A DNA stretch of 64,000 nucleotides from the NCBI GenBank assembly GCA_964016885.1, contig OZ024743.1, forward strand, positions 249,612,001-249,676,000. The letters are read 5' to 3'. Numbering within the stretch: the stretch's first letter is position 1; the number at the start of each line of letters is the position of its first letter. The position numbers and the translations under genes are program-made. Source of the stretch: Eledone cirrhosa. Its lineage: Eukaryota. Under the pieces are notes generated by a model. That model was not told where the DNA came from. It saw nothing but the letters and a program-made list of their open reading frames with translations, and did no database searches. Positions 1 to 64,000 of this stretch are shown piece after piece.

Positions 1-3000
1 CTTTGCTCACTATAAAAGCTTCACGGCACAGGCATTGCTTTATATCTGGAGATCTCTCTGCACTTGTCGTCACATGGTACCATGGGCCCAGCACTATGTG
101 TCAGTAATTGTCACAAGTGTAGTGTTTGTACCAGAGTTTTCAAGTCACTGGCTGGACTAAAAAGTCACACTCGTTCAGCGCATCGGTAGGGGTTCTCCTA
201 CATGGATATAAAGTAGTGGCCGTACTCGAAAACGAGTTGGCAGCCACCATGTATGTATGTATGTATGTATGTATGTATGTATGTATGTATGTATGTATGT
301 ATGTATGTATGTATGTATGTATGTATGTATGTTATGTATGTTATGTCAGGTCACCAGTTGGTGCTACTGGTAACATGTATCCCAGTACAACCTGTCCCAT
401 GGTCGGGTCGTTGGCGACTAAACTGGCAAACCCACCAAGGTTTCTTGGTGAGGAGGGTGACTTTGGACATCCTGCAGGACTAAAAACAAAACCTGTCAAA
501 GGGCAAAGGAGCTCTTAAGAGTCAATGGCCATCCAAAATCACCGGGAGAGATGACCCCTTAGCCTTTGTCAAGGCAGAATTCTAGGAGAAGGAAAACTCT
601 GATATAACACCTGCAACCCTGATGGTATCCAATGATGTTGACTTGTTCTTCTTTTTGGTAAATATCATCTTGGTTAAGAGAGTGGGACTGGCTTTGTGCA
701 GTGCCTTTGCTCACTATAAAAGCTTCACGGCACAGGCATTGCTTTATATCTGGAGATCTCTCTGCACTTGTCGTCACATGGTACCATGGGCCCAGCACTA
801 TGTGTCAGTAATTGTCACAAGTGTAGTGTTTGTACCAGAGTTTTCAAGTCACTGGCTGGACTAAAAAGTCACACTCGTTCAGCGCATCGGTAGGGGTTCT
901 CCTACATGGATATAAAGTAGTGGCCGTACTCGAAAACGAGTTGGCAGCCACCATGTATGTATGTATGTATGTATGTATGTATGTATGTATGTATGTATGT
1001 ATGTATGTATGTATGTATGTATGTATGTATGTATGTATGTATGTATGTTATGTATGTTATGTCAGGTCACCAGTTGGTGCTACTGGTAACATGTATCCCA
1101 GTACAACCTGTCCCATGGTCGGGTCGTTGGCGACTAAACTGGCAAACCCACCAAGGTTTCTTGGTGAGGAGGGTGACTTTGGACATCCTGCAGGACTAAA
1201 AACAAAACCTGTCAAAGGGCAAAGGAGCTCTTAAGAGTCAATGGCCATCCAAAATCACCGGGAGAGATGACCCCTTAGCCTTTGTCAAGGCAGAATTCTA
1301 GGAGAAGGAAAACTCTGATATAACACCTGCAACCCTGATGGTATCCAATGATGTTGACTTGTTCTTCTTTTTGGTAAATATCATCTTGGTTAAGAGAGTG
1401 GGACTGGCTTTGTGCAGTGCCTTTGCTCACTATAAAAGCTTCACGGCACAGGCATTGCTTTATATCTGGAGATCTCTCTGCACTTGTCGTCACATGGTAC
1501 CATGGGCCCAGCACTATGTGTCAGTAATTGTCACAAGTGTAGTGTTTGTACCAGAGTTTTCAAGTCACTGGCTGGACTAAAAAGTCACACTCGTTCAGCG
1601 CATCGGTAGGGGTTCTCCTACATGGATATAAAGTAGTGGCCGTACTCGAAAACGAGTTGGCAGCCACCATGTATGTATGTATGTATGTATGTATGTATGT
1701 ATGTATGTATGTATGTATGTATGTATGTATGTATGTATGTATGTATGTATGTATGTATGTATGTTATGTATGTTATGTATGTTATGTCAGGTCACCAGTT
1801 GGTGCTACTGGTAACATGTATCCCAGTACAACCTGTCCCATGGTCGGGTCGTTGGCGACTAAACTGGCAAACCCACCAAGGTTTCTTGGTGAGGAGGGTG
1901 ACTTTGGACATCCTGCAGGACTAAAAACAAAACCTGTCAAAGGGCAAAGGAGCTCTTAAGAGTCAATGGCCATCCAAAATCACCGGGAGAGATGACCCCT
2001 TAGCCTTTGTCAAGGCAGAATTCTAGGAGAAGGAAAACTCTGATATAACACCTGCAACCCTGATGGTATCCAATGATGTTGACTTGTTCTTCTTTTTGGT
2101 AAATATCATCTTGGTTAAGAGAGTGGGACTGGCTTTGTGCAGTGCCTTTGCTCACTATAAAAGCTTCACGGCACAGGCATTGCTTTATATCTGGAGATCT
2201 CTCTGCACTTGTCGTCACATGGTACCATGGGCCCAGCACTATGTGTCAGTAATTGTCACAAGTGTAGTGTTTGTACCAGAGTTTTCAAGTCACTGGCTGG
2301 ACTAAAAAGTCACACTCGTTCAGCGCATCGGTAGGGGTTCTCCTACATGGATATAAAGTAGTGGCCGTACTCGAAAACGAGTTGGCAGCCACCATGTATG
2401 TATGTATGTATGTATGTATGTATGTATGTATGTATGTATGTATGTATGTATGTATGTTATGTATGTTATGTCAGGTCACCAGTTGGTGCTACTGGTAACA
2501 TGTATCCCAGTACAACCTGTCCCATGGTCGGGTCGTTGGCGACTAAACTGGCAAACCCACCAAGGTTTCTTGGTGAGGAGGGTGACTTTGGACATCCTGC
2601 AGGACTAAAAACAAAACCTGTCAAAGGGCAAAGGAGCTCTTAAGAGTCAATGGCCATCCAAAATCACCGGGAGAGATGACCCCTTAGCCTTTGTCAAGGC
2701 AGAATTCTAGGAGAAGGAAAACTCTGATATAACACCTGCAACCCTGATGGTATCCAATGATGTTGACTTGTTCTTCTTTTTGGTAAATATCATCTTGGTT
2801 AAGAGAGTGGGACTGGCTTTGTGCAGTGCCTTTGCTCACTATAAAAGCTTCACGGCACAGGCATTGCTTTATATCTGGAGATCTCTCTGCACTTGTCGTC
2901 ACATGGTACCATGGGCCCAGCACTATGTGTCAGTAATTGTCACAAGTGTAGTGTTTGTACCAGAGTTTTCAAGTCACTGGCTGGACTAAAAAGTCACACT

Positions 3001-5918
3001 CGTTCAGCGCATCGGTAGGGGTTCTCCTACATGGATATAAAGTAGTGGCCGTACTCGAAAACGAGTTGGCAGCCACCATGTATGTATGTATGTATGTATG
3101 TATGTATGTATGTATGTATGTATGTATGTATGTATGTATGTATGTATGTATGTATGTATGTATGTATGTATGTTATGTATGTTATGTCAGGTCACCAGTT
3201 GGTGCTACTGGTAACATGTATCCCAGTACAACCTGTCCCATGGTCGGGTCGTTGGCGACTAAACTGGCAAACCCACCAAGGTTTCTTGGTGAGGAGGGTG
3301 ACTTTGGACATCCTGCAGGACTAAAAACAAAACCTGTCAAAGGGCAAAGGAGCTCTTAAGAGTCAATGGCCATCCAAAATCACCGGGAGAGATGACCCCT
3401 TAGCCTTTGTCAAGGCAGAATTCTAGGAGAAGGAAAACTCTGATATAACACCTGCAACCCTGATGGTATCCAATGATGTTGACTTGTTCTTCTTTTTGGT
3501 AAATATCATCTTGGTTAAGAGAGTGGGACTGGCTTTGTGCAGTGCCTTTGCTCACTATAAAAGCTTCACGGCACAGGCATTGCTTTATATCTGGAGATCT
3601 CTCTGCACTTGTCGTCACATGGTACCATGGGCCCAGCACTATGTGTCAGTAATTGTCACAAGTGTAGTGTTTGTACCAGAGTTTTCAAGTCACTGGCTGG
3701 ACTAAAAAGTCACACTCGTTCAGCGCATCGGTAGGGGTTCTCCTACATGGATATAAAGTAGTGGCCGTACTCGAAAACGAGTTGGCAGCCACCATGTATG
3801 TATGTATGTATGTATGTATGTATGTATGTATGTATGTATGTATGTATGTATGTATGTATGTATGTATGTATGTATGTATGTATGTATGTTATGTATGTTA
3901 TGTATGTTATGTCAGGTCACCAGTTGGTGCTACTGGTAACATGTATCCCAGTACAACCTGTCCCATGGTCGGGTCGTTGGCGACTAAACTGGCAAACCCA
4001 CCAAGGTTTCTTGGTGAGGAGGGTGACTTTGGACATCCTGCAGGACTAAAAACAAAACCTGTCAAAGGGCAAAGGAGCTCTTAAGAGTCAATGGCCATCC
4101 AAAATCACCGGGAGAGATGACCCCTTAGCCTTTGTCAAGGCAGAATTCTAGGAGAAGGAAAACTCTGATATAACACCTGCAACCCTGATGGTATCCAATG
4201 ATGTTGACTTGTTCTTCTTTTTGGTAAATATCATCTTGGTTAAGAGAGTGGGACTGGCTTTGTGCAGTGCCTTTGCTCACTATAAAAGCTTCACGGCACA
4301 GGCATTGCTTTATATCTGGAGATCTCTCTGCACTTGTCGTCACATGGTACCATGGGCCCAGCACTATGTGTCAGTAATTGTCACAAGTGTAGTGTTTGTA
4401 CCAGAGTTTTCAAGTCACTGGCTGGACTAAAAAGTCACACTCGTTCAGCGCATCGGTAGGGGTTCTCCTACATGGATATAAAGTAGTGGCCGTACTCGAA
4501 AACGAGTTGGCAGCCACCATGTATGTATGTATGTATGTATGTATGTATGTATGTATGTATGTATGTATGTATGTATGTATGTTATGTATGTTATGTCAGG
4601 TCACCAGTTGGTGCTACTGGTAACATGTATCCCAGTACAACCTGTCCCATGGTCGGGTCGTTGGCGACTAAACTGGCAAACCCACCAAGGTTTCTTGGTG
4701 AGGAGGGTGACTTTGGACATCCTGCAGGACTAAAAACAAAACCTGTCAAAGGGCAAAGGAGCTCTTAAGAGTCAATGGCCATCCAAAATCACCGGGAGAG
4801 ATGACCCCTTAGCCTTTGTCAAGGCAGAATTCTAGGAGAAGGAAAACTCTGATATAACACCTGCAACCCTGATGGTATCCAATGATGTTGACTTGTTCTT
4901 CTTTTTGGTAAATATCATCTTGGTTAAGAGAGTGGGACTGGCTTTGTGCAGTGCCTTTGCTCACTATAAAAGCTTCACGGCACAGGCATTGCTTTATATC
5001 TGGAGATCTCTCTGCACTTGTCGTCACATGGTACCATGGGCCCAGCACTATGTGTCAGTAATTGTCACAAGTGTAGTGTTTGTACCAGAGTTTTCAAGTC
5101 ACTGGCTGGACTAAAAAGTCACACTCGTTCAGCGCATCGGTAGGGGTTCTCCTACATGGATATAAAGTAGTGGCCGTACTCGAAAACGAGTTGGCAGCCA
5201 CCATGTATGTATGTATGTATGTATGTATGTATGTATGTATGTATGTATGTATGTATGTATGTATGTATGTATGTATGTATGTATGTATGTATGTATGTTA
5301 TGTATGTTATGTCAGGTCACCAGTTGGTGCTACTGGTAACATGTATCCCAGTACAACCTGTCCCATGGTCGGGTCGTTGGCGACTAAACTGGCAAACCCA
5401 CCAAGGTTTCTTGGTGAGGAGGGTGACTTTGGACATCCTGCAGGACTAAAAACAAAACCTGTCAAAGGGCAAAGGAGCTCTTAAGAGTCAATGGCCATCC
5501 AAAATCACCGGGAGAGATGACCCCTTAGCCTTTGTCAAGGCAGAATTCTAGGAGAAGGAAAACTCTGATATAACACCTGCAACCCTGATGGTATCCAATG
5601 ATGTTGACTTGTTCTTCTTTTTGGTAAATATCATCTTGGTTAAGAGAGTGGGACTGGCTTTGTGCAGTGCCTTTGCTCACTATAAAAGCTTCACGGCACA
5701 GGCATTGCTTTATATCTGGAGATCTCTCTGCACTTGTCGTCACATGGTACCATGGGCCCAGCACTATGTGTCAGTAATTGTCACAAGTGTAGTGTTTGTA
5801 CCAGAGTTTTCAAGTCACTGGCTGGACTAAAAAGTCACACTCGTTCAGCGCATCGGTAGGGGTTCTCCTACATGGATATAAAGTAGTGGCCGTACTCGAA
5901 AACGAGTTGGCAGCCACC
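1..5918 (+). repeat. Tandem array (~8.4 units, 684-725 bp) of a non-autonomous bipartite RTE-derived element, each unit ending in a (TATG)n tail
   Basis: Identical ORF-track entries recur at 126, 830, 1546, 2271, 2955, 3671, 4396, 5080 and 5796. The unit middle matches the 5' UTR of the RTE LINE at ~7877-8082. The unit end gtggccgtactcgaaaacgagttggcagccaccat matches the LINE 3' end atggccatactcgataacgagggggcagccatcat (~11431-11465). Confidence 0.9.
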
Positions 5919-6611
5919 ATGTATGTATGTATGTATGTATGTATGTATGTATGTATGTATGTATGTATGTATGTATGTATGTATGTATGTATGTATGTAT
6001 GTATGTATGTATGTATGTATGTATGTATGTATGTATGTATGTATGTATGTATGTATGTATGTATGTATGTATGTATGTATGTATGTATGTATGTATGTAT
6101 GTATGTATGTATGTATGTATGTATGTATGTATGTATGTATGTATGTATGTATGTATGTATGTATGTATGTATGTATGTATGTATGTATGTATGTATGTAT
6201 GTATGTATGTATGTATGTATGTATGTATGTATGTATGTATGTATGTATGTATGTATGTATGTATGTATGTATGTATGTATGTATGTATGTATGTATGTAT
6301 GTATGTATGTATGTATGTATGTATGTATGTATGTATGTATGTATGTATGTATGTATGTATGTATGTATGTATGTATGTATGTATGTATGTATGTATGTAT
6401 GTATGTATGTATGTATGTATGTATGTATGTATGTATGTATGTATGTATGTATGTATGTATGTATGTATGTATGTATGTATGTATGTATGTATGTATGTAT
6501 GTATGTATGTATGTATGTATGTATGTATGTATGTATGTATGTATGTATGTATGTATGTATGTATGTATGTATGTATGTATGTATGTATGTATGTATGTAT
6601 GTATGTATGTA
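5919..6611 (+). repeat. Pure (TATG)n microsatellite, ~690 bp, tail of the last array unit
   Basis: Directly visible; the MYVC/HTYI ORFs are artefacts of it. Confidence 0.97.
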
Positions 6612-6889
6612 GTTCATTTGACCGTTTTCTTCTCTTTGCAAAATTTGAATTTTAGCCATGTTACATTGAGATGTAAGTAAATGTAAAATGTAAGATATAA
6701 ATAAGGATTGCTCTGCTAAAACATACTAAAATATTTGTGTAACTTCCACAAACTTCTGTCGTGACATTCCCGAGTCCAGTGACCAAAAAGTTGTTGTATT
6801 TTGATGTTTCAGAATACAAAAATTAATTAAAAACTTACCCCACGAAAAGACAGCGTGTGTTGTCCTATCTATAAACTCCCTCATACGGT

Positions 6890-7655
6890 CAAATGAACTA
6901 GATACATCTCACTGTCCCCACCACCATAATAACGTTTACACTCTCTCCCCACCACCACATGTCATTACCATACCATACCCTATCTAGACTAAAGTCATCG
7001 ACTTGTTGTCAAACTCTCTACTCTCTGTTGAATGTGTATATATATATATATGTGTGTGTATGTATATGTGCGTATATACATCACTCAGTCAAACGACCAG
7101 ATTTCAACCCCAACATCTACAACAACAACACCGGCACTAATGTTTACAGCAACAACAGCTTCAGAATGAACTGAAATGAACATTTACAACAACAACAGCG
7201 GCATCAAAACATAAAAAAGGAAGGGAAAAGAAAAGAAAAGAAAAGAAAAGAAAAGGGAAGGAAAAAAAAACAAAAAAAAAACTCAAAATAAAACACACAC
7301 ACACACACACAACACAACAACAACATCAACTGCCACCACCACCGCCACCGCCGCCGCCATCACCATCACCAGCGACCGGGCCTTAAGAAAACAACTTTAA
7401 TAATAATTTTTCTGCTTTTGGCACGATCCAGCGACTGGCCCAGCGCATTACTGGTACTCTCTTTTGTTGACTCCGTGGGGATGAAGGGCAAGGTTGATCT
7501 CGGCGGGATTTGAGCTCAGAGCGTGGGGAGCCATAACTCTATGCTGTAAAGCAATTATAATAATACTGGACTGTAATACCATCGGCTTCAACTATACAAA
7601 CTCTTGAAAGTCAACAGTTGACATAATCTTGTAATCTTGTATCAGTAATGACGGT
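6890..7655 (+). repeat. Dispersed duplicated segment, paralogous to 62365-62515 and 63080-64000
   Basis: Shared strings such as gatacatctcactg, ctagactaaagtcatcgac, catcactcagtcaaacgaccagatttcaacccc and cttgtaatcttgtatcagtaatgacg. Confidence 0.85.
7400..7553 (-). mobile_element. tRNA-type SINE, diverged and 5'-truncated
   Basis: Same family as the copies at 26.9, 50.5, 52.4, 58.6 and 62 kb (ggcac..ccagc / actggtact / ggatgaa.ggcaa / ctcggcgggatttga). Confidence 0.75.
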
Positions 7656-8116
7656 AATATATATATATATATGTGTGTGTGTGTAAGTGAGTAGAGTAGC
7701 GTGTGTGTGTGTTTGTTTGTATATATGTGTTGCTGTGTGCGCGCATATGTATGCGTGTGTGTGTGTATGTCGTACGTATAAGTGTCAATAAGTGAGTTTT
7801 TTTTTTTTTGCGCGCGGGGACAGAAATAAGCGGGCTGGATGCCCGATCGCGCAGTTAAACCACTGGGAGTGAAGAACCCCTAGCCCTTGTCAGGGCATTC
7901 TTCTAGGAGAAGGCATCTCAGGAAACTGGGTTAACTCCGATTTAAACCTGCGGCTCAGTAGTTACCGATGATGTTGATCTTTTTTTCTTTTCGGGTTATA
8001 GCTACTGTCGCTCAGAGAGTGGGATTGGCTCAGTGCACAGTCTTTCCTCACTTTAAAAATATTCGTCACGCACAGGCATTGCACGAGTGCATTAATAATT
8101 ATTAATAGTGTACTAC

Positions 8117-8149
<33 letters not shown>

Positions 8150-8334
8150 TACTTTTTTCTTTTTTTTTCCCCAATTCAATGATGTTCTAGAACAATGTAA
8201 AAGAGATAATTGGCAATTTAGGTTCTGGAACAAAAAAGATCATTGGCAATAAGGGCAGGGGCCCCAAGTTATCACAACCTGGGCCCGCTCGTCATCGTGC
8301 CATTGTAATAGAGCCAAACAAGGCATTTAGTCTT

Positions 8335-9255
8335 GGCTGCTGGAACGTACGGACGCTGCTTGACAGGGATTCCTTGGAGCGTCCTGAACGAAGGACCGCT
8401 CTTGTTGCAAAGGAGCTTCGACGTTACGATCTTGACATCGTGGCTTTATCTGAGACGAGGTTAGCTGGAGATGGTCATCTTACGGAATTTTGTGGAGAAT
8501 ATACATTCTTCTGGAAAGGAAGAGATGAAGGAACCAGAAGAGAGGCTGGGGTAGGATTTGCTGTTAAGACTGTACTTGTCAATAAATTAGAAGAATTCCC
8601 AGTAGGGATTAGTGAGCGTCTTATGTCCATGAGAGTTCCGCTGGACAGAGGAAGATATGCTACCCTGGTGAGTGTGTATGCTCCAACTACGAATTCTGTC
8701 GATGAAGAAAAACTGTCCTTTTACCATGCCTTGAAAGGTGTTCTAAGAAATATCCCTCAGGCAGACAAAGTCATCGTGGTTGGTGACTTTAATGCTAGAG
8801 TGGGTAGGGATTTTAACACATGGAATGTAATCGGAAGGCATGGGGTGGGAAAGTGTAACAGCAATGGTATGCTCCTGCTGCAGATGTGTGAGGAGCTGGA
8901 TCTGTGTGTTACCAACACCATGTTCCAACAAAAGAACAAATTCAAGACCACATGGATGCATCCTGCATCTAAGGAATGGCATCTTTTGGACTACGTCCTA
9001 GTCAGGATGCGTGACAGACAGGATGTGCAGTGTGTTCGTGTTCTTCGTGGAGCTGAGTGCTGGACGGACCACCGCCTAGTACGCGCAAAAGTGAAACTAA
9101 TCACCAAACGTAAAATCCGGGCTCCTGGTGTTACCCTGCCCAAAAGATTGAATGCTGCTCGTCTTAAGGATAAAAATGTGAAGAGGACATTGGAAGAAGA
9201 GATGCAGGCTGCAGATCTTGGTGAGGATTGGCCGACCCTTAAAAAGTCGGTTTAA
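8335..9255 (+). pseudogene. RTE LINE AP-endonuclease domain
   Basis: ORF 8374-9255 with canonical APE motifs; an in-frame stop separates it from the RT portion. Confidence 0.9.
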
Positions 9256-9279
9256 GATGTAGGCAGGCGTGTTCTGGGA

Positions 9280-10344
9280 TTGGTGCAGAGAAAACATCAG
9301 GACTGGTTTAATGAGAATGATGTACATATAGAAGACTTGTTGGCTGATAAGAGGCGTGCTCTGTCACGCTACTTGACGGCAAAACCACAGGAGAGGAATA
9401 CGTTGCATGAGGAGCTCAGGGATGTAAAATCACGTGTTAGGCGGAGTCTTTCTCAGATGAAGGATCAGTGGTGGAGTGAGAAGGCTGGTGAGATACAAAC
9501 TGCGTCTGATTCCAATAACACAAAGCTGTTGTACAGTCTCTTGCGTGAGGTTTATGGACCGTCTTCTTCTCTGGTGACACCGCTTCGCAGCAAGGATGGC
9601 AAAGAACTTCTTCGTGACTCACAGGGAATTCTACGAAGGTGGCGAGAGCACTTTGATGATCTTTTGAATCAGCCGTCTGTCGTCAGTGAAGATTTCCTCA
9701 ATCTCATTCCAGAAAGTCCTGTGAAAGTAGCTCTCGCAGAACCTCCGACGCTTGTGGAGGTTGCAGTGGCTATTTCGAAGCTGAACAGTGGAAGATCTCC
9801 ATGTATGGATGGCATACATGCTGAGCTCCTACAATATGGTGGTGAGAGACTCCTGCAACATCTGCACTCTTTGTTTGGAAGGATATGGGCTAATGAATCC
9901 GTACCTGAGGACTGGAGAGATGCAGTAATGGTGGTCTTGTACAAGGGAAAGGGTAACAGGAATGATTGTGGGAACTACAGAGGTATATCATTGCTTTCTG
10001 TCGTAAGGAAAGTTTTATGTAGGGTGCTTCTGGACCGTCTGCTGACACACATTGCAGATTGTGTTCTTCCTGAAAGTCAATCTGGTTTTCGTGCTGGACG
10101 CGGCACTACTGATATGATCTTCTCAGCTAGACAGCTCCAGGAGAAGTGCATGGAACAAGGCTTGGATCTGTATCAGGTTTTTGTCGATCTGACAAAGGCT
10201 TTCGATACTGTCAACAGAGAGGCATTATGGAAGGTTCTCCAGAAACTTGGTTGCCCTGATAAGTTCCTTGCTTTAGTTAGGTCTTTCCATGACGACATGA
10301 AGGCTTGGGTTAATGTTGGAGGTAACATGTCGACACCACCTTAA
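9280..10344 (+). pseudogene. RTE LINE reverse transcriptase, N-terminal half; catalytic YADD region deleted
   Basis: RT motifs present up to FHDDMKAWV, then deletion/frameshift. Confidence 0.9.
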
Positions 10345-10746
10345 GCAATTGGAGCGTTTCCATCAGATGTGTCTCAGACGGATCCATGGCGTTCACTGGA
10401 GGGACCACATCAGTGATGTCGAGATTTTGGAAAGCTCTATGTGTGACAGTATAGAAGCTCTTGTGCTTAAGCAACGACTCCGTTGGAGTGGTCACCTTGC
10501 CAGGATGAAGGATTCTAGAATACCAAAACAACTCTTTTATGGAGAGTTGGTTAAAGGAAAACAACCGCCACATAAACCAAAAAAGAGGTATAAGGATTCC
10601 TTGAAAGCCTCTCTGAAAGACGCTAACATCTCTGCTGATACATGGGAAAATATTGCTGCTGATCGTAATAAATGGAGAAAGACTGTATATGAGGGAAAGT
10701 TGCCTTTGAGGCATCTCGAATCGCACACGAGAAAGTAAAGCGGGAT

Positions 10747-11103
10747 GTGAGGAAGGGCATTGCTGTTGCACTTCCAGACGGCGAGGGTCCTCCTATGGTG
10801 CTGACATGCAGCGTATGTGCGAGACTCTGCCTAAGCAAAGCTGAACTCGAAAGTCATCTTCGCAGTCATAAAGTAAGACCAGTAGTTGACTACCAGGCTG
10901 CTGTTGGAGATGCTACTCATCATGCTTGCCAAACATGTGGTAGAGAATGTAAATCAGCAGGAGGGCTCAAGCGACATGCAAAAGTACACGAACTCCAACC
11001 ACAGCCGACTATTCCCAGTGAATGTTTTGGTTGCCGACTCTGTGCAAGACATTGTAGATCATTGGCTGGGCTAAAAAGCCACATTCGATCGCAGCACTGT
11101 TAG
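10747..11103 (+). pseudogene. RTE LINE C-terminus with three C2H2 zinc fingers
   Basis: CSVC..HLRSH, CQTC..HAKVH, CRLC..HIRSQH. Confidence 0.85.
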
Positions 11104-11292
11104 TTGTTATCGTGTGTGTGTGTGTAGATATGCTTATGTGCGTGCGTGTGTGTGTATATATATATGAATATGTATATTATTATTGTTGTTGTCGTTATTA
11201 TTATTATTGCTATTATTATTATTATTATTATTATTATTGTTATTAATGTATGTGTGTGTGTGTGTATGTATGTGTGTATGTATATATGTATG

Positions 11293-11329
<37 letters not shown>

Positions 11330-11467
11330 TTTTTTTTTATTTAATTATTTATTATTATTATTATTATTATTATTTTATTTTATTTTATTTATTTTTTTTA
11401 TTTTTTTAATTTTTTTTTTATTCTCGTGCAATGGCCATACTCGATAACGAGGGGGCAGCCATCATAT

Positions 11468-11526
<59 letters not shown>

Positions 11527-11530
<4 letters not shown>

Positions 11531-12020
11531 TTAATATAGATGAGATTCTACAGGACTAGAACTGTTTCATTCTTTAGAAATCATCAGGAATCTGGGTTTC
11601 AAAAAATAAGTATGGTATTTATAGATCTCTACAAGGGGTAGGAGAGGGTGGGGAGTGGGATGGGTGTAGGTCATTGGATGATAGAAAATTCATTAAAAGC
11701 TAATTCTACAAAGCTATAGTTTATTTTTATTTTTAGAGTAACAAAGACAGAAAGAATTCTATAAACAGGTTCAGGATGGCATGCCAATCCTTATTATTAA
11801 GTTTCTCTTAAGCTAACAGGTGTCTATAAGATCAGTGGGGGTCAGTCATGGTAGAGAGATTTAAAGGAAAGGGAGATTCTTTAAAAGCTAAATTCTTTAC
11901 TAAGTGACAAAGGTTTAGAGAATTCTGTAGACAAATTCAAAATATTGAGTGCATATCTTACAATTATCCTCAAATTTCTCTTAAACTATTCAACTATATG
12001 CCAAAATCAACAGACACATT
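11527..12020 (-). mobile_element. Solo ~490 bp hammerhead-bearing non-coding element (retrozyme or Penelope pLTR-like) next to (TA)n
   Basis: Unique sequence between a TA tract and a CA/TA tract, containing a complete type I hammerhead on the minus strand. Confidence 0.6.
11543..11593 (-). ncRNA. Type I hammerhead ribozyme
   Basis: Minus strand reads AGATTC-CTGATGA-T-TTC-TAAA-GAA-T-GAAA-CAG-TTCTAGTC-CTG-TA|GAATCT. Stems I, II and III all pair; GUA cleavage triplet. Confidence 0.8.
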
Positions 12021-12230
12021 CACAAAACACACTCACTCACACACTCGCGCGCACCCATAAACACACACACATACACATATATATATACACACACACACAC
12101 ATATAAATATATATATATATATATACATACATACACATATAAATATATATATATACATATATATACATACAAGACATATATATATATATATATATACATA
12201 CACACATACACACATACATACACACATATG

Positions 12231-12270
<40 letters not shown>

Positions 12271-12456
12271 CACACACACATATATATATATACACACACA
12301 CACACATACACATATATATACATATATACACACATACACACACACATATATATATACACACATACACCATACATACATATATCTGCATTGTATTGAGTAC
12401 CTTACTTACTGTGGTTACCTCCGATTCAACACGGAATAACGTACGTATATATATAT

Positions 12457-15217
12457 ATTTAATACAATAACAGAGAAAGCTTTAAGCTAAACTCTGACAG
12501 GCTACCATCTCACTCAACAAACATTAGGATATACGTTAGTATAATCCCAATTTTGTGTTTGGGGTGCTAACTATATGTATTTTGTGGAAAGCCAGTTGTA
12601 TTATTTTATATGAGATATAATTAAAATTAAAATATATCTCTCTTTCCAAACAATTGTTTCATTATAAGTTTTCTACAAGTTGGGAGAATGTTTCCGGTTT
12701 ATGTAGAAGCCTACATATTTTTCTGTAAGAACACATGCAGGTGGGCACTTATAAATCATCAGTGGAAGCCCATCAAACTTTGATATGAGAAAAAATTTCT
12801 TACCGCAGTTATTTTTCGTGTCAGCTAAGTTGTCCCTTCACGCATCATAATGACCGCCAAATTTGAAATTCCAGCAGTCTTTAGACTGAGGAATTTCACA
12901 GCGTCACGAAGCGGAAAAGGGAGGCAATCGCGAATCACAAGAAAGTAAAATAATATACACCTGGGTTAATTAGTTTTAAAAAAAAACAATATTAATCCTG
13001 CGCGTTAAGAACTCAATTAATTTAAAAAAAATAAATGTATGCATGTATTAATTACACACGCATATAGATATTTTCTTAGGCTAAAAACAGAGAAGTGATA
13101 CCTAAATAACAAACAATATCTCATAACAGTAATAAATACGGAAAGTTACGTTTAAAAGGTATCTGGAAATATAATTCTCTGGCCAAATCAAGAGTAAAAT
13201 ATTTAATACAATAAAAGAGAAAGCTTTAAGCTAAACTCTGACTGGCTACCATCTCACTCAACAAACATTAGGATATACGTTAGTATAATCCCAATTTTGT
13301 GTTTGGGGTGCTAACTATATGTATTTTGTGGAAAGCCAGTTGTATTATTTTATATGAGATATAATTAAAATTAAAATATATCTCTCTTTCCAAACAATTG
13401 TTTCATTATAAGTTATCTACAAGTTGGGAGAATGTTTCCGGTTTATGTAGAAGCCTACATATTTTTCTGTAAGAACACATGCAGGTGGGTACTTATAAAT
13501 CATCAGTGGAAGCCCATCAAACTTTGATATAAGAAAAGATTTCTTACCGCAGTTATTTTTCGTGTCAGCTAAGTTGTCCCTTCACGCATCATAATGACCG
13601 CCAAATTTGAAATTCCAGCAGTATTTAGACTGAGAATTTCACAGCGTCACGAAGCGGAAAAGGGAGGCAATCGCGAATCACAAGAAAGTAAAATAATATA
13701 CACCTGGGTTAATTATTTAAAAAAAAAAACAATATTAATCCTGCGTGTTAAGAACTCAATTAATTTTAAAAAAATAAATGTATGCATGTATTAATTACAC
13801 ACGCATATAGATATTTTCTTAGGCTAAAAACAGAGAAGTGATACCTAAATAACAAACAATATCTCATAACAGTAATAAATACGGAAAGTTACGTTTAAAA
13901 GGTATCTGGAAATATAATTCTCTGGCCAAATCAAGAGTAAAATATTTAATACAATAAAAGAGAAAGCTTTAAGCTAAACTCTGACTGGCTACCATCTCAC
14001 TCAACAAACATTAGGATATACGTTAGTATAATCCCAATTTTGTGTTTGGGGTGCTAACTATATGTATTTTGTGGAAAGCCAGTTGTATTATTTTATATGA
14101 GATATAATTAAAATTAAAATATATCTCTCTTTCCAAACAATTGTTTCATTATAAGTTATCTACAAGTTGGGAGAATGTTTCCGGTTTATGTAGAAGCCTA
14201 CATATTTTTCTGTAAGAACACATGCAGGTGGGTACTTATAAATCATCAGTGGAAGCCCATCAAACTTTGATATAAGAAAAGATTTCTTACCGCAGTTATT
14301 TTTCGTGTCAGCTAAGTTGTCCCTTCACGCATCATAATGACCGCCAAATTTGAAATTCCAGCAGTATTTAGACTGAGAATTTCACAGCGTCACGAAGCGG
14401 AAAAGGGAGGCAATCGCGAATCACAAGAAAGTAAAATAATATACACCTGGGTTAATTATTTAAAAAAAAAAACAATATTAATCCTGCGTGTTAAGAACTC
14501 AATTAATTTTAAAAAAATAAATGTATGCATGTATTAATTACACACGCATATAGATATTTTCTTAGGCTAAAAACAGAGAAGTGATACCTAAATAACAAAC
14601 AATATCTCATAACAGTAATAAATACGGAAAGTTACGTTTAAAAGGTATCTGGAAATATAATTCTCTGGCCAAATCAAGAGTAAAATATTTAATACAATAA
14701 CAGAGAAAGCTTTAAGCTAAACTCTGACTGGCTACCATCTCACTCAACAAACATTAGGATATACGTTAGTATAATCCCAATTTTGTGTTTGGGTGCTAAC
14801 TATATGTATTTTATGGAAAGCCAGTTGTATTATTTTATATGAGATATAATTAAAATTAAAATATATCTCTCTTTCCAAACAATTGTTTCATTATAAGTTT
14901 TCTACAAGTTGGGAGAATGTTTCCGGTTTATGTAGAAGCCTACATATTTTTCTGTAAGAACACATGCAGGTGGGCACTTATAAATTATCAGTGGAAGCCC
15001 ATCAAACTTTGATATAAGAAAAAATTTCTTACCGCAGTTATTTTTCGTGTCAGCTAAGTTGTCCCTTCACGCATCATAATGACCGCCAAATTTGAAATTC
15101 CAGCAGTCTTTAGACTGAGGAATTTCACAGCGTCACGAAGCGGAAAAGGGAGGCAATTGCGAATCACAAGAAAGTAAAATAATATACACCTGGGTTAATT
15201 AGTTTCTTTTTAAAACA

Positions 15218-15220
<3 letters not shown>
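12457..15220 (-). repeat. Tandem array of ~743 bp unit (3.7 copies) with one hammerhead per unit, flanked by (TA)n
   Basis: Unit starts at 12457, 13201, 13944 and 14687; TA tracts on both sides. Confidence 0.92.
12644..12767 (-). ncRNA. Type I hammerhead ribozyme with ~100 nt stem II (copy 1 of 4 in the 743 bp array)
   Basis: Minus strand reads TTCCA-CTGATGA-T-TTATAAG...CTTATAA-T-GAAA-C-AATT-GTT|TGGAA. Palindromic stem III ACAATTGT; GUU triplet. Confidence 0.75.
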
Positions 15221-15254
<34 letters not shown>

Positions 15255-15277
15255 ATTATATATATATATATTATATA

Positions 15278-15329
<52 letters not shown>

Positions 15330-15331
<2 letters not shown>

Positions 15332-17527
15332 CAAGGTTTAGCAAATAATGAAAAAGTTTCAAAATAAATTTTAAAAAATTGACTTTACCTACTATAGTTA
15401 CCTTTACCGATCGGTTTCGAATCCCAAAAATAAACGGAGACCATACGGCCTTCGTTGCAAAGAAAGATTCTCGTCAGAAGGTTCTTTTCATTCGAAGAAT
15501 ATAAAATTCTTGAATTTAAATTACGAACTAGCGCTATCCAAAACTGTTCCTGAGATGAGAGTGAATGAAGTGGAATCAATTTTTTCAAGGGCCGAAGTAA
15601 AGATAGAGGCAGAGGGAGGTAGGTCAAACCGGCCGCAACTATCACTAGCAGCAGTCGGAACAACCCAATTTGTCTCTCAACAATAGCGGAGAGTAGTAAT
15701 AATAGGATATGTGTTCCTTCACGCATAAGGCGCTAAGGGACGCATGTATTGTCCAACCAAATGCCAATGTGGTTCAATGGCAGGTTAATAAATTAACGAG
15801 CCAGAACATATATAAACAAGGTTTAGCAAATAATGAAAAAGTTTCAAAATAAATTTTAAAAAATTGACTTTACCTACTATAGTTACCTTTACCGATCGGT
15901 TTCGAATCCCAAAAATAAACGGAGACCATACGGCCTTCGTTGCAAAGAAAGATTCTCGTCAGAAGGTTCTTTTCATTCGAAGAATATAAAATTCTTGAAT
16001 TTAAATTACGAACTAGCGCTATCCAAAACTGTTCCTGAGATGAGAGTGAATGAAGTGGAATCAATTTTTTCAAGGGCCGAAGTAAAGATAGAGGCAGAGG
16101 GAGGTAGGTCAAACCGGCCGCAACTATCACTAGCAGCAGTCGGAACAACCCAATTTGTCTCTCAACAATAGCGGAGAGTAGTAATAATAGGATATGTGTT
16201 CCTTCACGCATAAGGCGCTAAGGGACGCATGTATTGTCCAACCAAATGCCAATGTGGTTCAATGGCAGGTTAATAAATTAACGAGCCAGAACATATATAA
16301 ACAAGGTTTAGCAAATAATGAAAAAGTTTCAAAATAAATTTTAAAAAATTGACTTTACCTACTATAGTTACCTTTACCGATCGGTTTCGAATCCCAAAAA
16401 TAAACGGAGACCATACGGCCTTCGTTGCAAAGAAAGATTCTCGTCAGAAGGTTCTTTTCATTCGAAGAATATAAAATTCTTGAATTTAAATTACGAACTA
16501 GCGCTATCCAAAACTGTTCCTGAGATGAGAGTGAATGAAGTGGAATCAATTTTTTCAAGGGCCGAAGTAAAGATAGAGGCAGAGGGAGGTAGGTCAAACC
16601 GGCCGCAACTATCACTAGCAGCAGTCGGAACAACCCAATTTGTCTCTCAACAATAGCGGAGAGTAGTAATAATAGGATATGTGTTCCTTCACGCATAAGG
16701 CGCTAAGGGACGCATGTATTGTCCAACCAAATGCCAATGTGGTTCAATGGCAGGTTAATAAATTAACGAGCCAGAACATATATAAACAAGGTTTAGCAAA
16801 TAATGAAAAAGTTTCAAAATAAATTTTAAAAAATTGACTTTACCTACTATAGTTACCTTTACCGATCGGTTTCGAATCCCAAAAATAAACGGAGACCATA
16901 CGGCCTTCGTTGCAAAGAAAGATTCTCGTCAGAAGGTTCTTTTCATTCGAAGAATATAAAATTCTTGAATTTAAATTACGAACTAGCGCTATCCAAAACT
17001 GTTCCTGAGATGAGAGTGAATGAAGTGGAATCAATTTTTTCAAGGGCCGAAGTAAAGATAGAGGCAGAGGGAGGTAGGTCAAACCGGCCGCAACTATCAC
17101 TAGCAGCAGTCGGAACAACCCAATTTGTCTCTCAACAATAGCGGAGAGTAGTAATAATAGGATATGTGTTCCTTCACGCATAAGGCGCTAAGGGACGCAT
17201 GTATTGTCCAACCAAATGCCAATGTGGTTCAATGGCAGGTTAATAAATTAACGAGCCAGAACATATATAGACAAGGTTTAGCAAATAATGAAAAAGTTTC
17301 AAAATAAATTTTAAAAAATTGACTTTACCTACTATAGTTACCTTTACCGATCGGTTTCGAATCCCAAAAATAAACGGAGACCATACGGCCTTCGTTGCAA
17401 AGAAAGATTCTCGTCAGAAGGTTCTTTTCATTCGAAGAATATAAAATTCTTGAATTTAAATTACGAACTAGCGCTATCCAAAACTGTTCCTGAGATGAGA
17501 GTGAATGAAGTGGAATCAATTTTTTCA
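15330..17527 (-). repeat. Left (antisense) arm of inverted 485 bp hammerhead concatemer, ~4.5 units
   Basis: Period 485 (ORF track 15385, 15870, 16355, 16840, 17325). Begins directly after (TA)n. Hammerheads on the minus strand at 15400-15482 and every 485 bp. Confidence 0.95.
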
Positions 17528-19575
17528 TATATGTTCTGGCTCGTTAATTTATTAACCTGCCATTGAACCACATTGGCATTTGGTTGGACAATACATGCGT
17601 CCCTTAGCGCCTTATGCGTGAAGGAACACATATCCTATTATTACTACTCTCCGCTATTGTTGAGAGACAAATTGGGTTGTTCCGACTGCTGCTAGTGATA
17701 GTTGCGGCCGGTTTGACCTACCTCCCTCTGCCTCTATCTTTACTTCGGCCCTTGAAAAAATTGATTCCACTTCATTCACTCTCATCTCAGGAACAGTTTT
17801 GGATAGCGCTAGTTCGTAATTTAAATTCAAGAATTTTATATTCTTCGAATGAAAAGAACCTTCTGACGAGAATCTTTCTTTGCAACGAAGGCCGTATGGT
17901 CTCCGTTTATTTTTGGGATTCGAAACCGATCGGTAAAGGTAACTATAGTAGGTAAAGTCAATTTTTTAAAATTTATTTTGAAACTTTTTCATTATTTGCT
18001 AAACCTTGTTTATATATGTTCTGGCTCGTTAATTTATTAACCTGCCATTGAACCACATTGGCATTTGGTTGGACAATACATGCGTCCCTTAGCGCCTTAT
18101 GCGTGAAGGAACACATATCCTATTATTACTACTCTCCGCTATTGTTGAGAGACAAATTGGGTTGTTCCGACTGCTGCTAGTGATAGTTGCGGCCGGTTTG
18201 ACCTACCTCCCTCTGCCTCTATCTTTACTTCGGCCCTTGAAAAAATTGATTCCACTTCATTCACTCTCATCTCAGGAACAGTTTTGGATAGCGCTAGTTC
18301 GTAATTTAAATTCAAGAATTTTATATTCTTCGAATGAAAAGAACCTTCTGACGAGAATCTTTCTTTGCAACGAAGGCCGTATGGTCTCCGTTTATTTTTG
18401 GGATTCGAAACCGATCGGTAAAGGTAACTATAGTAGGTAAAGTCAATTTTTTAAAATTTATTTTGAAACTTTTTCATTATTTGCTAAACCTTGTTTATAT
18501 ATGTTCTGGCTCGTTAATTTATTAACCTGCCATTGAACCACATTGGCATTTGGTTGGACAATACATGCGTCCCTTAGCGCCTTATGCGTGAAGGAACACA
18601 TATCCTATTATTACTACTCTCCGCTATTGTTGAGAGACAAATTGGGTTGTTCCGACTGCTGCTAGTGATAGTTGCGGCCGGTTTGACCTACCTCCCTCTG
18701 CCTCTATCTTTACTTCGGCCCTTGAAAAAATTGATTCCACTTCATTCACTCTCATCTCAGGAACAGTTTTGGATAGCGCTAGTTCGTAATTTAAATTCAA
18801 GAATTTTATATTCTTCGAATGAAAAGAACCTTCTGACGAGAATCTTTCTTTGCAACGAAGGCCGTATGGTCTCCGTTTACTTTTGGGATTCGAAACCGAT
18901 CGGTAAAGGTAACTATAGTAGGTAAAGTCAATTTTTTAAAATTTATTTTGAAACTTTTTCATTATCTGCTAAACCTTGTTTATATATGTTCTGGCTCGTT
19001 AACTTATTAACCTGCCATTGAACCACATTGGCATTTGGTTGGACAATACATGCGTCCCTTAGCGCCTTATGCGTGAAGGAACACATATCCTATTATTACT
19101 ACTCTCCGCTATTGTTGAGAGACAAATTGGGTTGTTCCGACTGCTGCTAGTGATAGTTGCGGCCGGTTTGACCTACCTCCCTCTGCCTCTATCTTTACTT
19201 CGGCCCTTGAAAAAATTGATTCCACTTCATTCACTCTCATCTCAGGAACAGTTTTGGATAGCGCTAGTTCGTAATTTAAATTCAAGAATTTTATATTCTT
19301 CGAATGAAAAGAACCTTCTGACGAGAATCTTTCTTTGCAACGAAGGCCGTATGGTCTCCGTTTATTTTTGGGATTCGAAACCGATCGGTAAAGGTAACTA
19401 TAGTAGGTAAAGTCAATTTTTTAAAATTTATTTTGAAACTTTTTCATTATTTGCTAAACCTTGTTTATATATGTTCTGGCTCGTTAATTTATTAACCTGC
19501 CATTGAACCACATTGGCATTTGGTTGGACAATACATGCGTCCCTTAGCGCCTTATGCGTGAAGGAACACATATCC

Positions 19576-19580
<5 letters not shown>
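17527..19580 (+). repeat. Right (sense) arm of inverted 485 bp hammerhead concatemer, ~4.2 units
   Basis: Reverse complement of the left-arm unit (ORF track 17614, 18099, 18584, 19069); ends in (TA)n. Confidence 0.95.
17858..17940 (+). ncRNA. Type I hammerhead ribozyme (representative of 9 copies in the 485 bp array)
   Basis: ACCTT-CTGACGA-GAATCT...GGATTC-GAAA-C-CGATCG-GTA|AAGGT. Palindromic stem III ACCGATCGGT; predicted cleavage after 17935. Confidence 0.85.
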
Positions 19581-19614
<34 letters not shown>

Positions 19615-19749
19615 CTAAATATATATATATATATAAATCTAAATATATATATATATATATATATAAATCTAAATATATATATATATATAAATCTAAATAT
19701 ATATATATATATATATAAATCTAAATATATATATATATATATATAAATC

Positions 19750-19796
<47 letters not shown>

Positions 19797-19853
19797 CTAA
19801 ATATATATATATATATATATAAATCTAAATATATATATATATATATATAAATC

Positions 19854-19895
<42 letters not shown>

Positions 19896-19900
19896 TACAT
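19581..19900. repeat. (TA)n tract punctuated by repeated AAATCTAA
   Basis: Directly visible compound microsatellite/minisatellite. Confidence 0.9.
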
Positions 19901-20084
19901 ACATACATATATATATAAATATACATACATATATATATATAAATATACATACATATAAATCTACATACATACATATATACATACATACATTTACGTATGT
20001 ATATAGCTATGCATTTATACATTTGTATATATACATGCATTTATATTTAAGTGTGTAAGGTTATATATATATATATATATATTT

Positions 20085-20330
20085 ATGCAGTGTGACAAGA
20101 AGCTTGTTTCCCAACCACATATTTCCGGGTTCAGTCCCACTGCCCAGGCCGACCAAAGCCCTGTGAGTGGATTTGATAGATCGAAACTAAAAAAAGCCCG
20201 TCGTATATATGTATATATGTCTGTGTGTGTCTTTGCGTTTGTGTTTGCCCTCCCACCAATCCTTGTTGGTTTGTTGACGTCCCCATAACATACGAAGGTG
20301 GTGCTCCAGCATGGCGTAGTCCAGAGACAG
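20085..20330 (+). mobile_element. Degenerate SINE-like fragment (second family)
   Basis: B-box-like ccgggttcagtccc followed by ggccgaccaaagcc.tgtgagtggatttg; family assignment from memory only. Confidence 0.4.
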
Positions 20331-20638
20331 AAAAAAAAGTAAAATATGTCCGTATGTGTGTGTGTAGAAGGGGGCTCTCAAACTCAAGGACACAAAAGGG
20401 CTATTACGTCCTGGAGGAGAGGCACAGGGGGCCAAACGTGGTGGTGGGTGAAAATTTTCACCAGTTATAATGCGATATGAAATATTGGTTCTACCACGGG
20501 CCACAGATAAGTAGTTCGCGGGCCGCATGTGTGAGCCCCCCCCCCCTCTGTTGGATATAGATAGATAGATAGATAGATGTGTACCAAACACACACACATT
20601 TCTTACTCTCTCTGTCCCTCCCTCTTTCTCTCTTCATT

Positions 20639-20674
<36 letters not shown>

Positions 20675-21383
20675 GAGCGTTGTTATTTGGTGTTGTTGAA
20701 AAGAGCAGTGGCCTTTGACCTGGCAATAAAAAAACTGTAGACAAAATTCTTTCTGTACGCAAACCAATATATATATACATAGATAGATACACAACAGAAA
20801 CACACAAACACACATAGACACGCACACATATATACACACACACAAACGTGTGTGTATGTAAATGTGTGTGTGTGTGTGTGTGCGCCTGCGCGTGTGCGTG
20901 TGCGCGTGTGCGTGCGCGTGTGCGTGCGTGTCTATGTGTGTTTGTGTGTGTCTGTGTATCTATCTATGTATATATATATAAGGGATACAAATACTACTTT
21001 CTCACTGTCCCCAAGCATCATTCGTTGCTAAGTATTTTATTTTGCTACGAGGTATTTTATTTTGCAAGGTACTATTTTTCCCCTGAGTTTGTGATTTCAG
21101 AGAAAGGTAAGAAATTCTTCATATTTTATATCTTTTGTATTTTGACTTTACAGTTTGAATTGTAGAATTGTTTATCCCATCAAAATATTACAACCGCTAA
21201 CAGTGAAATATAGAATTTAAAAAAAAAGAAGCTTTTTCGACTGAAATCAAGTCTTTGAGAACATTCACGTCTATTTTTCAAAAATATATAATTTGAAATA
21301 GTTTGCTTTTGTTTTGGATTGAAACTTTTTTTGTATTTAATTCGTACGGGTATTTTTTAAAGATCATTCTAACATAACTTGAT

Positions 21384-22413
21384 TTGGCCCATTACTTGCA
21401 CTGCGGCATTCATATTTCTCAACTTATTATAACTAAGTCTGTACAACAAGCTTCATTTATCAAAAATGTTCTAGGTTGCGTGAATGAATGGCGGAAACTA
21501 TATAGTACATCAGGAAAATTTAAACAAGCGTATTTATCACAACATGATGAAGAAAATGAAGTATCGTCACCACGCTCCTTAACACCTGTGTGCCCTACTC
21601 GATGGCTAACACGACTTTCTGCAGTCAAAGCCCTTCTTGACAATTATTCAGATGTCCCTATTTATTTACAAGAGGCAACAAATTAGTTTGGCACCAACAT
21701 TACATCCAGAGCTAATGTTATTCTTACGTGTCACTCTCTGGGCCAATGTGTCCTTGGATTGCACGTTGTAGTTCCATTACTCCAATTCCTTGAAGGATTG
21801 AACAAATATTTTCAAAGTACCACCTTCAATCTAGGTAGCATGTTGCATAGTGTCAAACTGGTGCAGGAGGAGCTAAAAAAATCTACGCAGTGAAGAAAAA
21901 TTTCAGGTGCTGTTCAATACAGCAGAAAAAATTATTTATCAACTCGATATTTCTCCTTTGGAGCTACCCAGGCAATGAAAAGTTCCTAAAAGATACCAGG
22001 AATGGAAATGTTTGTGCTGAAGTGATCATACAGTATCCAGAGCTTGATGAATTTTCTTTAAGTAACGAAATACTTTTTTTTATAGAAATCATCATAGTGG
22101 ATCATCTCTCGAGGATCATCGTAAAATATTCGGTGAAATGCAACCAGATGTCCGTCGCATGTTTCTAAATGATGTGCGATTGTTCAGGCTACTTTTAATG
22201 TTTCCAACCAGTTCTTGTGAAGCTGAAAGATCTTTTAGCGCTCTGCAGAGATTCAAAACTTGGTTGCGATCGACCATGACTTAGCAAAGGTTGAATCATA
22301 TTCTAATATGAGACGTTCATAAAGATGTTTTGAAAAATATTAGTTGTGAAGAAGTTGCTAAATTATTTATTGACAGCAATGATGCGAGATATGATACATT
22401 TGGAAAGTTCTAA
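21384..22413 (+). pseudogene. Decayed hAT transposase, C-terminal part
   Basis: HC..H, CPTRWLTR, and dimerisation motif SCEAERSFSALQRFKTWLRSTMT*QRLNH at ~22210-22300; multiple stops and frameshifts. Confidence 0.8.
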
Positions 22414-23406
22414 AAGACAATAAATTTACTTTATATGATTTTTATTCAAACGTCTATGTTTTATTTTTTGTTTATTTGATATAATAAATACTTTTTAAGC
22501 TTATTTTTTTTTTATATCTGAACTTCATTTGAATATATAAAATTTAATTAGCGTAAAGAAATTTTTACTTATGTGATAGGGTTCAGGAAAGACACCATAA
22601 GTAATACTAAAATGCTCCAACAAATGTTGCTTTGTCCCCCTTACATTTTTAAGGCAAACGAGGCCCCTGGAAAAGAGCAACATTATTCACTGACCCGTTC
22701 ATCACCGTGATCGGCTTGACCTCGATACTTCAGCTCATTCTTACTAACATTCAGTTTGCTTGACCCCATCTTATCTTCATTGCATTTCCACATCATTTAT
22801 TCTATAGCTAGGTTGTTGCTATTCCTATATAAACTGACTGTTTATACTACGATCAAGTCTTGTTATAGCCTTGCGTTTAAGGAAGTGCTTTTGTAGTCTT
22901 CAACAGTCATCTATTATAATTGCAGCACCATTACAAGAATATCACAGTGATGCATTAAGTTAAGGGCGATAATTTGAGTAACTCTGACTAATAAATAATG
23001 TCTTAACTTAGTATTATCGTGTCTTATCACTACGTGCTTAATTGATGAATTCCATTTCAAAATAGCACATTACTAGTCATTCTTGCATTAAGTTCTCTTG
23101 AACTCGTTGCCTCGTTGATCCTTTCTTGAGTCTGCCACCTTAATTCCCTCAAGCTAAGTTATTACTATCATACATGAAAGACTGGTTAATCTTCATATAT
23201 AACTTGTCTCAACTTGGTTAATTAATGACAGTATTTGTCTTTTTCATTGCAGTTTTGTTTATTACAAAGTGTTATTCCAGAACATTACTTGAAACTTTAT
23301 CATACTGGAACAGGACTCATTATAGTAAGTTCCTTATACATAATTTTATAGGCTTATATAGGCAAATCTTTGCGTAACTTTACCAAACACATTCGCTAAA
23401 CAGAAA

Positions 23407-25194
23407 ATGGCCTCAGCAATGAAGAAAAAATGTAGGCAGTACAGCGTTGATTACTTACGGTTCGGATTCATCCCATCGCCGTCGAACCACCTGTCACCCA
23501 TGTGTTTAATTTGCAAGGAGTCCTTTTCGAATGAGGCGATGAAGCCATCGCGTTTCAGTAGACACTTGGAGGTGAGGCACCCCGATAAGAGATATAAAGA
23601 TTTAGCATACTTTCAGTCTCTTAGGGACCAATTCCAGAAAACAACACTAATTTCTTCTGCCTTTTCAAAAGTTGAAGCTTCAAATGTTGATGGACTTGTC
23701 GCATCTTACAATATTGCCAACATAATCGCAAAGTGCGGCAAGCCCCATTCCTTGTGTGAAACATTGGTAGTCCCTGTCATCTCAGAAGTTCTTTCAACAG
23801 TACTACGACAGAACCCCTTAAATACCTTGAAATGTATTCCGTTGAGTAACGACTCAATAAGGAGACGCATCGACGAAATGGCGGAAAATGTTGAACAACA
23901 ATTATGCAACATCTTGAAATCGACACAATTTGCTTTGCAACTTGATGAAAGCACACTTTCCGGGAATCAGTCCTTACTACTGGGATACGTGCGATTTTCC
24001 CACCAAAACGAAATGCACGAGGAGCTTCTCTTCACTCTGAATCTAGCCACAGATACTAAAGGTGCCACGATCTTTGAATCTGTCAAGGGATACCTCGAAG
24101 TAAAAGAGATACCTCTTAACAATATTGTATCATGTGCTACGGACGGCGCAAGAGCAATGGTCGGCCAACATAAGGGTTTCGTCTCTCTTCTGACGAGGGA
24201 AAATCCATCTGTATTTGCTGTTCATTGTGTCATTCATCGACAACACTTGGCTACGAAGAAACTCAGCGAGCCGCTGAGCAAGTCTTTGCAGGTAGTCATT
24301 GATGTCATCAATTATATCAAACGCCATGCCCTCAATGAACGAATTTTCCGGCAACTGTGCGAAGATAATGACGAAGAATTCGTCGAGTTGCTTCTTCATA
24401 CTGAAGTGAGGTGGCTTTCAAAGGGCAAGTGCCTTACTCGCTTCTTTAAACTGTTCGACTCTATCATTGAGTTTCTTCGAGGACGCAACACAGAACTATA
24501 TAAAAAAAACCTCGATGTGAGGCAAGACTGTGCCTACCTCGCCGACATCTTTGACAAATGCAATAGTCTCATTATGGCTTTGCAGGGGGAGAAGATCACC
24601 TTGTTTAAAGCAAGGAATGCTGTGAAAATATTCCTGGCCAAATTGAAAGTCATCGAAAGGAATCTTTGTCGACGGGAATTCTATAATTTTCCTAGTGTCG
24701 CCAATGTTTCAAACATTGTAAGCGATGACCAACTGCAAATTTATACCGCGCACCTCCGTGCACTACAAGACAACACGAGAGAACGGTTTGTCGACCTTTT
24801 GCAGATGGACATCCCAATGTGGATAGCAGATCCCTTCATAGCCAACGTCGATGATCTCGACGTTAAATTTCAGGAAGAATTAATTGAACTTCAGACAGAT
24901 GACATTATCAAAAGGAAATTTTCCAAAATAGGTGAACCCCTTTTTTGGATGCAAGAGGAAATTCAGCGACGATTTCCACTTCTACATGCAGAGGCTAAGA
25001 GATTTGCTTTGCCTTTTCCTAGCTCATACTTAGTCGAGAGGGGGTTTGGCGTTGTTTCCAGACTGCATAGTAAGGCTCGCAACCGCTAGAATGTGATTGC
25101 ACGTGGAGATCTCCGGCTACAGCTCACAAAAATCCAGCCTGACGTCAAAGAGTTAGCTAAACTCCATGACCATGAAGCTGAAGGGTCCCATTGA
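23407..25194 (+). pseudogene. hAT (Buster/Charlie, ZBED5/SCAND3-like) transposase with one premature stop at 25087
   Basis: BED-like CLIC..H..H, LQLDEST, CATDGA, HCVIHRQHL, HTEVRWLSKG and SSYLVERGF. Read-through gives ..RGDLRLQLTKIQPDVKELAKLHDHEAEGSH* ending at 25194. Confidence 0.9.
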
Positions 25195-25307
25195 TACGAG
25201 GTCAAAGTGAAGTCGATTTTTTATTTGTAGTTGCAGTTTGACTGGACTGGAAACCATCTACCACAATTCACTTACTCATTTGTTGTATATATTTTACCGT
25301 TTACTAA

Positions 25308-25548
25308 TGTAGTGACCTACATTCCGCGGGCTCACATACACTCTCTGTGCGTGATTTGGCTCAGCTCAGCCAATCAGCGCCAGTAGAAGAGGATGTATCC
25401 CTACGCGTCCTGAGAGAGAAATTACCCGCAAAGATTTGAGGGATCTCTCTCTTCCAGCTTGACCGTGCTAAGGTAAACAACTACTTTTCTTTCGCCGTGA
25501 AATCACTAGCCAATATGTAACACAACAATTAATAAATAATGTAAAAAC
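25308..25548 (+). mobile_element. Solo LTR-like repeat (TGT...ACA), related to 29685-29938
   Basis: Shared 3' block aggtaaacaacta..tttctttcg.cgtgaaatcactagccaa.atgtaacacaaca. No TSD found. Confidence 0.5.
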
Positions 25549-26145
25549 AAGCTAAAGTCGTTGTCAATATTCCTATCATATCTTTCTACCAAAGATGGTT
25601 CCTCGTGGCAACATTACAACTTCTAGATATATTTCTGCTAAACTAATGAATATACCCTCTTACGAGGTCATGAAAACGCTCTTGCGTGGTCACAAAGCGG
25701 AGTGGACATCAAGTTAGATATCAACATTTATTCTGTCCGTTTCATTAAAGGGAAAATTGGAAAGCTTTGAAATAATACAATTGCTACTTTCTTCCAGATA
25801 AGAGCACTCTTTGGATAGACAGAATTGCTCTTGTATAAATGTTCAAAATAGCTGCTATCGTCTGGTGGGAATATAACAAATTCAAGTGGTCCTAATTCAT
25901 AAAAAAGAACATTTATGTTCCTTTTTTTGAAATCTATATACTTCCTTTCAAGGAATGTATTTATACTTTCAACTGCCTGCAATGGTATCTTTGGAATATC
26001 GTTAATCATTTTTTTAGTAATCTACTGATATCAAAATCAGTAGTATATTGAAAAATGGAAAAAAAGGGTAGGGGGCGTTTCGTGATTTCGAAGGGGAAAA
26101 GGGGGCGTTTGGCCGAAATGGGTTGAGAACCTTTGGTATAGAACA

Positions 26146-26404
26146 TCCCTGTAAAGGTGTTATTGTACACAGAACATTGGTCATTAACAGGTTGAAGCAT
26201 CCATAAATATTCATTCTCTGTAAGATTAGCTGGAATTCTTGAAATGTTAAAATGCGGAGGGTAGCATATGAATGGGACATTAGCAGTGATGAATGACAAA
26301 CTCATTCCTGATAGCCCAAAAGAGAGATTTCCCAAGAAAAGAACACTGAACATTCTTTGCTGATAAAATCCAAAATTTCCAGCTAATACAAAATGTCTTT
26401 CCAT
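26146..26404 (-). pseudogene. SLC22/organic cation transporter-like N-terminal exon fragment
   Basis: MERHFVLAGNFGFYQQRMFSVLFLGNLSFGLSGMSLSFITANVPFICYP...DQCSVYNNT: G-x-F-G-x-Y-Q motif, TM1 and Cys-containing loop. Similarity stops at a transposon-like end near 26135. Confidence 0.55.
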
Positions 26405-26879
26405 GATGGGCAAAATAATGAACTTATTTTAAGGTTGATCATATCAAATTACTGTGACGTCAGTGAAGATAATGTAATTATTGTGGTAATTGCCAGGTTT
26501 CAAATTTAGATTGAATAATAAAGTGGGACAATTGGAAGTGATTAAAGCTATTTTTTATGAAAGTAGATTGATTAAAAAAAATACTTTTGAATGTACATGT
26601 TCTGCTTATTTCCTAAATGTATCACTAACTTTTTCCACACTTTAACCAAACCCTCCTCTATTTTGCATTATATAAACAGTGAGCAACTGCTTCTTTTAGA
26701 GGCTGGCAAATACAATCTATAAGTCTGTCTCTAATCTCCTTTGAGAATTGATTCCATAGTTCTACATTTGATATAATATATATATATATATATAAACCTG
26801 CCAATCCTTTGGGGCAGAAATCCTTCAAGTGGCTTTTGCTTCTACAAGTGTATCAAACAGTCTGCACCAATAGTTTGTA

Positions 26880-27285
26880 ATAATTGTTTCTACTTTTGGC
26901 ACAAGGCCAGCAATTAACCAGTGCATTACTGGTACTTTATTTTATCGACCCCGTAAGGATGAAAGGCAAAGTTAACCTCGGCGGGATTTGAACTCAGACC
27001 ATAAAGGGCCATAACTCTTTACTGCAAAGCACGGCGTCCGACCCTCTACCGATACTGCCAATCCAATAATTCTTTCTAACATTGGCACAAGGCCAGCAAT
27101 TTGTGGGAAGGAGAAATTTGATTATATCAACTCCAGTACATCAACTCCACAACTCTGGTACTTTATCTTATCGATCCAGGAAGAACGAATGGTAAAGTTG
27201 GCCTTGACAAGTTTTAGACAAAGAGCATAGAGATCTTAACTAGATACCATAAAGCATGGTCAGACGCTCTACTGATTCTGAAAGC
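26880..27285 (-). mobile_element. Two adjacent tRNA-type SINE copies
   Basis: Minus-strand A-box-like TGGCAGTATCGG and B-box-like GAGTTCAAATCC; (ATT)n tail. Confidence 0.8.
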
Positions 27286-27454
27286 CTAATACTGTCTTAA
27301 TTGAAGAGAAATTTAATGGTTAGGAAATGAAAATTCTCTCTTTAATTTATGTGATTAGATCACAACCCAATCTTGAAATGGTTTGCAGAATCCTATGTGA
27401 ACATATGGTACATTTTGTCTCAGGTTTAAAAAAGTATATATATACATTTATATG

Positions 27455-28115
27455 TATGTGTGAATATGTACGCACATACACACACACGCGCTCACAAACA
27501 CGCGCACACACACGTGCATACAAACGGGCGCATACACAAGTGCAGACAAGAGCACAAAGACACACAAAAGCGCACAAAAACACGCACATACACATGCATA
27601 CACACACAACCGGACACTAATGCGCACACAAATGCGCACGTACACACGCACACTACCACACATATGCACACACGCAGGTACACACGCACGCACACACACA
27701 TGCGCGCACACGCGCCCACACGTGCGCACACACACACACACACGCTCGCACTTACGCAACAACACACATACGCACACACATGCACAAACGCGCTCAACCA
27801 CATGCCCATGCACACACACACGCACAAAAAATGCGAGCACACACCCACGTACAAATGCGTGAACAAACGCGTGCACAGACATGCGCACAGAAACGCGCAA
27901 ACACACGCATGCACCCACGTGCACAAATACACGCAAACAGACGCGCACAAACGCGGGCACCCACGCGCTCACACACGTTAGCACCCTCGCGCTCACACAC
28001 GTACGCGCTCACATGCGCTCACACACGTGTGCACACATGCGCACACACAGCCGCGCACACACAAACGGGTACACGAACGCGTGCACAGACATACGAACAG
28101 AAACGCGCACACATT
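27455..28115. repeat. Cryptic degenerate (CA)n/(CACG)n low-complexity tract
   Basis: Directly visible; the His/Thr-rich and Cys/Val-rich ORFs are artefacts. Confidence 0.9.
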
Positions 28116-28421
28116 CATAATCTTACCTATTAAGTACGCTGAGATGCAACCGCTGCTAGCAAGGAAACCTTATACTAGTCCCGTCAATCTCTTATTATAT
28201 ATATATATATGTGTGTGTGTGTGGATAGATAGATTGATGGATGGATAGATAGACAGATATATGTACATATATAGATAGAGAGAGAGGGAGAAAGAGGAGA
28301 AGGGAGAGAGAGAGAGGGGGTGGTGCATATGTTAATGTCAAACCGTCACATTGTTCTGTCTTCTTGTTTTCTTCACGACTCAAAACCGAAGAATTCCTTT
28401 CAGAAGCTATTTATATTATCT

Positions 28422-29351
28422 ACTAGCAGTGGTACCCAGCGTTGCACGGGATAAGGTATTTTGGAATGCGGGGCACCAACAGACCTAATCGTGGAAAAAC
28501 TGCATGCCTGGACAATATGTAAAGAAAATAAACCGAATACTGTGATGGCTGGATAATCTTTAAGATTTTCCTCGATGAAGCAGGAAAAATGCAGGTTTTC
28601 ACCTAGGGGATCAAGAAAATAAATGTTTTATGTGCATAGTATGCCTTGACATTTCGGGAAAATCGGCTAGACGTAACGCCTCCAAAAAGCCCTAAGAAGC
28701 TGAAAAAATGAAGCTTTTCGCCTAATGCGGGCCCTAGGCCATAAAAAGTTGGATTTTCTTTGCTTACGGTATGAAGAAGAGACTGACATACATAGTTACA
28801 ATTTCAAGGAAATCGGTCTGACGTAACGCCTCAAAAAACCCTAAAAAGCTTAAAAAACGCAGGTTTTCACCTAATGCGGGTCCTAGGAGATCAAAAAGTT
28901 GAATGTTTTATGTGCATAACACTCCCTGAAAGAAGTAATACATATGTAAAGTTTGAAAAAAGTCGGTTGGGTACTTCTCGAATTTTAGGGATTCAAACTC
29001 AGACACACACACACACACACAGACAGACATCCTCAGGGAAGTGACGTAATGCAGACAACCAGACATACAGACAGATATTATAAGGGCGCGACGTTATATG
29101 TATGTATCTATCTAAAAAGAGAAAGACTAAAAATTATAGAGAGAGATCGCTAAATCGCCTAATGCGGTCCCTAGGGCATTGAAAATTTGAAATTTCTTTT
29201 GCTCAAAACACTCCCTGAAACATAAGTACACTCCTTGAAACATAAGTATTACATGTGTAAAGTTTGAAAACAGTCTGTTGGCTGCTTCTCGAGTTTTAGG
29301 GATTCAAACTCACACACACAGACAGACATCCTCAGTTTTATATATATAGAT
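28422..29351 (-). mobile_element. Non-autonomous Helitron with internal sub-repeats
   Basis: Minus strand starts aTCtatatata and ends cccgtgcaacgctggg (hairpin) taccactgCTAGt. Internal repeats of aaatcgg..gacgtaacgcctc..ccctaa. Confidence 0.7.
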
Positions 29352-29470
29352 GTCATAAATCTTATTAGAATCAGCCTAAAATATAACTTTGGAATGTGTG
29401 CAGGATAGCAATGGACATCCATCATTTCGACGAGGCATGCACTGTATGTGTGTGTGTACATTTTATAGAG

Positions 29471-29546
<76 letters not shown>

Positions 29547-29552
29547 TTATGT

Positions 29553-31075
29553 GTACAAGAGGGCTTCAAAAAGTTCGTGGAAAAAGGACAGTTGGAGAAA
29601 ACGATTTAAGTAATATTTATTTTTCAGCATATGCTCCATCTAGATTAATACACTTCTGCAAGCGCTGATACCAACTTTTCAGTCTGTAGCGCTCTCTAGA
29701 CAGGAAGTAGCTGGAGTTACTTCCCGTTGAGGTTCGAGAAACTTCTTTGTGACTTCCGTCCAGGGAACTATAAAGGAGAGAGCTGAAAGCTATCTCCCTC
29801 TCTTTTCATCTTTTGGTTGCCTGGCCTTTCGGCCAGGCGCGTTCCGCCGAAGGTATACCCTCTCGCTTCCTGACTGTGAAAAGGTAAACAACTAACTTTC
29901 TTTCGTCGTGAAATCACTAGCCAACATGTAACACAACAACTTAACCACGGTCTGGCAACATTTCCGCCAGTAGACCGTGCCTCCTGAATTCCTTAATTCG
30001 TTGTTTCATCTCTCTTGGCATGTCAGCTATTCAGCTCTACTCAGCTCAATCTTTGTAAATAAATATTGTACATACAACCCAGTGTCATGTTATAAGTCCA
30101 TATGTGTAAAACTGAGGTCTATGTGATTAAAACAATGTCAAAACAGCTTTACATCTTCAACTGATGGAAAGGGTACATTTCAATGATTTTTTTTCAGGTT
30201 TGTAAGTCGGGTGAAGATAAATCGGTACTGTAAGGTAGGTCTCAGATGATTTCCCATCGAAGTGTCTGCCGAAGACCGTGAGCAGGCGCATTGTCGTGGT
30301 TGAAGAGGACGCGCCGACGCAGCTTTCCCGGGCGTTTTTCCGCGATTTCTTCGCAAGTTTTCTCAAAACACCTGCATAATATGCAGCTGTAATTGTTCTC
30401 TTGTTCTCGAGGAAGTCAACTAACAAAATCCCCTCTGCATCATAGAAGACGGTGAACATGATCTTCACTCTTGAACGCTCGGATTTTGCCTTGACTGGCC
30501 TAATTCCACTCCCGGGCAGCCACTGCTTCGAATGAGTTTTGTCTTCGGGATCGTACTGGTAGAGCTACGTTTCATCCCCAGTGACAATTCCCTGCAGAAA
30601 AGCTTCAGGGTGTTCATCCCACTTATTCAAAATTTCCATCAAAAGATCTGCTGATCTGGGCGCGACAGCTTTGGGACCCATCGAGCGAAAACCCTGATCA
30701 GCTCCAAACTCTCCATCAGAATTGTGTGCGCAGAACCCACGGGGACGTTGAGTGTGTCAGCTACTGATTCGGTGATTATTCGCCTTTTCAAAAAGGTCGC
30801 AAACAGCATCGATATTTTCCACACAGACTGACATGGAGGGCTTGACACTGCGATGATCATTTTCAACCTCATCTCTTCAACTTTTCAAATGACACCCATT
30901 TGTAGGTAGTTGATTTCTTTGGGGCATTGTCTCCATAAACTTGCTTCAGGGCGTCAATGATTTGGCTCCTCTTCCACCCTAGCTTCGTCGTGAATTTGAT
31001 GTTTGTGCTGGCCTCAATTTTGATAGAGCGTTGTTGCTCGAGTGGGTGTTCACTCCCGACTCGCGGCGCCGCAAA
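29553..31075 (-). pseudogene. Decayed mariner transposase element interrupted by an LTR-like insert
   Basis: IKFTTKLG..IIDALKQVYGDNAPKKSTTYKW, ARWVPKL, VTGDET, KIMFTVFYDAEGILLVDFLE, HDNA. TIR-like end tacaagagggcttcaaaaagt at ~29554. Confidence 0.88.
29685..30075 (+). mobile_element. LTR-like insertion within the mariner element
   Basis: Starts TGT, shares a block with 25308-25548, and interrupts the mariner 3' coding sequence. Confidence 0.5.
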
Positions 31076-31077
31076 AA

Positions 31078-33900
31078 CAGATGCACACACACGCGCACAA
31101 CATTGCGCACACAAATGTACACACGCATGCGCACACACATGGGCAGACACATGCAGACACACGTGCGCCCGCATGCGCACACAATCACGCACACGCATGC
31201 GCACACAAATATGAACACAAACACACACAGAAACACGTACACATACACACACTTGCACATACACTCGAATTCACACGTACAATCACAAGCACACGAAAAT
31301 CACTACACACGCGCACAAAAGCGTTCAAAACTGCGCTCACAAAAGGTCACACAAATGTGAACCCAAAATCGTGCACAAAACGCAGAACCTTGCGCATAAA
31401 TATACACACACAAAAGAACACACATAAACAAACACACGCAAACACGCTCACAGAAATGCGCACAAATACACTCACACTAATGAACAAATACGGGCGCACA
31501 CACGCACACTCACAAACACACACATGCGCGCTCAGAATTGCGCATACACGCGCGCATACAAATACGCACAGAAACGCACTACGCACACACACACGTGCAT
31601 ACACACCTGCACAAACACGTGCACACACAAGCGCACAAAATCGTGCACACACGCACACACACGTTCTCAAAAACACAACCACACACGTGAACAAAGAATT
31701 GTGCAAAAACTCGCGTACAGAAAGCGCACACAAGCGAGTACACAAACGCACACATGCACACATACACATGCGCATCCGAACGTGAACATAAACGTACAGT
31801 CACGCGCACAAACACGCATACACAACCGCGCATATATGCGCATACACCTGTATATACACGCACAGACATATAAAAAAAACGCGCACACAAGTGCACAAAC
31901 GCACCAAACACGTGCACAAACGCGCGTACACACATGTACACACAAACGTGCACAGACACGCACATACAAGTCCACACACAAGCACATTCAACCGTAAATA
32001 TACATGCACACACATCTACACACACAATGGTACACAACCATTCTGATACGCACATGCACAAACACGCACACAATGATACACACAAATGAGCACACAAACG
32101 TGCTCTCAACCATGCACACGCACACACTCGTGCATACATACGCGCAAACACAAGTGCACACACATGCAATCACACGCGCTTACCCACACACATACATACG
32201 CACACAGGCGCACACACACGAGCAGACACATAGACAAACACTGGCGTACATGCACACACGACGGCAAATGCGCACACACAAGTGCACATAGTCACACACA
32301 CATACACGTACACCAGCACACATTCAAGCACACATGCGCATACAATGCAAACACAACTGCACACCCTCACGCACAAACAGACGCACACAATCGCGCACAC
32401 TCACACAAACATGCAAGCGCACAGACCACGCATACACATGCGCTCACACACGCATGCTGACACCCATTTGCACATACTCGCTCCTAGACATGCGCACACA
32501 ATCAAGCACAAAAAGCCGTATACAAGGTGCACACTGATGCTTAAACACGCGTACACAATCGCGCACACACATGTACATACACGCACACACATGACACAAA
32601 CATACGCGCTTACACACGAGGAAACACACGCACACATACGCATACACACGTGGAAAACAAGGCGCTCATACACACGCCTCCATGCACGCACTCACACACG
32701 CACACATTCATACACACGCATACACACACACACATACATATACACACACCACCGCACACACACGCTTGTGTGCAGCTGTATGTGTATGTACGCGCATCTC
32801 TCAGTTCGCGCGTGTTTGCGAGTGTGTGCGTGCATGTGTATATGTGTCGTTGTGTGGGTGGATGTGTACGAGTATGTGCATTTGTGTACACTTTTGTGTA
32901 CGCATTTGTGTGAGCGTGTATGTGCACAATTATATGCATGAGTGTGTGCGCATATATGTGCATGTGCGCGTTTATATGCATGTGTGCGCGAGTATTAATG
33001 AGCGGGTATTCGCGCGTGTATGTGCGTAATTACTGTTTGGCGCGTATGAGAGCATGGGTGCGCAGGTAAATGTGCGTGTGTGTGATTGTTTGTGTGTGTG
33101 TGCGCGTGTATGTGCGCGAGTGTGTGCTCATGTGTTTGGGAGCGTGTGTGCGCCTGTGAGAGCAGATGTGTGTGTCTGCCTTTGTGTGCACGTGTACTTG
33201 CGCGTATTTGCGTTTGCATGTGTTCCTGTTTGTGCGCAAGTCTGTTTGACCGTTTGTGTGCCATTATTTTGTGCGTGTGTGTGTGTGTGTGCCTGTGTGT
33301 GTGCTTGTGTGTGTGGGTGTGCGTGCATGCGTGTGCTTTTACGTGCGCATATGTGTGTACAAGTATGTATACGCGTGTGTGTGCATGTGTATGCGTGACT
33401 GTGGTCGCGTGTGTATGTGCACCTGTGTTTGCAAGTTTGTGTGCACGTCTTTTTGCATTCGTGTGTGTGATCGCGTGGGATTGCATCTGTGTGCGTATGT
33501 GTGTGCCCGTTTGTGTGCGCTTTTGTGCGTGCGTTTATGTGCGCTTTTGTGTGAAAGTTTGTGCACTTTTATGTGCTTATTTTGTGCGCGTGTGAGTTTG
33601 CGATTTTGTGCGCTTGTGATTGCTTCTGTGTGTGAGTGATTGTGCATGTGTGTGTGCGTGTATGTTGTCGCTAGTGTATTTGTGTGTGTGTGTGCACTTA
33701 AGTGTGTGTGTCTGGGCGCTTGTGTATATGTGGATGTGCGTGCACATGTGTGTTTATGAACGTGTGTTTGTGCGTATGTGTGTGCATATGTTTTTGTGTA
33801 TGTAATTGCTCGCTCTTTTGTGTGTGCGCGCGTGTGTGAGCATGTGCGGACGCACATGCACACACACACACGCACATACACATAAACACACATCAGCATA
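31078..33900. repeat. Cryptic degenerate CA tract switching to TG polarity at ~32763
   Basis: CA-rich 31078-32762, TG-rich 32763-33840. Confidence 0.9.
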
Positions 33901-34164
33901 CATTAGTCATTATTAATTCTAATCTTGCTAACTGCACTTCTGTACATGGCTAGTACTGCCCTCACATGCCGCTCATCTACTCCTAGTTTCCTAAGTGCCC
34001 ACCAGATTATGGAACAAAAGCTTTCTCCAAGTCACAAATGCCAAGTAGAGGGGTTTATTTTTAGCTATGTACTTTCAGTTGCCTCACAAAGAAGTGGACA
34101 TCCATGGTACTTTCAGCTAACACAAATCCAAACTGCATCTCATCTAGCTTAATTTGATCCCTAG

Positions 34165-34420
34165 TCAGTTGTACAATTACTTTTTTTTGTAATTTTTATG
34201 ACCTGGTCCCTCAGTTTGATACCTCGGTAGTTTCCTCTGTCTAGAGCATCACCTTTGCCCTTGTAGCAGTTTACAATAATACTGCTGTGTGACTCAATGG
34301 GTAGAGCAGCATTTTGTATTACTTGGTTTACAATATGGATGGTTATGGTATAGTCTACCATATCAGCTGGTTTCAGCATCTCAGCAACTATTCCCAATGG
34401 CCCTGCTACTTTACCTGTCT
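34165..34420 (-). pseudogene. RTE-type LINE RT fragment
   Basis: GKVAGPLGIVAEMLK...IVNCYKGKGDALDRGNYRGIKL. Confidence 0.8.
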
Positions 34421-34456
34421 CTATATAATATATTATATTATACATATTTGACGCGC

Positions 34457-34554
<98 letters not shown>

Positions 34555-34912
34555 ACACACACACACACACACACACTTATATATATATGCATATATATAT
34601 ATGTATATATATATAGTTTTGCGAGGTTTTTTATATGAAATCGTGTGTCGAAACAGATATTGTTATATTTGGGGAGGGTCATATTTGCGTAATATTGCCA
34701 GAATTAATAACAGAACACACTCACTGTTTGGTTGGTTTTCGCTTCTCGCTGTCTTTTATATATATATATCTGCGATCTAACTTACTCGGTAAGTTAGATC
34801 GCAGATATATATATATAGACTTACCTACGACACTGACTACCTAGACAGCCATGACCTTAGATGTTTCTGCCCTAGTAGACCTATAAGAGGTAGACCCCCC
34901 ACCATAACCTCA

Positions 34913-36364
34913 ATGGCTAAAAAGACTCCCATAGGAAGGTGGATTGGGTGGACCAAAGCTATACGGACCCCCCAAAACACTGATCAGGTAAGAAAAATGG
35001 TCGCACATGCAATAGGGGCTAGTATCAAAACTACCCTAAAGGGCCACATATTTAAGTTCAATGAGAAAATCTACACCCAAAATGAGGGAGCAGCCATCGG
35101 CGTCAGCATACCTGGCGATGTTGCCAACCTTTTCATGGTATGGTGGGAAAGGAGACTTAAAGATCTCCTTAATGAAAGCTCCATAGACCTCATCATGTAC
35201 TCTCGTTATGTAGACGATATCAATATAGTTATAAGAACACCCCCACTAGAGAGCACTAACAAGTTTGATTTAGAACGTAGCACGATGGAAAGCATCCAGC
35301 AGATAGCTAATTCCATACACCAGAGTATAACTGTAACTATAGACTTCCCTTCCAAACACCCTAACAATAGACTACCTGTATTAGACACAGAACTCTGGAT
35401 TAACACTATAGACGAGAGAGCCCAAATTCTCCACTCACACTATGCTAAACCCATGGCCTCCAAATACCTGATACTCAAAAACTCAGCAATGTCCAGTAGT
35501 GCTAAGTTTAATATTCTGATCGCAGATTTGGTACGAGTGATGAAGAATGTGTCCAGCATGTGCGACCCAACAGAAATGGAAGGACACATCCAACACTTCA
35601 TCAACCGCATGCAGTTCTCTGGCTACAACCAAAGAGACAGAGTCAGAGTATACGAAGGAGCCATGGAAAAGTATAAGACCCTCATAGAACTGGACATGAA
35701 AGGAATTTGCCCACTATACAGGAGCAAATCATGGAATAGCTTAGATAGGGCTAGACATAAGATAGGGAAGGCCACATCATGGTACGACAACCAGAGATAT
35801 CAGAGTGTCATGTTTGTGGACGCCACCCCTGGAGGGAAATTAGCTAACCAGTGTAGAAAGGCCCTGAGAAAGACCCACTTAAAAATAAAGGTGGTAGAAA
35901 AGCCAGGAACCACCATAAAATCCCTGATCAGCAAAACCTACCCTTTTAAGAAAACCCACTGTACCAATAGGAAATGTATCATATGTAAGGTGAACCCCCG
36001 GATAAACTGTAAAACTAGAAACGTAGTCTATAGCATAAGATGTACAGAGGGTACTTGCAGAAACACGACAACAACATACATAGGTGAGACAGCTCGTAGC
36101 ATAGGTGAAAGGATAGACCAACACTGGGGGGAACTAAAAGGACGAAAAAACGGGTCAGTACTATACGAACATGCTAGACAACATCATGACGGTAACATAG
36201 ACAACATAGAAATTAGAATAATATCTAAACATAGGAATGACCCAGCAGATAGGCAAATCAGAGAGGCCAGTGAAATAGAAATTAGAAGACCAAAGCTAAA
36301 CAGAAAGAATGAGTGGAACAACAACAACACCCAAACAAACAACACTGACCTAAGAGAAGTATAA
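34913..36364 (+). CDS. Penelope-like RT (C-terminal half), Cys linker and GIY-YIG endonuclease; 483 aa uninterrupted
   Basis: FKFNEKIYTQNEGAAIG, RYVDDI, LPVLD, HYAKP, C-x4-C-x2-C linker, NVVYSIRC...YIGETARSIGERIDQH...REASEI...LN. Neptune versus Naiad subclade not resolved. Confidence 0.88.
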   Translation: MAKKTPIGRWIGWTKAIRTPQNTDQVRKMVAHAIGASIKTTLKGHIFKFNEKIYTQNEGAAIGVSIPGDVANLFMVWWERRLKDLLNESSIDLIMYSRYVDDINIVIRTPPLESTNKFDLERSTMESIQQIANSIHQSITVTIDFPSKHPNNRLPVLDTELWINTIDERAQILHSHYAKPMASKYLILKNSAMSSSAKFNILIADLVRVMKNVSSMCDPTEMEGHIQHFINRMQFSGYNQRDRVRVYEGAMEKYKTLIELDMKGICPLYRSKSWNSLDRARHKIGKATSWYDNQRYQSVMFVDATPGGKLANQCRKALRKTHLKIKVVEKPGTTIKSLISKTYPFKKTHCTNRKCIICKVNPRINCKTRNVVYSIRCTEGTCRNTTTTYIGETARSIGERIDQHWGELKGRKNGSVLYEHARQHHDGNIDNIEIRIISKHRNDPADRQIREASEIEIRRPKLNRKNEWNNNNTQTNNTDLREV

Positions 36365-36636
36365 ATAAATAAGTAAATTAAATTAAATAAAATAAGATAA
36401 ATAAATACATACACAAGCACATAAACACACACTAGTCACCCAGCAGACACAACACTATACACACTAGTCACACATCACACATAACACTATACACACACGC
36501 AAACGCATGCGCAAAGAAGACAAAATAAAATAAGATAAACAAACAAGCAAATAAATAAAAAAATATATAGACAGACTGAACAAAAAAAATGGCGTAGACA
36601 TACAACACAACAGGAGGAACAATGAATATAACACCA

Positions 36637-36680
36637 CTGACGATGTTGCAGATGTGCAACGAAAGATTTATGTAAACTAT
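36637..36680 (+). ncRNA. Possible hammerhead core in the 3' UTR of the Penelope-like element
   Basis: CTGACGA-T-GTTGCA-GATG-TGCAAC-GAAA; stem II is perfect, stems I and III are ambiguous. Confidence 0.45.
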
Positions 36681-36904
36681 ATATATATGTGTTTGTCTAT
36701 ATTGTATCTGTATTATTTTTGACCGCCGGTCAGTCAATGGCAACATTGAGGACCGAGTAAGTTAGATCGCAGATATATATATATAAAAGACAGCGAGAAG
36801 CGAAAACCAACCAAACAGTGAGTGTGTTCTGTTATTAATTCTGGCAATATTACGCAAATATGACCCTCCCCAAATATAACAATATATATATATATGTATA
36901 TATA

Positions 36905-36951
<47 letters not shown>

Positions 36952-36954
<3 letters not shown>

Positions 36955-36989
36955 CAGACCCATGCTAGCGTGGAAAATGGACGTTAAAC

Positions 36990-37025
<36 letters not shown>
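36952..37025 (+). mobile_element. Extreme 3' end of an RTE-type LINE or SINE with (GAT)n tail
   Basis: cccatgctagcgtggaaaatggacgttaaac(gat)n resembles the end at 61160-61222. Confidence 0.55.
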
Positions 37026-37549
37026 ATATATATATATATCATTCACACACAGTAGTGTGTGAATAATATTCTTAAGGTCAACTTTTCCCAACGACAGCCA
37101 CTTCTAGGACTTGTCACTAATTTAGTTCTCAACCAAATTCGATCAGGTTTTTTGCACTAGAATGGACTCATCCCAGGCTACATTGTGGTATAAGGAAATT
37201 GAAATTTGGGTCAGTAGAAAAAAAGTTACGCTAAAATATGTGTGGTCAAGTAGTGGAGGATAAGACACCTCATTGACTTTAACTCATCATAACTTTTTAA
37301 TTTCGAATATAATTTCATGCTACTATAATTTCATGAACTCGATAAGCTGAATCGAAATTTGTGTGACTTTAAGTGACGAAATCAGATGAGAAATAACGCT
37401 AAGGGACATATCTCTAGTATAAATCCCTCGTAGCTGTACCATCGTAAAGTATAAATCCATCGTAAAGTAGTTTCCCTTAAGTAACTCAAATAAACATTAT
37501 CGAGAATTTCATCATATGATGCCAAAAGAACAGAAATTGGCATTAGTGG

Positions 37550-39363
37550 GCATTCATTGTGGAAATACTTTCAATATGATGAGCTAACCATTAATATGAG
37601 ACAAAAAGAAGACAAAGACAACTATGTTGATATTTTGGGAAGAATTAGGAAATTGCTAAAAAATTGATTGAATTGTATTCTATTCCTGAATTAAAATTTG
37701 TATGCATTTTACCTTTGAATGAAGCTGTTGATGAGTTGGATAATGAAATGATTAAAAAATGCAACATAAATGCAGTGAAACTTGCTGCAAAAGATTCTGG
37801 TATGAGACAAGTAAATGGAAGAAAAAAGAAAAATGTTGAAAAAGGCAAAAACAAGAAAACTTCTGATACTGCTGGACTAGAAACTTTGCTAAATGTTGGA
37901 ATTGGAGCAAGAGTGATGTTGAAATGAAACATTGATGTAGATAAAGGCTTATGCAATGGTGTTATTGGAACAGTTATTGAATTAATTGGGAATGGAAGCA
38001 ATGTTGACAAAATTTTGGTGTCTTTTGATACCAAAAAGGACAAACCCATTTCCATTGGAAGAGTTCAAGCAGACTATGAAATTTCTCCTGGTGTTTTTGT
38101 CACCAGAACACAATTTCCATTGTCTCTTGCTTACTCTATAACAATTCACAAATCACAAGGAATTTCTGTGGGTGGAATAATTGCTGATTTAGGAAATCAG
38201 ATATTTTCTGATGGTCAAGCTTATGTGGCTCAAGAGCCAGAAAACTTTGCAATGTGTATCTCTGTGACTTTGATCCAAGATCATTGATCATGGTTGACTA
38301 ATCTGCATTGGAAGAGTACAACAAACTACGGGCTAGTACTGGAAGAGCTGATTTGCTTCCATTGCCACCTTGCAGGAAAAAGCCTCCTTGCATGACAAAT
38401 GCTTCTAGCATGCCCAAGAAAAGAACTAAAAGACTTAATTTGGAAGAAAATTCAAACCAGCCTGCCAAAAAGAAGAAAAGAAATGAAAACAGCCAAACTT
38501 TAATCCCTAAACATCAATTGATCAACCAAAGAAATGCTTGTTTTGCAAATTCAGTTGTGCAATCACTGAATCAATTGCCTGACTTTGTAGAGTATTTGCA
38601 TAATTTTAACAACATGAATGGAGTACATCAATAATTAAGCAATATCATTTTTAATAATCATAATAATGTCTCTAACTTAAGAAGAATAATTGGAGGAAGA
38701 TTTCATGATGGAAATCAGCAATATGCTCATGAATTTTGGAAAGAACTCTCTCTACATTGGACTTGGTATTTAGAGAAAAACTTCAATTTATTCAAACTGA
38801 TCATACTAGATGCATCCGATTGCATCAAACAAATTGCCAAGCTTTAAATAACAATGTTTGCAATTGTAATTCAAGACCTGGATGTGGTATAGAATCTGAA
38901 CTTCCATTTCAAATAAAAGAGGATTTGATATTAAATCCTATTAATGGCACACAACAATTTAAATCTCTACTTTCAACAACAAATACTTTGACCAAATACT
39001 GTGATACTTGTTCTGAAAATACTGAGCATCAAATAACTTCAAGAATTGAATTTACTAACGATTTCAAATATCTTGTCATCTCAATTAGTAGATTTTTTAT
39101 TAATAATGAAGGAGAACAAAGAATTAATTGTGATATTATGAACTTTAGCTAAAAAAAAGCAGCAAATATATGGCACAAATTTCACATTAAAAGCTGCTAT
39201 TCTTCATGAAGGAGTATCATCTACGGCAGGCCATTATACTTGTCTGGTAAAAAGTGATGCTGAAAATTGGGATGGAATTAGTGACAACATTATCAAATAA
39301 AGGCACAATAAATTTCCTCCTAAGTTACCTAATGTGGTTGTATTGTTTATGGAAAAAATTTAG
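37550..39363 (+). pseudogene. Decayed Helitron-like ORF: PIF1 helicase C-terminus followed by USP/C19 peptidase domain
   Basis: ELTINMRQ, GARVML, GLCNG, RTQFPLSLAYSITIHKSQG, QIFSDGQAYVA. Then NQRNACFANSVVQSL (Cys box), QQYAHEF, and AAILHEGVSSTAGHYTCLVK (His box, ~39190-39250). Confidence 0.8.
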
Positions 39364-39371
39364 ATGTTTGA

Positions 39372-39628
39372 TTTTGGACTATTGATCTTGGACTACCAAC
39401 TTATAATTAGGACTACTATTTTAATTTTGGACTACTTCATTTTGTTTTGGACTACTTGCTGATTATTTTGGACTAAATGCTGATTCTGGATTACTTATTT
39501 TTATTTTTGACTACTTGCTGCTTATTTTGCACTAAATGCTGATTTTCGACTACATAATTTTATTTTGGACTAAATGCTAATTCTGGACTACTTAATTTTA
39601 TTTTGGACTAACTGCTAATTATGGACAA
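39372..39628 (+). repeat. Degenerate ~20 bp minisatellite with ttttggactac core
   Basis: More than ten visible copies immediately 3' of the Helitron-like ORF. Confidence 0.8.
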
Positions 39629-40029
39629 ATTATTGTTGAATTTGAGCTCACTGTTTATTGGCATTTTATTTATTTACTACTTAATTTTATTTATTTTTGA
39701 CTCAGTTATTTTAATTGCTTGTTTTTCTAGCATCTTTAATAACTTCACTTGTTAAGTTAAACTCTAAATTAATCATTAGAGTATAGTCAATTATAGCTTT
39801 CTCTCTATGAGCACACCTGAAGGCTTGTAGTAAGGGTGTCAGAAAAGGCAAATGTCTCTATTGATTATATTCTACAAAATATCTTTTCAATTTTAATATT
39901 TTGGATTTTATAGAAATATTGAAATGAAAAATTAATTTTTATTGATGAAAAAAGGATTGTAAATGCCTTAGCAAATGGTCAAGGTAATTTAAATAAAATA
40001 ATTTGCTGCAATGCCTTAAAAATAAGGGG

Positions 40030-41210
40030 ACTAGACCGAAAAATGCGGGCGCATGTGTATTAATATTCTTAAATAATAATAAACCTGGAAAAGTACAGGA
40101 CAAGTAGAATTAACTCTTAAAATATTGAAGCTGGAATTTGAATTTGATGAATTAAATGTACAATAATAAGCCTATGACATCACACTTAATTACAAGGAAG
40201 TGAAGGTTGTTAAGAAGGCATGGAACAGGACGTTTCAGTGCAGGCATTTCTGTGCCAGCATTTCGGCACTGGCATGTGGAATGGTCATTCCTAGCTCTTT
40301 CATGGATAGATTTAGAATAACACAAGAATGACCTAAAGAAAACCAAGATAATTTTTTTACTTTCATTATTAATTAAATAATTAGAAACGATCTAGAAATC
40401 ACCTTGATTCATTAGGAATGGCCTAGTTAATCTTTGGTTCTAATCTCTAAAAGATAGTCTCTGCTTTCCTCATAAGAAAGGAACAGTAATCCAGATTATC
40501 AATCAGAATGATATCGCACTTGATCACTAAATTTTCTTTTTGAAATACAGTTGACTATCTCTAATTGTCAGTCAAAGGAACTGTAAAAATGACTGACAAT
40601 TAGGGAGAGTCACAAAAAATAAAAGTTGGGCCAAAAATGGCACTGACAATTAGGGGAGTCAACTGTAATTCGATCTTGACAAATTTTGGCTTAACTTTTT
40701 TTAAAATGAAATTAGATTAATAATTTTAATATGATGACAATTTATGCAAAATTTAGCTCATTACTTTTAAATTTCAATTAATTTTTAATGTCAATTTTTA
40801 AAGTAATACAGTATAATTAACCCACTAAAGGGAAAAAAAAGTGACAACTTAAATGAACTGACAATTTATGTACAAAAGATTGATGACATTAATTGCATTT
40901 GGTTGGCAAAATGGTGATTGCTGACTTAGGCAAACTGATGACTTAATATCTAATAAATCCCCTAATTCATTATTATTTCTTATTATCTCTTGGCATTGTT
41001 AATTTTACTGTACATTGAATTCATCAAATTCAAATTCCAGCTTCAATATTTTAAGAGTTAATTCTACTTGTCCTGTACTTTTCCAGGTTTATTATTATTT
41101 AAGAATAAGTACCAGTAATGTACTGGGTTATTGATGGCCTTGTGCCAAAAGTAGAAACAATTATTATTTAAGAATATTAATACACATGCGCCCGCATTTT
41201 TCGGTCTAGT
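40030..41210. repeat. ~130 bp inverted repeat pair (40030-40160 / 41010-41210) ending in hairpin + CTAGT
   Basis: Reverse-complement match; the right copy is interrupted by a SINE 3' fragment. Confidence 0.85.
40548..40665. mobile_element. Tc1/mariner (pogo-like) MITE
   Basis: TA|cagttgactatctctaattgtcagt ... actgacaattaggggagtcaactg|TA. Confidence 0.75.
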
Positions 41211-41212
41211 AA

Positions 41213-41238
<26 letters not shown>

Positions 41239-41246
<8 letters not shown>

Positions 41247-44200
41247 AATAACGAAACGAAATTAAATTTCGTTTCGTTTGTAACTCACTTTTGTATGACT
41301 GACGCTTAAACAATTAAGTTAAAGATGTACATCCATATATGTATACTGAAATACTAGTATGTATATGAATACACACACGTATACATATGTAGATGTACCA
41401 AGTTTTTTCACTGGTCACTTTACTGTGAGTGGCCAGCTATTCTGTATGTAAACACACAGACAAACCGGTTTTTAGAGTCATACTGGTTTTTGAGGAAACA
41501 CCTTTCCTCTATTCTCCAGAAAGCCAGACAAGGAATATTGAACTAGTTTCGTTGTTGTTACAACTCATCAGCAATATTTACCTATCTTCCGGCCTCTCTA
41601 GAGAATCGTAAAAGCACATATCGTTATATGCTTTTTCTATGAAAATTAGTAGTGGGCAGACTAACTTGCATAGAGTGTGAGTAAGTACCGGTTCAACGGA
41701 GACGATAAAAACAAATAACGAAACGAAATTAAATTTCGTTTCGTTTGTAACTCACTTTTGTATGACTGACGCTTAAACAATTAAGTTAAAGATGTACATC
41801 CATATATGTATACTGAAATACTAGTATGTATATGAATACACACACGTATACATATGTAGATGTACCAAGTTTTTTCACTGGTCACTTTACTGTGAGTGGC
41901 CAGCTATTCTGTATGTAAACACACAGACAAACCGGTTTTTAGAGTCATACTGGTTTTTGAGGAAACACCTTTCCTCTATTCTCCAGAAAGCCAGACAAGG
42001 AATATTGAACTAGTTTCGTTGTTGTTACAACTCATCAGCAATATTTACCTATCTTCCGGCCTCTCTAGAGAATCGTAAAAGCACATATCGTTATATGCTT
42101 TTTCTATGAAAATTAGTAGTGGGCAGACTAACTTGCATAGAGTGTGAGTAAGTACCGGTTCAACGGAGACGATAAAAACAAATAACGAAACGAAATTAAA
42201 TTTCGTTTCGTTTGTAACTCACTTTTGTATGACTGACGCTTAAACAATTAAGTTAAAGATGTACATCCATATATGTATACTGAAATACTAGTATGTATAT
42301 GAATACACACACGTATACATATGTAGATGTACCAAGTTTTTTCACTGGTCACTTTACTGTGAGTGGCCAGCTATTCTGTATGTAAACACACAGACAAACC
42401 GGTTTTTAGAGTCATACTGGTTTTTGAGGAAACACCTTTCCTCTATTCTCCAGAAAGCCAGACAAGGAATATTGAACTAGTTTCGTTGTTGTTACAACTC
42501 ATCAGCAATATTTACCTATCTTCCGGCCTCTCTAGAGAATCGTAAAAGCACATATCGTTATATGCTTTTTCTATGAAAATTAGTAGTGGGCAGACTAACT
42601 TGCATAGAGTGTGAGTAAGTACCGGTTCAACGGAGACGATAAAAACAAATAACGAAACGAAATTAAATTTCGTTTCGTTTGTAACTCACTTTTGTATGAC
42701 TGACGCTTAAACAATTAAGTTAAAGATGTACATCCATATATGTATACTGAAATACTAGTATGTATATGAATACACACACGTATACATATGTAGATGTACC
42801 AAGTTTTTTCACTGGTCACTTTACTGTGAGTGGCCAGCTATTCTGTATGTAAACACACAGACAAACCGGTTTTTAGAGTCATACTGGTTTTTGAGGAAAC
42901 ACCTTTCCTCTATTCTCCAGAAAGCCAGACAAGGAATATTGAACTAGTTTCGTTGTTGTTACAACTCATCAGCAATATTTACCTATCTTCCGGCCTCTCT
43001 AGAGAATCGTAAAAGCACATATCGTTATATGCTTTTTCTATGAAAATTAGTAGTGGGCAGACTAACTTGCATAGAGTGTGAGTAAGTACCGGTTCAACGG
43101 AGACGATAAAAACAAATAACGAAACGAAATTAAATTTCGTTTCGTTTGTAACTCACTTTTGTATGACTGACGCTTAAACAATTAAGTTAAAGATGTACAT
43201 CCATATATGTATACTGAAATACTAGTATGTATATGAATACACACACGTATACATATGTAGATGTACCAAGTTTTTTCACTGGTCACTTTACTGTGAGTGG
43301 CCAGCTATTCTGTATGTAAACACACAGACAAACCGGTTTTTAGAGTCATACTGGTTTTTGAGGAAACACCTTTCCTCTATTCTCCAGAAAGCCAGACAAG
43401 GAATATTGAACTAGTTTCGTTGTTGTTACAACTCATCAGCAATATTTACCTATCTTCCGGCCTCTCTAGAGAATCGTAAAAGCACATATCGTTATATGCT
43501 TTTTCTATGAAAATTAGTAGTGGGCAGACTAACTTGCATAGAGTGTGAGTAAGTACCGGTTCAACGGAGACGATAAAAACAAATAACGAAACGAAATTAA
43601 ATTTCGTTTCGTTTGTAACTCACTTTTGTATGACTGACGCTTAAACAATTAAGTTAAAGATGTACATCCATATATGTATACTGAAATACTAGTATGTATA
43701 TGAATACACACACGTATACATATGTAGATGTACCAAGTTTTTTCACTGGTCACTTTACTGTGAGTGGCCAGCTATTCTGTATGTAAACACACAGACAAAC
43801 CGGTTTTTAGAGTCATACTGGTTTTTGAGGAAACACCTTTCCTCTATTCTCCAGAAAGCCAGACAAGGAATATTGAACTAGTTTCGTTGTTGTTACAACT
43901 CATCAGCAATATTTACCTATCTTCCGGCCTCTCTAGAGAATCGTAAAAGCACATATCGTTATATGCTTTTTCTATGAAAATTAGTAGTGGGCAGACTAAC
44001 TTGCATAGAGTGTGAGTAAGTACCGGTTCAACGGAGACGATAAAAACAAATAACGAAACGAAATTAAATTTCGTTTCGTTTGTAACTCACTTTTGTATGA
44101 CTGACGCTTAAACAATTAAGTTAAAGATGTACATCCATATATGTATACTGAAATACTAGTATGTATATGAATACACACACGTATACATATGTAGATGTAC

Positions 44201-47200
44201 CAAGTTTTTTCACTGGTCACTTTACTGTGAGTGGCCAGCTATTCTGTATGTAAACACACAGACAAACCGGTTTTTAGAGTCATACTGGTTTTTGAGGAAA
44301 CACCTTTCCTCTATTCTCCAGAAAGCCAGACAAGGAATATTGAACTAGTTTCGTTGTTGTTACAACTCATCAGCAATATTTACCTATCTTCCGGCCTCTC
44401 TAGAGAATCGTAAAAGCACATATCGTTATATGCTTTTTCTATGAAAATTAGTAGTGGGCAGACTAACTTGCATAGAGTGTGAGTAAGTACCGGTTCAACG
44501 GAGACGATAAAAACAAATAACGAAACGAAATTAAATTTCGTTTCGTTTGTAACTCACTTTTGTATGACTGACGCTTAAACAATTAAGTTAAAGATGTACA
44601 TCCATATATGTATACTGAAATACTAGTATGTATATGAATACACACACGTATACATATGTAGATGTACCAAGTTTTTTCACTGGTCACTTTACTGTGAGTG
44701 GCCAGCTATTCTGTATGTAAACACACAGACAAACCGGTTTTTAGAGTCATACTGGTTTTTGAGGAAACACCTTTCCTCTATTCTCCAGAAAGCCAGACAA
44801 GGAATATTGAACTAGTTTCGTTGTTGTTACAACTCATCAGCAATATTTACCTATCTTCCGGCCTCTTTAGAGAATCGTAAAAGCACATATCGTTATATGC
44901 TTTTTCTATGAAAATTAGTAGTGGGCAGACTAACTTGCATAGAGTGTGAGTAAGTACCGGTTCAACGGAGACGATAAAAACAAATAACGAAACGAAATTA
45001 AATTTCGTTTCGTTTGTAACTCACTTTTGTATGACTGACGCTTAAACAATTAAGTTAAAGATGTACATCCATATATGTATACTGAAATACTAGTATGTAT
45101 ATGAATACACACACGTATACATATGTAGATGTACCAAGTTTTTTCACTGGTCACTTTACTGTGAGTGGCCAGCTATTCTGTATGTAAACACACAGACAAA
45201 CCGGTTTTTAGAGTCATACTGGTTTTTGAGGAAACACCTTTCCTCTATTCTCCAGAAAGCCAGACAAGGAATATTGAACTAGTTTCGTTGTTGTTACAAC
45301 TCATCAGCAATATTTACCTATCTTCCGGCCTCTCTAGAGAATCGTAAAAGCACATATCGTTATATGCTTTTTCTATGAAAATTAGTAGTGGGCAGACTAA
45401 CTTGCATAGAGTGTGAGTAAGTACCGGTTCAACGGAGACGATAAAAACAAATAACGAAACGAAATTAAATTTCGTTTCGTTTGTAACTCACTTTTGTATG
45501 ACTGACGCTTAAACAATTAAGTTAAAGATGTACATCCATATATGTATACTGAAATACTAGTATGTATATGAATACACACACGTATACATATGTAGATGTA
45601 CCAAGTTTTTTCACTGGTCACTTTACTGTGAGTGGCCAGCTATTCTGTATGTAAACACACAGACAAACCGGTTTTTAGAGTCATACTGGTTTTTGAGGAA
45701 ACACCTTTCCTCTATTCTCCAGAAAGCCAGACAAGGAATATTGAACTAGTTTCGTTGTTGTTACAACTCATCAGCAATATTTACCTATCTTCCGGCCTCT
45801 CTAGAGAATCGTAAAAGCACATATCGTTATATGCTTTTTCTATGAAAATTAGTAGTGGGCAGACTAACTTGCATAGAGTGTGAGTAAGTACCGGTTCAAC
45901 GGAGACGATAAAAACAAATAACGAAACGAAATTAAATTTCGTTTCGTTTGTAACTCACTTTTGTATGACTGACGCTTAAACAATTAAGTTAAAGATGTAC
46001 ATCCATATATGTATACTGAAATACTAGTATGTATATGAATACACACACGTATACATATGTAGATGTACCAAGTTTTTTCACTGGTCACTTTACTGTGAGT
46101 GGCCAGCTATTCTGTATGTAAACACACAGACAAACCGGTTTTTAGAGTCATACTGGTTTTTGAGGAAACACCTTTCCTCTATTCTCCAGAAAGCCAGACA
46201 AGGAATATTGAACTAGTTTCGTTGTTGTTACAACTCATCAGCAATATTTACCTATCTTCCGGCCTCTCTAGAGAATCGTAAAAGCACATATCGTTATATG
46301 CTTTTTCTATGAAAATTAGTAGTGGGCAGACTAACTTGCATAGAGTGTGAGTAAGTACCGGTTCAACGGAGACGATAAAAACAAATAACGAAACGAAATT
46401 AAATTTCGTTTCGTTTGTAACTCACTTTTGTATGACTGACGCTTAAACAATTAAGTTAAAGATGTACATCCATATATGTATACTGAAATATTAGTATGTA
46501 TATGAATACACACACGTATACATATGTAGATGTACCAAGTTTTTTCACTGGTCACTTTACTGTGAGTGGCCAGCTATTCTGTATGTAAACACACAGACAA
46601 ACCGGTTTTTAGAGTCATACTGGTTTTTGAGGAAACACCTTTCCTCTATTCTCCAGAAAGCCAGACAAGGAATATTGAACTAGTTTCGTTGTTGTTACAA
46701 CTCATCAGCAATATTTACCTATCTTCCGGCCTCTCTAGAGAATCGTAAAAGCACATATCGTTATATGCTTTTTCTATGAAAATTAGTAGTGGGCAGACTA
46801 ACTTGCATAGAGTGTGAGTAAGTACCGGTTCAACGGAGACGATAAAAACAAATAACGAAACGAAATTAAATTTCGTTTCGTTTGTAACTCACTTTTGTAT
46901 GACTGACGCTTAAACAATTAAGTTAAAGATGTACATCCATATATGTATACTGAAATACTAGTATGTATATGAATACACACACGTATACATATGTAGATGT
47001 ACCAAGTTTTTTCACTGGTCACTTTACTGTGAGTGGCCAGCTATTCTGTATGTAAACACACAGACAAACCGGTTTTTAGAGTCATACTGGTTTTTGAGGA
47101 AACACCTTTCCTCTATTCTCCAGAAAGCCAGACAAGGAATATTGAACTAGTTTCGTTGTTGTTACAACTCATCAGCAATATTTACCTATCTTCCGGCCTC

Positions 47201-47611
47201 TCTAGAGAATCGTAAAAGCACATATCGTTATATGCTTTTTCTATGAAAATTAGTAGTGGGCAGACTAACTTGCATAGAGTGTGAGTAAGTACCGGTTCAA
47301 CGGAGACGATAAAAACAAATAACGAAACGAAATTAAATTTCGTTTCGTTTGTAACTCACTTTTGTATGACTGACGCTTAAACAATTAAGTTAAAGATGTA
47401 CATCCATATATGTATACTGAAATACTAGTATGTATATGAATACACACACGTATACATATGTAGATGTACCAAGTTTTTTCACTGGTCACTTTACTGTGAG
47501 TGGCCAGCTATTCTGTATGTAAACACACAGACAAACCGGTTTTTAGAGTCATACTGGTTTTTGAGGAAACACCTTTCCTCTATTCTCCAGAAAGCCAGAC
47601 AAGGAATATTG
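41239..47611 (-). repeat. Left (antisense) arm of inverted 467 bp hammerhead concatemer, ~13.6 units
   Basis: Period 467 (ORF track 41429 to 47500). Starts after (TA)n. Hammerheads on the minus strand at 41534-41578 and every 467 bp. Confidence 0.96.
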
Positions 47612-49952
47612 AATTGTTTAAGCGTCAGTCATACAAAAGTGAGTTACAAACGAAACGAAATTTAATTTCGTTTCGTTATTTGTTTTTATCGTCTCCGTTG
47701 AACCGGTACTTACTCACACTCTATGCAAGTTAGTCTGCCCACTACTAATTTTCATAGAAAAAGCATATAACGATATGTGCTTTTACGATTCTCTAGAGAG
47801 GCCGGAAGATAGGTAAATATTGCTGATGAGTTGTAACAACAACGAAACTAGTTCAATATTCCTTGTCTGGCTTTCTGGAGAATAGAGGAAAGGTGTTTCC
47901 TCAAAAACCAGTATGACTCTAAAAACCGGTTTGTCTGTGTGTTTACATACAGAATAGCTGGCCACTCACAGTAAAGTGACCAGTGAAAAAACTTGGTACA
48001 TCTACATATGTATACGTGTGTGTATTCATATACATACTAGTATTTCAGTATACATATATGGATGTACATCTTTAACTTAATTGTTTAAGCGTCAGTCATA
48101 CAAAAGTGAGTTACAAACGAAACGAAATTTAATTTCGTTTCGTTATTTGTTTTTATCGTCTCCGTTGAACCGGTACTTACTCACACTCTATGCAAGTTAG
48201 TCTGCCCACTACTAATTTTCATAGAAAAAGCATATAACGATATGTGCTTTTACGATTCTCTAGAGAGGCCGGAAGATAGGTAAATATTGCTGATGAGTTG
48301 TAACAACAACGAAACTAGTTCAATATTCCTTGTCTGGCTTTCTGGAGAATAGAGGAAAGGTGTTTCCTCAAAAACCAGTATGACTCTAAAAACCGGTTTG
48401 TCTGTGTGTTTACATACAGAATAGCTGGCCACTCACAGTAAAGTGACCAGTGAAAAAACTTGGTACATCTACATATGTATACGTGTGTGTATTCATATAC
48501 ATACTAGTATTTCAGTATACATATATGGATGTACATCTTTAACTTAATTGTTTAAGCGTCAGTCATACAAAAGTGAGTTACAAACGAAACGAAATTTAAT
48601 TTCGTTTCGTTATTTGTTTTTATCGTCTCCGTTGAACCGGTACTTACTCACACTCTATGCAAGTTAGTCTGCCCACTACTAATTTTCATAGAAAAAGCAT
48701 ATAACGATATGTGCTTTTACGATTCTCTAGAGAGGCCGGAAGATAGGTAAATATTGCTGATGAGTTGTAACAACAACGAAACTAGTTCAATATTCCTTGT
48801 CTGGCTTTCTGGAGAATAGAGGAAAGGTGTTTCCTCAAAAACCAGTATGACTCTAAAAACCGGTTTGTCTGTGTGTTTACATACAGAATAGCTGGCCACT
48901 CACAGTAAAGTGACCAGTGAAAAAACTTGGTACATCTACATATGTATACGTGTGTGTATTCATATACATACTAGTATTTCAGTATACATATATGGATGTA
49001 CATCTTTAACTTAATTGTTTAAGCGTCAGTCATACAAAAGTGAGTTACAAACGAAACGAAATTTAATTTCGTTTCGTTATTTGTTTTTATCGTCTCCGTT
49101 GAACCGGTACTTACTCACACTCTATGCAAGTTAGTCTGCCCACTACTAATTTTCATAGAAAAAGCATATAACGATATGTGCTTTTACGATTCTCTAGAGA
49201 GGCCGGAAGATAGGTAAATATTGCTGATGAGTTGTAACAACAACGAAACTAGTTCAATATTCCTTGTCTGGCTTTCTGGAGAATAGAGGAAAGGTGTTTC
49301 CTCAAAAACCAGTATGACTCTAAAAACCGGTTTGTCTGTGTGTTTACATACAGAATAGCTGGCCACTCACAGTAAAGTGACCAGTGAAAAAACTTGGTAC
49401 ATCTACATATGTATACGTGTGTGTATTCATATACATACTAGTATTTCAGTATACATATATGGATGTACATCTTTAACTTAATTGTTTAAGCGTCAGTCAT
49501 ACAAAAGTGAGTTACAAACGAAACGAAATTTAATTTCGTTTCGTTATTTGTTTTTATCGTCTCCGTTGAACCGGTACTTACTCACACTCTATGCAAGTTA
49601 GTCTGCCCACTACTAATTTTCATAGAAAAAGCATATAACGATATGTGCTTTTACGATTCTCTAGAGAGGCCGGAAGATAGGTAAATATTGCTGATGAGTT
49701 GTAACAACAACGAAACTAGTTCAATATTCCTTGTCTGGCTTTCTGGAGAATAGAGGAAAGGTGTTTCCTCAAAAACCAGTATGACTCTAAAAACCGGTTT
49801 GTCTGTGTGTTTACATACAGAATAGCTGGCCACTCACAGTAAAGTGACCAGTGAAAAAACTTGGTACATCTACATATGTATACGTGTGTGTATTCATATA
49901 CATACTAGTATTTCAGTATACATATATGGATGTACATCTTTAACTTAATTGT
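47612..49952 (+). repeat. Right (sense) arm of inverted 467 bp hammerhead concatemer, 5.0 units
   Basis: Reverse complement of the left unit. AATTGT at 47612 and at 49947 (5 x 467 apart). Ends in (TA)n. Confidence 0.96.
47816..47860 (+). ncRNA. Minimal type I hammerhead ribozyme (representative of 18 complete copies in the 467 bp array)
   Basis: AATATTG-CTGATGA-GTTG-TAACAA-CAAC-GAAA-C-TA-GTT|CAATATT. Palindromic stem III ACTAGT; predicted cleavage after 47853. Confidence 0.88.
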
Positions 49953-49959
49953 ATATATA

Positions 49960-50021
<62 letters not shown>

Positions 50022-50499
50022 GGAGGAGGAGGAGGAGTAGGAGGAGGAGGAGTATGGTGTTATGGGGAAAAATACAGGGTCTACGTACAGTACAATGCAT
50101 TACCTAATATATACCTTCCATATACTGTACCGATTGTGTTGCTATTTCTGTTTACCTTTTACACACATACATATATATATATATATATTTATATATCCAT
50201 CCAAACAGGCAGACATAAATGTGATTATATATATTATGTATCCCCAGACAACAGGTTTGTCATGTTACTGAATCTACCAGCCCTTCCTTCAGTTTCTATT
50301 TGTACAAGGAATATAGAAATATGCCTACTCAGGTAAGTACCCTGTCACCAACAAGCTCAACCTGCCACGTACCCTCTCTTCCACCAACATCCCCACTCCC
50401 CAGCATACCCCCCCCCATCCCCACTAACATATCATCTACCCACCAACATGCCTCATCCAGCCACCTAACCATTATAGTTTTGTGTGATGCCTCCTCCTC

Positions 50500-50529
<30 letters not shown>

Positions 50530-50534
<5 letters not shown>

Positions 50535-50719
50535 TGTTTCTACTTTAGGCACAAGGCCAGAAATTACCCAGTGCATTACTGGTACTTTATTTTATCGACC
50601 CGGTAAGGATGAAAGGCAAAGTCAACCTCGGCGGGATTTGAACTCAGATCGTAAAGGGACGTAACTATGCTGGAAAGCATGGCGTCCGACCCTCTACCGA
50701 TACTGCCAATCCACCGCCA
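50530..50719 (-). mobile_element. Full-length tRNA-type SINE in (AAT)n
   Basis: Head GGCGGTGGATTGGCAGTATCGG, B-box-like GAGTTCAAATCC, (ATT)n tail. Confidence 0.85.
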
Positions 50720-50750
50720 TAATAATAATAATAATAATGATAATAATAAT

Positions 50751-51145
50751 GCTTTCTTTATTAACCACAAGGGTTTACACAAAGTAGACATTAAGGACAG
50801 TACAGGACAATACAGAACGGTACAAATGGGCATTTCTGCGTGTAAAAAAAACAAAAAACAGAGGATGTAATAAAAGAACAATGAAAAATTCCCCAATAGG
50901 GGGGAGACCTCCGAGGGCCATCATGGAGAAAGCCCATTAAAAAAAGCCATGGTGACCCTGACCACCAGGGCAAGTGTCCTTGCCCAGTTTTCCACCTTCA
51001 ATTTACAGGCATATACTCAGAGTAGGTCCATTCACTCGGGCCATTCTTGCCTCTCTCACCAATCTTTCAACAAAAAGCTGGGAAGAGAGCACTTCCCTCT
51101 CTACCCTGATTTTCCTTTTCATATGAAATTTGAAAAATTTAATCA
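50751..51145 (-). mobile_element. Tx1/L1-like LINE 3' end
   Basis: Homologous to 56581-57000; minus frame reads ..FHMKRKIRVER.. Confidence 0.65.
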
Positions 51146-52400
51146 GGGCATCACCGAGAGGTAAGTGCTCGTCAATCCAATTTGAACTTGCTTACAAGAC
51201 TACCATCATTGGACTGGCCAAATACCTTGAAACAACTAACGACTGTATGCTGAAACTTGTTGAAAAGCATGAGAGAAGTAAGAAGCTTCATTCTATCTTG
51301 AAGGAGAGCAAAAAATATGCTACTGATCTCATGCTTGATACCCAGGCTGGACAGACTAAAGAAACTGTTGCAACTGATACTGCTAGGCACATAAAATCAC
51401 TGGCAAAAGCAAAAGGGCAAGGACAATTAGTATCAAATTGGGAGCAGAAATCTCTGCATGGTAAATATGTGGCCCGTAGCAAACAAGCTTATGTTGACCA
51501 AAAGCACACCCATCAGTGGCTACGTAGTTCAGGGCTAAAGGCGGAGAGTGAAGGCTTCATCTTAGCTGCCCAAGATCAAAGCTTATTGACTCGTAATTAC
51601 CAGGCCAATGTGATGAGAAACGGAATAAACCCAAAGTGCCGATTCTGCAATGCTGACGTTGAAACAGTGGATCACTTACTTTCTGGATGTAAAGTTTTAG
51701 CACCAGTAGAATACAAATATAGACATGACAGAGTTGGCCAATATCTACACTGGGTAATATGTCGGCATTACAAAATCAAAGCTGAAGACAAGTGGTACAA
51801 TCATCACCCTGAGGTTGTGACTGAAGGAGAAAAAGTAACAATTCTCTGGGACTTTCCTGTACATACTGACAGGACCATAAAAGCAAATAGACTAGATATC
51901 ATTTTAAAAGATCAACATAACAAGGTCTGTTTATTGATAGATATGAGCATCCCATGTGATCACAATATAGCGGTAAAAGAATTTGACAAGCTACGAAAAT
52001 ATAAAGATCTGCCTATTGAAATTGAGAAAATGTGGCACCTCATGTGGCCGTTACAATACCAGTGATTGTGGGAGGAGTGGGAATGATCAAGAAAGGAACA
52101 GAACAATATTTGCGAATGCTTCCTGGTTTACCCTCTCTGCACGAGGTGCAAAAAATTGTTTTGACTGGTACTGCACACGTATTGAGAAGAGCACTGTCTC
52201 TCTAAGATTGATATCACTCCTTGTATTTACATATGCACATGTGTATATATGTATACTGTTTTTTTTTATGTTTTTTTTTATTATAATCAATGTGCTGTAT
52301 TAACTGGCTTACCAATGCACACTGTGAATTTATTTGCCCTAGGTGTCAGGAAGACACTCGGCATATATCTCAGAAACAATAATGAAAGAAAATAAAAATA
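51146..52400 (+). mobile_element. R4/Dong-clade LINE, 3' part (CCHC finger + restriction-like endonuclease)
   Basis: LKAESEGFILAAQDQ, CRFC..ETVDHLLSGC, RHDRV, LWDFPVHTD..NRLDI, KLRKY; AAT-rich tail. Confidence 0.88.
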
Positions 52401-52413
52401 ACAATAATAATAA

Positions 52414-52925
52414 TAATTGTTTCTACTTTAGGCACAAGGCCAGCAAATTACCCAGTGCATTACTGGTACTTTATTTTATCGACCCCGTAAGGATGAAAGG
52501 CAAAGTCAACCTCGGCGGGATTTGAACTCAGATCGTAAAGGGACGTAACTATGCTGGAAAGCATGGCGTCCGACCCTCTACCGATACTGCCAATCCACCA
52601 CAACAATAATAATAATAATAATGTTGATGCTGACGATAATAATAATTGTTTCTACTTTTGGCACAAGGCCAGCAATTATTCCAGTGTATTACTGGTACTT
52701 TATTTTATCGACCCCGTAAGGATGAAAGGCAAAGTTAACCTCGGTGGGATTTGAACTCAGACCATAAAGTGCCGTAACTCTTTGCTGCAAAGCATGGTGT
52801 CAGACCCTCTACCGATACTGCCAATCCACCAACTTATAAACAGGATTCACATTAGGAAAACATTAAAAACAGCACAAAAAATAATTGTTTCTACCTTTGG
52901 CACAAGGCCAGCAATTATCCAGTAC
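52414..52925 (-). mobile_element. Cluster of two full and one partial tRNA-type SINEs separated by (AAT)n
   Basis: Same family as 50530-50719. Confidence 0.85.
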
Positions 52926-53049
52926 AAAAACAGCACAAAAAATAATGATAGATAAATGTCACATAAATCGCCCTAAAACTTATTTTTATTTTTTATTTTT
53001 TATTTTTTATTTTTTATTTATTTATTTATTTATTTATTTTTTTTCGTTC

Positions 53050-56000
53050 ACAACGTGATGGTGTCACGCTAAAAACACCGGTGGTGATGTAACCATAAAT
53101 AAAACACTTTGAATAACGGTGAAAAGGAGACTGGAACGTCATGTGAAAAACTCTCACCCAGCAAGTGCTCCCTGGCCCAGCAGCAGGGACCTGGATGTCA
53201 TCCAAATACTGCTGGTGTTGGAGGAAGAAGAAGAAATGGGACAAGAACCAACTGGACAAAAGAATTGAATAGAACTGTCATGGAATGTTACATGAAGAGT
53301 AACCCCAAGGAAAAAGGCTATAGGAAACGGATGCATAACATCTGGAACGAGATTGCTCTATTTAAATTAGATGAACAAAAATTGGCCGGGCAGGCTCGGG
53401 TAATAAGAACTAATGGATGGATAAGCGAGTTGGAACTGGAGGAACTGAGCAGAGAGATTAAGTTGGAAATGGAGAGTGGAGTATATCAGGCAAATGAGCC
53501 AGTGGGAAATGAAGGTGAAGAAGTTGAGAGACCTGAGAAAGCAACCGAAGCAGACAATGATCTGAATGCTGAAATAAATAACATCTGGAACAAAGATATG
53601 GCCATTGAGGAAATGAATACTGACGGGCTAGGGCAAGATTTGGTTGATATTCCGAACTTAGTGGTAGATGAAATGAACAATGATAGTGGAAAGCCTATGA
53701 ACCTAAGATTTGTAGACAGAAAAAGTTAAAAGAAACAACAGCTAAGGTAAACAAGGTCATCCCACACCTTGATGCGAGGAACCTTCACCAATGCAACAAT
53801 ATCCTAAAAGCAACCGCAAATGTGGTGAAAACATTACTTGGTATAAAAATGAGGGGAAACAACAAACAAGAAAGATCAGAACCTTGGTGGAAGAAACGAC
53901 TGAATGGTCAAATCAAGGAAACGAGAAAAGACATTGGAAAGCTTGAGTCTTTACTGAATGGGACATTACAAAACATAGACACTAAAGTTAGATTGAAAAT
54001 AAAATACAAAACTAGGGAAAAAGAGCTAAATGTTATCATAGAGGAACTGGAGCAAAAAGTGCAAAGATTAAGTGGTATGAGATCAGAGTTAGTCAGTATA
54101 GACAGAACCGCATGTTTGACAACAACCAGAAGATGTTGTTTGGACAGCTTGAAGGGAAAGAAAGAGGTAACAAAGTGATCCCTGAGGCTGAACAGACTAA
54201 GACATTCTGGAGAGGAATATGGGAGCAGGATGTTGAACATAATAGTCAGGCAGTGTGGATTGAGACAGTTCAAAAGGAGATTAGTGAACAAGCACACCAA
54301 CAACCTGATTTGAGTATCACAGTTGAAACTCTTAAAGGGCAGGCCAAAAAACTAATGAACTGAAAATCACCAGGCCCAGATGGTGTGCAAGGATATTGGA
54401 TTAAAAATATAACATCCCTCCACCCAAAACTGACAGCCATGTTCAATGATTGCTTGATGTCGGGTGAAGTACCAGAGTGGTTGACAAAAGGTACCACGGT
54501 TCTGGTAATGAAAGACCGAATCAAGGGTAATGAGGTTACCAACAATAGGCCTATCACATGTCTGTCTGTAATGTGGAAACTGTTAACAAGCATTGTATCT
54601 GAGGAAATTTACTATCACCTCCACATAAACAACTTGTTACCGGACGAACAGAAAGGATGCCGAAAGAAGTCCCGTGGTACAAAAGACCAGTTACTTATTG
54701 ATAAGATGATAATGAGGAATTGCAAGAGGAGGCACACTGGTCTTGCCATGGGATGGATAGATTACAAAAAGGCATTCGACATGGTACCTCATTATTGGAT
54801 AACAAAAAACTTAGAGATCTTCAAGGTGGCAGACAACATCAGACAGCTATTAAGTAACAGTATGAAGTCCTGGGAAACAGAGCTAACATCAGGTGGAGAA
54901 TCCTTGGGAGGCATGAAGATCAAGAGAAGTATCTTCCAGGGAGATAGTTTGTCCCCTTTGTTGTTTGTCCTTACCCTCATACCCTTGTCCGTCATATTGC
55001 GAAAAGTGAGAGCAGGATACAAGCTTGGAAGAGGAGAGCTTACCATCAACCACCTCCCATTCATGGACGATCTTAAACTCTTTGGGAAGAGTGAGAAGGA
55101 GTTGGATGTACTTGTTGACACTGTCTATATTTTCAGCAATGATATATGTATGGAATTTGGTGTTAATAAGTGTGGAGTCCTAGTGATGAAGAGGGGCAAA
55201 TTAAGCAGAAGCAATGGAATCCAGGTACCAACAGGTGAGATGATAAAGGAAATTGACACTGAAGAGGGATACAAATATTTAGGTGTTCTGGAGGCAGATG
55301 ACATCAAGAACAAAAAATGAAGGAATTGATAAGATCTGAATACATAAGGAAAGAAGAGTAAGGAACATACTAAAATCACATCTAAATAGTAGGAATGTCA
55401 TAAGTGCAGTAAATTCTCGAGCTGTGTCTATTATTAGGTACAGTGCGGCAATTCTGAAATGGAATGTTGCTGAACAAAAAGAAATGGATAGGAACACTAG
55501 GAAGCTATTGACTATCTACAACATGTTCCACAAGAGGAGTGATGTTGATCGACTCTACTTAAAGAGATCTGAAGGTGGAAGAGGTCTTATCAGCATAGCG
55601 GACTGTGTTCAAATGGAGAAAAACAGTCTGCACAAATATGTGGCTGACAGTAAGGAGCCAATGCTCGAAATTGTACTGAAGGAGGAGACAATAGACCAGG
55701 GGATGTCCAAGGAAGAAATAACAACAAGGAGGAAGAGCAACCTTCATGAAAAATCCCTTCATAGCACCTTCTTTAAGAAAACGGAATTCAGAGATCCACA
55801 GACATGGAACTGGTTAAAAAGAGGAAACCTTAAAAAAGCTTCAGAAGGAATGCTAATGGCTGCGCAAGAGAACGAAGTAGGTGAAACGCCATATTGACAA
55901 GGAGGAGGCTAGCTCACTGTGTAGGATCTGTGGAGAGAGAGAGGAGACTGTGACTCACATTGTATCCGAGTGTAAACACCTAGCCCAGACTCACTATAAA

Positions 56001-56580
56001 GGCTAGAGACATGATGTGATAGGCAGGGTGATCCACTGGCACCTATGCAAAGTAAACAATTTACCACATTCTGAGAAGTGGTATGAGCATAAGCCAGGGT
56101 CGCTGATAGAAAACGATCAGGTGAAGGTGCTATAGGATTTTAGGATATAGACGGACAAGAAATTAGAACACAATAGGTCTGACCTGGTGATTTTTGACAA
56201 GGAAAAAAGATTGTGCCTGATTGTAGACGTAGCCTGCCCCTTTGACACGAGAGTGCAAGAAAAGGAGAGGGAGAAAATTAACCGATACCAGGATTTAAAG
56301 TGGGAGTTAAAAAGGATTTGGAACTGCCATGAAATCAAGGTTGTCTCGATTGTCATAGGAGCACTAGGTACTATCTCAAAGAGTTTCCAAGGATGGTTAA
56401 AGAAGATTAGTCCAGCCCCGTTTTTTGGAACACTTCAAAAGGCATGCTTGTTGGGAACAGCAAGAACCCTCCGGTACGTCCTGAATGTCTGAGGCTGCAG
56501 GCTTGATATTCATTTCAACAAACTTTCCAGTTAAATAACATCAATGACTGAGACTCAAATAATAATAATAATAATAATAA
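53050..56580 (+). mobile_element. Near full-length R4/Dong-clade LINE with frameshifts and stops, (TAA)n tail
   Basis: WTKELNRTVMECY, PWWKKRL, KSPGPDG, NRPITCL, WIDYKKAFD, FQGDSLSPLLF, FMDDLK, GGRGL, CRIC..HIVSEC, RHD, VDVACPFD. Confidence 0.92.
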
Positions 56581-57720
56581 TGGTTTCTTTATTGGCCATA
56601 AGGGCTAACATGAAGAAACACATTAGAGACGGCACAGAACAGTACAGGACGATACAAAGTGGGTTTTGGTCGTGTAAACAGGTTTATAACAAGATAGAAA
56701 TCGGGAGAGAAATTAAAAAAAATTCAAACAAAAATCCCCCAAAAGGGGTAAACCTCCGAGGGTCACTCGTGGCGAAAACCACACAAAAGACCACGACCAC
56801 CCTGACCACCAGAGCAAGCGCCCTCTCTCAGTTTTCCCACTCTTCAGTCTACAGGTGCATACTCAGAGCGGGCCTGTTCACTCGGACCAGACTCGCCACT
56901 TTCACCCACCTTTCAACAAACTTACTAGAAGACAGCACTTGCCTCTCCACCCTGATTTTCCTCTTCAAGTGAAACTTTAAAAAGTTAATCAGGGATTAGC
57001 CGGAGAGGAAAGTGACCATCTTCAACCCTTTCAACCTTGTCCACCACACAATCTCTTTCGCCATGGCCACCAGGCAGATGAAACTTGGCTGCCCTTCCTC
57101 CTCTTTAAAGGAGGATGGCGCGGCTATCTGCACAATGGACTCAGTCGATAACCGGATCCGTCTACATGCCACAGCAGCTGTTCGACATAGCTCCACAAGT
57201 CAGCAATCCTCGGGCACTGAACGAGTGTGTGCGGGATGGTTTCGTCGCCCTGCGCACATCTCGGACAGGCTCGGATGACAGCACCTCCGTGCCTGTAGAG
57301 CTTTTCCCAAACCGGCAATGCTCCCCAGTAGCACTGCCAGGCCAGGGATTTCTAGAAGTTGTCCATAGGCCCCAGTCTGAAAGTTCTCTTGAAGAGAGCT
57401 GGTAGAGGGCGGTGAGTGCTTGGAGACATTCCAGCTTCCAAGCGCTATCCCTCGGACTTTTTTTTATCCAGGACTGCATCTCCGTTAAGGAGATGAGCTG
57501 GGGAAAAGCGCGTCTGGCAAACGGCGACCACACCTGTTCACCGTCAAGGAAGCACCAGAGATGTCGCAGCCTCAGCGCATGTTTGCGCATCATCAACCAC
57601 GGCATGCCTAGTCCTCCACGCAACGGGTGTTGACAGCAAATGGATCATCTGACCATGGGAGACGTCCCTTCCACAAAAAGCGGAAGAGAAGAGGGTGTTG
57701 CTGCATGTCTCCTTGCAGCC
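56581..57720 (-). mobile_element. Tx1/L1-like LINE 3' portion
   Basis: GGLGMPW..ALRLRHLW and CPRCAQGDETIPHTLVQC (CCHC); ends at the (AAT)n tract. Confidence 0.8.
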
Positions 57721-58123
57721 TTTACTCCTCTTTGTTTGCTTTCGCTTTTGGAGGATGAAGCTAAGGGTTTTTTTTTTTTTGTTTTTTTGTGGCAGACCGT
57801 TTGCCACTTCCCTCCCGCCTCATACTCCATGTCGGATTCCGTGGCGCCTGGGAGGGGTATGAGCTCCACTGTTGTTGGTGATGGTATTGGAGCCACATAC
57901 AGTTGAAAATTGCAAACTTGACTGTCATCACAGAATATGAACCTGAAGATTGCGAAAGCATGAAAGTACTTGTTCAATTAACACTTAACATTTAATATTC
58001 TACCATACTATTTCATTCTAATACCATTATAAATTTTAAAGGATTGTAAATAAAACGAGTAAATCAGACAAAGTTGGAATTCCTTTTATTAATATAATCT
58101 TCTATACACAATCATACACACCC

Positions 58124-58215
<92 letters not shown>

Positions 58216-58629
58216 AAAATACGGTGAATAATAATAATATTAATTGTTATTGTATCTCAAGTTTCTCAAAATGTTTAGTCCAAATATTAAGGAAGAGTGT
58301 CAACATGTATATTAAATATAAGTAACAAACCACATAGCTACTGAACAGAACACGGACAAAAAATAACTAACAAAAAGAACAAACAAACACATCACATTGT
58401 AATGACTATAAAATTTAGCCGAGACAAACCAACAGCAACAACAACACCTACAGTACCACTACGCCATCACCACCGCCACCACTACTCCTTTGCCACCACC
58501 ACTACTCCCCCACAACTTTCTGTTAACTCGACATTGCCCTAAATACTGAAAGAATTTCTTTATTGTAAAAAAATGCAAGTGTCTTTTGTTAAGAATTATG
58601 TAAGAGCATTATATTGAACCCTAACATAT

Positions 58630-58848
58630 AATGGTTTCTTATATAGGCACAAGGCCAGTAATTTGGGGGGAGGGGAAAGTCGATTAAATCGACCCCAGTG
58701 CGTGACTGGTACTTTATTTTATCGACCCAATAAGGATGAAAGGCAAAGTTAACCTCGGCGGGATTTGAGCTCAGATCATAAAGAGTCGTAACTCTATGCT
58801 GCAAAGCATGGCGTCCGACCCTCTACCGATACTGCCAATCCACCGCCC
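58630..58848 (-). mobile_element. Full-length tRNA-type SINE with ~17 bp target-site duplication
   Basis: Same SINE family; gaaccctaacatataat flanks both ends (58616 and 58849). Confidence 0.85.
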
Positions 58849-58921
58849 GAACCCTAACATATAATAATACATAAAGGAATCACAGATACAAGGTTCTAAA
58901 AACCTTCGCTAAGTACAAACC

Positions 58922-59620
58922 ACTACCTCCCTACGGACAACTGACGTTGCACACCAGGTCCGAACTCCCACTGGCATGGCTTCCATCTATCTCGCCCTCC
59001 CCATCTCTCTGTATTATGAGCAAATGGGGTCCCACATGCTGGCTGCCCTACCGCCCCGGCAGAATGGAGAAGGCGTTTCCATGGAGAATGGTAAGGGAGA
59101 TGCGCTGGAAAAACCATTTGATCTCGCGAGGCTCACACCTGCAGCTAGCCAGCTCAGCGCCTATAGTGGTAAGTAGGGAAGTAGCCCTAGGGCCAAGGAC
59201 ACCAGAAGTCTCCACTGCTAGGAGCATGACCGCAAACCTGTCGGAGAACAACCGGTACTTGGAAAGTTTGCCCTCCAGGTATCAAAAGTTGAGAGGGGCT
59301 GTGATACTCTAGGCAATGTGGTCTATACCAAGAGCAAATAGGAGGGGACCCAAAGGGTCACCTTGCTGGACCCCAGTGGCTGAAGGTATGACCATATCAG
59401 CAGCAAGGAGCATTCTCGGGGCTCCATATAACAGGTAGGCCAGTGGATAGGCAGAAGGGGCTTGGCTGAGGTAGGCATCGGGCAGATGGTCATGACGTAG
59501 GCAGTTGAAGGCATTCCTCGTGTCAAGCTTAACAATGGGGTGCCTGGAGTCCCTGGATGCCGGTTCTGGTGGGTAACTATTGAAGAACTGCCTGGTTGCA
59601 TGTGCAGGCCCCCTCAACTT
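58922..59620 (-). mobile_element. CRE-clade LINE fragment, internally deleted (RT piece fused to RLE piece)
   Basis: VKLDTRNAFN, GVQQGDPLGPLLFALGI, LAVETSGVLGP, WFFQRISLTILHGNA. Confidence 0.8.
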
Positions 59621-60002
59621 AAGAAAAGACAATATAAAATTTGCTGAGGAGAGGGAAGGTAGCAGTAACACTAGAAAAGACTAGAAAGGAAGAATCTTCA
59701 AAAAGATATACATAGACTGACATAGTGACCCGATCAAAATGAAATTTTGAACATATTAACATTAACAGCTATAATGGCACCCATCTCCCCCACCGACAAT
59801 AGAAATCGCCCTCCCCCTCCTGAAAAGTCAATCCTCAATATATTTTTAGACTAAAGTCAACGACCTTGCAACTTGCTATCAAACTTCCTTCTTGCTGTGT
59901 TGAATGTGTGTAGGTATATATCTATCTATCTATCTAAGGCGGGTAAAATTCCCGAGATCCATGGACGAGTTCTCTCCAGCGGTCTCTGTCCCTCATTATC
60001 GC

Positions 60003-60370
<368 letters not shown>

Positions 60371-60373
<3 letters not shown>

Positions 60374-60516
60374 TGCATATGTATTTCTCCCTACCTGTTA
60401 GTTTGCCTGCTATCCCACTACATCTCTTGTGTACGTATATATATATATATACGTACACAAGAGATGTAGTGGGATAGCAGGCAAACTAACAGGTAGGGAG
60501 AAATACATATGCAGTA
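60371..60516. repeat. Perfect inverted duplication of the 5' end of the downstream LINE fragment around a (TA)n centre
   Basis: 60371-60435 is the reverse complement of 60452-60516. Confidence 0.9.
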
Positions 60517-61193
60517 AATATACAGGGAAATTAGACAGTAGAAGTCGCATTGATAGACAATTTTTCAAATGCAGGCGGGTGATATAGAAGTGGTGGATAG
60601 CTTTCGGTACCTAGGAGATCAGATTAGCATGGGAGGAGGGTGTTCCGAGGCCATAGTATCTAGAATAAGGATGGGTTGGAAGAACTTTAGGGAGATGCTT
60701 CCTCTGCTGACGAAGAAGGGTTTCTCCCTGCGTACGAAAGGCCAGTTATATGATGCCTGTGTGAGGAGCGCGCTGCTGCATGGTAGTGAGACATGGGCAG
60801 AAACTGCAGAGGATATGCGACGGCTGGAGAGAAATGAGGCAAGCATGCTCCGTTGGATGTGCAAAGTAAATGTGCGTGAACGACCCAGCATGAATGTGTT
60901 GAGAGAGAAATTGTGTCTTGGAGGGATAGAATGTAGTGTGCGAAAGAGGAGACTGCGGTGGTATGGACATGTGATGCGCATGGGGGATGACCGATGGGTG
61001 AAGAAGTGCCAGGAAATGCCAGTTGAAGGAAGATGTGGTAGAGGTAGACCACGAAAAACATGGGCGGAGGTGGTGAGAACTGACCTCAGATCGCTGAAGC
61101 TCACGGTGGAGATGACGAAGGACCGTGACAAGTGGAGAGATGCTGTGCTGAATAAGACCCGTCCCACCCTTGCAAGCAGGGAAAAGCGGAAGT

Positions 61194-61222
<29 letters not shown>
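60451..61222 (+). mobile_element. 5'-truncated RTE-type LINE with (GAT)n tail
   Basis: VHKRCSGI..YICS, EVVDSFRYLGD, LLHGSETW, RRLRWYGHVMR, GRGRPRKTW. Confidence 0.88.
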
Positions 61223-61225
<3 letters not shown>

Positions 61226-61429
61226 TATGTATTTATATATGTGTATGAAACTCACGCAAAAGCCACAACAAATGAAAAACTACTATCACCCCATTTACAC
61301 CTCACACTCAACAACAAGAAAACTATAAAATTACAAAATAGAACATAATGTTGGAGAAGCAACTCCAATAAGCTACAATGCCACCTTCCCCACTATCACT
61401 CCCAGCATCCCCACCCCAAAAGAAAAATA

Positions 61430-61960
61430 TAAAAGGATGACATGGACCTGAGAAGAGTATAAAGTATACTATGCACTAAGTAAGCCATCGCAAGACACAC
61501 ACTGCAAACTCTTACACAATCTGGAAAATACGGAATCATGATAATAGACTTTATCTGGATGAAAATAAGTTAGCAAATGTTAGGAGGGATATCTTCAGAA
61601 ATAATAGACTCACAGATACTGAAATAACAGAGCTCAAGCATGTTGTGGAGAATGATATAAATATAAGTCATGAAAGAACTGAAGAATCTCTTGGAGATAG
61701 TAACTAGTCTCAAGTCTTTACCGAGAGACCACCAAATAGGTGTGTAGAAATGAGAAGTCCTATTGAACCTGCTGAAAATAGCCAGGAATGGGGTATAGAA
61801 ACTACTTGAAGACCAAGCTTTTGCTGAAGAACACAGAGAGTCTATGAAGGAATTGAAACAGAAAATACTGAATAAGCTTGCAGTTGTAAGACATACTAGT
61901 ATAAATAATAGCGAACCACTACAAAAACTCCTAAATACAATACAAAATAAAAAAACAAAA
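61430..61960 (+). mobile_element. Decayed R4/Dong N-terminal fragment
   Basis: KLANVRRDIFRNNRLTDTEI resembles KLAGQARVIRTNGWISELEL at 53.4 kb. Confidence 0.55.
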
Positions 61961-61961
61961 A

Positions 61962-62133
61962 AATAATTGTTTCTACATTTGGCACAAGGCCAGCAATTAT
62001 CCAGTACATTACTGGTACTTTATTTTATCGACCCTGTAAGGATGAAAGGCAAAGTTAACCTCGGCGGAATTTGAACTCAGACCGTAAAGGGAAGTAACTA
62101 TGCTAGAAAGCGTGGCGTCCAACCCCCTACCGA
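61962..62133 (-). mobile_element. tRNA-type SINE
   Basis: Same family as 50530-50719. Confidence 0.8.
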
Positions 62134-62548
62134 TGATTGGTACATCTGTAACAAAAGAAATCATAGAAGGATTAGAACCTGATTTTTTGCTCATTGGACT
62201 TCGGGGAAATGTTCTGACAAAAGCTGTGGAAGCTACAGAAATATTCCATATATTTTTCCAGAGCAATCTCTATTTACATTTTACATTTTACGCTTACTTG
62301 CACCCCCATTGCAAAATGGCTATAAATTCAAATTTTGAAAAGAGAGGAAACGGGACAAGTGAACTATGAACTTGATACATCTCACTGCCCCCCGCCACCA
62401 CAATAACGTCTACACTCGCTCCCTACCACCACCACCACATTTACATAAGTCATTACCCTATCTGCTCTAAGGTGACTGACCTGTTGTCAAACTCCTTTCT
62501 CTATTTTTGAATGTTTGTGTGTGTGTATATATATACGTATATATATAT

Positions 62549-63079
62549 GTCAGGTCATCAGTTGGTGCTACTAGTAACATGTATCCCAGTACAACCTGTC
62601 TCATGGTCGGGTCGTTGGCGACTAAACTGGCAACCCCACTAAGGTTTCTTGGTGAGGAGGGTAACTTTGGACATCCTGCAGGACTAAAAACAAAACCTGT
62701 CAAAGGAGCTCTTAAGAGTCAATGGCCATCCAAAATCACCGGGAGAGATGACCCCTTAGCCTTTGTCAAGGCAGAATTCTAGGAGAAGGAAAACTCTGAT
62801 TTAACACCTGCAACCCTGATGGTATCCAATGATGTTGACTTGTTCTTCTTTTTGGTAAATATCATCTTGGTTAAGAGAGTGGGACTGGCTTTGTGCAGTG
62901 CCTTTGCTCACTATAAAAGCTTCACGGCACAGGCATTGCTTTATATCTGGAGATCTCTCTGCACTTGTCATCACATGGTACCATGGGCCCAGCACTATGT
63001 GTCAATAATTGTCACAGGTGTAGTGTTTGAACCAGAGTTTTCAAGTTGCTGGCTGAACTAAAAAGTCACACTCGTTCAG
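62549..63079 (+). mobile_element. Solo, 3'-truncated copy of the RTE-derived unit of the 1-5918 array
   Basis: Same 5' start (gtcaggtca) and high identity; lacks the final ~85 bp and the TATG tail. Confidence 0.9.

Positions 63080-64000
<921 letters not shown>

Follow-up and report, generated by a model that had tools for sequence, protein, structure and literature searches.

How does a short non-coding repeat that carries a ribozyme come to stand in the genome as two tandem arms in opposite orientation, and does the ribozyme take any part in it? These questions are raised by a locus in a window of 64,000 nt from the octopod Eledone cirrhosa (assembly GCA_964016885.1, contig OZ024743.1, positions 249,612,001 to 249,676,000, forward strand; window coordinates are used throughout).

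The array and its ribozyme

Tandem Repeats Finder and direct comparison of the copies resolve the region 15330-19581 into two head-to-head arms of a 485-bp unit (38% GC), placed between TA runs (Table 1). A sequence-only reading of this DNA had estimated 4.5 + 4.2 inverted copies; the measured values are 4.53 and 4.24 units, and the units of the two arms are exact reverse complements of each other. Unit identity amounts to 99.6-100%, with only four substitutions in 4,252 bp (17270, 18880, 18966 and 19003), all of them T>C on the sense strand, at unit positions q483, q383, q469 and, in the next copy, q21 (the unit is numbered on the ribozyme strand, with q1 at 18013). The arms point outward and meet at their sense 5' ends with one A common to both, and the outer ends lie at a TATATAT word (q484-490) and at TATTATTA (q109-116), both adjoining the TA runs. 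No 120-aa frame free of stops overlaps the locus, and an RT + GIY-YIG ORF is absent from the unit. A sigma-70 scan, a model that is not relevant to an animal, identified no promoter. In the same window, a 467-bp array (41239-49952) has the same polarity and, as had been claimed, an unrelated sequence: comparison of the two units gave only chance matches of 12-14 nt (best E 1.3).

Table 1. Coordinates of the array, its parts and the Penelope-like element of the same window.
Feature	Position	Strand	Remarks
(TA)n target DNA, left flank	15218..15329	.	
Left arm, 4.53 units	15330..17527	-	sense 5' end q226 (17527); 3' end site A (q483-485, 15330)
Left-arm hammerheads, five	stem I starts 17422, 16937, 16452, 15967, 15482	-	
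Left-arm private T>C	17270		q483
Centre junction, 5' ends of arms joined	17527..17528	.	one base common
Right arm, 4.24 units	17528..19581	+	sense 5' end q1; 3' end site B (q114)
Right-arm hammerheads, four	stem I starts 17858, 18343, 18828, 19313	+	
Type I hammerhead, extended stem II, palindromic stem III	18343..18425	+	predicted cut 18420/18421
Predicted cut-to-cut monomer with T>C 18880 (q383) only	18421..18905	+	haplotype of all 4 copies at C4:36.82 Mb
Predicted cut-to-cut monomer with T>C 18966 (q469) and 19003 (q21)	18906..19390	+	haplotype of the arrays at C12:11.02 Mb and C1:361.82 Mb
114-nt "tail" between sites A and B (q1-q114), one outer end only	19468..19581	+	
(TA)n-rich target DNA, right flank	19582..20086	.	
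5'-truncated RT + GIY-YIG Penelope-like element, outside the array	34616..36883	+	in TA DNA

The hammerhead spans q331-413 and is made up of stem I (ACCTT/AAGGT), the core CTGACGA, stem II (GAATC/GATTC plus an extension), GAAA and a 10-nt palindrome, ACCGATCGGT, with a predicted cut after GTA (q408). The ribozyme with extended stem II that had been read from the letters was borne out: the core and the three stems are found in all nine hammerhead-bearing copies of the array, and the type I descriptor matches one of 3000 dinucleotide-shuffled units. Rfam, at gathering score, returned 0 matches for the hammerhead. Covariation, which the sequence-only reading had named as a check, also favoured the stems. 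In a set of 11 hand-picked variants, including sister families at 73-85% identity, 7 of 21 pairs are changed on both sides, 94.3% of cells pair, and the score is reached by 0 of 500 shuffles and by no slid control; since the rows are related, this result is to be taken as support and not as a probability. In the sister families, the stem III palindrome is replaced by other palindromes.

Stem III has a predicted energy of -1.9 kcal/mol as a hairpin versus -16.6 kcal/mol as a self-duplex, and in a circular monomer the predicted probability of stem I is 0. The predicted hammerhead of the unit resembles the dimer-active metazoan hammerheads described in PMC4209133. The minimum-energy fold of the isolated hammerhead sequesters the core (z -0.78), which counts against the explanation favoured below.

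Arm ends, TA targets and the class of the element

A search of the 3.0 Gb genome yielded 1901 family candidates, in dispersed positions, 40 of which were scored without being selected by their ends. The arms have two fixed 3' ends, 114 nt apart, which are here called sites A and B. Exact site-A/TA junctions number 354 genome-wide, and exact site-B/TA junctions 78, the latter counted on the forward strand only (reverse-strand counts are multiplied by the gap). Among the 40 loci, 26 have a single arm, ending at A (q484-485) in 25 cases and at B (q114) in one; the other 14 have two arms, always head to head, and comprise (i) 11 loci with A and B; (ii) two with A and another end; and (iii) one with B in both arms. 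There is no A+A pair among these 14, when 6.9 would be expected with independent arms (P 7e-5). All 54 arm 3' flanks in the 40 loci are TA-rich (at least 8 of 13 TA/AT steps). Both the TA flanks and the inversions foreseen for other loci were encountered.

Further loci were mapped, namely 82 on contigs C1 and C2 selected by the A end, 16 selected by the B end, and one of the youngest subfamily. In the A-selected simple two-armed insertions (five complex rows excluded, a duplicated locus counted once), site B forms the end of the second arm in 34 of 38 cases and site A in one. Across loci, centre junctions are mostly blunt or have 1-7 common bases, and the longest arm comprises 10.1 units.

Sites A and B are located at TA words within predicted unpaired linkers. 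The sequence-only reading had placed the outer ends at TA words able to anneal to the target; the placement is correct, but annealing of TA words alone does not choose the ends, since the TATAT at q310 and the TATA at q417 of the unit form the arm end in no locus mapped. It is likely that position or RNA structure sets sites A and B, and that the TA words fix the exact base.

As for the 5' ends, two clusters were picked post hoc in the first 100 loci: 15 of 46 B arms started at q451-q3, and 13 of 88 A arms at q208-229. They failed in 39 further loci, with 3 of 22 B arms (P 0.25) and 1 of 39 A arms. No reproducible pile-up of arm 5' ends was found at the cut site or elsewhere, and this counts against the explanation favoured below. 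In L1 twin priming, head-to-head arms result from two primings on one RNA, and the inversion point is the second priming site. This rule fits the locus at 15330-19581, where the right arm starts at q1, but not the family in general, and the arms overlap by many units. The strict L1-type form was rejected, as B-arm 5' ends near site A were not replicated (the same 3 of 22).

The Penelope-like element (PLE) of the window is young and has an inverted 5' piece with a tail 45 nt longer; its last 164 residues recur with 100% identity in at least 150 copies. Full copies contain a 1217-aa ORF with the motifs DKSG, YVDD, CX4CxxC and YIGET, a layout of the Neptune/Nematis type as presented in PMC8557442. 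Pfam gave 0 families for both the window fragment and the 1217-aa ORF, and a PDB search gave only two weak RT matches (E 0.05-0.14); the assignment as Penelope-like hence rests on the motifs. These copies, in TA DNA, have their ends either at one TA word or 45-60 nt beyond it; in the inverted pairs seen, one partner has the first kind of end and the other the second.

The end geometry of the 485-bp family is that of this GIY-YIG PLE and, in consequence, the family is regarded as a non-autonomous PLE. It combines (i) the features of retrozymes, that is, tandem non-coding low-GC units, one type I hammerhead per unit and dispersed loci; and (ii) those of PLEs, that is, an inverted 5'-truncated copy (in the 14 two-armed loci), a tail at one end only and a (TA)n bias. 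The array can thus be assigned with high confidence to a known class, the metazoan non-LTR retrozymes (non-autonomous PLEs). The insertion mechanism common to the 467-bp and 485-bp arrays, which had been proposed from their shared geometry, is supported and matches the published Penelope-like signature (PMC8557442); the architecture of the array is explained by known PLE biology.

The 485-bp unit showed no homology to the one Penelope-like family tested (30 loci; the genome holds 36,956 PLE-like candidates), and no PLE frame adjoins a 485-bp arm in about 170 family loci. With no common sequence and no continuing PLE frame, an element of the type at 34616..36883 stays a candidate kind of helper. 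An autonomous element with the sequence of the unit was not found in the loci checked, which counts against the explanation favoured below.

Variant haplotypes and the template of insertion

Median divergence is 0.2% within arms (70 loci) and 0.34% from arm to arm (48 loci), as against 3.1% between loci. Locus-specific variants are fixed in all copies of both arms, as for instance one present in 11 of 11 copies of locus L041. Differences inside arms are nearly all private and not mosaics of known haplotypes; among the private variants, sense-strand T>C changes outnumber A>G by 18 to 6, an excess that is not significant (P 0.06). In 2 of 77 multi-copy arms (L052 and L248), variants occur in some but not all copies; such subset-shared variants are not explained by one monomer circle and, hence, count against the favoured explanation.

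The youngest subfamily consists of 74 marked unit copies at 16 loci, all of which were examined, and its variants were searched as exact patterns in the whole genome. The variant q383C occurs only in the array locus (one copy) and at C4:36.8 Mb (4 of 4 copies), and q469C only in the array locus, at C12:11.0 Mb (4 copies) and at C1:361.8 Mb (2 copies). The variant q21C is present at these last three loci; one further copy that has it is diverged (79-93% identity), and there it was treated as a separate mutation. In the right arm, the predicted cuts 18420/1, 18905/6 and 19390/1 bound a monomer with q383C alone and then a monomer with q469C and q21C: the two monomer haplotypes between predicted cuts are exactly the two haplotypes of the daughter arrays. 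The number of 485-nt frames that hold any of the variants is 608, of which 172 give an observed combination and 362 hold all three. For a single event, such a split has a chance of 0.28; with two independent events the chance falls to 0.08, and with three to 0.02. The trace depends on a single donor with two or three events, and the direction of sharing is not fixed by it. A search through q369T met with one array in which it is fixed and with two diverged copies, and gave no second donor; for q268T, fixed in L041, none of the 16 youngest-subfamily loci supplies a donor.

The simplest reading is that the locus at 15330-19581 was transcribed and cut to monomers, each of which would have been copied repeatedly; copying of this kind calls for a circle, or else for jumping again and again onto the same monomer. 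Variant sharing in the reverse direction, or DNA circles, would be less economical. Judged from the distribution of the variants, the array locus is the likely donor of the three other arrays. To go further, and to hold that two neighbouring ribozyme-cut monomers of the right arm became RNA circles and founded homogeneous arrays elsewhere, with a Penelope-type enzyme pair priming one circle at two fixed sites to give two-armed insertions, is in our estimation a matter of even chances. For the array as a whole, we consider it reasonably probable that it is a young insertion in TA DNA for which a Penelope-like RT copied one ribozyme-cut, probably circular, RNA monomer from two fixed start sites; the donor role for the three other arrays belongs to the same explanation. 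The process may comprise the following steps: (i) a tandem transcript would be cut by pairs of hammerheads joined via the palindromic stem III; (ii) ligation would close the monomer to a circle, where misfolding of the ribozyme is predicted; (iii) a GIY-YIG/RT protein would nick both (TA)n strands and prime strand one at site A; (iv) strand two would be primed at site B of the same RNA in roughly one event out of three; (v) each RT would travel round the RNA over a length that varies and reaches 10 units at most; and (vi) the two cDNA ends would be joined, leaving head-to-head arms.

Three other explanations have to be weighed. In the first, the template of a Penelope-driven insertion is a linear multimeric transcript that has not been cut, with the ribozyme as a passenger, and the variants arise by template switching or by gene conversion into the locus. 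This is unlikely: it predicts a variant in one copy, whereas the three arrays have it in all of their 4, 4 and 2 copies; the private, non-mosaic differences within arms speak against it; and import into the locus would require two rare haplotypes to be set side by side.

Amplification at the DNA level, either through a recombined one-unit circle with rolling-circle replication and insertion or through unequal crossover after insertion, has a still smaller claim. It would account for homogeneous arrays and fixed variants without RNA, unequal crossover is invoked for satellite growth in a recent preprint (bioRxiv 10.64898/2026.07.22.740005), and a haplotype border outside the cut site would be compatible at 0.02-0.08. 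Nevertheless, the coding RT/GIY-YIG element likewise has fixed sense 3' ends, 5' ends that vary, TA targets and A+B pairing, one haplotype is common to both arms of an inversion, and nothing would make a DNA crossover respect the ribozyme cut site.

Finally, it is very improbable that the element is real while the variant sharing is an artefact of assembly or polishing, or the inversion a fold-back of one cDNA: reads can mis-map where units are 100% identical across loci, L044 and L041 carry several one-base homopolymer indels, and none of the public contig pieces listed bridges the centre junction (which is uninformative), but an artefact would need two different loci to donate adjacent variants, the array locus is 4.3 kb long with its own junctions, and simple fold-back is ruled out, as it cannot yield one arm of 4.53 units with an A end and another of 4.24 units with a B end when neither arm contains the other.

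The array matters for several reasons. With marked monomers in a named donor, the question of cleavage becomes testable by sequence, that is, by setting the borders of daughter haplotypes against the cut site. The pairing of one A end with one B end offers a concrete model for inverted, one-tailed insertions, the origin of which is called undefined in the PLE literature. A 485-nt non-coding RNA from which a retro-enzyme makes multi-kilobase tandem DNA at TA repeats would be a minimal substrate for studying the reaction. And if the two right-arm monomers did become circles, they would provide genetic evidence in vivo that the template of rolling-circle retrotransposition in animals is set by hammerhead cleavage; the role of hammerheads in PLEs is stated as unclear in PMC8557442.

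Comparison with retrozymes and Penelope-like elements

What is new here is the partition of variants between donor and daughters; the inversion, the tail on one side and the targeting of TA have already been published for Penelope elements. The literature searches listed no donor-daughter haplotype study, paired start sites or A+B rule for retrozymes, and subscription papers and supplements may bear on novelty.

Tandem type I hammerhead repeats are described as non-LTR retrozymes in PMC7229834, where circles are shown in coral, mussel and axolotl. A cycle from cut monomer to circle to tandem cDNA is proposed there and in PMC4209133, and PLE RT is named in PMC7229834. Like those retrozymes, the 485-bp family is dispersed, and its tandem units are non-coding, a few hundred bp long, below 50% in GC and provided with one type I hammerhead each, the unit being just above their 150-450 bp. 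The text of PMC7229834 does not use the word "inverted", while the 485-bp family is two-armed in the 14 of 40 loci, with fixed A/B ends and TA targets; in addition, circles are demonstrated for the former and predicted for the latter.

Animal retrozymes are presented as non-autonomous PLE derivatives by Li, Clavereau and Pollet (bioRxiv 10.64898/2026.07.22.740005). As in their data, tandem type I hammerhead repeats co-occur here with PLEs, and the 485-bp array fits their definition of "active" (a minimum of two units in succession that have a complete hammerhead). Of their 57 Xenopus families, 24 are reported to be homologous to PLE pLTRs, in contrast with the 485-bp unit, for which no homologous autonomous element was found. 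The parts of the preprint consulted contain no analysis of ends, inversions or donor-daughter pairs. Cleavage is reported there in one of nine predicted dimers, a result that counts against the favoured explanation.

According to Craig et al. (2021; PMC8557442), PLE traits include an inverted 5'-truncated copy, a one-sided tail and TA targeting. The 485-bp family resembles the Neptune/Nematis-type EN+ PLEs described there in its partial tandems, inverted 5' copy, tail at one end, (TA)n bias and repeat hammerhead; it differs from them in that it has no ORF, its tail is 114 nt long instead of 30-40 bp, and both arms are multi-unit.

A biochemical comparison is offered by Poseidon PAc of Anolis, studied in vitro, whose protein nicks the two target strands and extends both (Frangieh et al., 2024; PMC11167929). 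It starts at two internal RNA sites matching the tail and has AT-rich targets, so that in both systems two internal RT start sites define the tail. The Poseidon PAc start sites lack homology to the target and are used on either strand, whereas those of the 485-bp family are TA words, one of each being used per two-armed insertion. Ribozyme cleavage was unnecessary for insertion in vitro, with no reads ending at the cut (PMC11167929), and this also counts against the favoured explanation. While cleavage is dispensable for Poseidon PAc, the split of variants in the 485-bp family points to cut monomers.

Other repeats of the window

The features accompanying the 485-bp hammerhead array are listed in the table. 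The array of ~710-bp units has a higher-order period of 2125 bp and terminates in a 693-bp perfect (ATGT)n. The hAT-like transposase frame is presumably of the SCAN/Buster type. As for the 467-bp hammerhead array, its right arm comprises exactly 5.0 units, its outer ends lie ~71 nt apart in unit coordinates, and its hammerhead is minimal, with a short palindrome.

Repeats and coding features of the window
Feature	Window position	Copies	Remarks
Tandem array, ~710-bp units	1-6611		(ATGT)n run in each unit
APE-RT LINE	8191-11103		C-terminal zinc fingers
hAT-like transposase frame	23362-25089
Penelope-like family	34616-36883		RT + GIY-YIG
467-bp hammerhead array	41239-49952	13.7 + 5.0	Polarity as in the 485-bp array
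Another non-LTR RT	51127-55897		Fragments

The Penelope-like family, undetected by Pfam, is very young and abundant: at least 150 copies are identical across 164 aa. It encodes a 1217-aa ORF containing an Asn-rich insert, and its insertions, located in TA DNA, have ends at two sites.

Sister and other hammerhead families

Older sister families of the 485-bp unit (L095, L196, L206 and L218-L247; 73-85% identity) display the same A and B arm ends as the 485-bp family, together with compensatory changes in the hammerhead; one of them has 2624 candidates. A separate hammerhead-bearing family (L119:170-1000; L209:2550-3170) is TA-inserted and inverted, and its 3' hairpin resembles q412-470 of the 485-bp unit (80% over 57 nt). 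Beyond these, a descriptor search in the DNA flanking loci L031-L217 revealed at least eight type I hammerhead families.

An unusual junction and a probable duplication

Two loci of the 485-bp family (L203 and L204) hold an identical two-armed insertion at places 0.6 Mb apart on contig C2; the second copy probably stems from a segmental duplication or from one introduced by the assembly. At another locus (L138:7790-7890), the inverted junction adjoining site A contains a 9-10-nt piece of the unit repeated ~6 times, as if the RT had stuttered on a short template stretch, in a telomerase-like reiteration.

Follow-up and report, generated by a model that had tools for sequence, protein, structure and literature searches.

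In the present study, an array of 485-bp units in a 64,000-nucleotide stretch of the Eledone cirrhosa genome (contig OZ024743.1, positions 249,612,001 to 249,676,000; the window) was found to consist of two head-to-head arms between (TA)n tracts, and these arms meet in unit phase to within one base. What is new here is a predicted type I hammerhead in every unit, which gives both the retrozyme identity of the array and the polarity of its RNA. On balance, we favor the view that both ends of a single TA break were primed on one RNA, and that the array is a retrozyme insertion made in (TA)n by a Penelope-like element (PLE). The features of the array are as follows.

15218-15329, no strand: left (TA)n target tract (TRF period 2, 58.5 copies); 7-nt pairing is possible with unit phases 484-5.
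15330-17527, minus strand: left arm of 4.5 units, antisense on the plus strand, covering phases 226/227 to 483, with five hammerheads and a variant at 17270.
17526-17532, plus strand: inner junction; 1-nt microhomology at 17527, then a 6-nt alternating AT tract (phases 0-5).
17527-19581, plus strand: right arm of 4.2 units in RNA sense, covering phases 0 to 114, with four hammerheads and variants at 18880, 18966 and 19003.
17858-17940, plus strand: one of 9 type I hammerheads in the 485-bp array, predicted by motif scan to cut after 17935 (phase 408).
19579-20086, no strand: right (TA)n target tract passing into interrupted TA-rich repeats (repeat annotation).

The head-to-head arrays were delimited by TRF at 15322-17527 and 17527-19581. 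Aligned with one unit, the right arm has phase 0 as its first base (17527) and phase 114 as its last, terminating within the unit at (TA)n without poly(A), and the reverse-complemented left arm runs from phase 226/227 to phase 483 at 15330, where it abuts the TA flank. The units of both arms are identical except for four singleton variants in ~4250 nt, and the array is a young insertion; no variant common to arms or units is present as a template marker. Target-site duplications (TSDs) are unreadable in the (TA)n, and the arm lengths may have shifted since insertion. In a neighboring 743-bp array, the variant pattern suggests that arm length changed after insertion.

A second array of 467-bp units and a PLE are also inserted head-to-head in the window.

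34616-36885, plus strand: TA-flanked, 5'-truncated PLE, a candidate helper type, with inverted layout, ORF, tail and hairpin.
41239-47613, minus strand: left arm of 13.6 units in the 467-bp array, with its inner end at the predicted hammerhead cut (47611 = phase 242) and its outer end at phase 76.
47612-49952, plus strand: right arm of the 467-bp array, 5 units and 6 nt, without variants, overlapping the priming phase of the left arm by 77 nt.
47816-47860, plus strand: one of 18 type I hammerheads in the 467-bp array, predicted to cut after 47853 (motif scan and Rfam).

The hammerhead predicted in the 485-bp unit has an intact core, a 5-bp stem I, a 7-bp stem II with a 38-nt insert and a 10-nt palindromic stem III. 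The motif scan returned 27 matches in the window, 9 in the 485-bp and 18 in the 467-bp array, and any match at all was obtained in 1/2000 shuffles of the former and 0/2000 of the latter. The hammerhead calls are those of our own scan, joined in the 467-bp array only by a match to Rfam Hammerhead_HH9 (E 6.6e-8, 37.7 bits, under the gathering score of 52). Rfam yielded no match in the window at gathering thresholds, none in the 485-bp unit at E<=5 and no ribozyme in the 743-bp array. Compared with shuffles, local folding was no more stable for the 485-bp hammerhead (z -0.78) and gave z -2.06 for the 467-bp motif. Because a predicted type I hammerhead occurs in every unit, the 485-bp array is a non-LTR retrozyme; both arrays are made up of tandem units in every one of which the type I hammerhead is complete. 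The unit sizes lie within the 51-972 bp published for retrozymes (10.64898/2026.07.22.740005) and above the 170-400 nt given elsewhere (PMC7229834). Each 485-bp unit has one 113-codon ORF without a Pfam match, the 467-bp unit has no ORF of 100 codons, and no LTR-like structure is visible in the arrays. Nothing convincing was found when the 485-bp and 467-bp units were compared with each other, the 743-bp unit and the rest of the window.

Because the hammerhead fixes the RNA strand, both arms can be read from flank into antisense. The RNA 5' ends of both arms face the center and TA tracts lie on both outer sides, which is the head-to-head orientation demanded by two-ended priming. An inverted 5' segment is present, and the hammerhead strand and the variant spectrum indicate that both arms were templated by sense RNA. 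On the RNA strand, the unit variants are U-to-C (4/6) and G-to-A (2/6), occur in both arm orientations and are never at CpG; all six are of reverse-transcriptase type (p about 0.03, post hoc).

The initial annotation held that flipping the left arm produces one continuous concatemer of ~8.8 units. A concatemer of 8.77 units is indeed obtained, but with a one-base flaw at the join: with 15330-17527 flipped onto 17527-19580, the period across the join is 484 and not 485 (484/484 identical at lag 484, 158/484 at lag 485), and phase 484 is therefore missing. When the seam is set at 17525/17526 (15330-17525 flipped onto 17526-19581), the period across the join is exactly 485, and the seam carries a single T-to-C substitution. 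The flipped join differs from the unit at 5 of 4252 nt. A strictly seamless flip was rejected, none of 1050 breakpoint pairs being perfect and the top pair reaching 309/310. Hence the join keeps the register to within one base but is not seamless in the strict sense, and to that precision the claimed phase relation between the start of the right arm and the TA junction of the left arm is confirmed. The microhomology at the inner junction is 1 nt, or 2 nt when 17526 is taken to be phase 484 with a substitution.

If phases were uniform, an offset of at most 1 would arise by chance in 3/485 (0.6%) of cases, or in 1.3-2.5% when taken over the two arrays. If ends are attracted to TA, this chance becomes 0.6-19% when each paired base is weighted at 0.5-1.0; with 0.87, the weight obtained by fitting, it is 8.6%, a circular value, the 485-bp site being among the four data points of the fit. 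Likelihood ratios against independent phases, modeled on L1 twin-priming offsets (10.1101/2024.08.27.596794) that may not hold for PLEs, are ~27 for the 485-bp locus, 0.22 for the 467-bp array and ~6 combined. The left primer site of the 485-bp array offers 7-nt TA pairing (rank 1 of 485 positions, one-base slip or substitution included), so that the target end is complementary to the internal priming site over 7 nt, compared with only 1 nt at the 467-bp array. Both 485-bp primer sites fall at the 99th-100th percentile of predicted single-strandedness, the left one at the 99th. The seam coincides with the longest TA tract of the unit; as it is also the top TA-pairing site, both ends could have been placed there by TA homology on its own or by a DNA inversion at a later time.

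The initial annotation named the lack of a phase relation at other loci as a refuting outcome, and this is partly what is seen, only one of the three head-to-head insertions in the window matching: the offset is 0-1 nt at the 485-bp array, a 77-nt duplication at the 467-bp array and a ~1.1-kb gap at the PLE. At the 467-bp array, a phase match was rejected (best 109/300 at lag 467; perfect only at lag 544), and the primer sites are not special, with 1-nt TA pairing and accessibility at the 55th and 69th percentiles. If the shared 2 nt are assigned to the right arm, the last base of the 467-bp left arm is the first after the predicted cut, giving indirect support for a self-cleaved RNA. The hammerhead cut was rejected as the left inner end of the 485-bp array, the predicted cut lying at phase 408 and the end at 226/227.

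The PLE lies 15 kb from the 485-bp array and is TA-flanked with the same inverted layout. Its inverted 3'-end copy (34657-34790) comprises 134 nt identical to 36752-36885, a 41-nt tail lies on one side (34616-34656), a fold-back hairpin occupies the inner junction (about 34760-34817), and ~370 codons (~1.1 kb) are missing between its arms. Its ORF, at 34913-36364, places an autonomous-type PLE alongside the retrozymes and encodes a reverse transcriptase (RT), a Cys linker and a GIY-YIG domain. The RT, the CX2-5CxxC linker and, at the C terminus, a GIY-YIG with CCHH were recognized in the translation and a 54-sequence alignment, the C/H columns being conserved, with the linker and GIY-YIG motifs as defined in PMC8557442. 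This is the domain order expected of Neptune-clade PLEs; the linker is also present in Nematis. Atlas clusters with RT and GIY-YIG match the ORF at 0.94, and its fold matches the I-TevI GIY-YIG with probability 1.00 and E 0.024; because Foldseek gave no match for the ORF at E<=0.001, the GIY-YIG call leans on the motifs and the Atlas too. Pfam returned nothing above the cut-off for the ORF (RVT_1, E 0.015), and of 28 pattern matches of the PLE alignment in a prokaryotic genome collection, none was confirmed. A hammerhead-like core occurs near 36637; Rfam found no hammerhead in the PLE 3' region. The TA bias at the PLE inner junction was rejected as evidence, the homologue residues showing that the TA run is not clearly ORF-derived. 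Between the retrozyme units and the non-coding 3' end of the PLE, no convincing homology was found (best E 0.28), and the helper enzyme is therefore a candidate type only.

Herein, we describe how such an insertion might proceed. A PLE RT/GIY-YIG enzyme would cleave the TA tract on both strands. Primed at phase ~114 by the right-hand end (bottom strand, first primer), the first cDNA would extend over 4.2 units, and the left-hand end (3' end of the top strand, second primer) would pair with the UA tract at phases 484-5 of the same RNA and copy 4.5 units, starting at the point where that cDNA ended; the 3' ends of the two cDNAs would then be joined via 1-2 nt. This might be twin priming in the strict sense or else a primer exchange, the identical 3' end of the first cDNA giving way to the genomic TA end. 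As template, a long multimeric RNA that had not been cleaved is more probable than a monomer circle. Two forms would serve: linear RNA spanning 8.8 units or more, its 9 hammerheads left uncut, or circular RNA already in its fifth lap when the second end takes over. A primer on a monomer circle would block the first RT after 115 nt, and therefore long linear RNA or a late-takeover circle is suggested, the linear form being slightly preferred because the 467-bp left arm runs out exactly at the predicted hammerhead-cut 5' end. A linear monomer template without jumps was rejected, since the arms run across the cut site 9 and 18 times and no indel occurs there. A PLE enzyme has been reported to cleave and extend both strands at AT-rich DNA, to be a predicted dimer, to initiate internally and to use mainly uncleaved RNA (PMC11167929), and 8/9 Xenopus retrozyme dimers showed no cleavage in vitro (10.64898/2026.07.22.740005).

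The initial annotation regarded the junction as the signature of one cDNA halting at a second primer. The geometry is as predicted, and the hammerhead polarity, a rank-1 TA primer site predicted to be single-stranded and the junction microhomology of 1-2 nt support twin priming, but the word signature is too strong. An identical sequence would result from two events guided by TA or from a DNA inversion with its ends in the TA flank and the longest TA tract, and the first cDNA contains the whole 6-nt primer-pairing tract, which primer exchange fits as well as collision does. The most serious competitor, which we consider unlikely, is that two cDNAs were made from two RNAs, either by a PLE dimer at once or in two successive insertions, both drawn to the longest TA tract; the 5' end of a first insertion would be joined to (TA)n by microhomology and the second primed beside it. 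This reading would account for a seam at the rank-1 TA site (with the TA-weighted null noted above, 0.6-19%), for the lack of a phase match at two of three loci and for PLE outer ends separated by 41 nt on the RNA, in agreement with the two start sites described for PLEs (PMC11167929). However, in the concerted form no TA tract at the left cDNA end would favor joining at phase 0, in the successive form one family must hit one microsatellite twice and leave exactly the 6 TA bases of the unit, and the near-identity of the units of both arms also tells against this reading.

An insertion in one direction, whose left 2.2 kb later underwent DNA inversion with the (TA)n flank at one end and, at the other, the self-complementary AT tract within a unit, is improbable in our view, although its product would be this very sequence: a single flip is enough to bring back the 485 register, at the cost of one substitution, and leaves the AT tract on both sides. 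TA-flanked or TA-centered palindromes at 60141-60261 and 60365-60522 also indicate that TA tracts accompany fold-back rearrangements here. Such inversion predicts either polarity and would yield head-to-head arms in both arrays one time in four, whereas head-to-head polarity was observed in 3/3 insertions with known sense strand. It also needs extra events for the 467-bp array (the 77-nt duplication) and the PLE (tail, hairpin and missing ORF), would have had little time in so young an array, and competes with head-to-head inversion as an already known product of PLE insertion (PMC8557442, PMC3846280). Self-priming, proposed for PLE inversions (PMC3846280), is less probable still; from a single primer, the first cDNA would fold back or switch to an antisense template, from which the second arm would be copied. 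The PLE in the window has a true inner-junction hairpin, as that model describes, but the 485-bp and 467-bp junctions are not mirror-symmetric, the 485-bp arms exceed the fold-back maximum (2198 versus 1829 and 2055 versus 1939, if the lengths are original), the 467-bp left-arm variant at 46491 is absent from the right arm, and the outer-inner phase fit is left without a reason. Least of all do we expect an assembly artefact, with the contig mis-oriented or chimeric at TA tracts; near-identical units and long TA tracts assemble poorly, but read fold-backs are mirror-symmetric and the junctions are offset by 226 and 241 nt, the two flanks differ, and the polarity and the predicted hammerhead-cut end are biologically specific.

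Priming of one RNA from both ends of a TA break, the reading that we favor, can be set beside known systems. L1 twin priming was reportedly described by Ostertag and Kazazian in 2001, and the 485-bp array resembles it in the internal pairing of the second target end on the RNA, the inverted 5' part, the cDNA ends joined by short microhomology and the near-contiguous breakpoints. Unlike L1, the array has no poly(A), its first primer is also internal, its target is (TA)n, its periodic ribozyme RNA template makes contiguity known only modulo 485, and its likely enzyme is a PLE RT rather than ORF2p. Of the L1 hallmarks, a poly(A)-primed first strand was not found at the array and a TSD is unreadable; the missing poly(A) lowers the case for an L1 product, not for a process that works like twin priming. 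The arrays share with metazoan non-LTR retrozymes (PMC7229834; 10.64898/2026.07.22.740005; PMC7761336) the tandem, apparently non-coding units, the type I hammerhead, the palindromic helix III and the co-occurrence with PLEs. They differ from the published retrozymes in the head-to-head inverted arms and the TA-tract targeting, neither of which appears in the parts of those descriptions available to us, and in the 38-nt stem II insert of the 485-bp hammerhead, missed by Rfam. The published model has an RT on a monomeric circle producing tandem cDNA, whereas the junctions here lean toward a long linear template or a primer exchange in mid-synthesis; integration of retrozyme RNA has so far only been proposed (PMC7229834). 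Likewise, the arrays resemble EN+ PLEs (Neptune, Naiad and Poseidon; PMC8557442, PMC3846280, PMC11167929) in the inverted 5'-truncated copy placed head-to-head at the 5' end, the (TA)n bias, the unreadable TSDs, the internal initiation and the extension of both strands, and the PLE at 34616-36885 has the textbook EN+ form, one-sided tail included. Unlike EN+ PLEs, the arrays have no RT of their own, the palindrome underlying the self-priming model is absent from their junctions, and their two start sites are separated by 116 and 71 nt compared with 30-40 nt.

In the literature searched, which comprised few subscription papers and no supplements, we found no description of head-to-head inverted retrozyme arrays. 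The formation of tandem and inverted PLE structures and their microsatellite targeting is a named open problem (PMC8557442). More tentatively, we hypothesize that PLEs might write animal retrozyme arrays into (TA)n, with both break ends priming one RNA and a hand-over at TA microhomology, and with a template that would be a long, mostly uncleaved multimer or a circle with several laps, not a monomer circle with one primer. Under this hypothesis, the two-primer step, rather than antisense self-priming, might also explain the head-to-head inversions of PLEs, and the arrays would serve as rulers. Each head-to-head retrozyme array offers four phase-readable ends and a strand marker per locus. Therefore, a genome with many such arrays could, from sequence alone, tell apart twin priming on one template, the use of two templates, self-priming and an inversion at a later time, and could also distinguish circular from linear templates.

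Two arrays of 485-bp units abut at 17527 in animal-like DNA with many microsatellites and retroelements, and a (TA)n tract lies on either outer side. With phase 0 of the unit set at the first base of the right arm, this arm extends over 4.2 units (phases 0 to 114), and the reverse-complemented left arm over 4.5 units (phases 226/227 to 483). The initial annotation had proposed that flipping the left arm yields a seamless concatemer of about 8.8 units. Flipping 15330-17527 gave 8.77 units, the lag over the join being 484 (484/484 matches vs 158/484 at lag 485), and shifting the seam to 17525/17526 restored the 485 register at the cost of a single T-to-C change at the seam. None of the 1050 breakpoint pairs tested at this array produced a perfect flip, the best reaching 309/310. 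The phase match was thus confirmed to within one base, but strict seamlessness was not. One of the four variants of the array, at 17270, occupies phase 483, and the seam substitution at 17526, if so read, phase 484; both are T-to-C in the same U3 tract, which may be a site of reverse transcriptase (RT) pausing or error. In the right TA flank (19611-19890), a short interruption recurs about 9 times with variable TA lengths between, for which slippage and reiterative synthesis are offered as alternatives.

Blind chance is unlikely to account for the phase match, as uniform phases would give an offset of 1 or less with a probability of 0.6%, or 1.3-2.5% taken over this array and the second inverted array listed below. 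The (TA)n end pairs 7 nt with the 485 unit at the seam only (rank 1 of 485), and a model in which both ends favour TA gives a coincidence probability of 0.6% to 19% for weights of 0.5-1.0, the 8.6% from the fitted weight being a circular estimate.

Inverted loci of the window
15330-19581, left arm - strand, right arm + strand: head-to-head array of 485-bp units
41239-49952, left arm - strand, right arm + strand: second head-to-head array, 467-bp units
34616-36885: third inverted insertion, a 5'-truncated Penelope-like element (PLE) with RT motif, Cys linker and C-terminal GIY-YIG

Scanning the entire window for the motif revealed 27 type I hammerheads, 9 in the 485 array and 18 in the 467 array, all with a palindromic stem III; shuffled-unit controls gave a match in 1/2000 and 0/2000. 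The 467 motif matches Rfam HH9 (E 6.6e-8, under the gathering score), and the 485 motif, whose stem II carries a 38-nt insert, has no match in Rfam. Tandem units with a type I hammerhead in each define non-LTR retrozymes, which PLEs are thought to mobilise (10.64898/2026.07.22.740005; PMC7229834; PMC7761336). Judged from its sequence, the 485 element is a retrozyme in inverted form with hammerheads predicted to cleave; no published description of such a form was found in a search of main texts, few of them from subscription journals. A hammerhead-like core also lies in the PLE 3' region (36637-36670); its stem II is 6 bp long and its stem I poor. Within the stem II insert of the 485 unit (17863-17890), this 7-nt core recurs together with a 9-nt word at matching spacing, which may be the remnant of an older ribozyme.

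The strand of the RNA can be read from the hammerhead without recourse to the junction. Both arrays have a sense right arm and an antisense left arm; therefore, each flank reads into antisense, which is the polarity that priming by both DNA ends requires. On the RNA strand, the unit variants are 4 U-to-C (485 array) and 2 G-to-A (467 array), changes that are wobble errors of reverse transcriptases (p about 0.03, post hoc).

At the PLE, whose protein has its best named relative in Octopus vulgaris (65% identity), a hint of a cephalopod source, TA flanks were again observed; its own 3' end is also present as an inverted copy with a one-sided 41-nt tail, the inner junction is a fold-back hairpin, and about 370 codons are absent. 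The phase relation looked for at the other inverted loci did not recur (1/3), although polarity agreed at all three. One scan of a prokaryotic genome collection added no locus, and the eukaryotic loci compared are the window's three. The 467 array has its left outer end at phase 76 and its right inner end at phase 0, and its flipped join is perfect at lag 544 only, a 77-nt duplication. Its left inner end (47611-47613) is the first base past the predicted hammerhead cut, with a 2-nt microhomology assigned to the right arm. This is the trace expected from RT run-off at a ribozyme-made 5' end, and arguably a stronger sign of an RNA template than the 485 seam; two such matches among 8 end comparisons, picked after the data were seen, have a probability of about 0.001. 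The right arm (47612-49952) comprises 5 units plus 6 nt, and its nearly equal start and end phases may be chance (about 3% by hand estimate).

L1 twin-priming junctions have been reported to carry deletions in 66% (median 14.5 bp) and duplications in 17% (median 22 bp) of cases (10.1101/2024.08.27.596794). Under our own assumptions of a flush remaining 17% and an exponential tail, the likelihood ratio against independent phases was about 27 at the 485 locus and 0.22 at the 467 locus.

Purified PLE protein, a predicted dimer, has been reported to cleave and extend both strands at AT-rich DNA and to initiate internally on RNA, the template being mostly uncleaved RNA (PMC11167929). PLE insertions favour microsatellites and often include an inverted 5'-truncated copy (PMC8557442). 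Herein, we propose that the 485 locus came from a cut TA tract both ends of which primed on retrozyme RNA, most likely sharing one molecule, a reading that we hold to be somewhat probable. The first 485 cDNA includes the entire 6-nt tract paired by the second primer, and the second cDNA begins at the next base; the cDNAs may have collided with slight displacement, or the first cDNA may have had its 3' end, which is identical to the genomic TA end, replaced by the latter. Had the second primer been in place at phases 484-5 of a monomer circle, RT would have reached it after 115 nt instead of 4.2 units; the template would thus be either a multimer whose 9 hammerheads stayed uncut or a circle on which the hand-over came late. 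Linear multimers might be favoured by the 467 end at the cut, since a cDNA-wrapped circle should not fold the ribozyme; alternatively, an abnormal ligation bond may have halted RT on a circle.

The phase match itself is not specific to one mechanism. Two RNA templates whose phases coincide through the TA preference are rather unlikely. A later DNA inversion between the TA flank and an internal AT tract would yield the identical sequence at the 485 locus but fails at the 467 array and the PLE, and we consider it improbable. Inverted PLE copies, mostly head-to-head, have been explained by antisense self-priming (PMC3846280), and fold-back is seen at our PLE; however, the array junctions are non-mirror and the arm lengths, if unchanged since insertion, disfavour it, making such an origin of the arrays more improbable still. 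Assembly error, judged from one assembled sequence, is very improbable.

Other features of the window were noted. A TA-flanked, uninverted 743-bp tandem array (12455-15221; 3.7 copies, about 98% identical, units 2 and 3 almost identical), in which no hammerhead was found, adjoins the left flank of the 485 array, and a MITE-like element with long terminal inverted repeats (40030-41210; 51 nt 100%, 103 nt 98%) abuts the TA flank of the 467 array. Near-perfect palindromes beside TA tracts at 60141-60261 (120/121) and 60365-60522 (156/158) look like fold-back duplications; the latter has a TA run at its centre and continues into a LINE-like fragment with a (GAT)n end. The degenerate CA-rich tract at 31031-33900, GT-rich from near 32770 (about 64% identity), is an old low-complexity inverted arrangement. 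The tandem array at 1-6611 (segments of ~600 nt with (ATGT)n after each; three units make up a 2125-bp higher-order period) looks by eye like the 3' end of a LINE with a zinc finger, and a dispersed copy lies at 62502-63079 (94% identical). Broken LINE ORFs were observed at 8374-11103 (endonuclease, RT, C2H2 zinc fingers) and 51130-55320 (RT, zf-RVT), and a 560-codon open ORF at 23407-25089, with weak matches to BED-finger and DUF659, presumably encodes a hAT-type transposase.

Thus, the suggestion that the seam is the signature of one cDNA stopping at a second primer on the same template is partly supported: geometry and polarity fit, but neither the seam nor the other loci single it out. The 485 locus is a single suggestive case, and its main worth lies in the inexpensive genome-wide test that it offers for the mechanism.

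What the first reader, a model, noticed from the sequence alone, without database searches (positions are those of the whole stretch)
41239..49952. 8.7 kb inverted array of a 467 bp unit, each with a minimal hammerhead
13.6 units in one orientation then 5.0 in the other, nearly identical and TA-flanked at both ends. Each unit holds AATATTG-CTGATGA-GTTG/CAAC-GAAAC-TA-GTT|CAATATT plus further strong hairpins (aacgaaacgaaatt/aatttcgtttcgtt, aaaagc..gctttt, gtatac..gtatac), as expected of a structured circular RNA. The near identity implies a very recent single event. The repeated 60 aa ORF is antisense to the ribozyme and probably incidental.
Basis: partly seen in the sequence, partly recalled or inferred. 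Interest (0 to 1): 0.85.

Follow-up and report, generated by a model that had tools for sequence, protein, structure and literature searches.

The report
Two-armed retrozyme with Penelope hybrids
This is one young copy of a non-coding repeat with a hammerhead-ribozyme motif that sits at over a thousand places in this animal genome as two back-to-back arms with fixed, staggered ends; a Penelope-type jumping-gene enzyme likely wrote both arms from one small RNA, probably a circle, and a few hybrid copies point to the likely enzyme supplier.

Summary
The array is as described: 13.65 + 5.0 units of 467 bp, head to head, in (TA)n, with 18 type I hammerhead cores. It is one insertion of a large family: 5,170 exact ribozyme 31-mers, about 1,450 loci. 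Across 120 genomic stretches, all 86 two-armed copies point outward, and 77 of 84 complete ones end at unit position ~303 on one side and ~230 on the other. Autonomous Penelope-like elements (PLEs) here show the same footprint. Arms read through the cleavage site (129 of 157), and both arms share one locus haplotype (5 differences in 9,170 sites). Three of 124 insertions (two clean, one ambiguous) have an arm of one PLE family. Verdict: an animal non-LTR retrozyme, likely inserted by twin-primed PLE reverse transcription of an RNA circle. RNA, cleavage and circles were not shown, and some arms grew later by DNA duplication. The class and the PLE link are published as a hypothesis. This scan found the same pattern earlier in other repeat families of this genome.

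The parts
41213..41238 (.). (TA)13 target microsatellite, left
41239..47613 (-). left arm, 13.65 units; outer end at unit position 302/303 (unit position 1 = window 47854, the base after GUU); inner end at the predicted cleavage site
47612..47613 (.). head-to-head junction, 2-nt overlap (AA)
47612..49952 (+). right arm, 5.0 units; outer end at unit position ~231
49953..50021 (.). TA run then (TAT)n, right target
47816..47860 (+). one of 18 type I hammerhead motifs; predicted cut after 47853 (GUU|C); palindromic helix III ACTAGT suited to a dimeric fold
48082..48156 (+). the ~70-nt 'tail' between the two fixed end points (unit ~229-303), holding a 13-bp hairpin at 48115-48144 and a T5 run just before 303
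48189..48200 (+). motif like the element at about -78 of the host's U6 genes (1 mismatch here; exact in 24 of 32 aligned units); candidate internal promoter element, untested
41896..42078 (+). 60-aa GTG-started frame antisense to the ribozyme, repeated per unit; treated as incidental

Best explanation
The array is one insertion of a non-coding hammerhead repeat (a non-LTR retrozyme) that a Penelope-like reverse transcriptase/GIY-YIG endonuclease likely pasted into a (TA)n run by priming two cDNAs, one from each cut strand, on one likely circular RNA monomer. Shown: the family, the outward two-arm layout, the two fixed ends, shared haplotypes and hybrid copies. Inferred steps: (1) an array is transcribed, cut to 467-nt monomers by dimeric hammerheads and ligated to circles; (2) the PLE protein, probably as a dimer, cuts both strands of the TA run; (3) one subunit starts at unit position ~303 and the other at ~230; (4) each runs a variable distance round the template; (5) the two cDNA ends are joined over 0-5 nt of homology. 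The window's arms would be ~13.6 and 5 turns, though later block duplication may have added units. The best candidate supplier is PLE family 'C' (reference L163; 784-aa RT-EN frame).
For: Geometry: 86 of 86 two-armed copies are minus-then-plus; 77 of 84 complete ones pair a ~303 end with a ~230 end and none repeats the same end; 11 of 13 in the set chosen without regard to ends. 197 of 202 canonical ends abut a TA run. There are 1,869 exact TA+303 junctions genome-wide, also seen in short-read contigs, which show 10 different minus-to-plus joints. Autonomous PLEs here have the same layout with staggers of 68 nt (family A), 41 nt (family C) and ~40 nt (the window's own PLE). In vitro a PLE cuts and extends both strands and starts at two internal sites bounding the tail (PMC11167929, main text read). 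Template: 129 of 157 arms pass the cleavage site; inner ends do not pile up there (11 of 172, 7.4 expected); 469 of 475 crossings are clean. Both arms agree at all but 5 of 9,170 sites in 24 loci, against 3-39 differences per locus to the median other locus. 40 of 67 locus-specific fixed variants lie in both arms. Hybrids: L081 and L101 join a repeat arm to PLE-C sequence with no TA between, and L049 does so ambiguously; each PLE-C arm ends at one of its own fixed ends and no PLE-C lies on the other side. Selection on fold: 7 of 135 pairs change on both sides.
Against: No RNA, cleavage or circle was observed. Periodic variants confined to one arm in C1b, L035, L072, L102 and L188 show DNA-level block duplication also lengthens arms, so long arms alone do not prove rolling-circle copying. 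Shared haplotypes could come from two RNAs of one donor locus. Only 28 of 120 stretches could be chosen without regard to ends or high identity, of which 19 form the end-blind set; 78 were chosen by the 303 end. Hybrids are 3 of 124 insertions and could be later deletions; the PLE library was partial (A, B, C, D and the window's PLE). The unit has no sequence similarity to PLE terminal repeats, PLE-C has no hammerhead by pattern search, and its stagger (41 nt) differs from the repeat's (~70 nt). A second family with the same footprint has no detectable ribozyme, so the hammerhead may not be needed for insertion; PMC11167929 also found cleavage dispensable in vitro. The youngest subfamily has GUU rather than GUC; that GUU cuts less well is recalled. 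Eight of nine predicted Xenopus retrozyme dimers did not cleave in vitro (10.64898/2026.07.22.740005).
Confidence: 0.72

Rival explanations
1. Same PLE twin priming, but on an uncut linear multimer transcript of a donor array; arm length is restored by DNA-level tandem duplication and no circle is involved.
For: Reading through the cleavage site and clean crossings fit this equally. Block duplication is real. PMC11167929 reports unprocessed RNA as the main in vitro substrate. The 485-bp family has the footprint without a detected ribozyme.
Against: Donor single-unit mutations should be inherited as mixed arrays mirrored in both arms: only 8 of 259 minor variants occur in both arms. Eight long loci have no minor variant at all, and some of them carry their own fixed variants in every unit, e.g. 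two in 19 of 19 units in C1a and two in 15-16 units in L044. Length does not rise with age (rho -0.04, n 70). The ribozyme and a long helix enclosing it are conserved.
Confidence: 0.18
2. One cDNA is primed at the target and the inverted arm arises by fold-back self-priming or a switch to an antisense template, as hypothesised for PLE inversions (PMC3846280).
For: Small fold-back palindromes occur at some junctions, e.g. L101. It explains shared haplotypes.
Against: It does not explain why the second arm ends at a different fixed point, why inner ends of the two arms are usually at unrelated unit positions, or the hybrids with a PLE arm. 14 of 35 apparent single arms carry a stub ending at the other fixed site.
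Confidence: 0.06
3. DNA-level satellite or foldback element, or long-read assembly artefact; the hammerhead is a relic.
For: Palindromic arrays can be assembly artefacts (general knowledge); arms do change at the DNA level.
Against: Fixed ends, more than a thousand dispersed loci, covariation, and the same junction types in short-read contigs; a 10-12 bp target duplication at a non-TA site (L050).
Confidence: 0.04

Closest known systems
Metazoan non-LTR retrozymes (Cervera and de la Pena 2020, PMC7229834: abstract, section 14, Discussion, passages; review PMC7761336: passages; Li, Clavereau and Pollet 2026, 10.64898/2026.07.22.740005: parts 1-3 of 5)
   Same: Non-coding tandem unit, GC about 35%, one type I hammerhead per unit, thousands of copies, strongly self-paired monomer, PLEs in the same genome. 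Those papers propose circles copied into multimers by a PLE or other RT.
   Different: The unit (467 nt) is slightly above the 170-400 nt RNAs of PMC7229834 but within the preprint's 51-972 bp. In what I read, no two-armed layout, fixed staggered ends or retrozyme-PLE hybrids are described ('inverted' has 0 hits in PMC7229834). The preprint derives Xenopus retrozymes from pLTRs; this unit shows no pLTR similarity.
EN+ Penelope-like elements (Craig 2021 PMC8557442, passages; Frangieh 2024 PMC11167929, main text; Arkhipova 2013 PMC3846280, passages)
   Same: Head-to-head inverted 5'-truncated copy, a tail at one end only, AT/TA microsatellite targets, two internal RT start sites, both-strand extension.
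   Different: No ORF. The tail is ~70 nt against the 30-40 nt reported. Frangieh saw no difference in start site between strands, whereas here the two arms of a locus almost always use different sites. Arms are many units long.

Membership tests
non-LTR retrozyme | tandem non-coding unit of a few hundred bp, GC below 50%, no LTR/PBS/PPT layout | tested here: met
non-LTR retrozyme | type I hammerhead in each unit with conserved core | tested here: met
   Rfam score below the gathering cut-off
non-LTR retrozyme | dispersed multi-copy, mobile | tested here: met
non-LTR retrozyme | highly self-paired monomer | tested here: met
   predicted only: z -10.0; 7 covarying pairs (rows are related, so the shuffle count is no probability)
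non-LTR retrozyme | self-cleavage and accumulation as linear and circular RNA | not testable with these tools
   no RNA holder listed
non-LTR retrozyme (Li 2026 origin claim) | sequence derived from a PLE pLTR | tested here: not met
   no similarity beyond 20-nt simple repeats to five PLE references; library incomplete
non-autonomous PLE cargo | inverted arm, tail at one end, microsatellite target | tested here: met
non-autonomous PLE cargo | intact partner PLE present and physically linked | tested here: inconclusive
   about 30 of 97 scored PLE-C matches lie in a 784-aa open frame; 2 clean and 1 ambiguous hybrid
autonomous PLE | encodes RT and GIY-YIG | tested here: not met
   no such ORF in the array

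The most novel reading that the evidence does not exclude
These arrays are fossil records of a dimeric Penelope enzyme loading at two fixed sites on a single ribozyme-made RNA circle and rolling round it from both ends of a DNA break. PLE family C is the named partner, swapping between its own mRNA and the circle in mid-synthesis. The circle may carry its own U6-type promoter element and A-to-I edits that become fixed in the genome.
Probability: 0.35. Interest if true: 0.8.

Novelty: new variant of a known kind. Interest (0 to 1): 0.58.

Why it matters
Which enzyme moves animal retrozymes, whether circles are the template, and how PLE inversions and tails arise are stated as open in the papers read. 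This family supplies a defined RNA, two predicted start sites to the nucleotide, a target (TA)n and a candidate intact enzyme, so all three can be tested in the existing in vitro PLE assay. A telomerase-related RT making multi-turn cDNA from a circle at both ends of a break would also interest people who build RNA-templated insertion tools.

Tried and rejected
RNA evidence: no RNA holder listed; the six runs are contigs of unknown kind. One run under another organism label holds a 497-nt contig (467+30), which a circle or a tandem array would both give, so it is no evidence. The window's left arm ends at the predicted cut, which first looked like proof of cleavage; across loci there is no clear enrichment (11 of 172 against 7.4). 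Template jumping between linear monomers is not favoured: 469 of 475 crossings are clean. A-to-I footprint: A>G 20 against T>C 11 among locus-fixed variants (p 0.11), 36 against 40 among single-unit variants; 17 against 6 in the both-arm subset, counted by hand after the fact (p 0.02); kept as a lead only. Pol III terminator as the cause of the 303 end: a T5 run lies there, but middle-aged subfamilies have another T5 upstream and keep the 303 end. No pLTR homology. The window's own PLE as partner: one locus (L201) abuts it across a short TA run, read as nested insertion. Isolated 56-nt hammerhead: the MFE is not the catalytic fold, z -1.6. Rows dropped: L090 (duplicate of L089); two pairs cut by stretch edges; arms under 84% identity or 25 nt. 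PLE clade and host taxon were not determined. Literature searches found no paper describing two-armed retrozyme insertions or hybrids; subscription journals are mostly missing and no supplements were read (the life-cycle figure S9 of PMC7229834 and the preprint's tables may bear on this).

Full report
Observation. The window holds a 13.65-unit arm on minus (41239-47613) and a 5.0-unit arm on plus (47612-49952) of a 467-bp unit, joined head to head over 2 nt and set in TA repeats. Only two substitutions exist in 18.7 units. Each unit has a type I hammerhead (Rfam HH9, E 1.1e-7, below gathering) with a 2-bp palindromic helix III, the form that PMC4209133 (passages) says needs a second copy to cleave well. 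The circular monomer folds at z -10.0. Unit positions below count from the base after the predicted cut (window 47854).

Family. The genome (3.0 Gb) has 5,170 exact copies of a 31-nt ribozyme pattern, control 0; the first 100 fall in 28 clusters, so roughly 1,450 loci. There are 1,869 exact junctions of a TA run with unit position 303. Subfamilies reach 12% divergence. Among 32 aligned units the core is invariant, stem II changes U-A to A-U on both sides, the cut triplet is GUC or GUU, and 7 of 135 pairs covary. The rows are related, so this is supportive, not a probability. ATG-started antisense frames over this stretch vary from none to 62 aa among loci, so the ORF is incidental.

Insertion anatomy. 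I analysed 120 stretches: 23 chosen by similarity, 19 by the ribozyme pattern, 78 by the 303 end. All 86 two-armed copies have the RNA 3' ends pointing outward. Of 84 complete pairs, 77 end at ~303 on one side and ~230 on the other, none at the same site twice; the end-blind set gives 11 of 13. Of 35 apparent single-arm inner ends, 14 carry a stub ending at the other site. 197 of 202 canonical ends abut TA; one non-TA site has a 10-12 bp duplication. Inner ends are scattered, and 49 of 86 junctions have 0-5 nt overlap by BLAST. Short-read contigs show the same TA ends and 10 different inversion joints, so this is not a long-read artefact, though those runs may be the same sample.

The Penelope footprint. 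An inverted 5'-truncated copy, a one-sided tail and TA targets are known PLE marks (PMC8557442 passages; PMC3846280 passages). PMC11167929 shows a PLE protein cutting and extending both strands and starting at two internal sites that bound the tail. The genome has young PLEs with the same outward layout and staggers of 68, 41 and ~40 nt. In two family A loci the two arms end at different sites, as in the repeat.

Template. 129 of 157 arms pass the cleavage site, with no clear pile-up there and clean crossings, so the template is a circle or an uncut multimer. The two arms of a locus agree at all but 5 of 9,170 sites, and 40 of 67 locus-specific fixed variants are in both arms. Only 8 of 259 minor variants are shared by both arms. 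This favours a monomer bottleneck at each insertion, which a circle gives. Against: five long loci show periodic variants in one arm only, so duplication after insertion adds units, and two RNAs from one donor would also share a haplotype. I put the circle at about 0.7.

Partner. Of 18 arm ends that are neither canonical nor next to TA, three run into PLE family C. In L081 a 303-arm is followed by 40 nt of repeat and then PLE-C coding sequence that ends at one PLE-C end. In L101 three units run through a small fold-back into the PLE-C terminus. In L049 the join lies in PLE-C's own microsatellite and is ambiguous. These span three repeat subfamilies (88, 94, 98% identity). Families A, B and the window's PLE appear beside the repeat only across TA runs. 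About 30 of 97 scored PLE-C matches have a 784-aa open frame with RT and GIY-YIG similarity. PLE-C has no hammerhead by pattern and no similarity to the unit. I put PLE-C as a supplier at about 0.55; later deletions and unsampled PLE families remain possible.

Promoter lead. Prompted by an earlier scan note, I compared U6 upstream regions: three separate U6 loci share a 12-nt element at about -78. The unit has it at position 336, exact in 24 of 32 units and with one mismatch in the window; shuffles give 0.00045 exact and 0.019 with one mismatch. The pattern was drawn after the fact, lies in a conserved helix, and the TATA-like spacing is 44 against 47-49 nt, so it is a lead.

Comparison and verdict. 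It works like a non-autonomous PLE cargo and meets every sequence-level feature of animal non-LTR retrozymes (PMC7229834; PMC7761336; preprint 10.64898/2026.07.22.740005); the RNA-level features are untested. Those papers propose PLE mobilisation from co-occurrence and pLTR similarity. The two-armed, staggered footprint and hybrids add mechanistic evidence that I did not find in print. Earlier notes of this scan report the same pattern in other families of this genome (a sequence look-up found none for this unit); they are not independent support. New variant of a known kind, interest 0.58.

Noticed in passing
window 15322-19581: Second two-armed array, 485-bp unit (4.55 + 4.25 units) in (TA)n, unrelated in sequence. 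Its family (1,905 first-look candidates) has fixed ends at unit ~478 and ~99-105, a ~109-nt stagger, and locus-fixed variants, but no Rfam hit and only a weak fold (z -2.5/-3.1); a non-canonical CTGACGA...GAAG stretch lies on the sense strand. Possibly ribozyme-free PLE cargo.
   Followed up: partly
window ~34616-36882: Truncated two-armed PLE copy (523-aa RT/GIY-YIG fragment) with a hammerhead motif in its spacer and a ~40-nt tail; many genomic copies at 99% identity have a 1,217-aa open frame with an Asn-rich stretch.
   Followed up: partly
window 1-6611: About eight tandem ~710-bp units ending in (ATGT)n, with a three-unit higher-order period of 2,125 bp, upstream of LINE-like ORFs at 8191-10344.
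   Followed up: no
C1b (L092+L093), L035, L072, L102, L188: Variants repeating every 3-6 units in one arm only: block duplication after insertion.
   Followed up: partly
L195:670-734: A 65-nt GC-rich unrelated piece sits between the two arms, both of which end at unit position 14.
   Followed up: no
runs X4, X5, X6: Near-identical unit sequence in runs under three other coded organism labels and three studies; relatives, mixed samples or transfer were not told apart.
   Followed up: no
G000:C19:31780605-31840331: Tandem array of about 30 U6 snRNA genes at ~1.8-kb spacing.
   Followed up: no
window 23362-25089: 575-aa open frame resembling a hAT-type transposase by eye; not searched.
   Followed up: no
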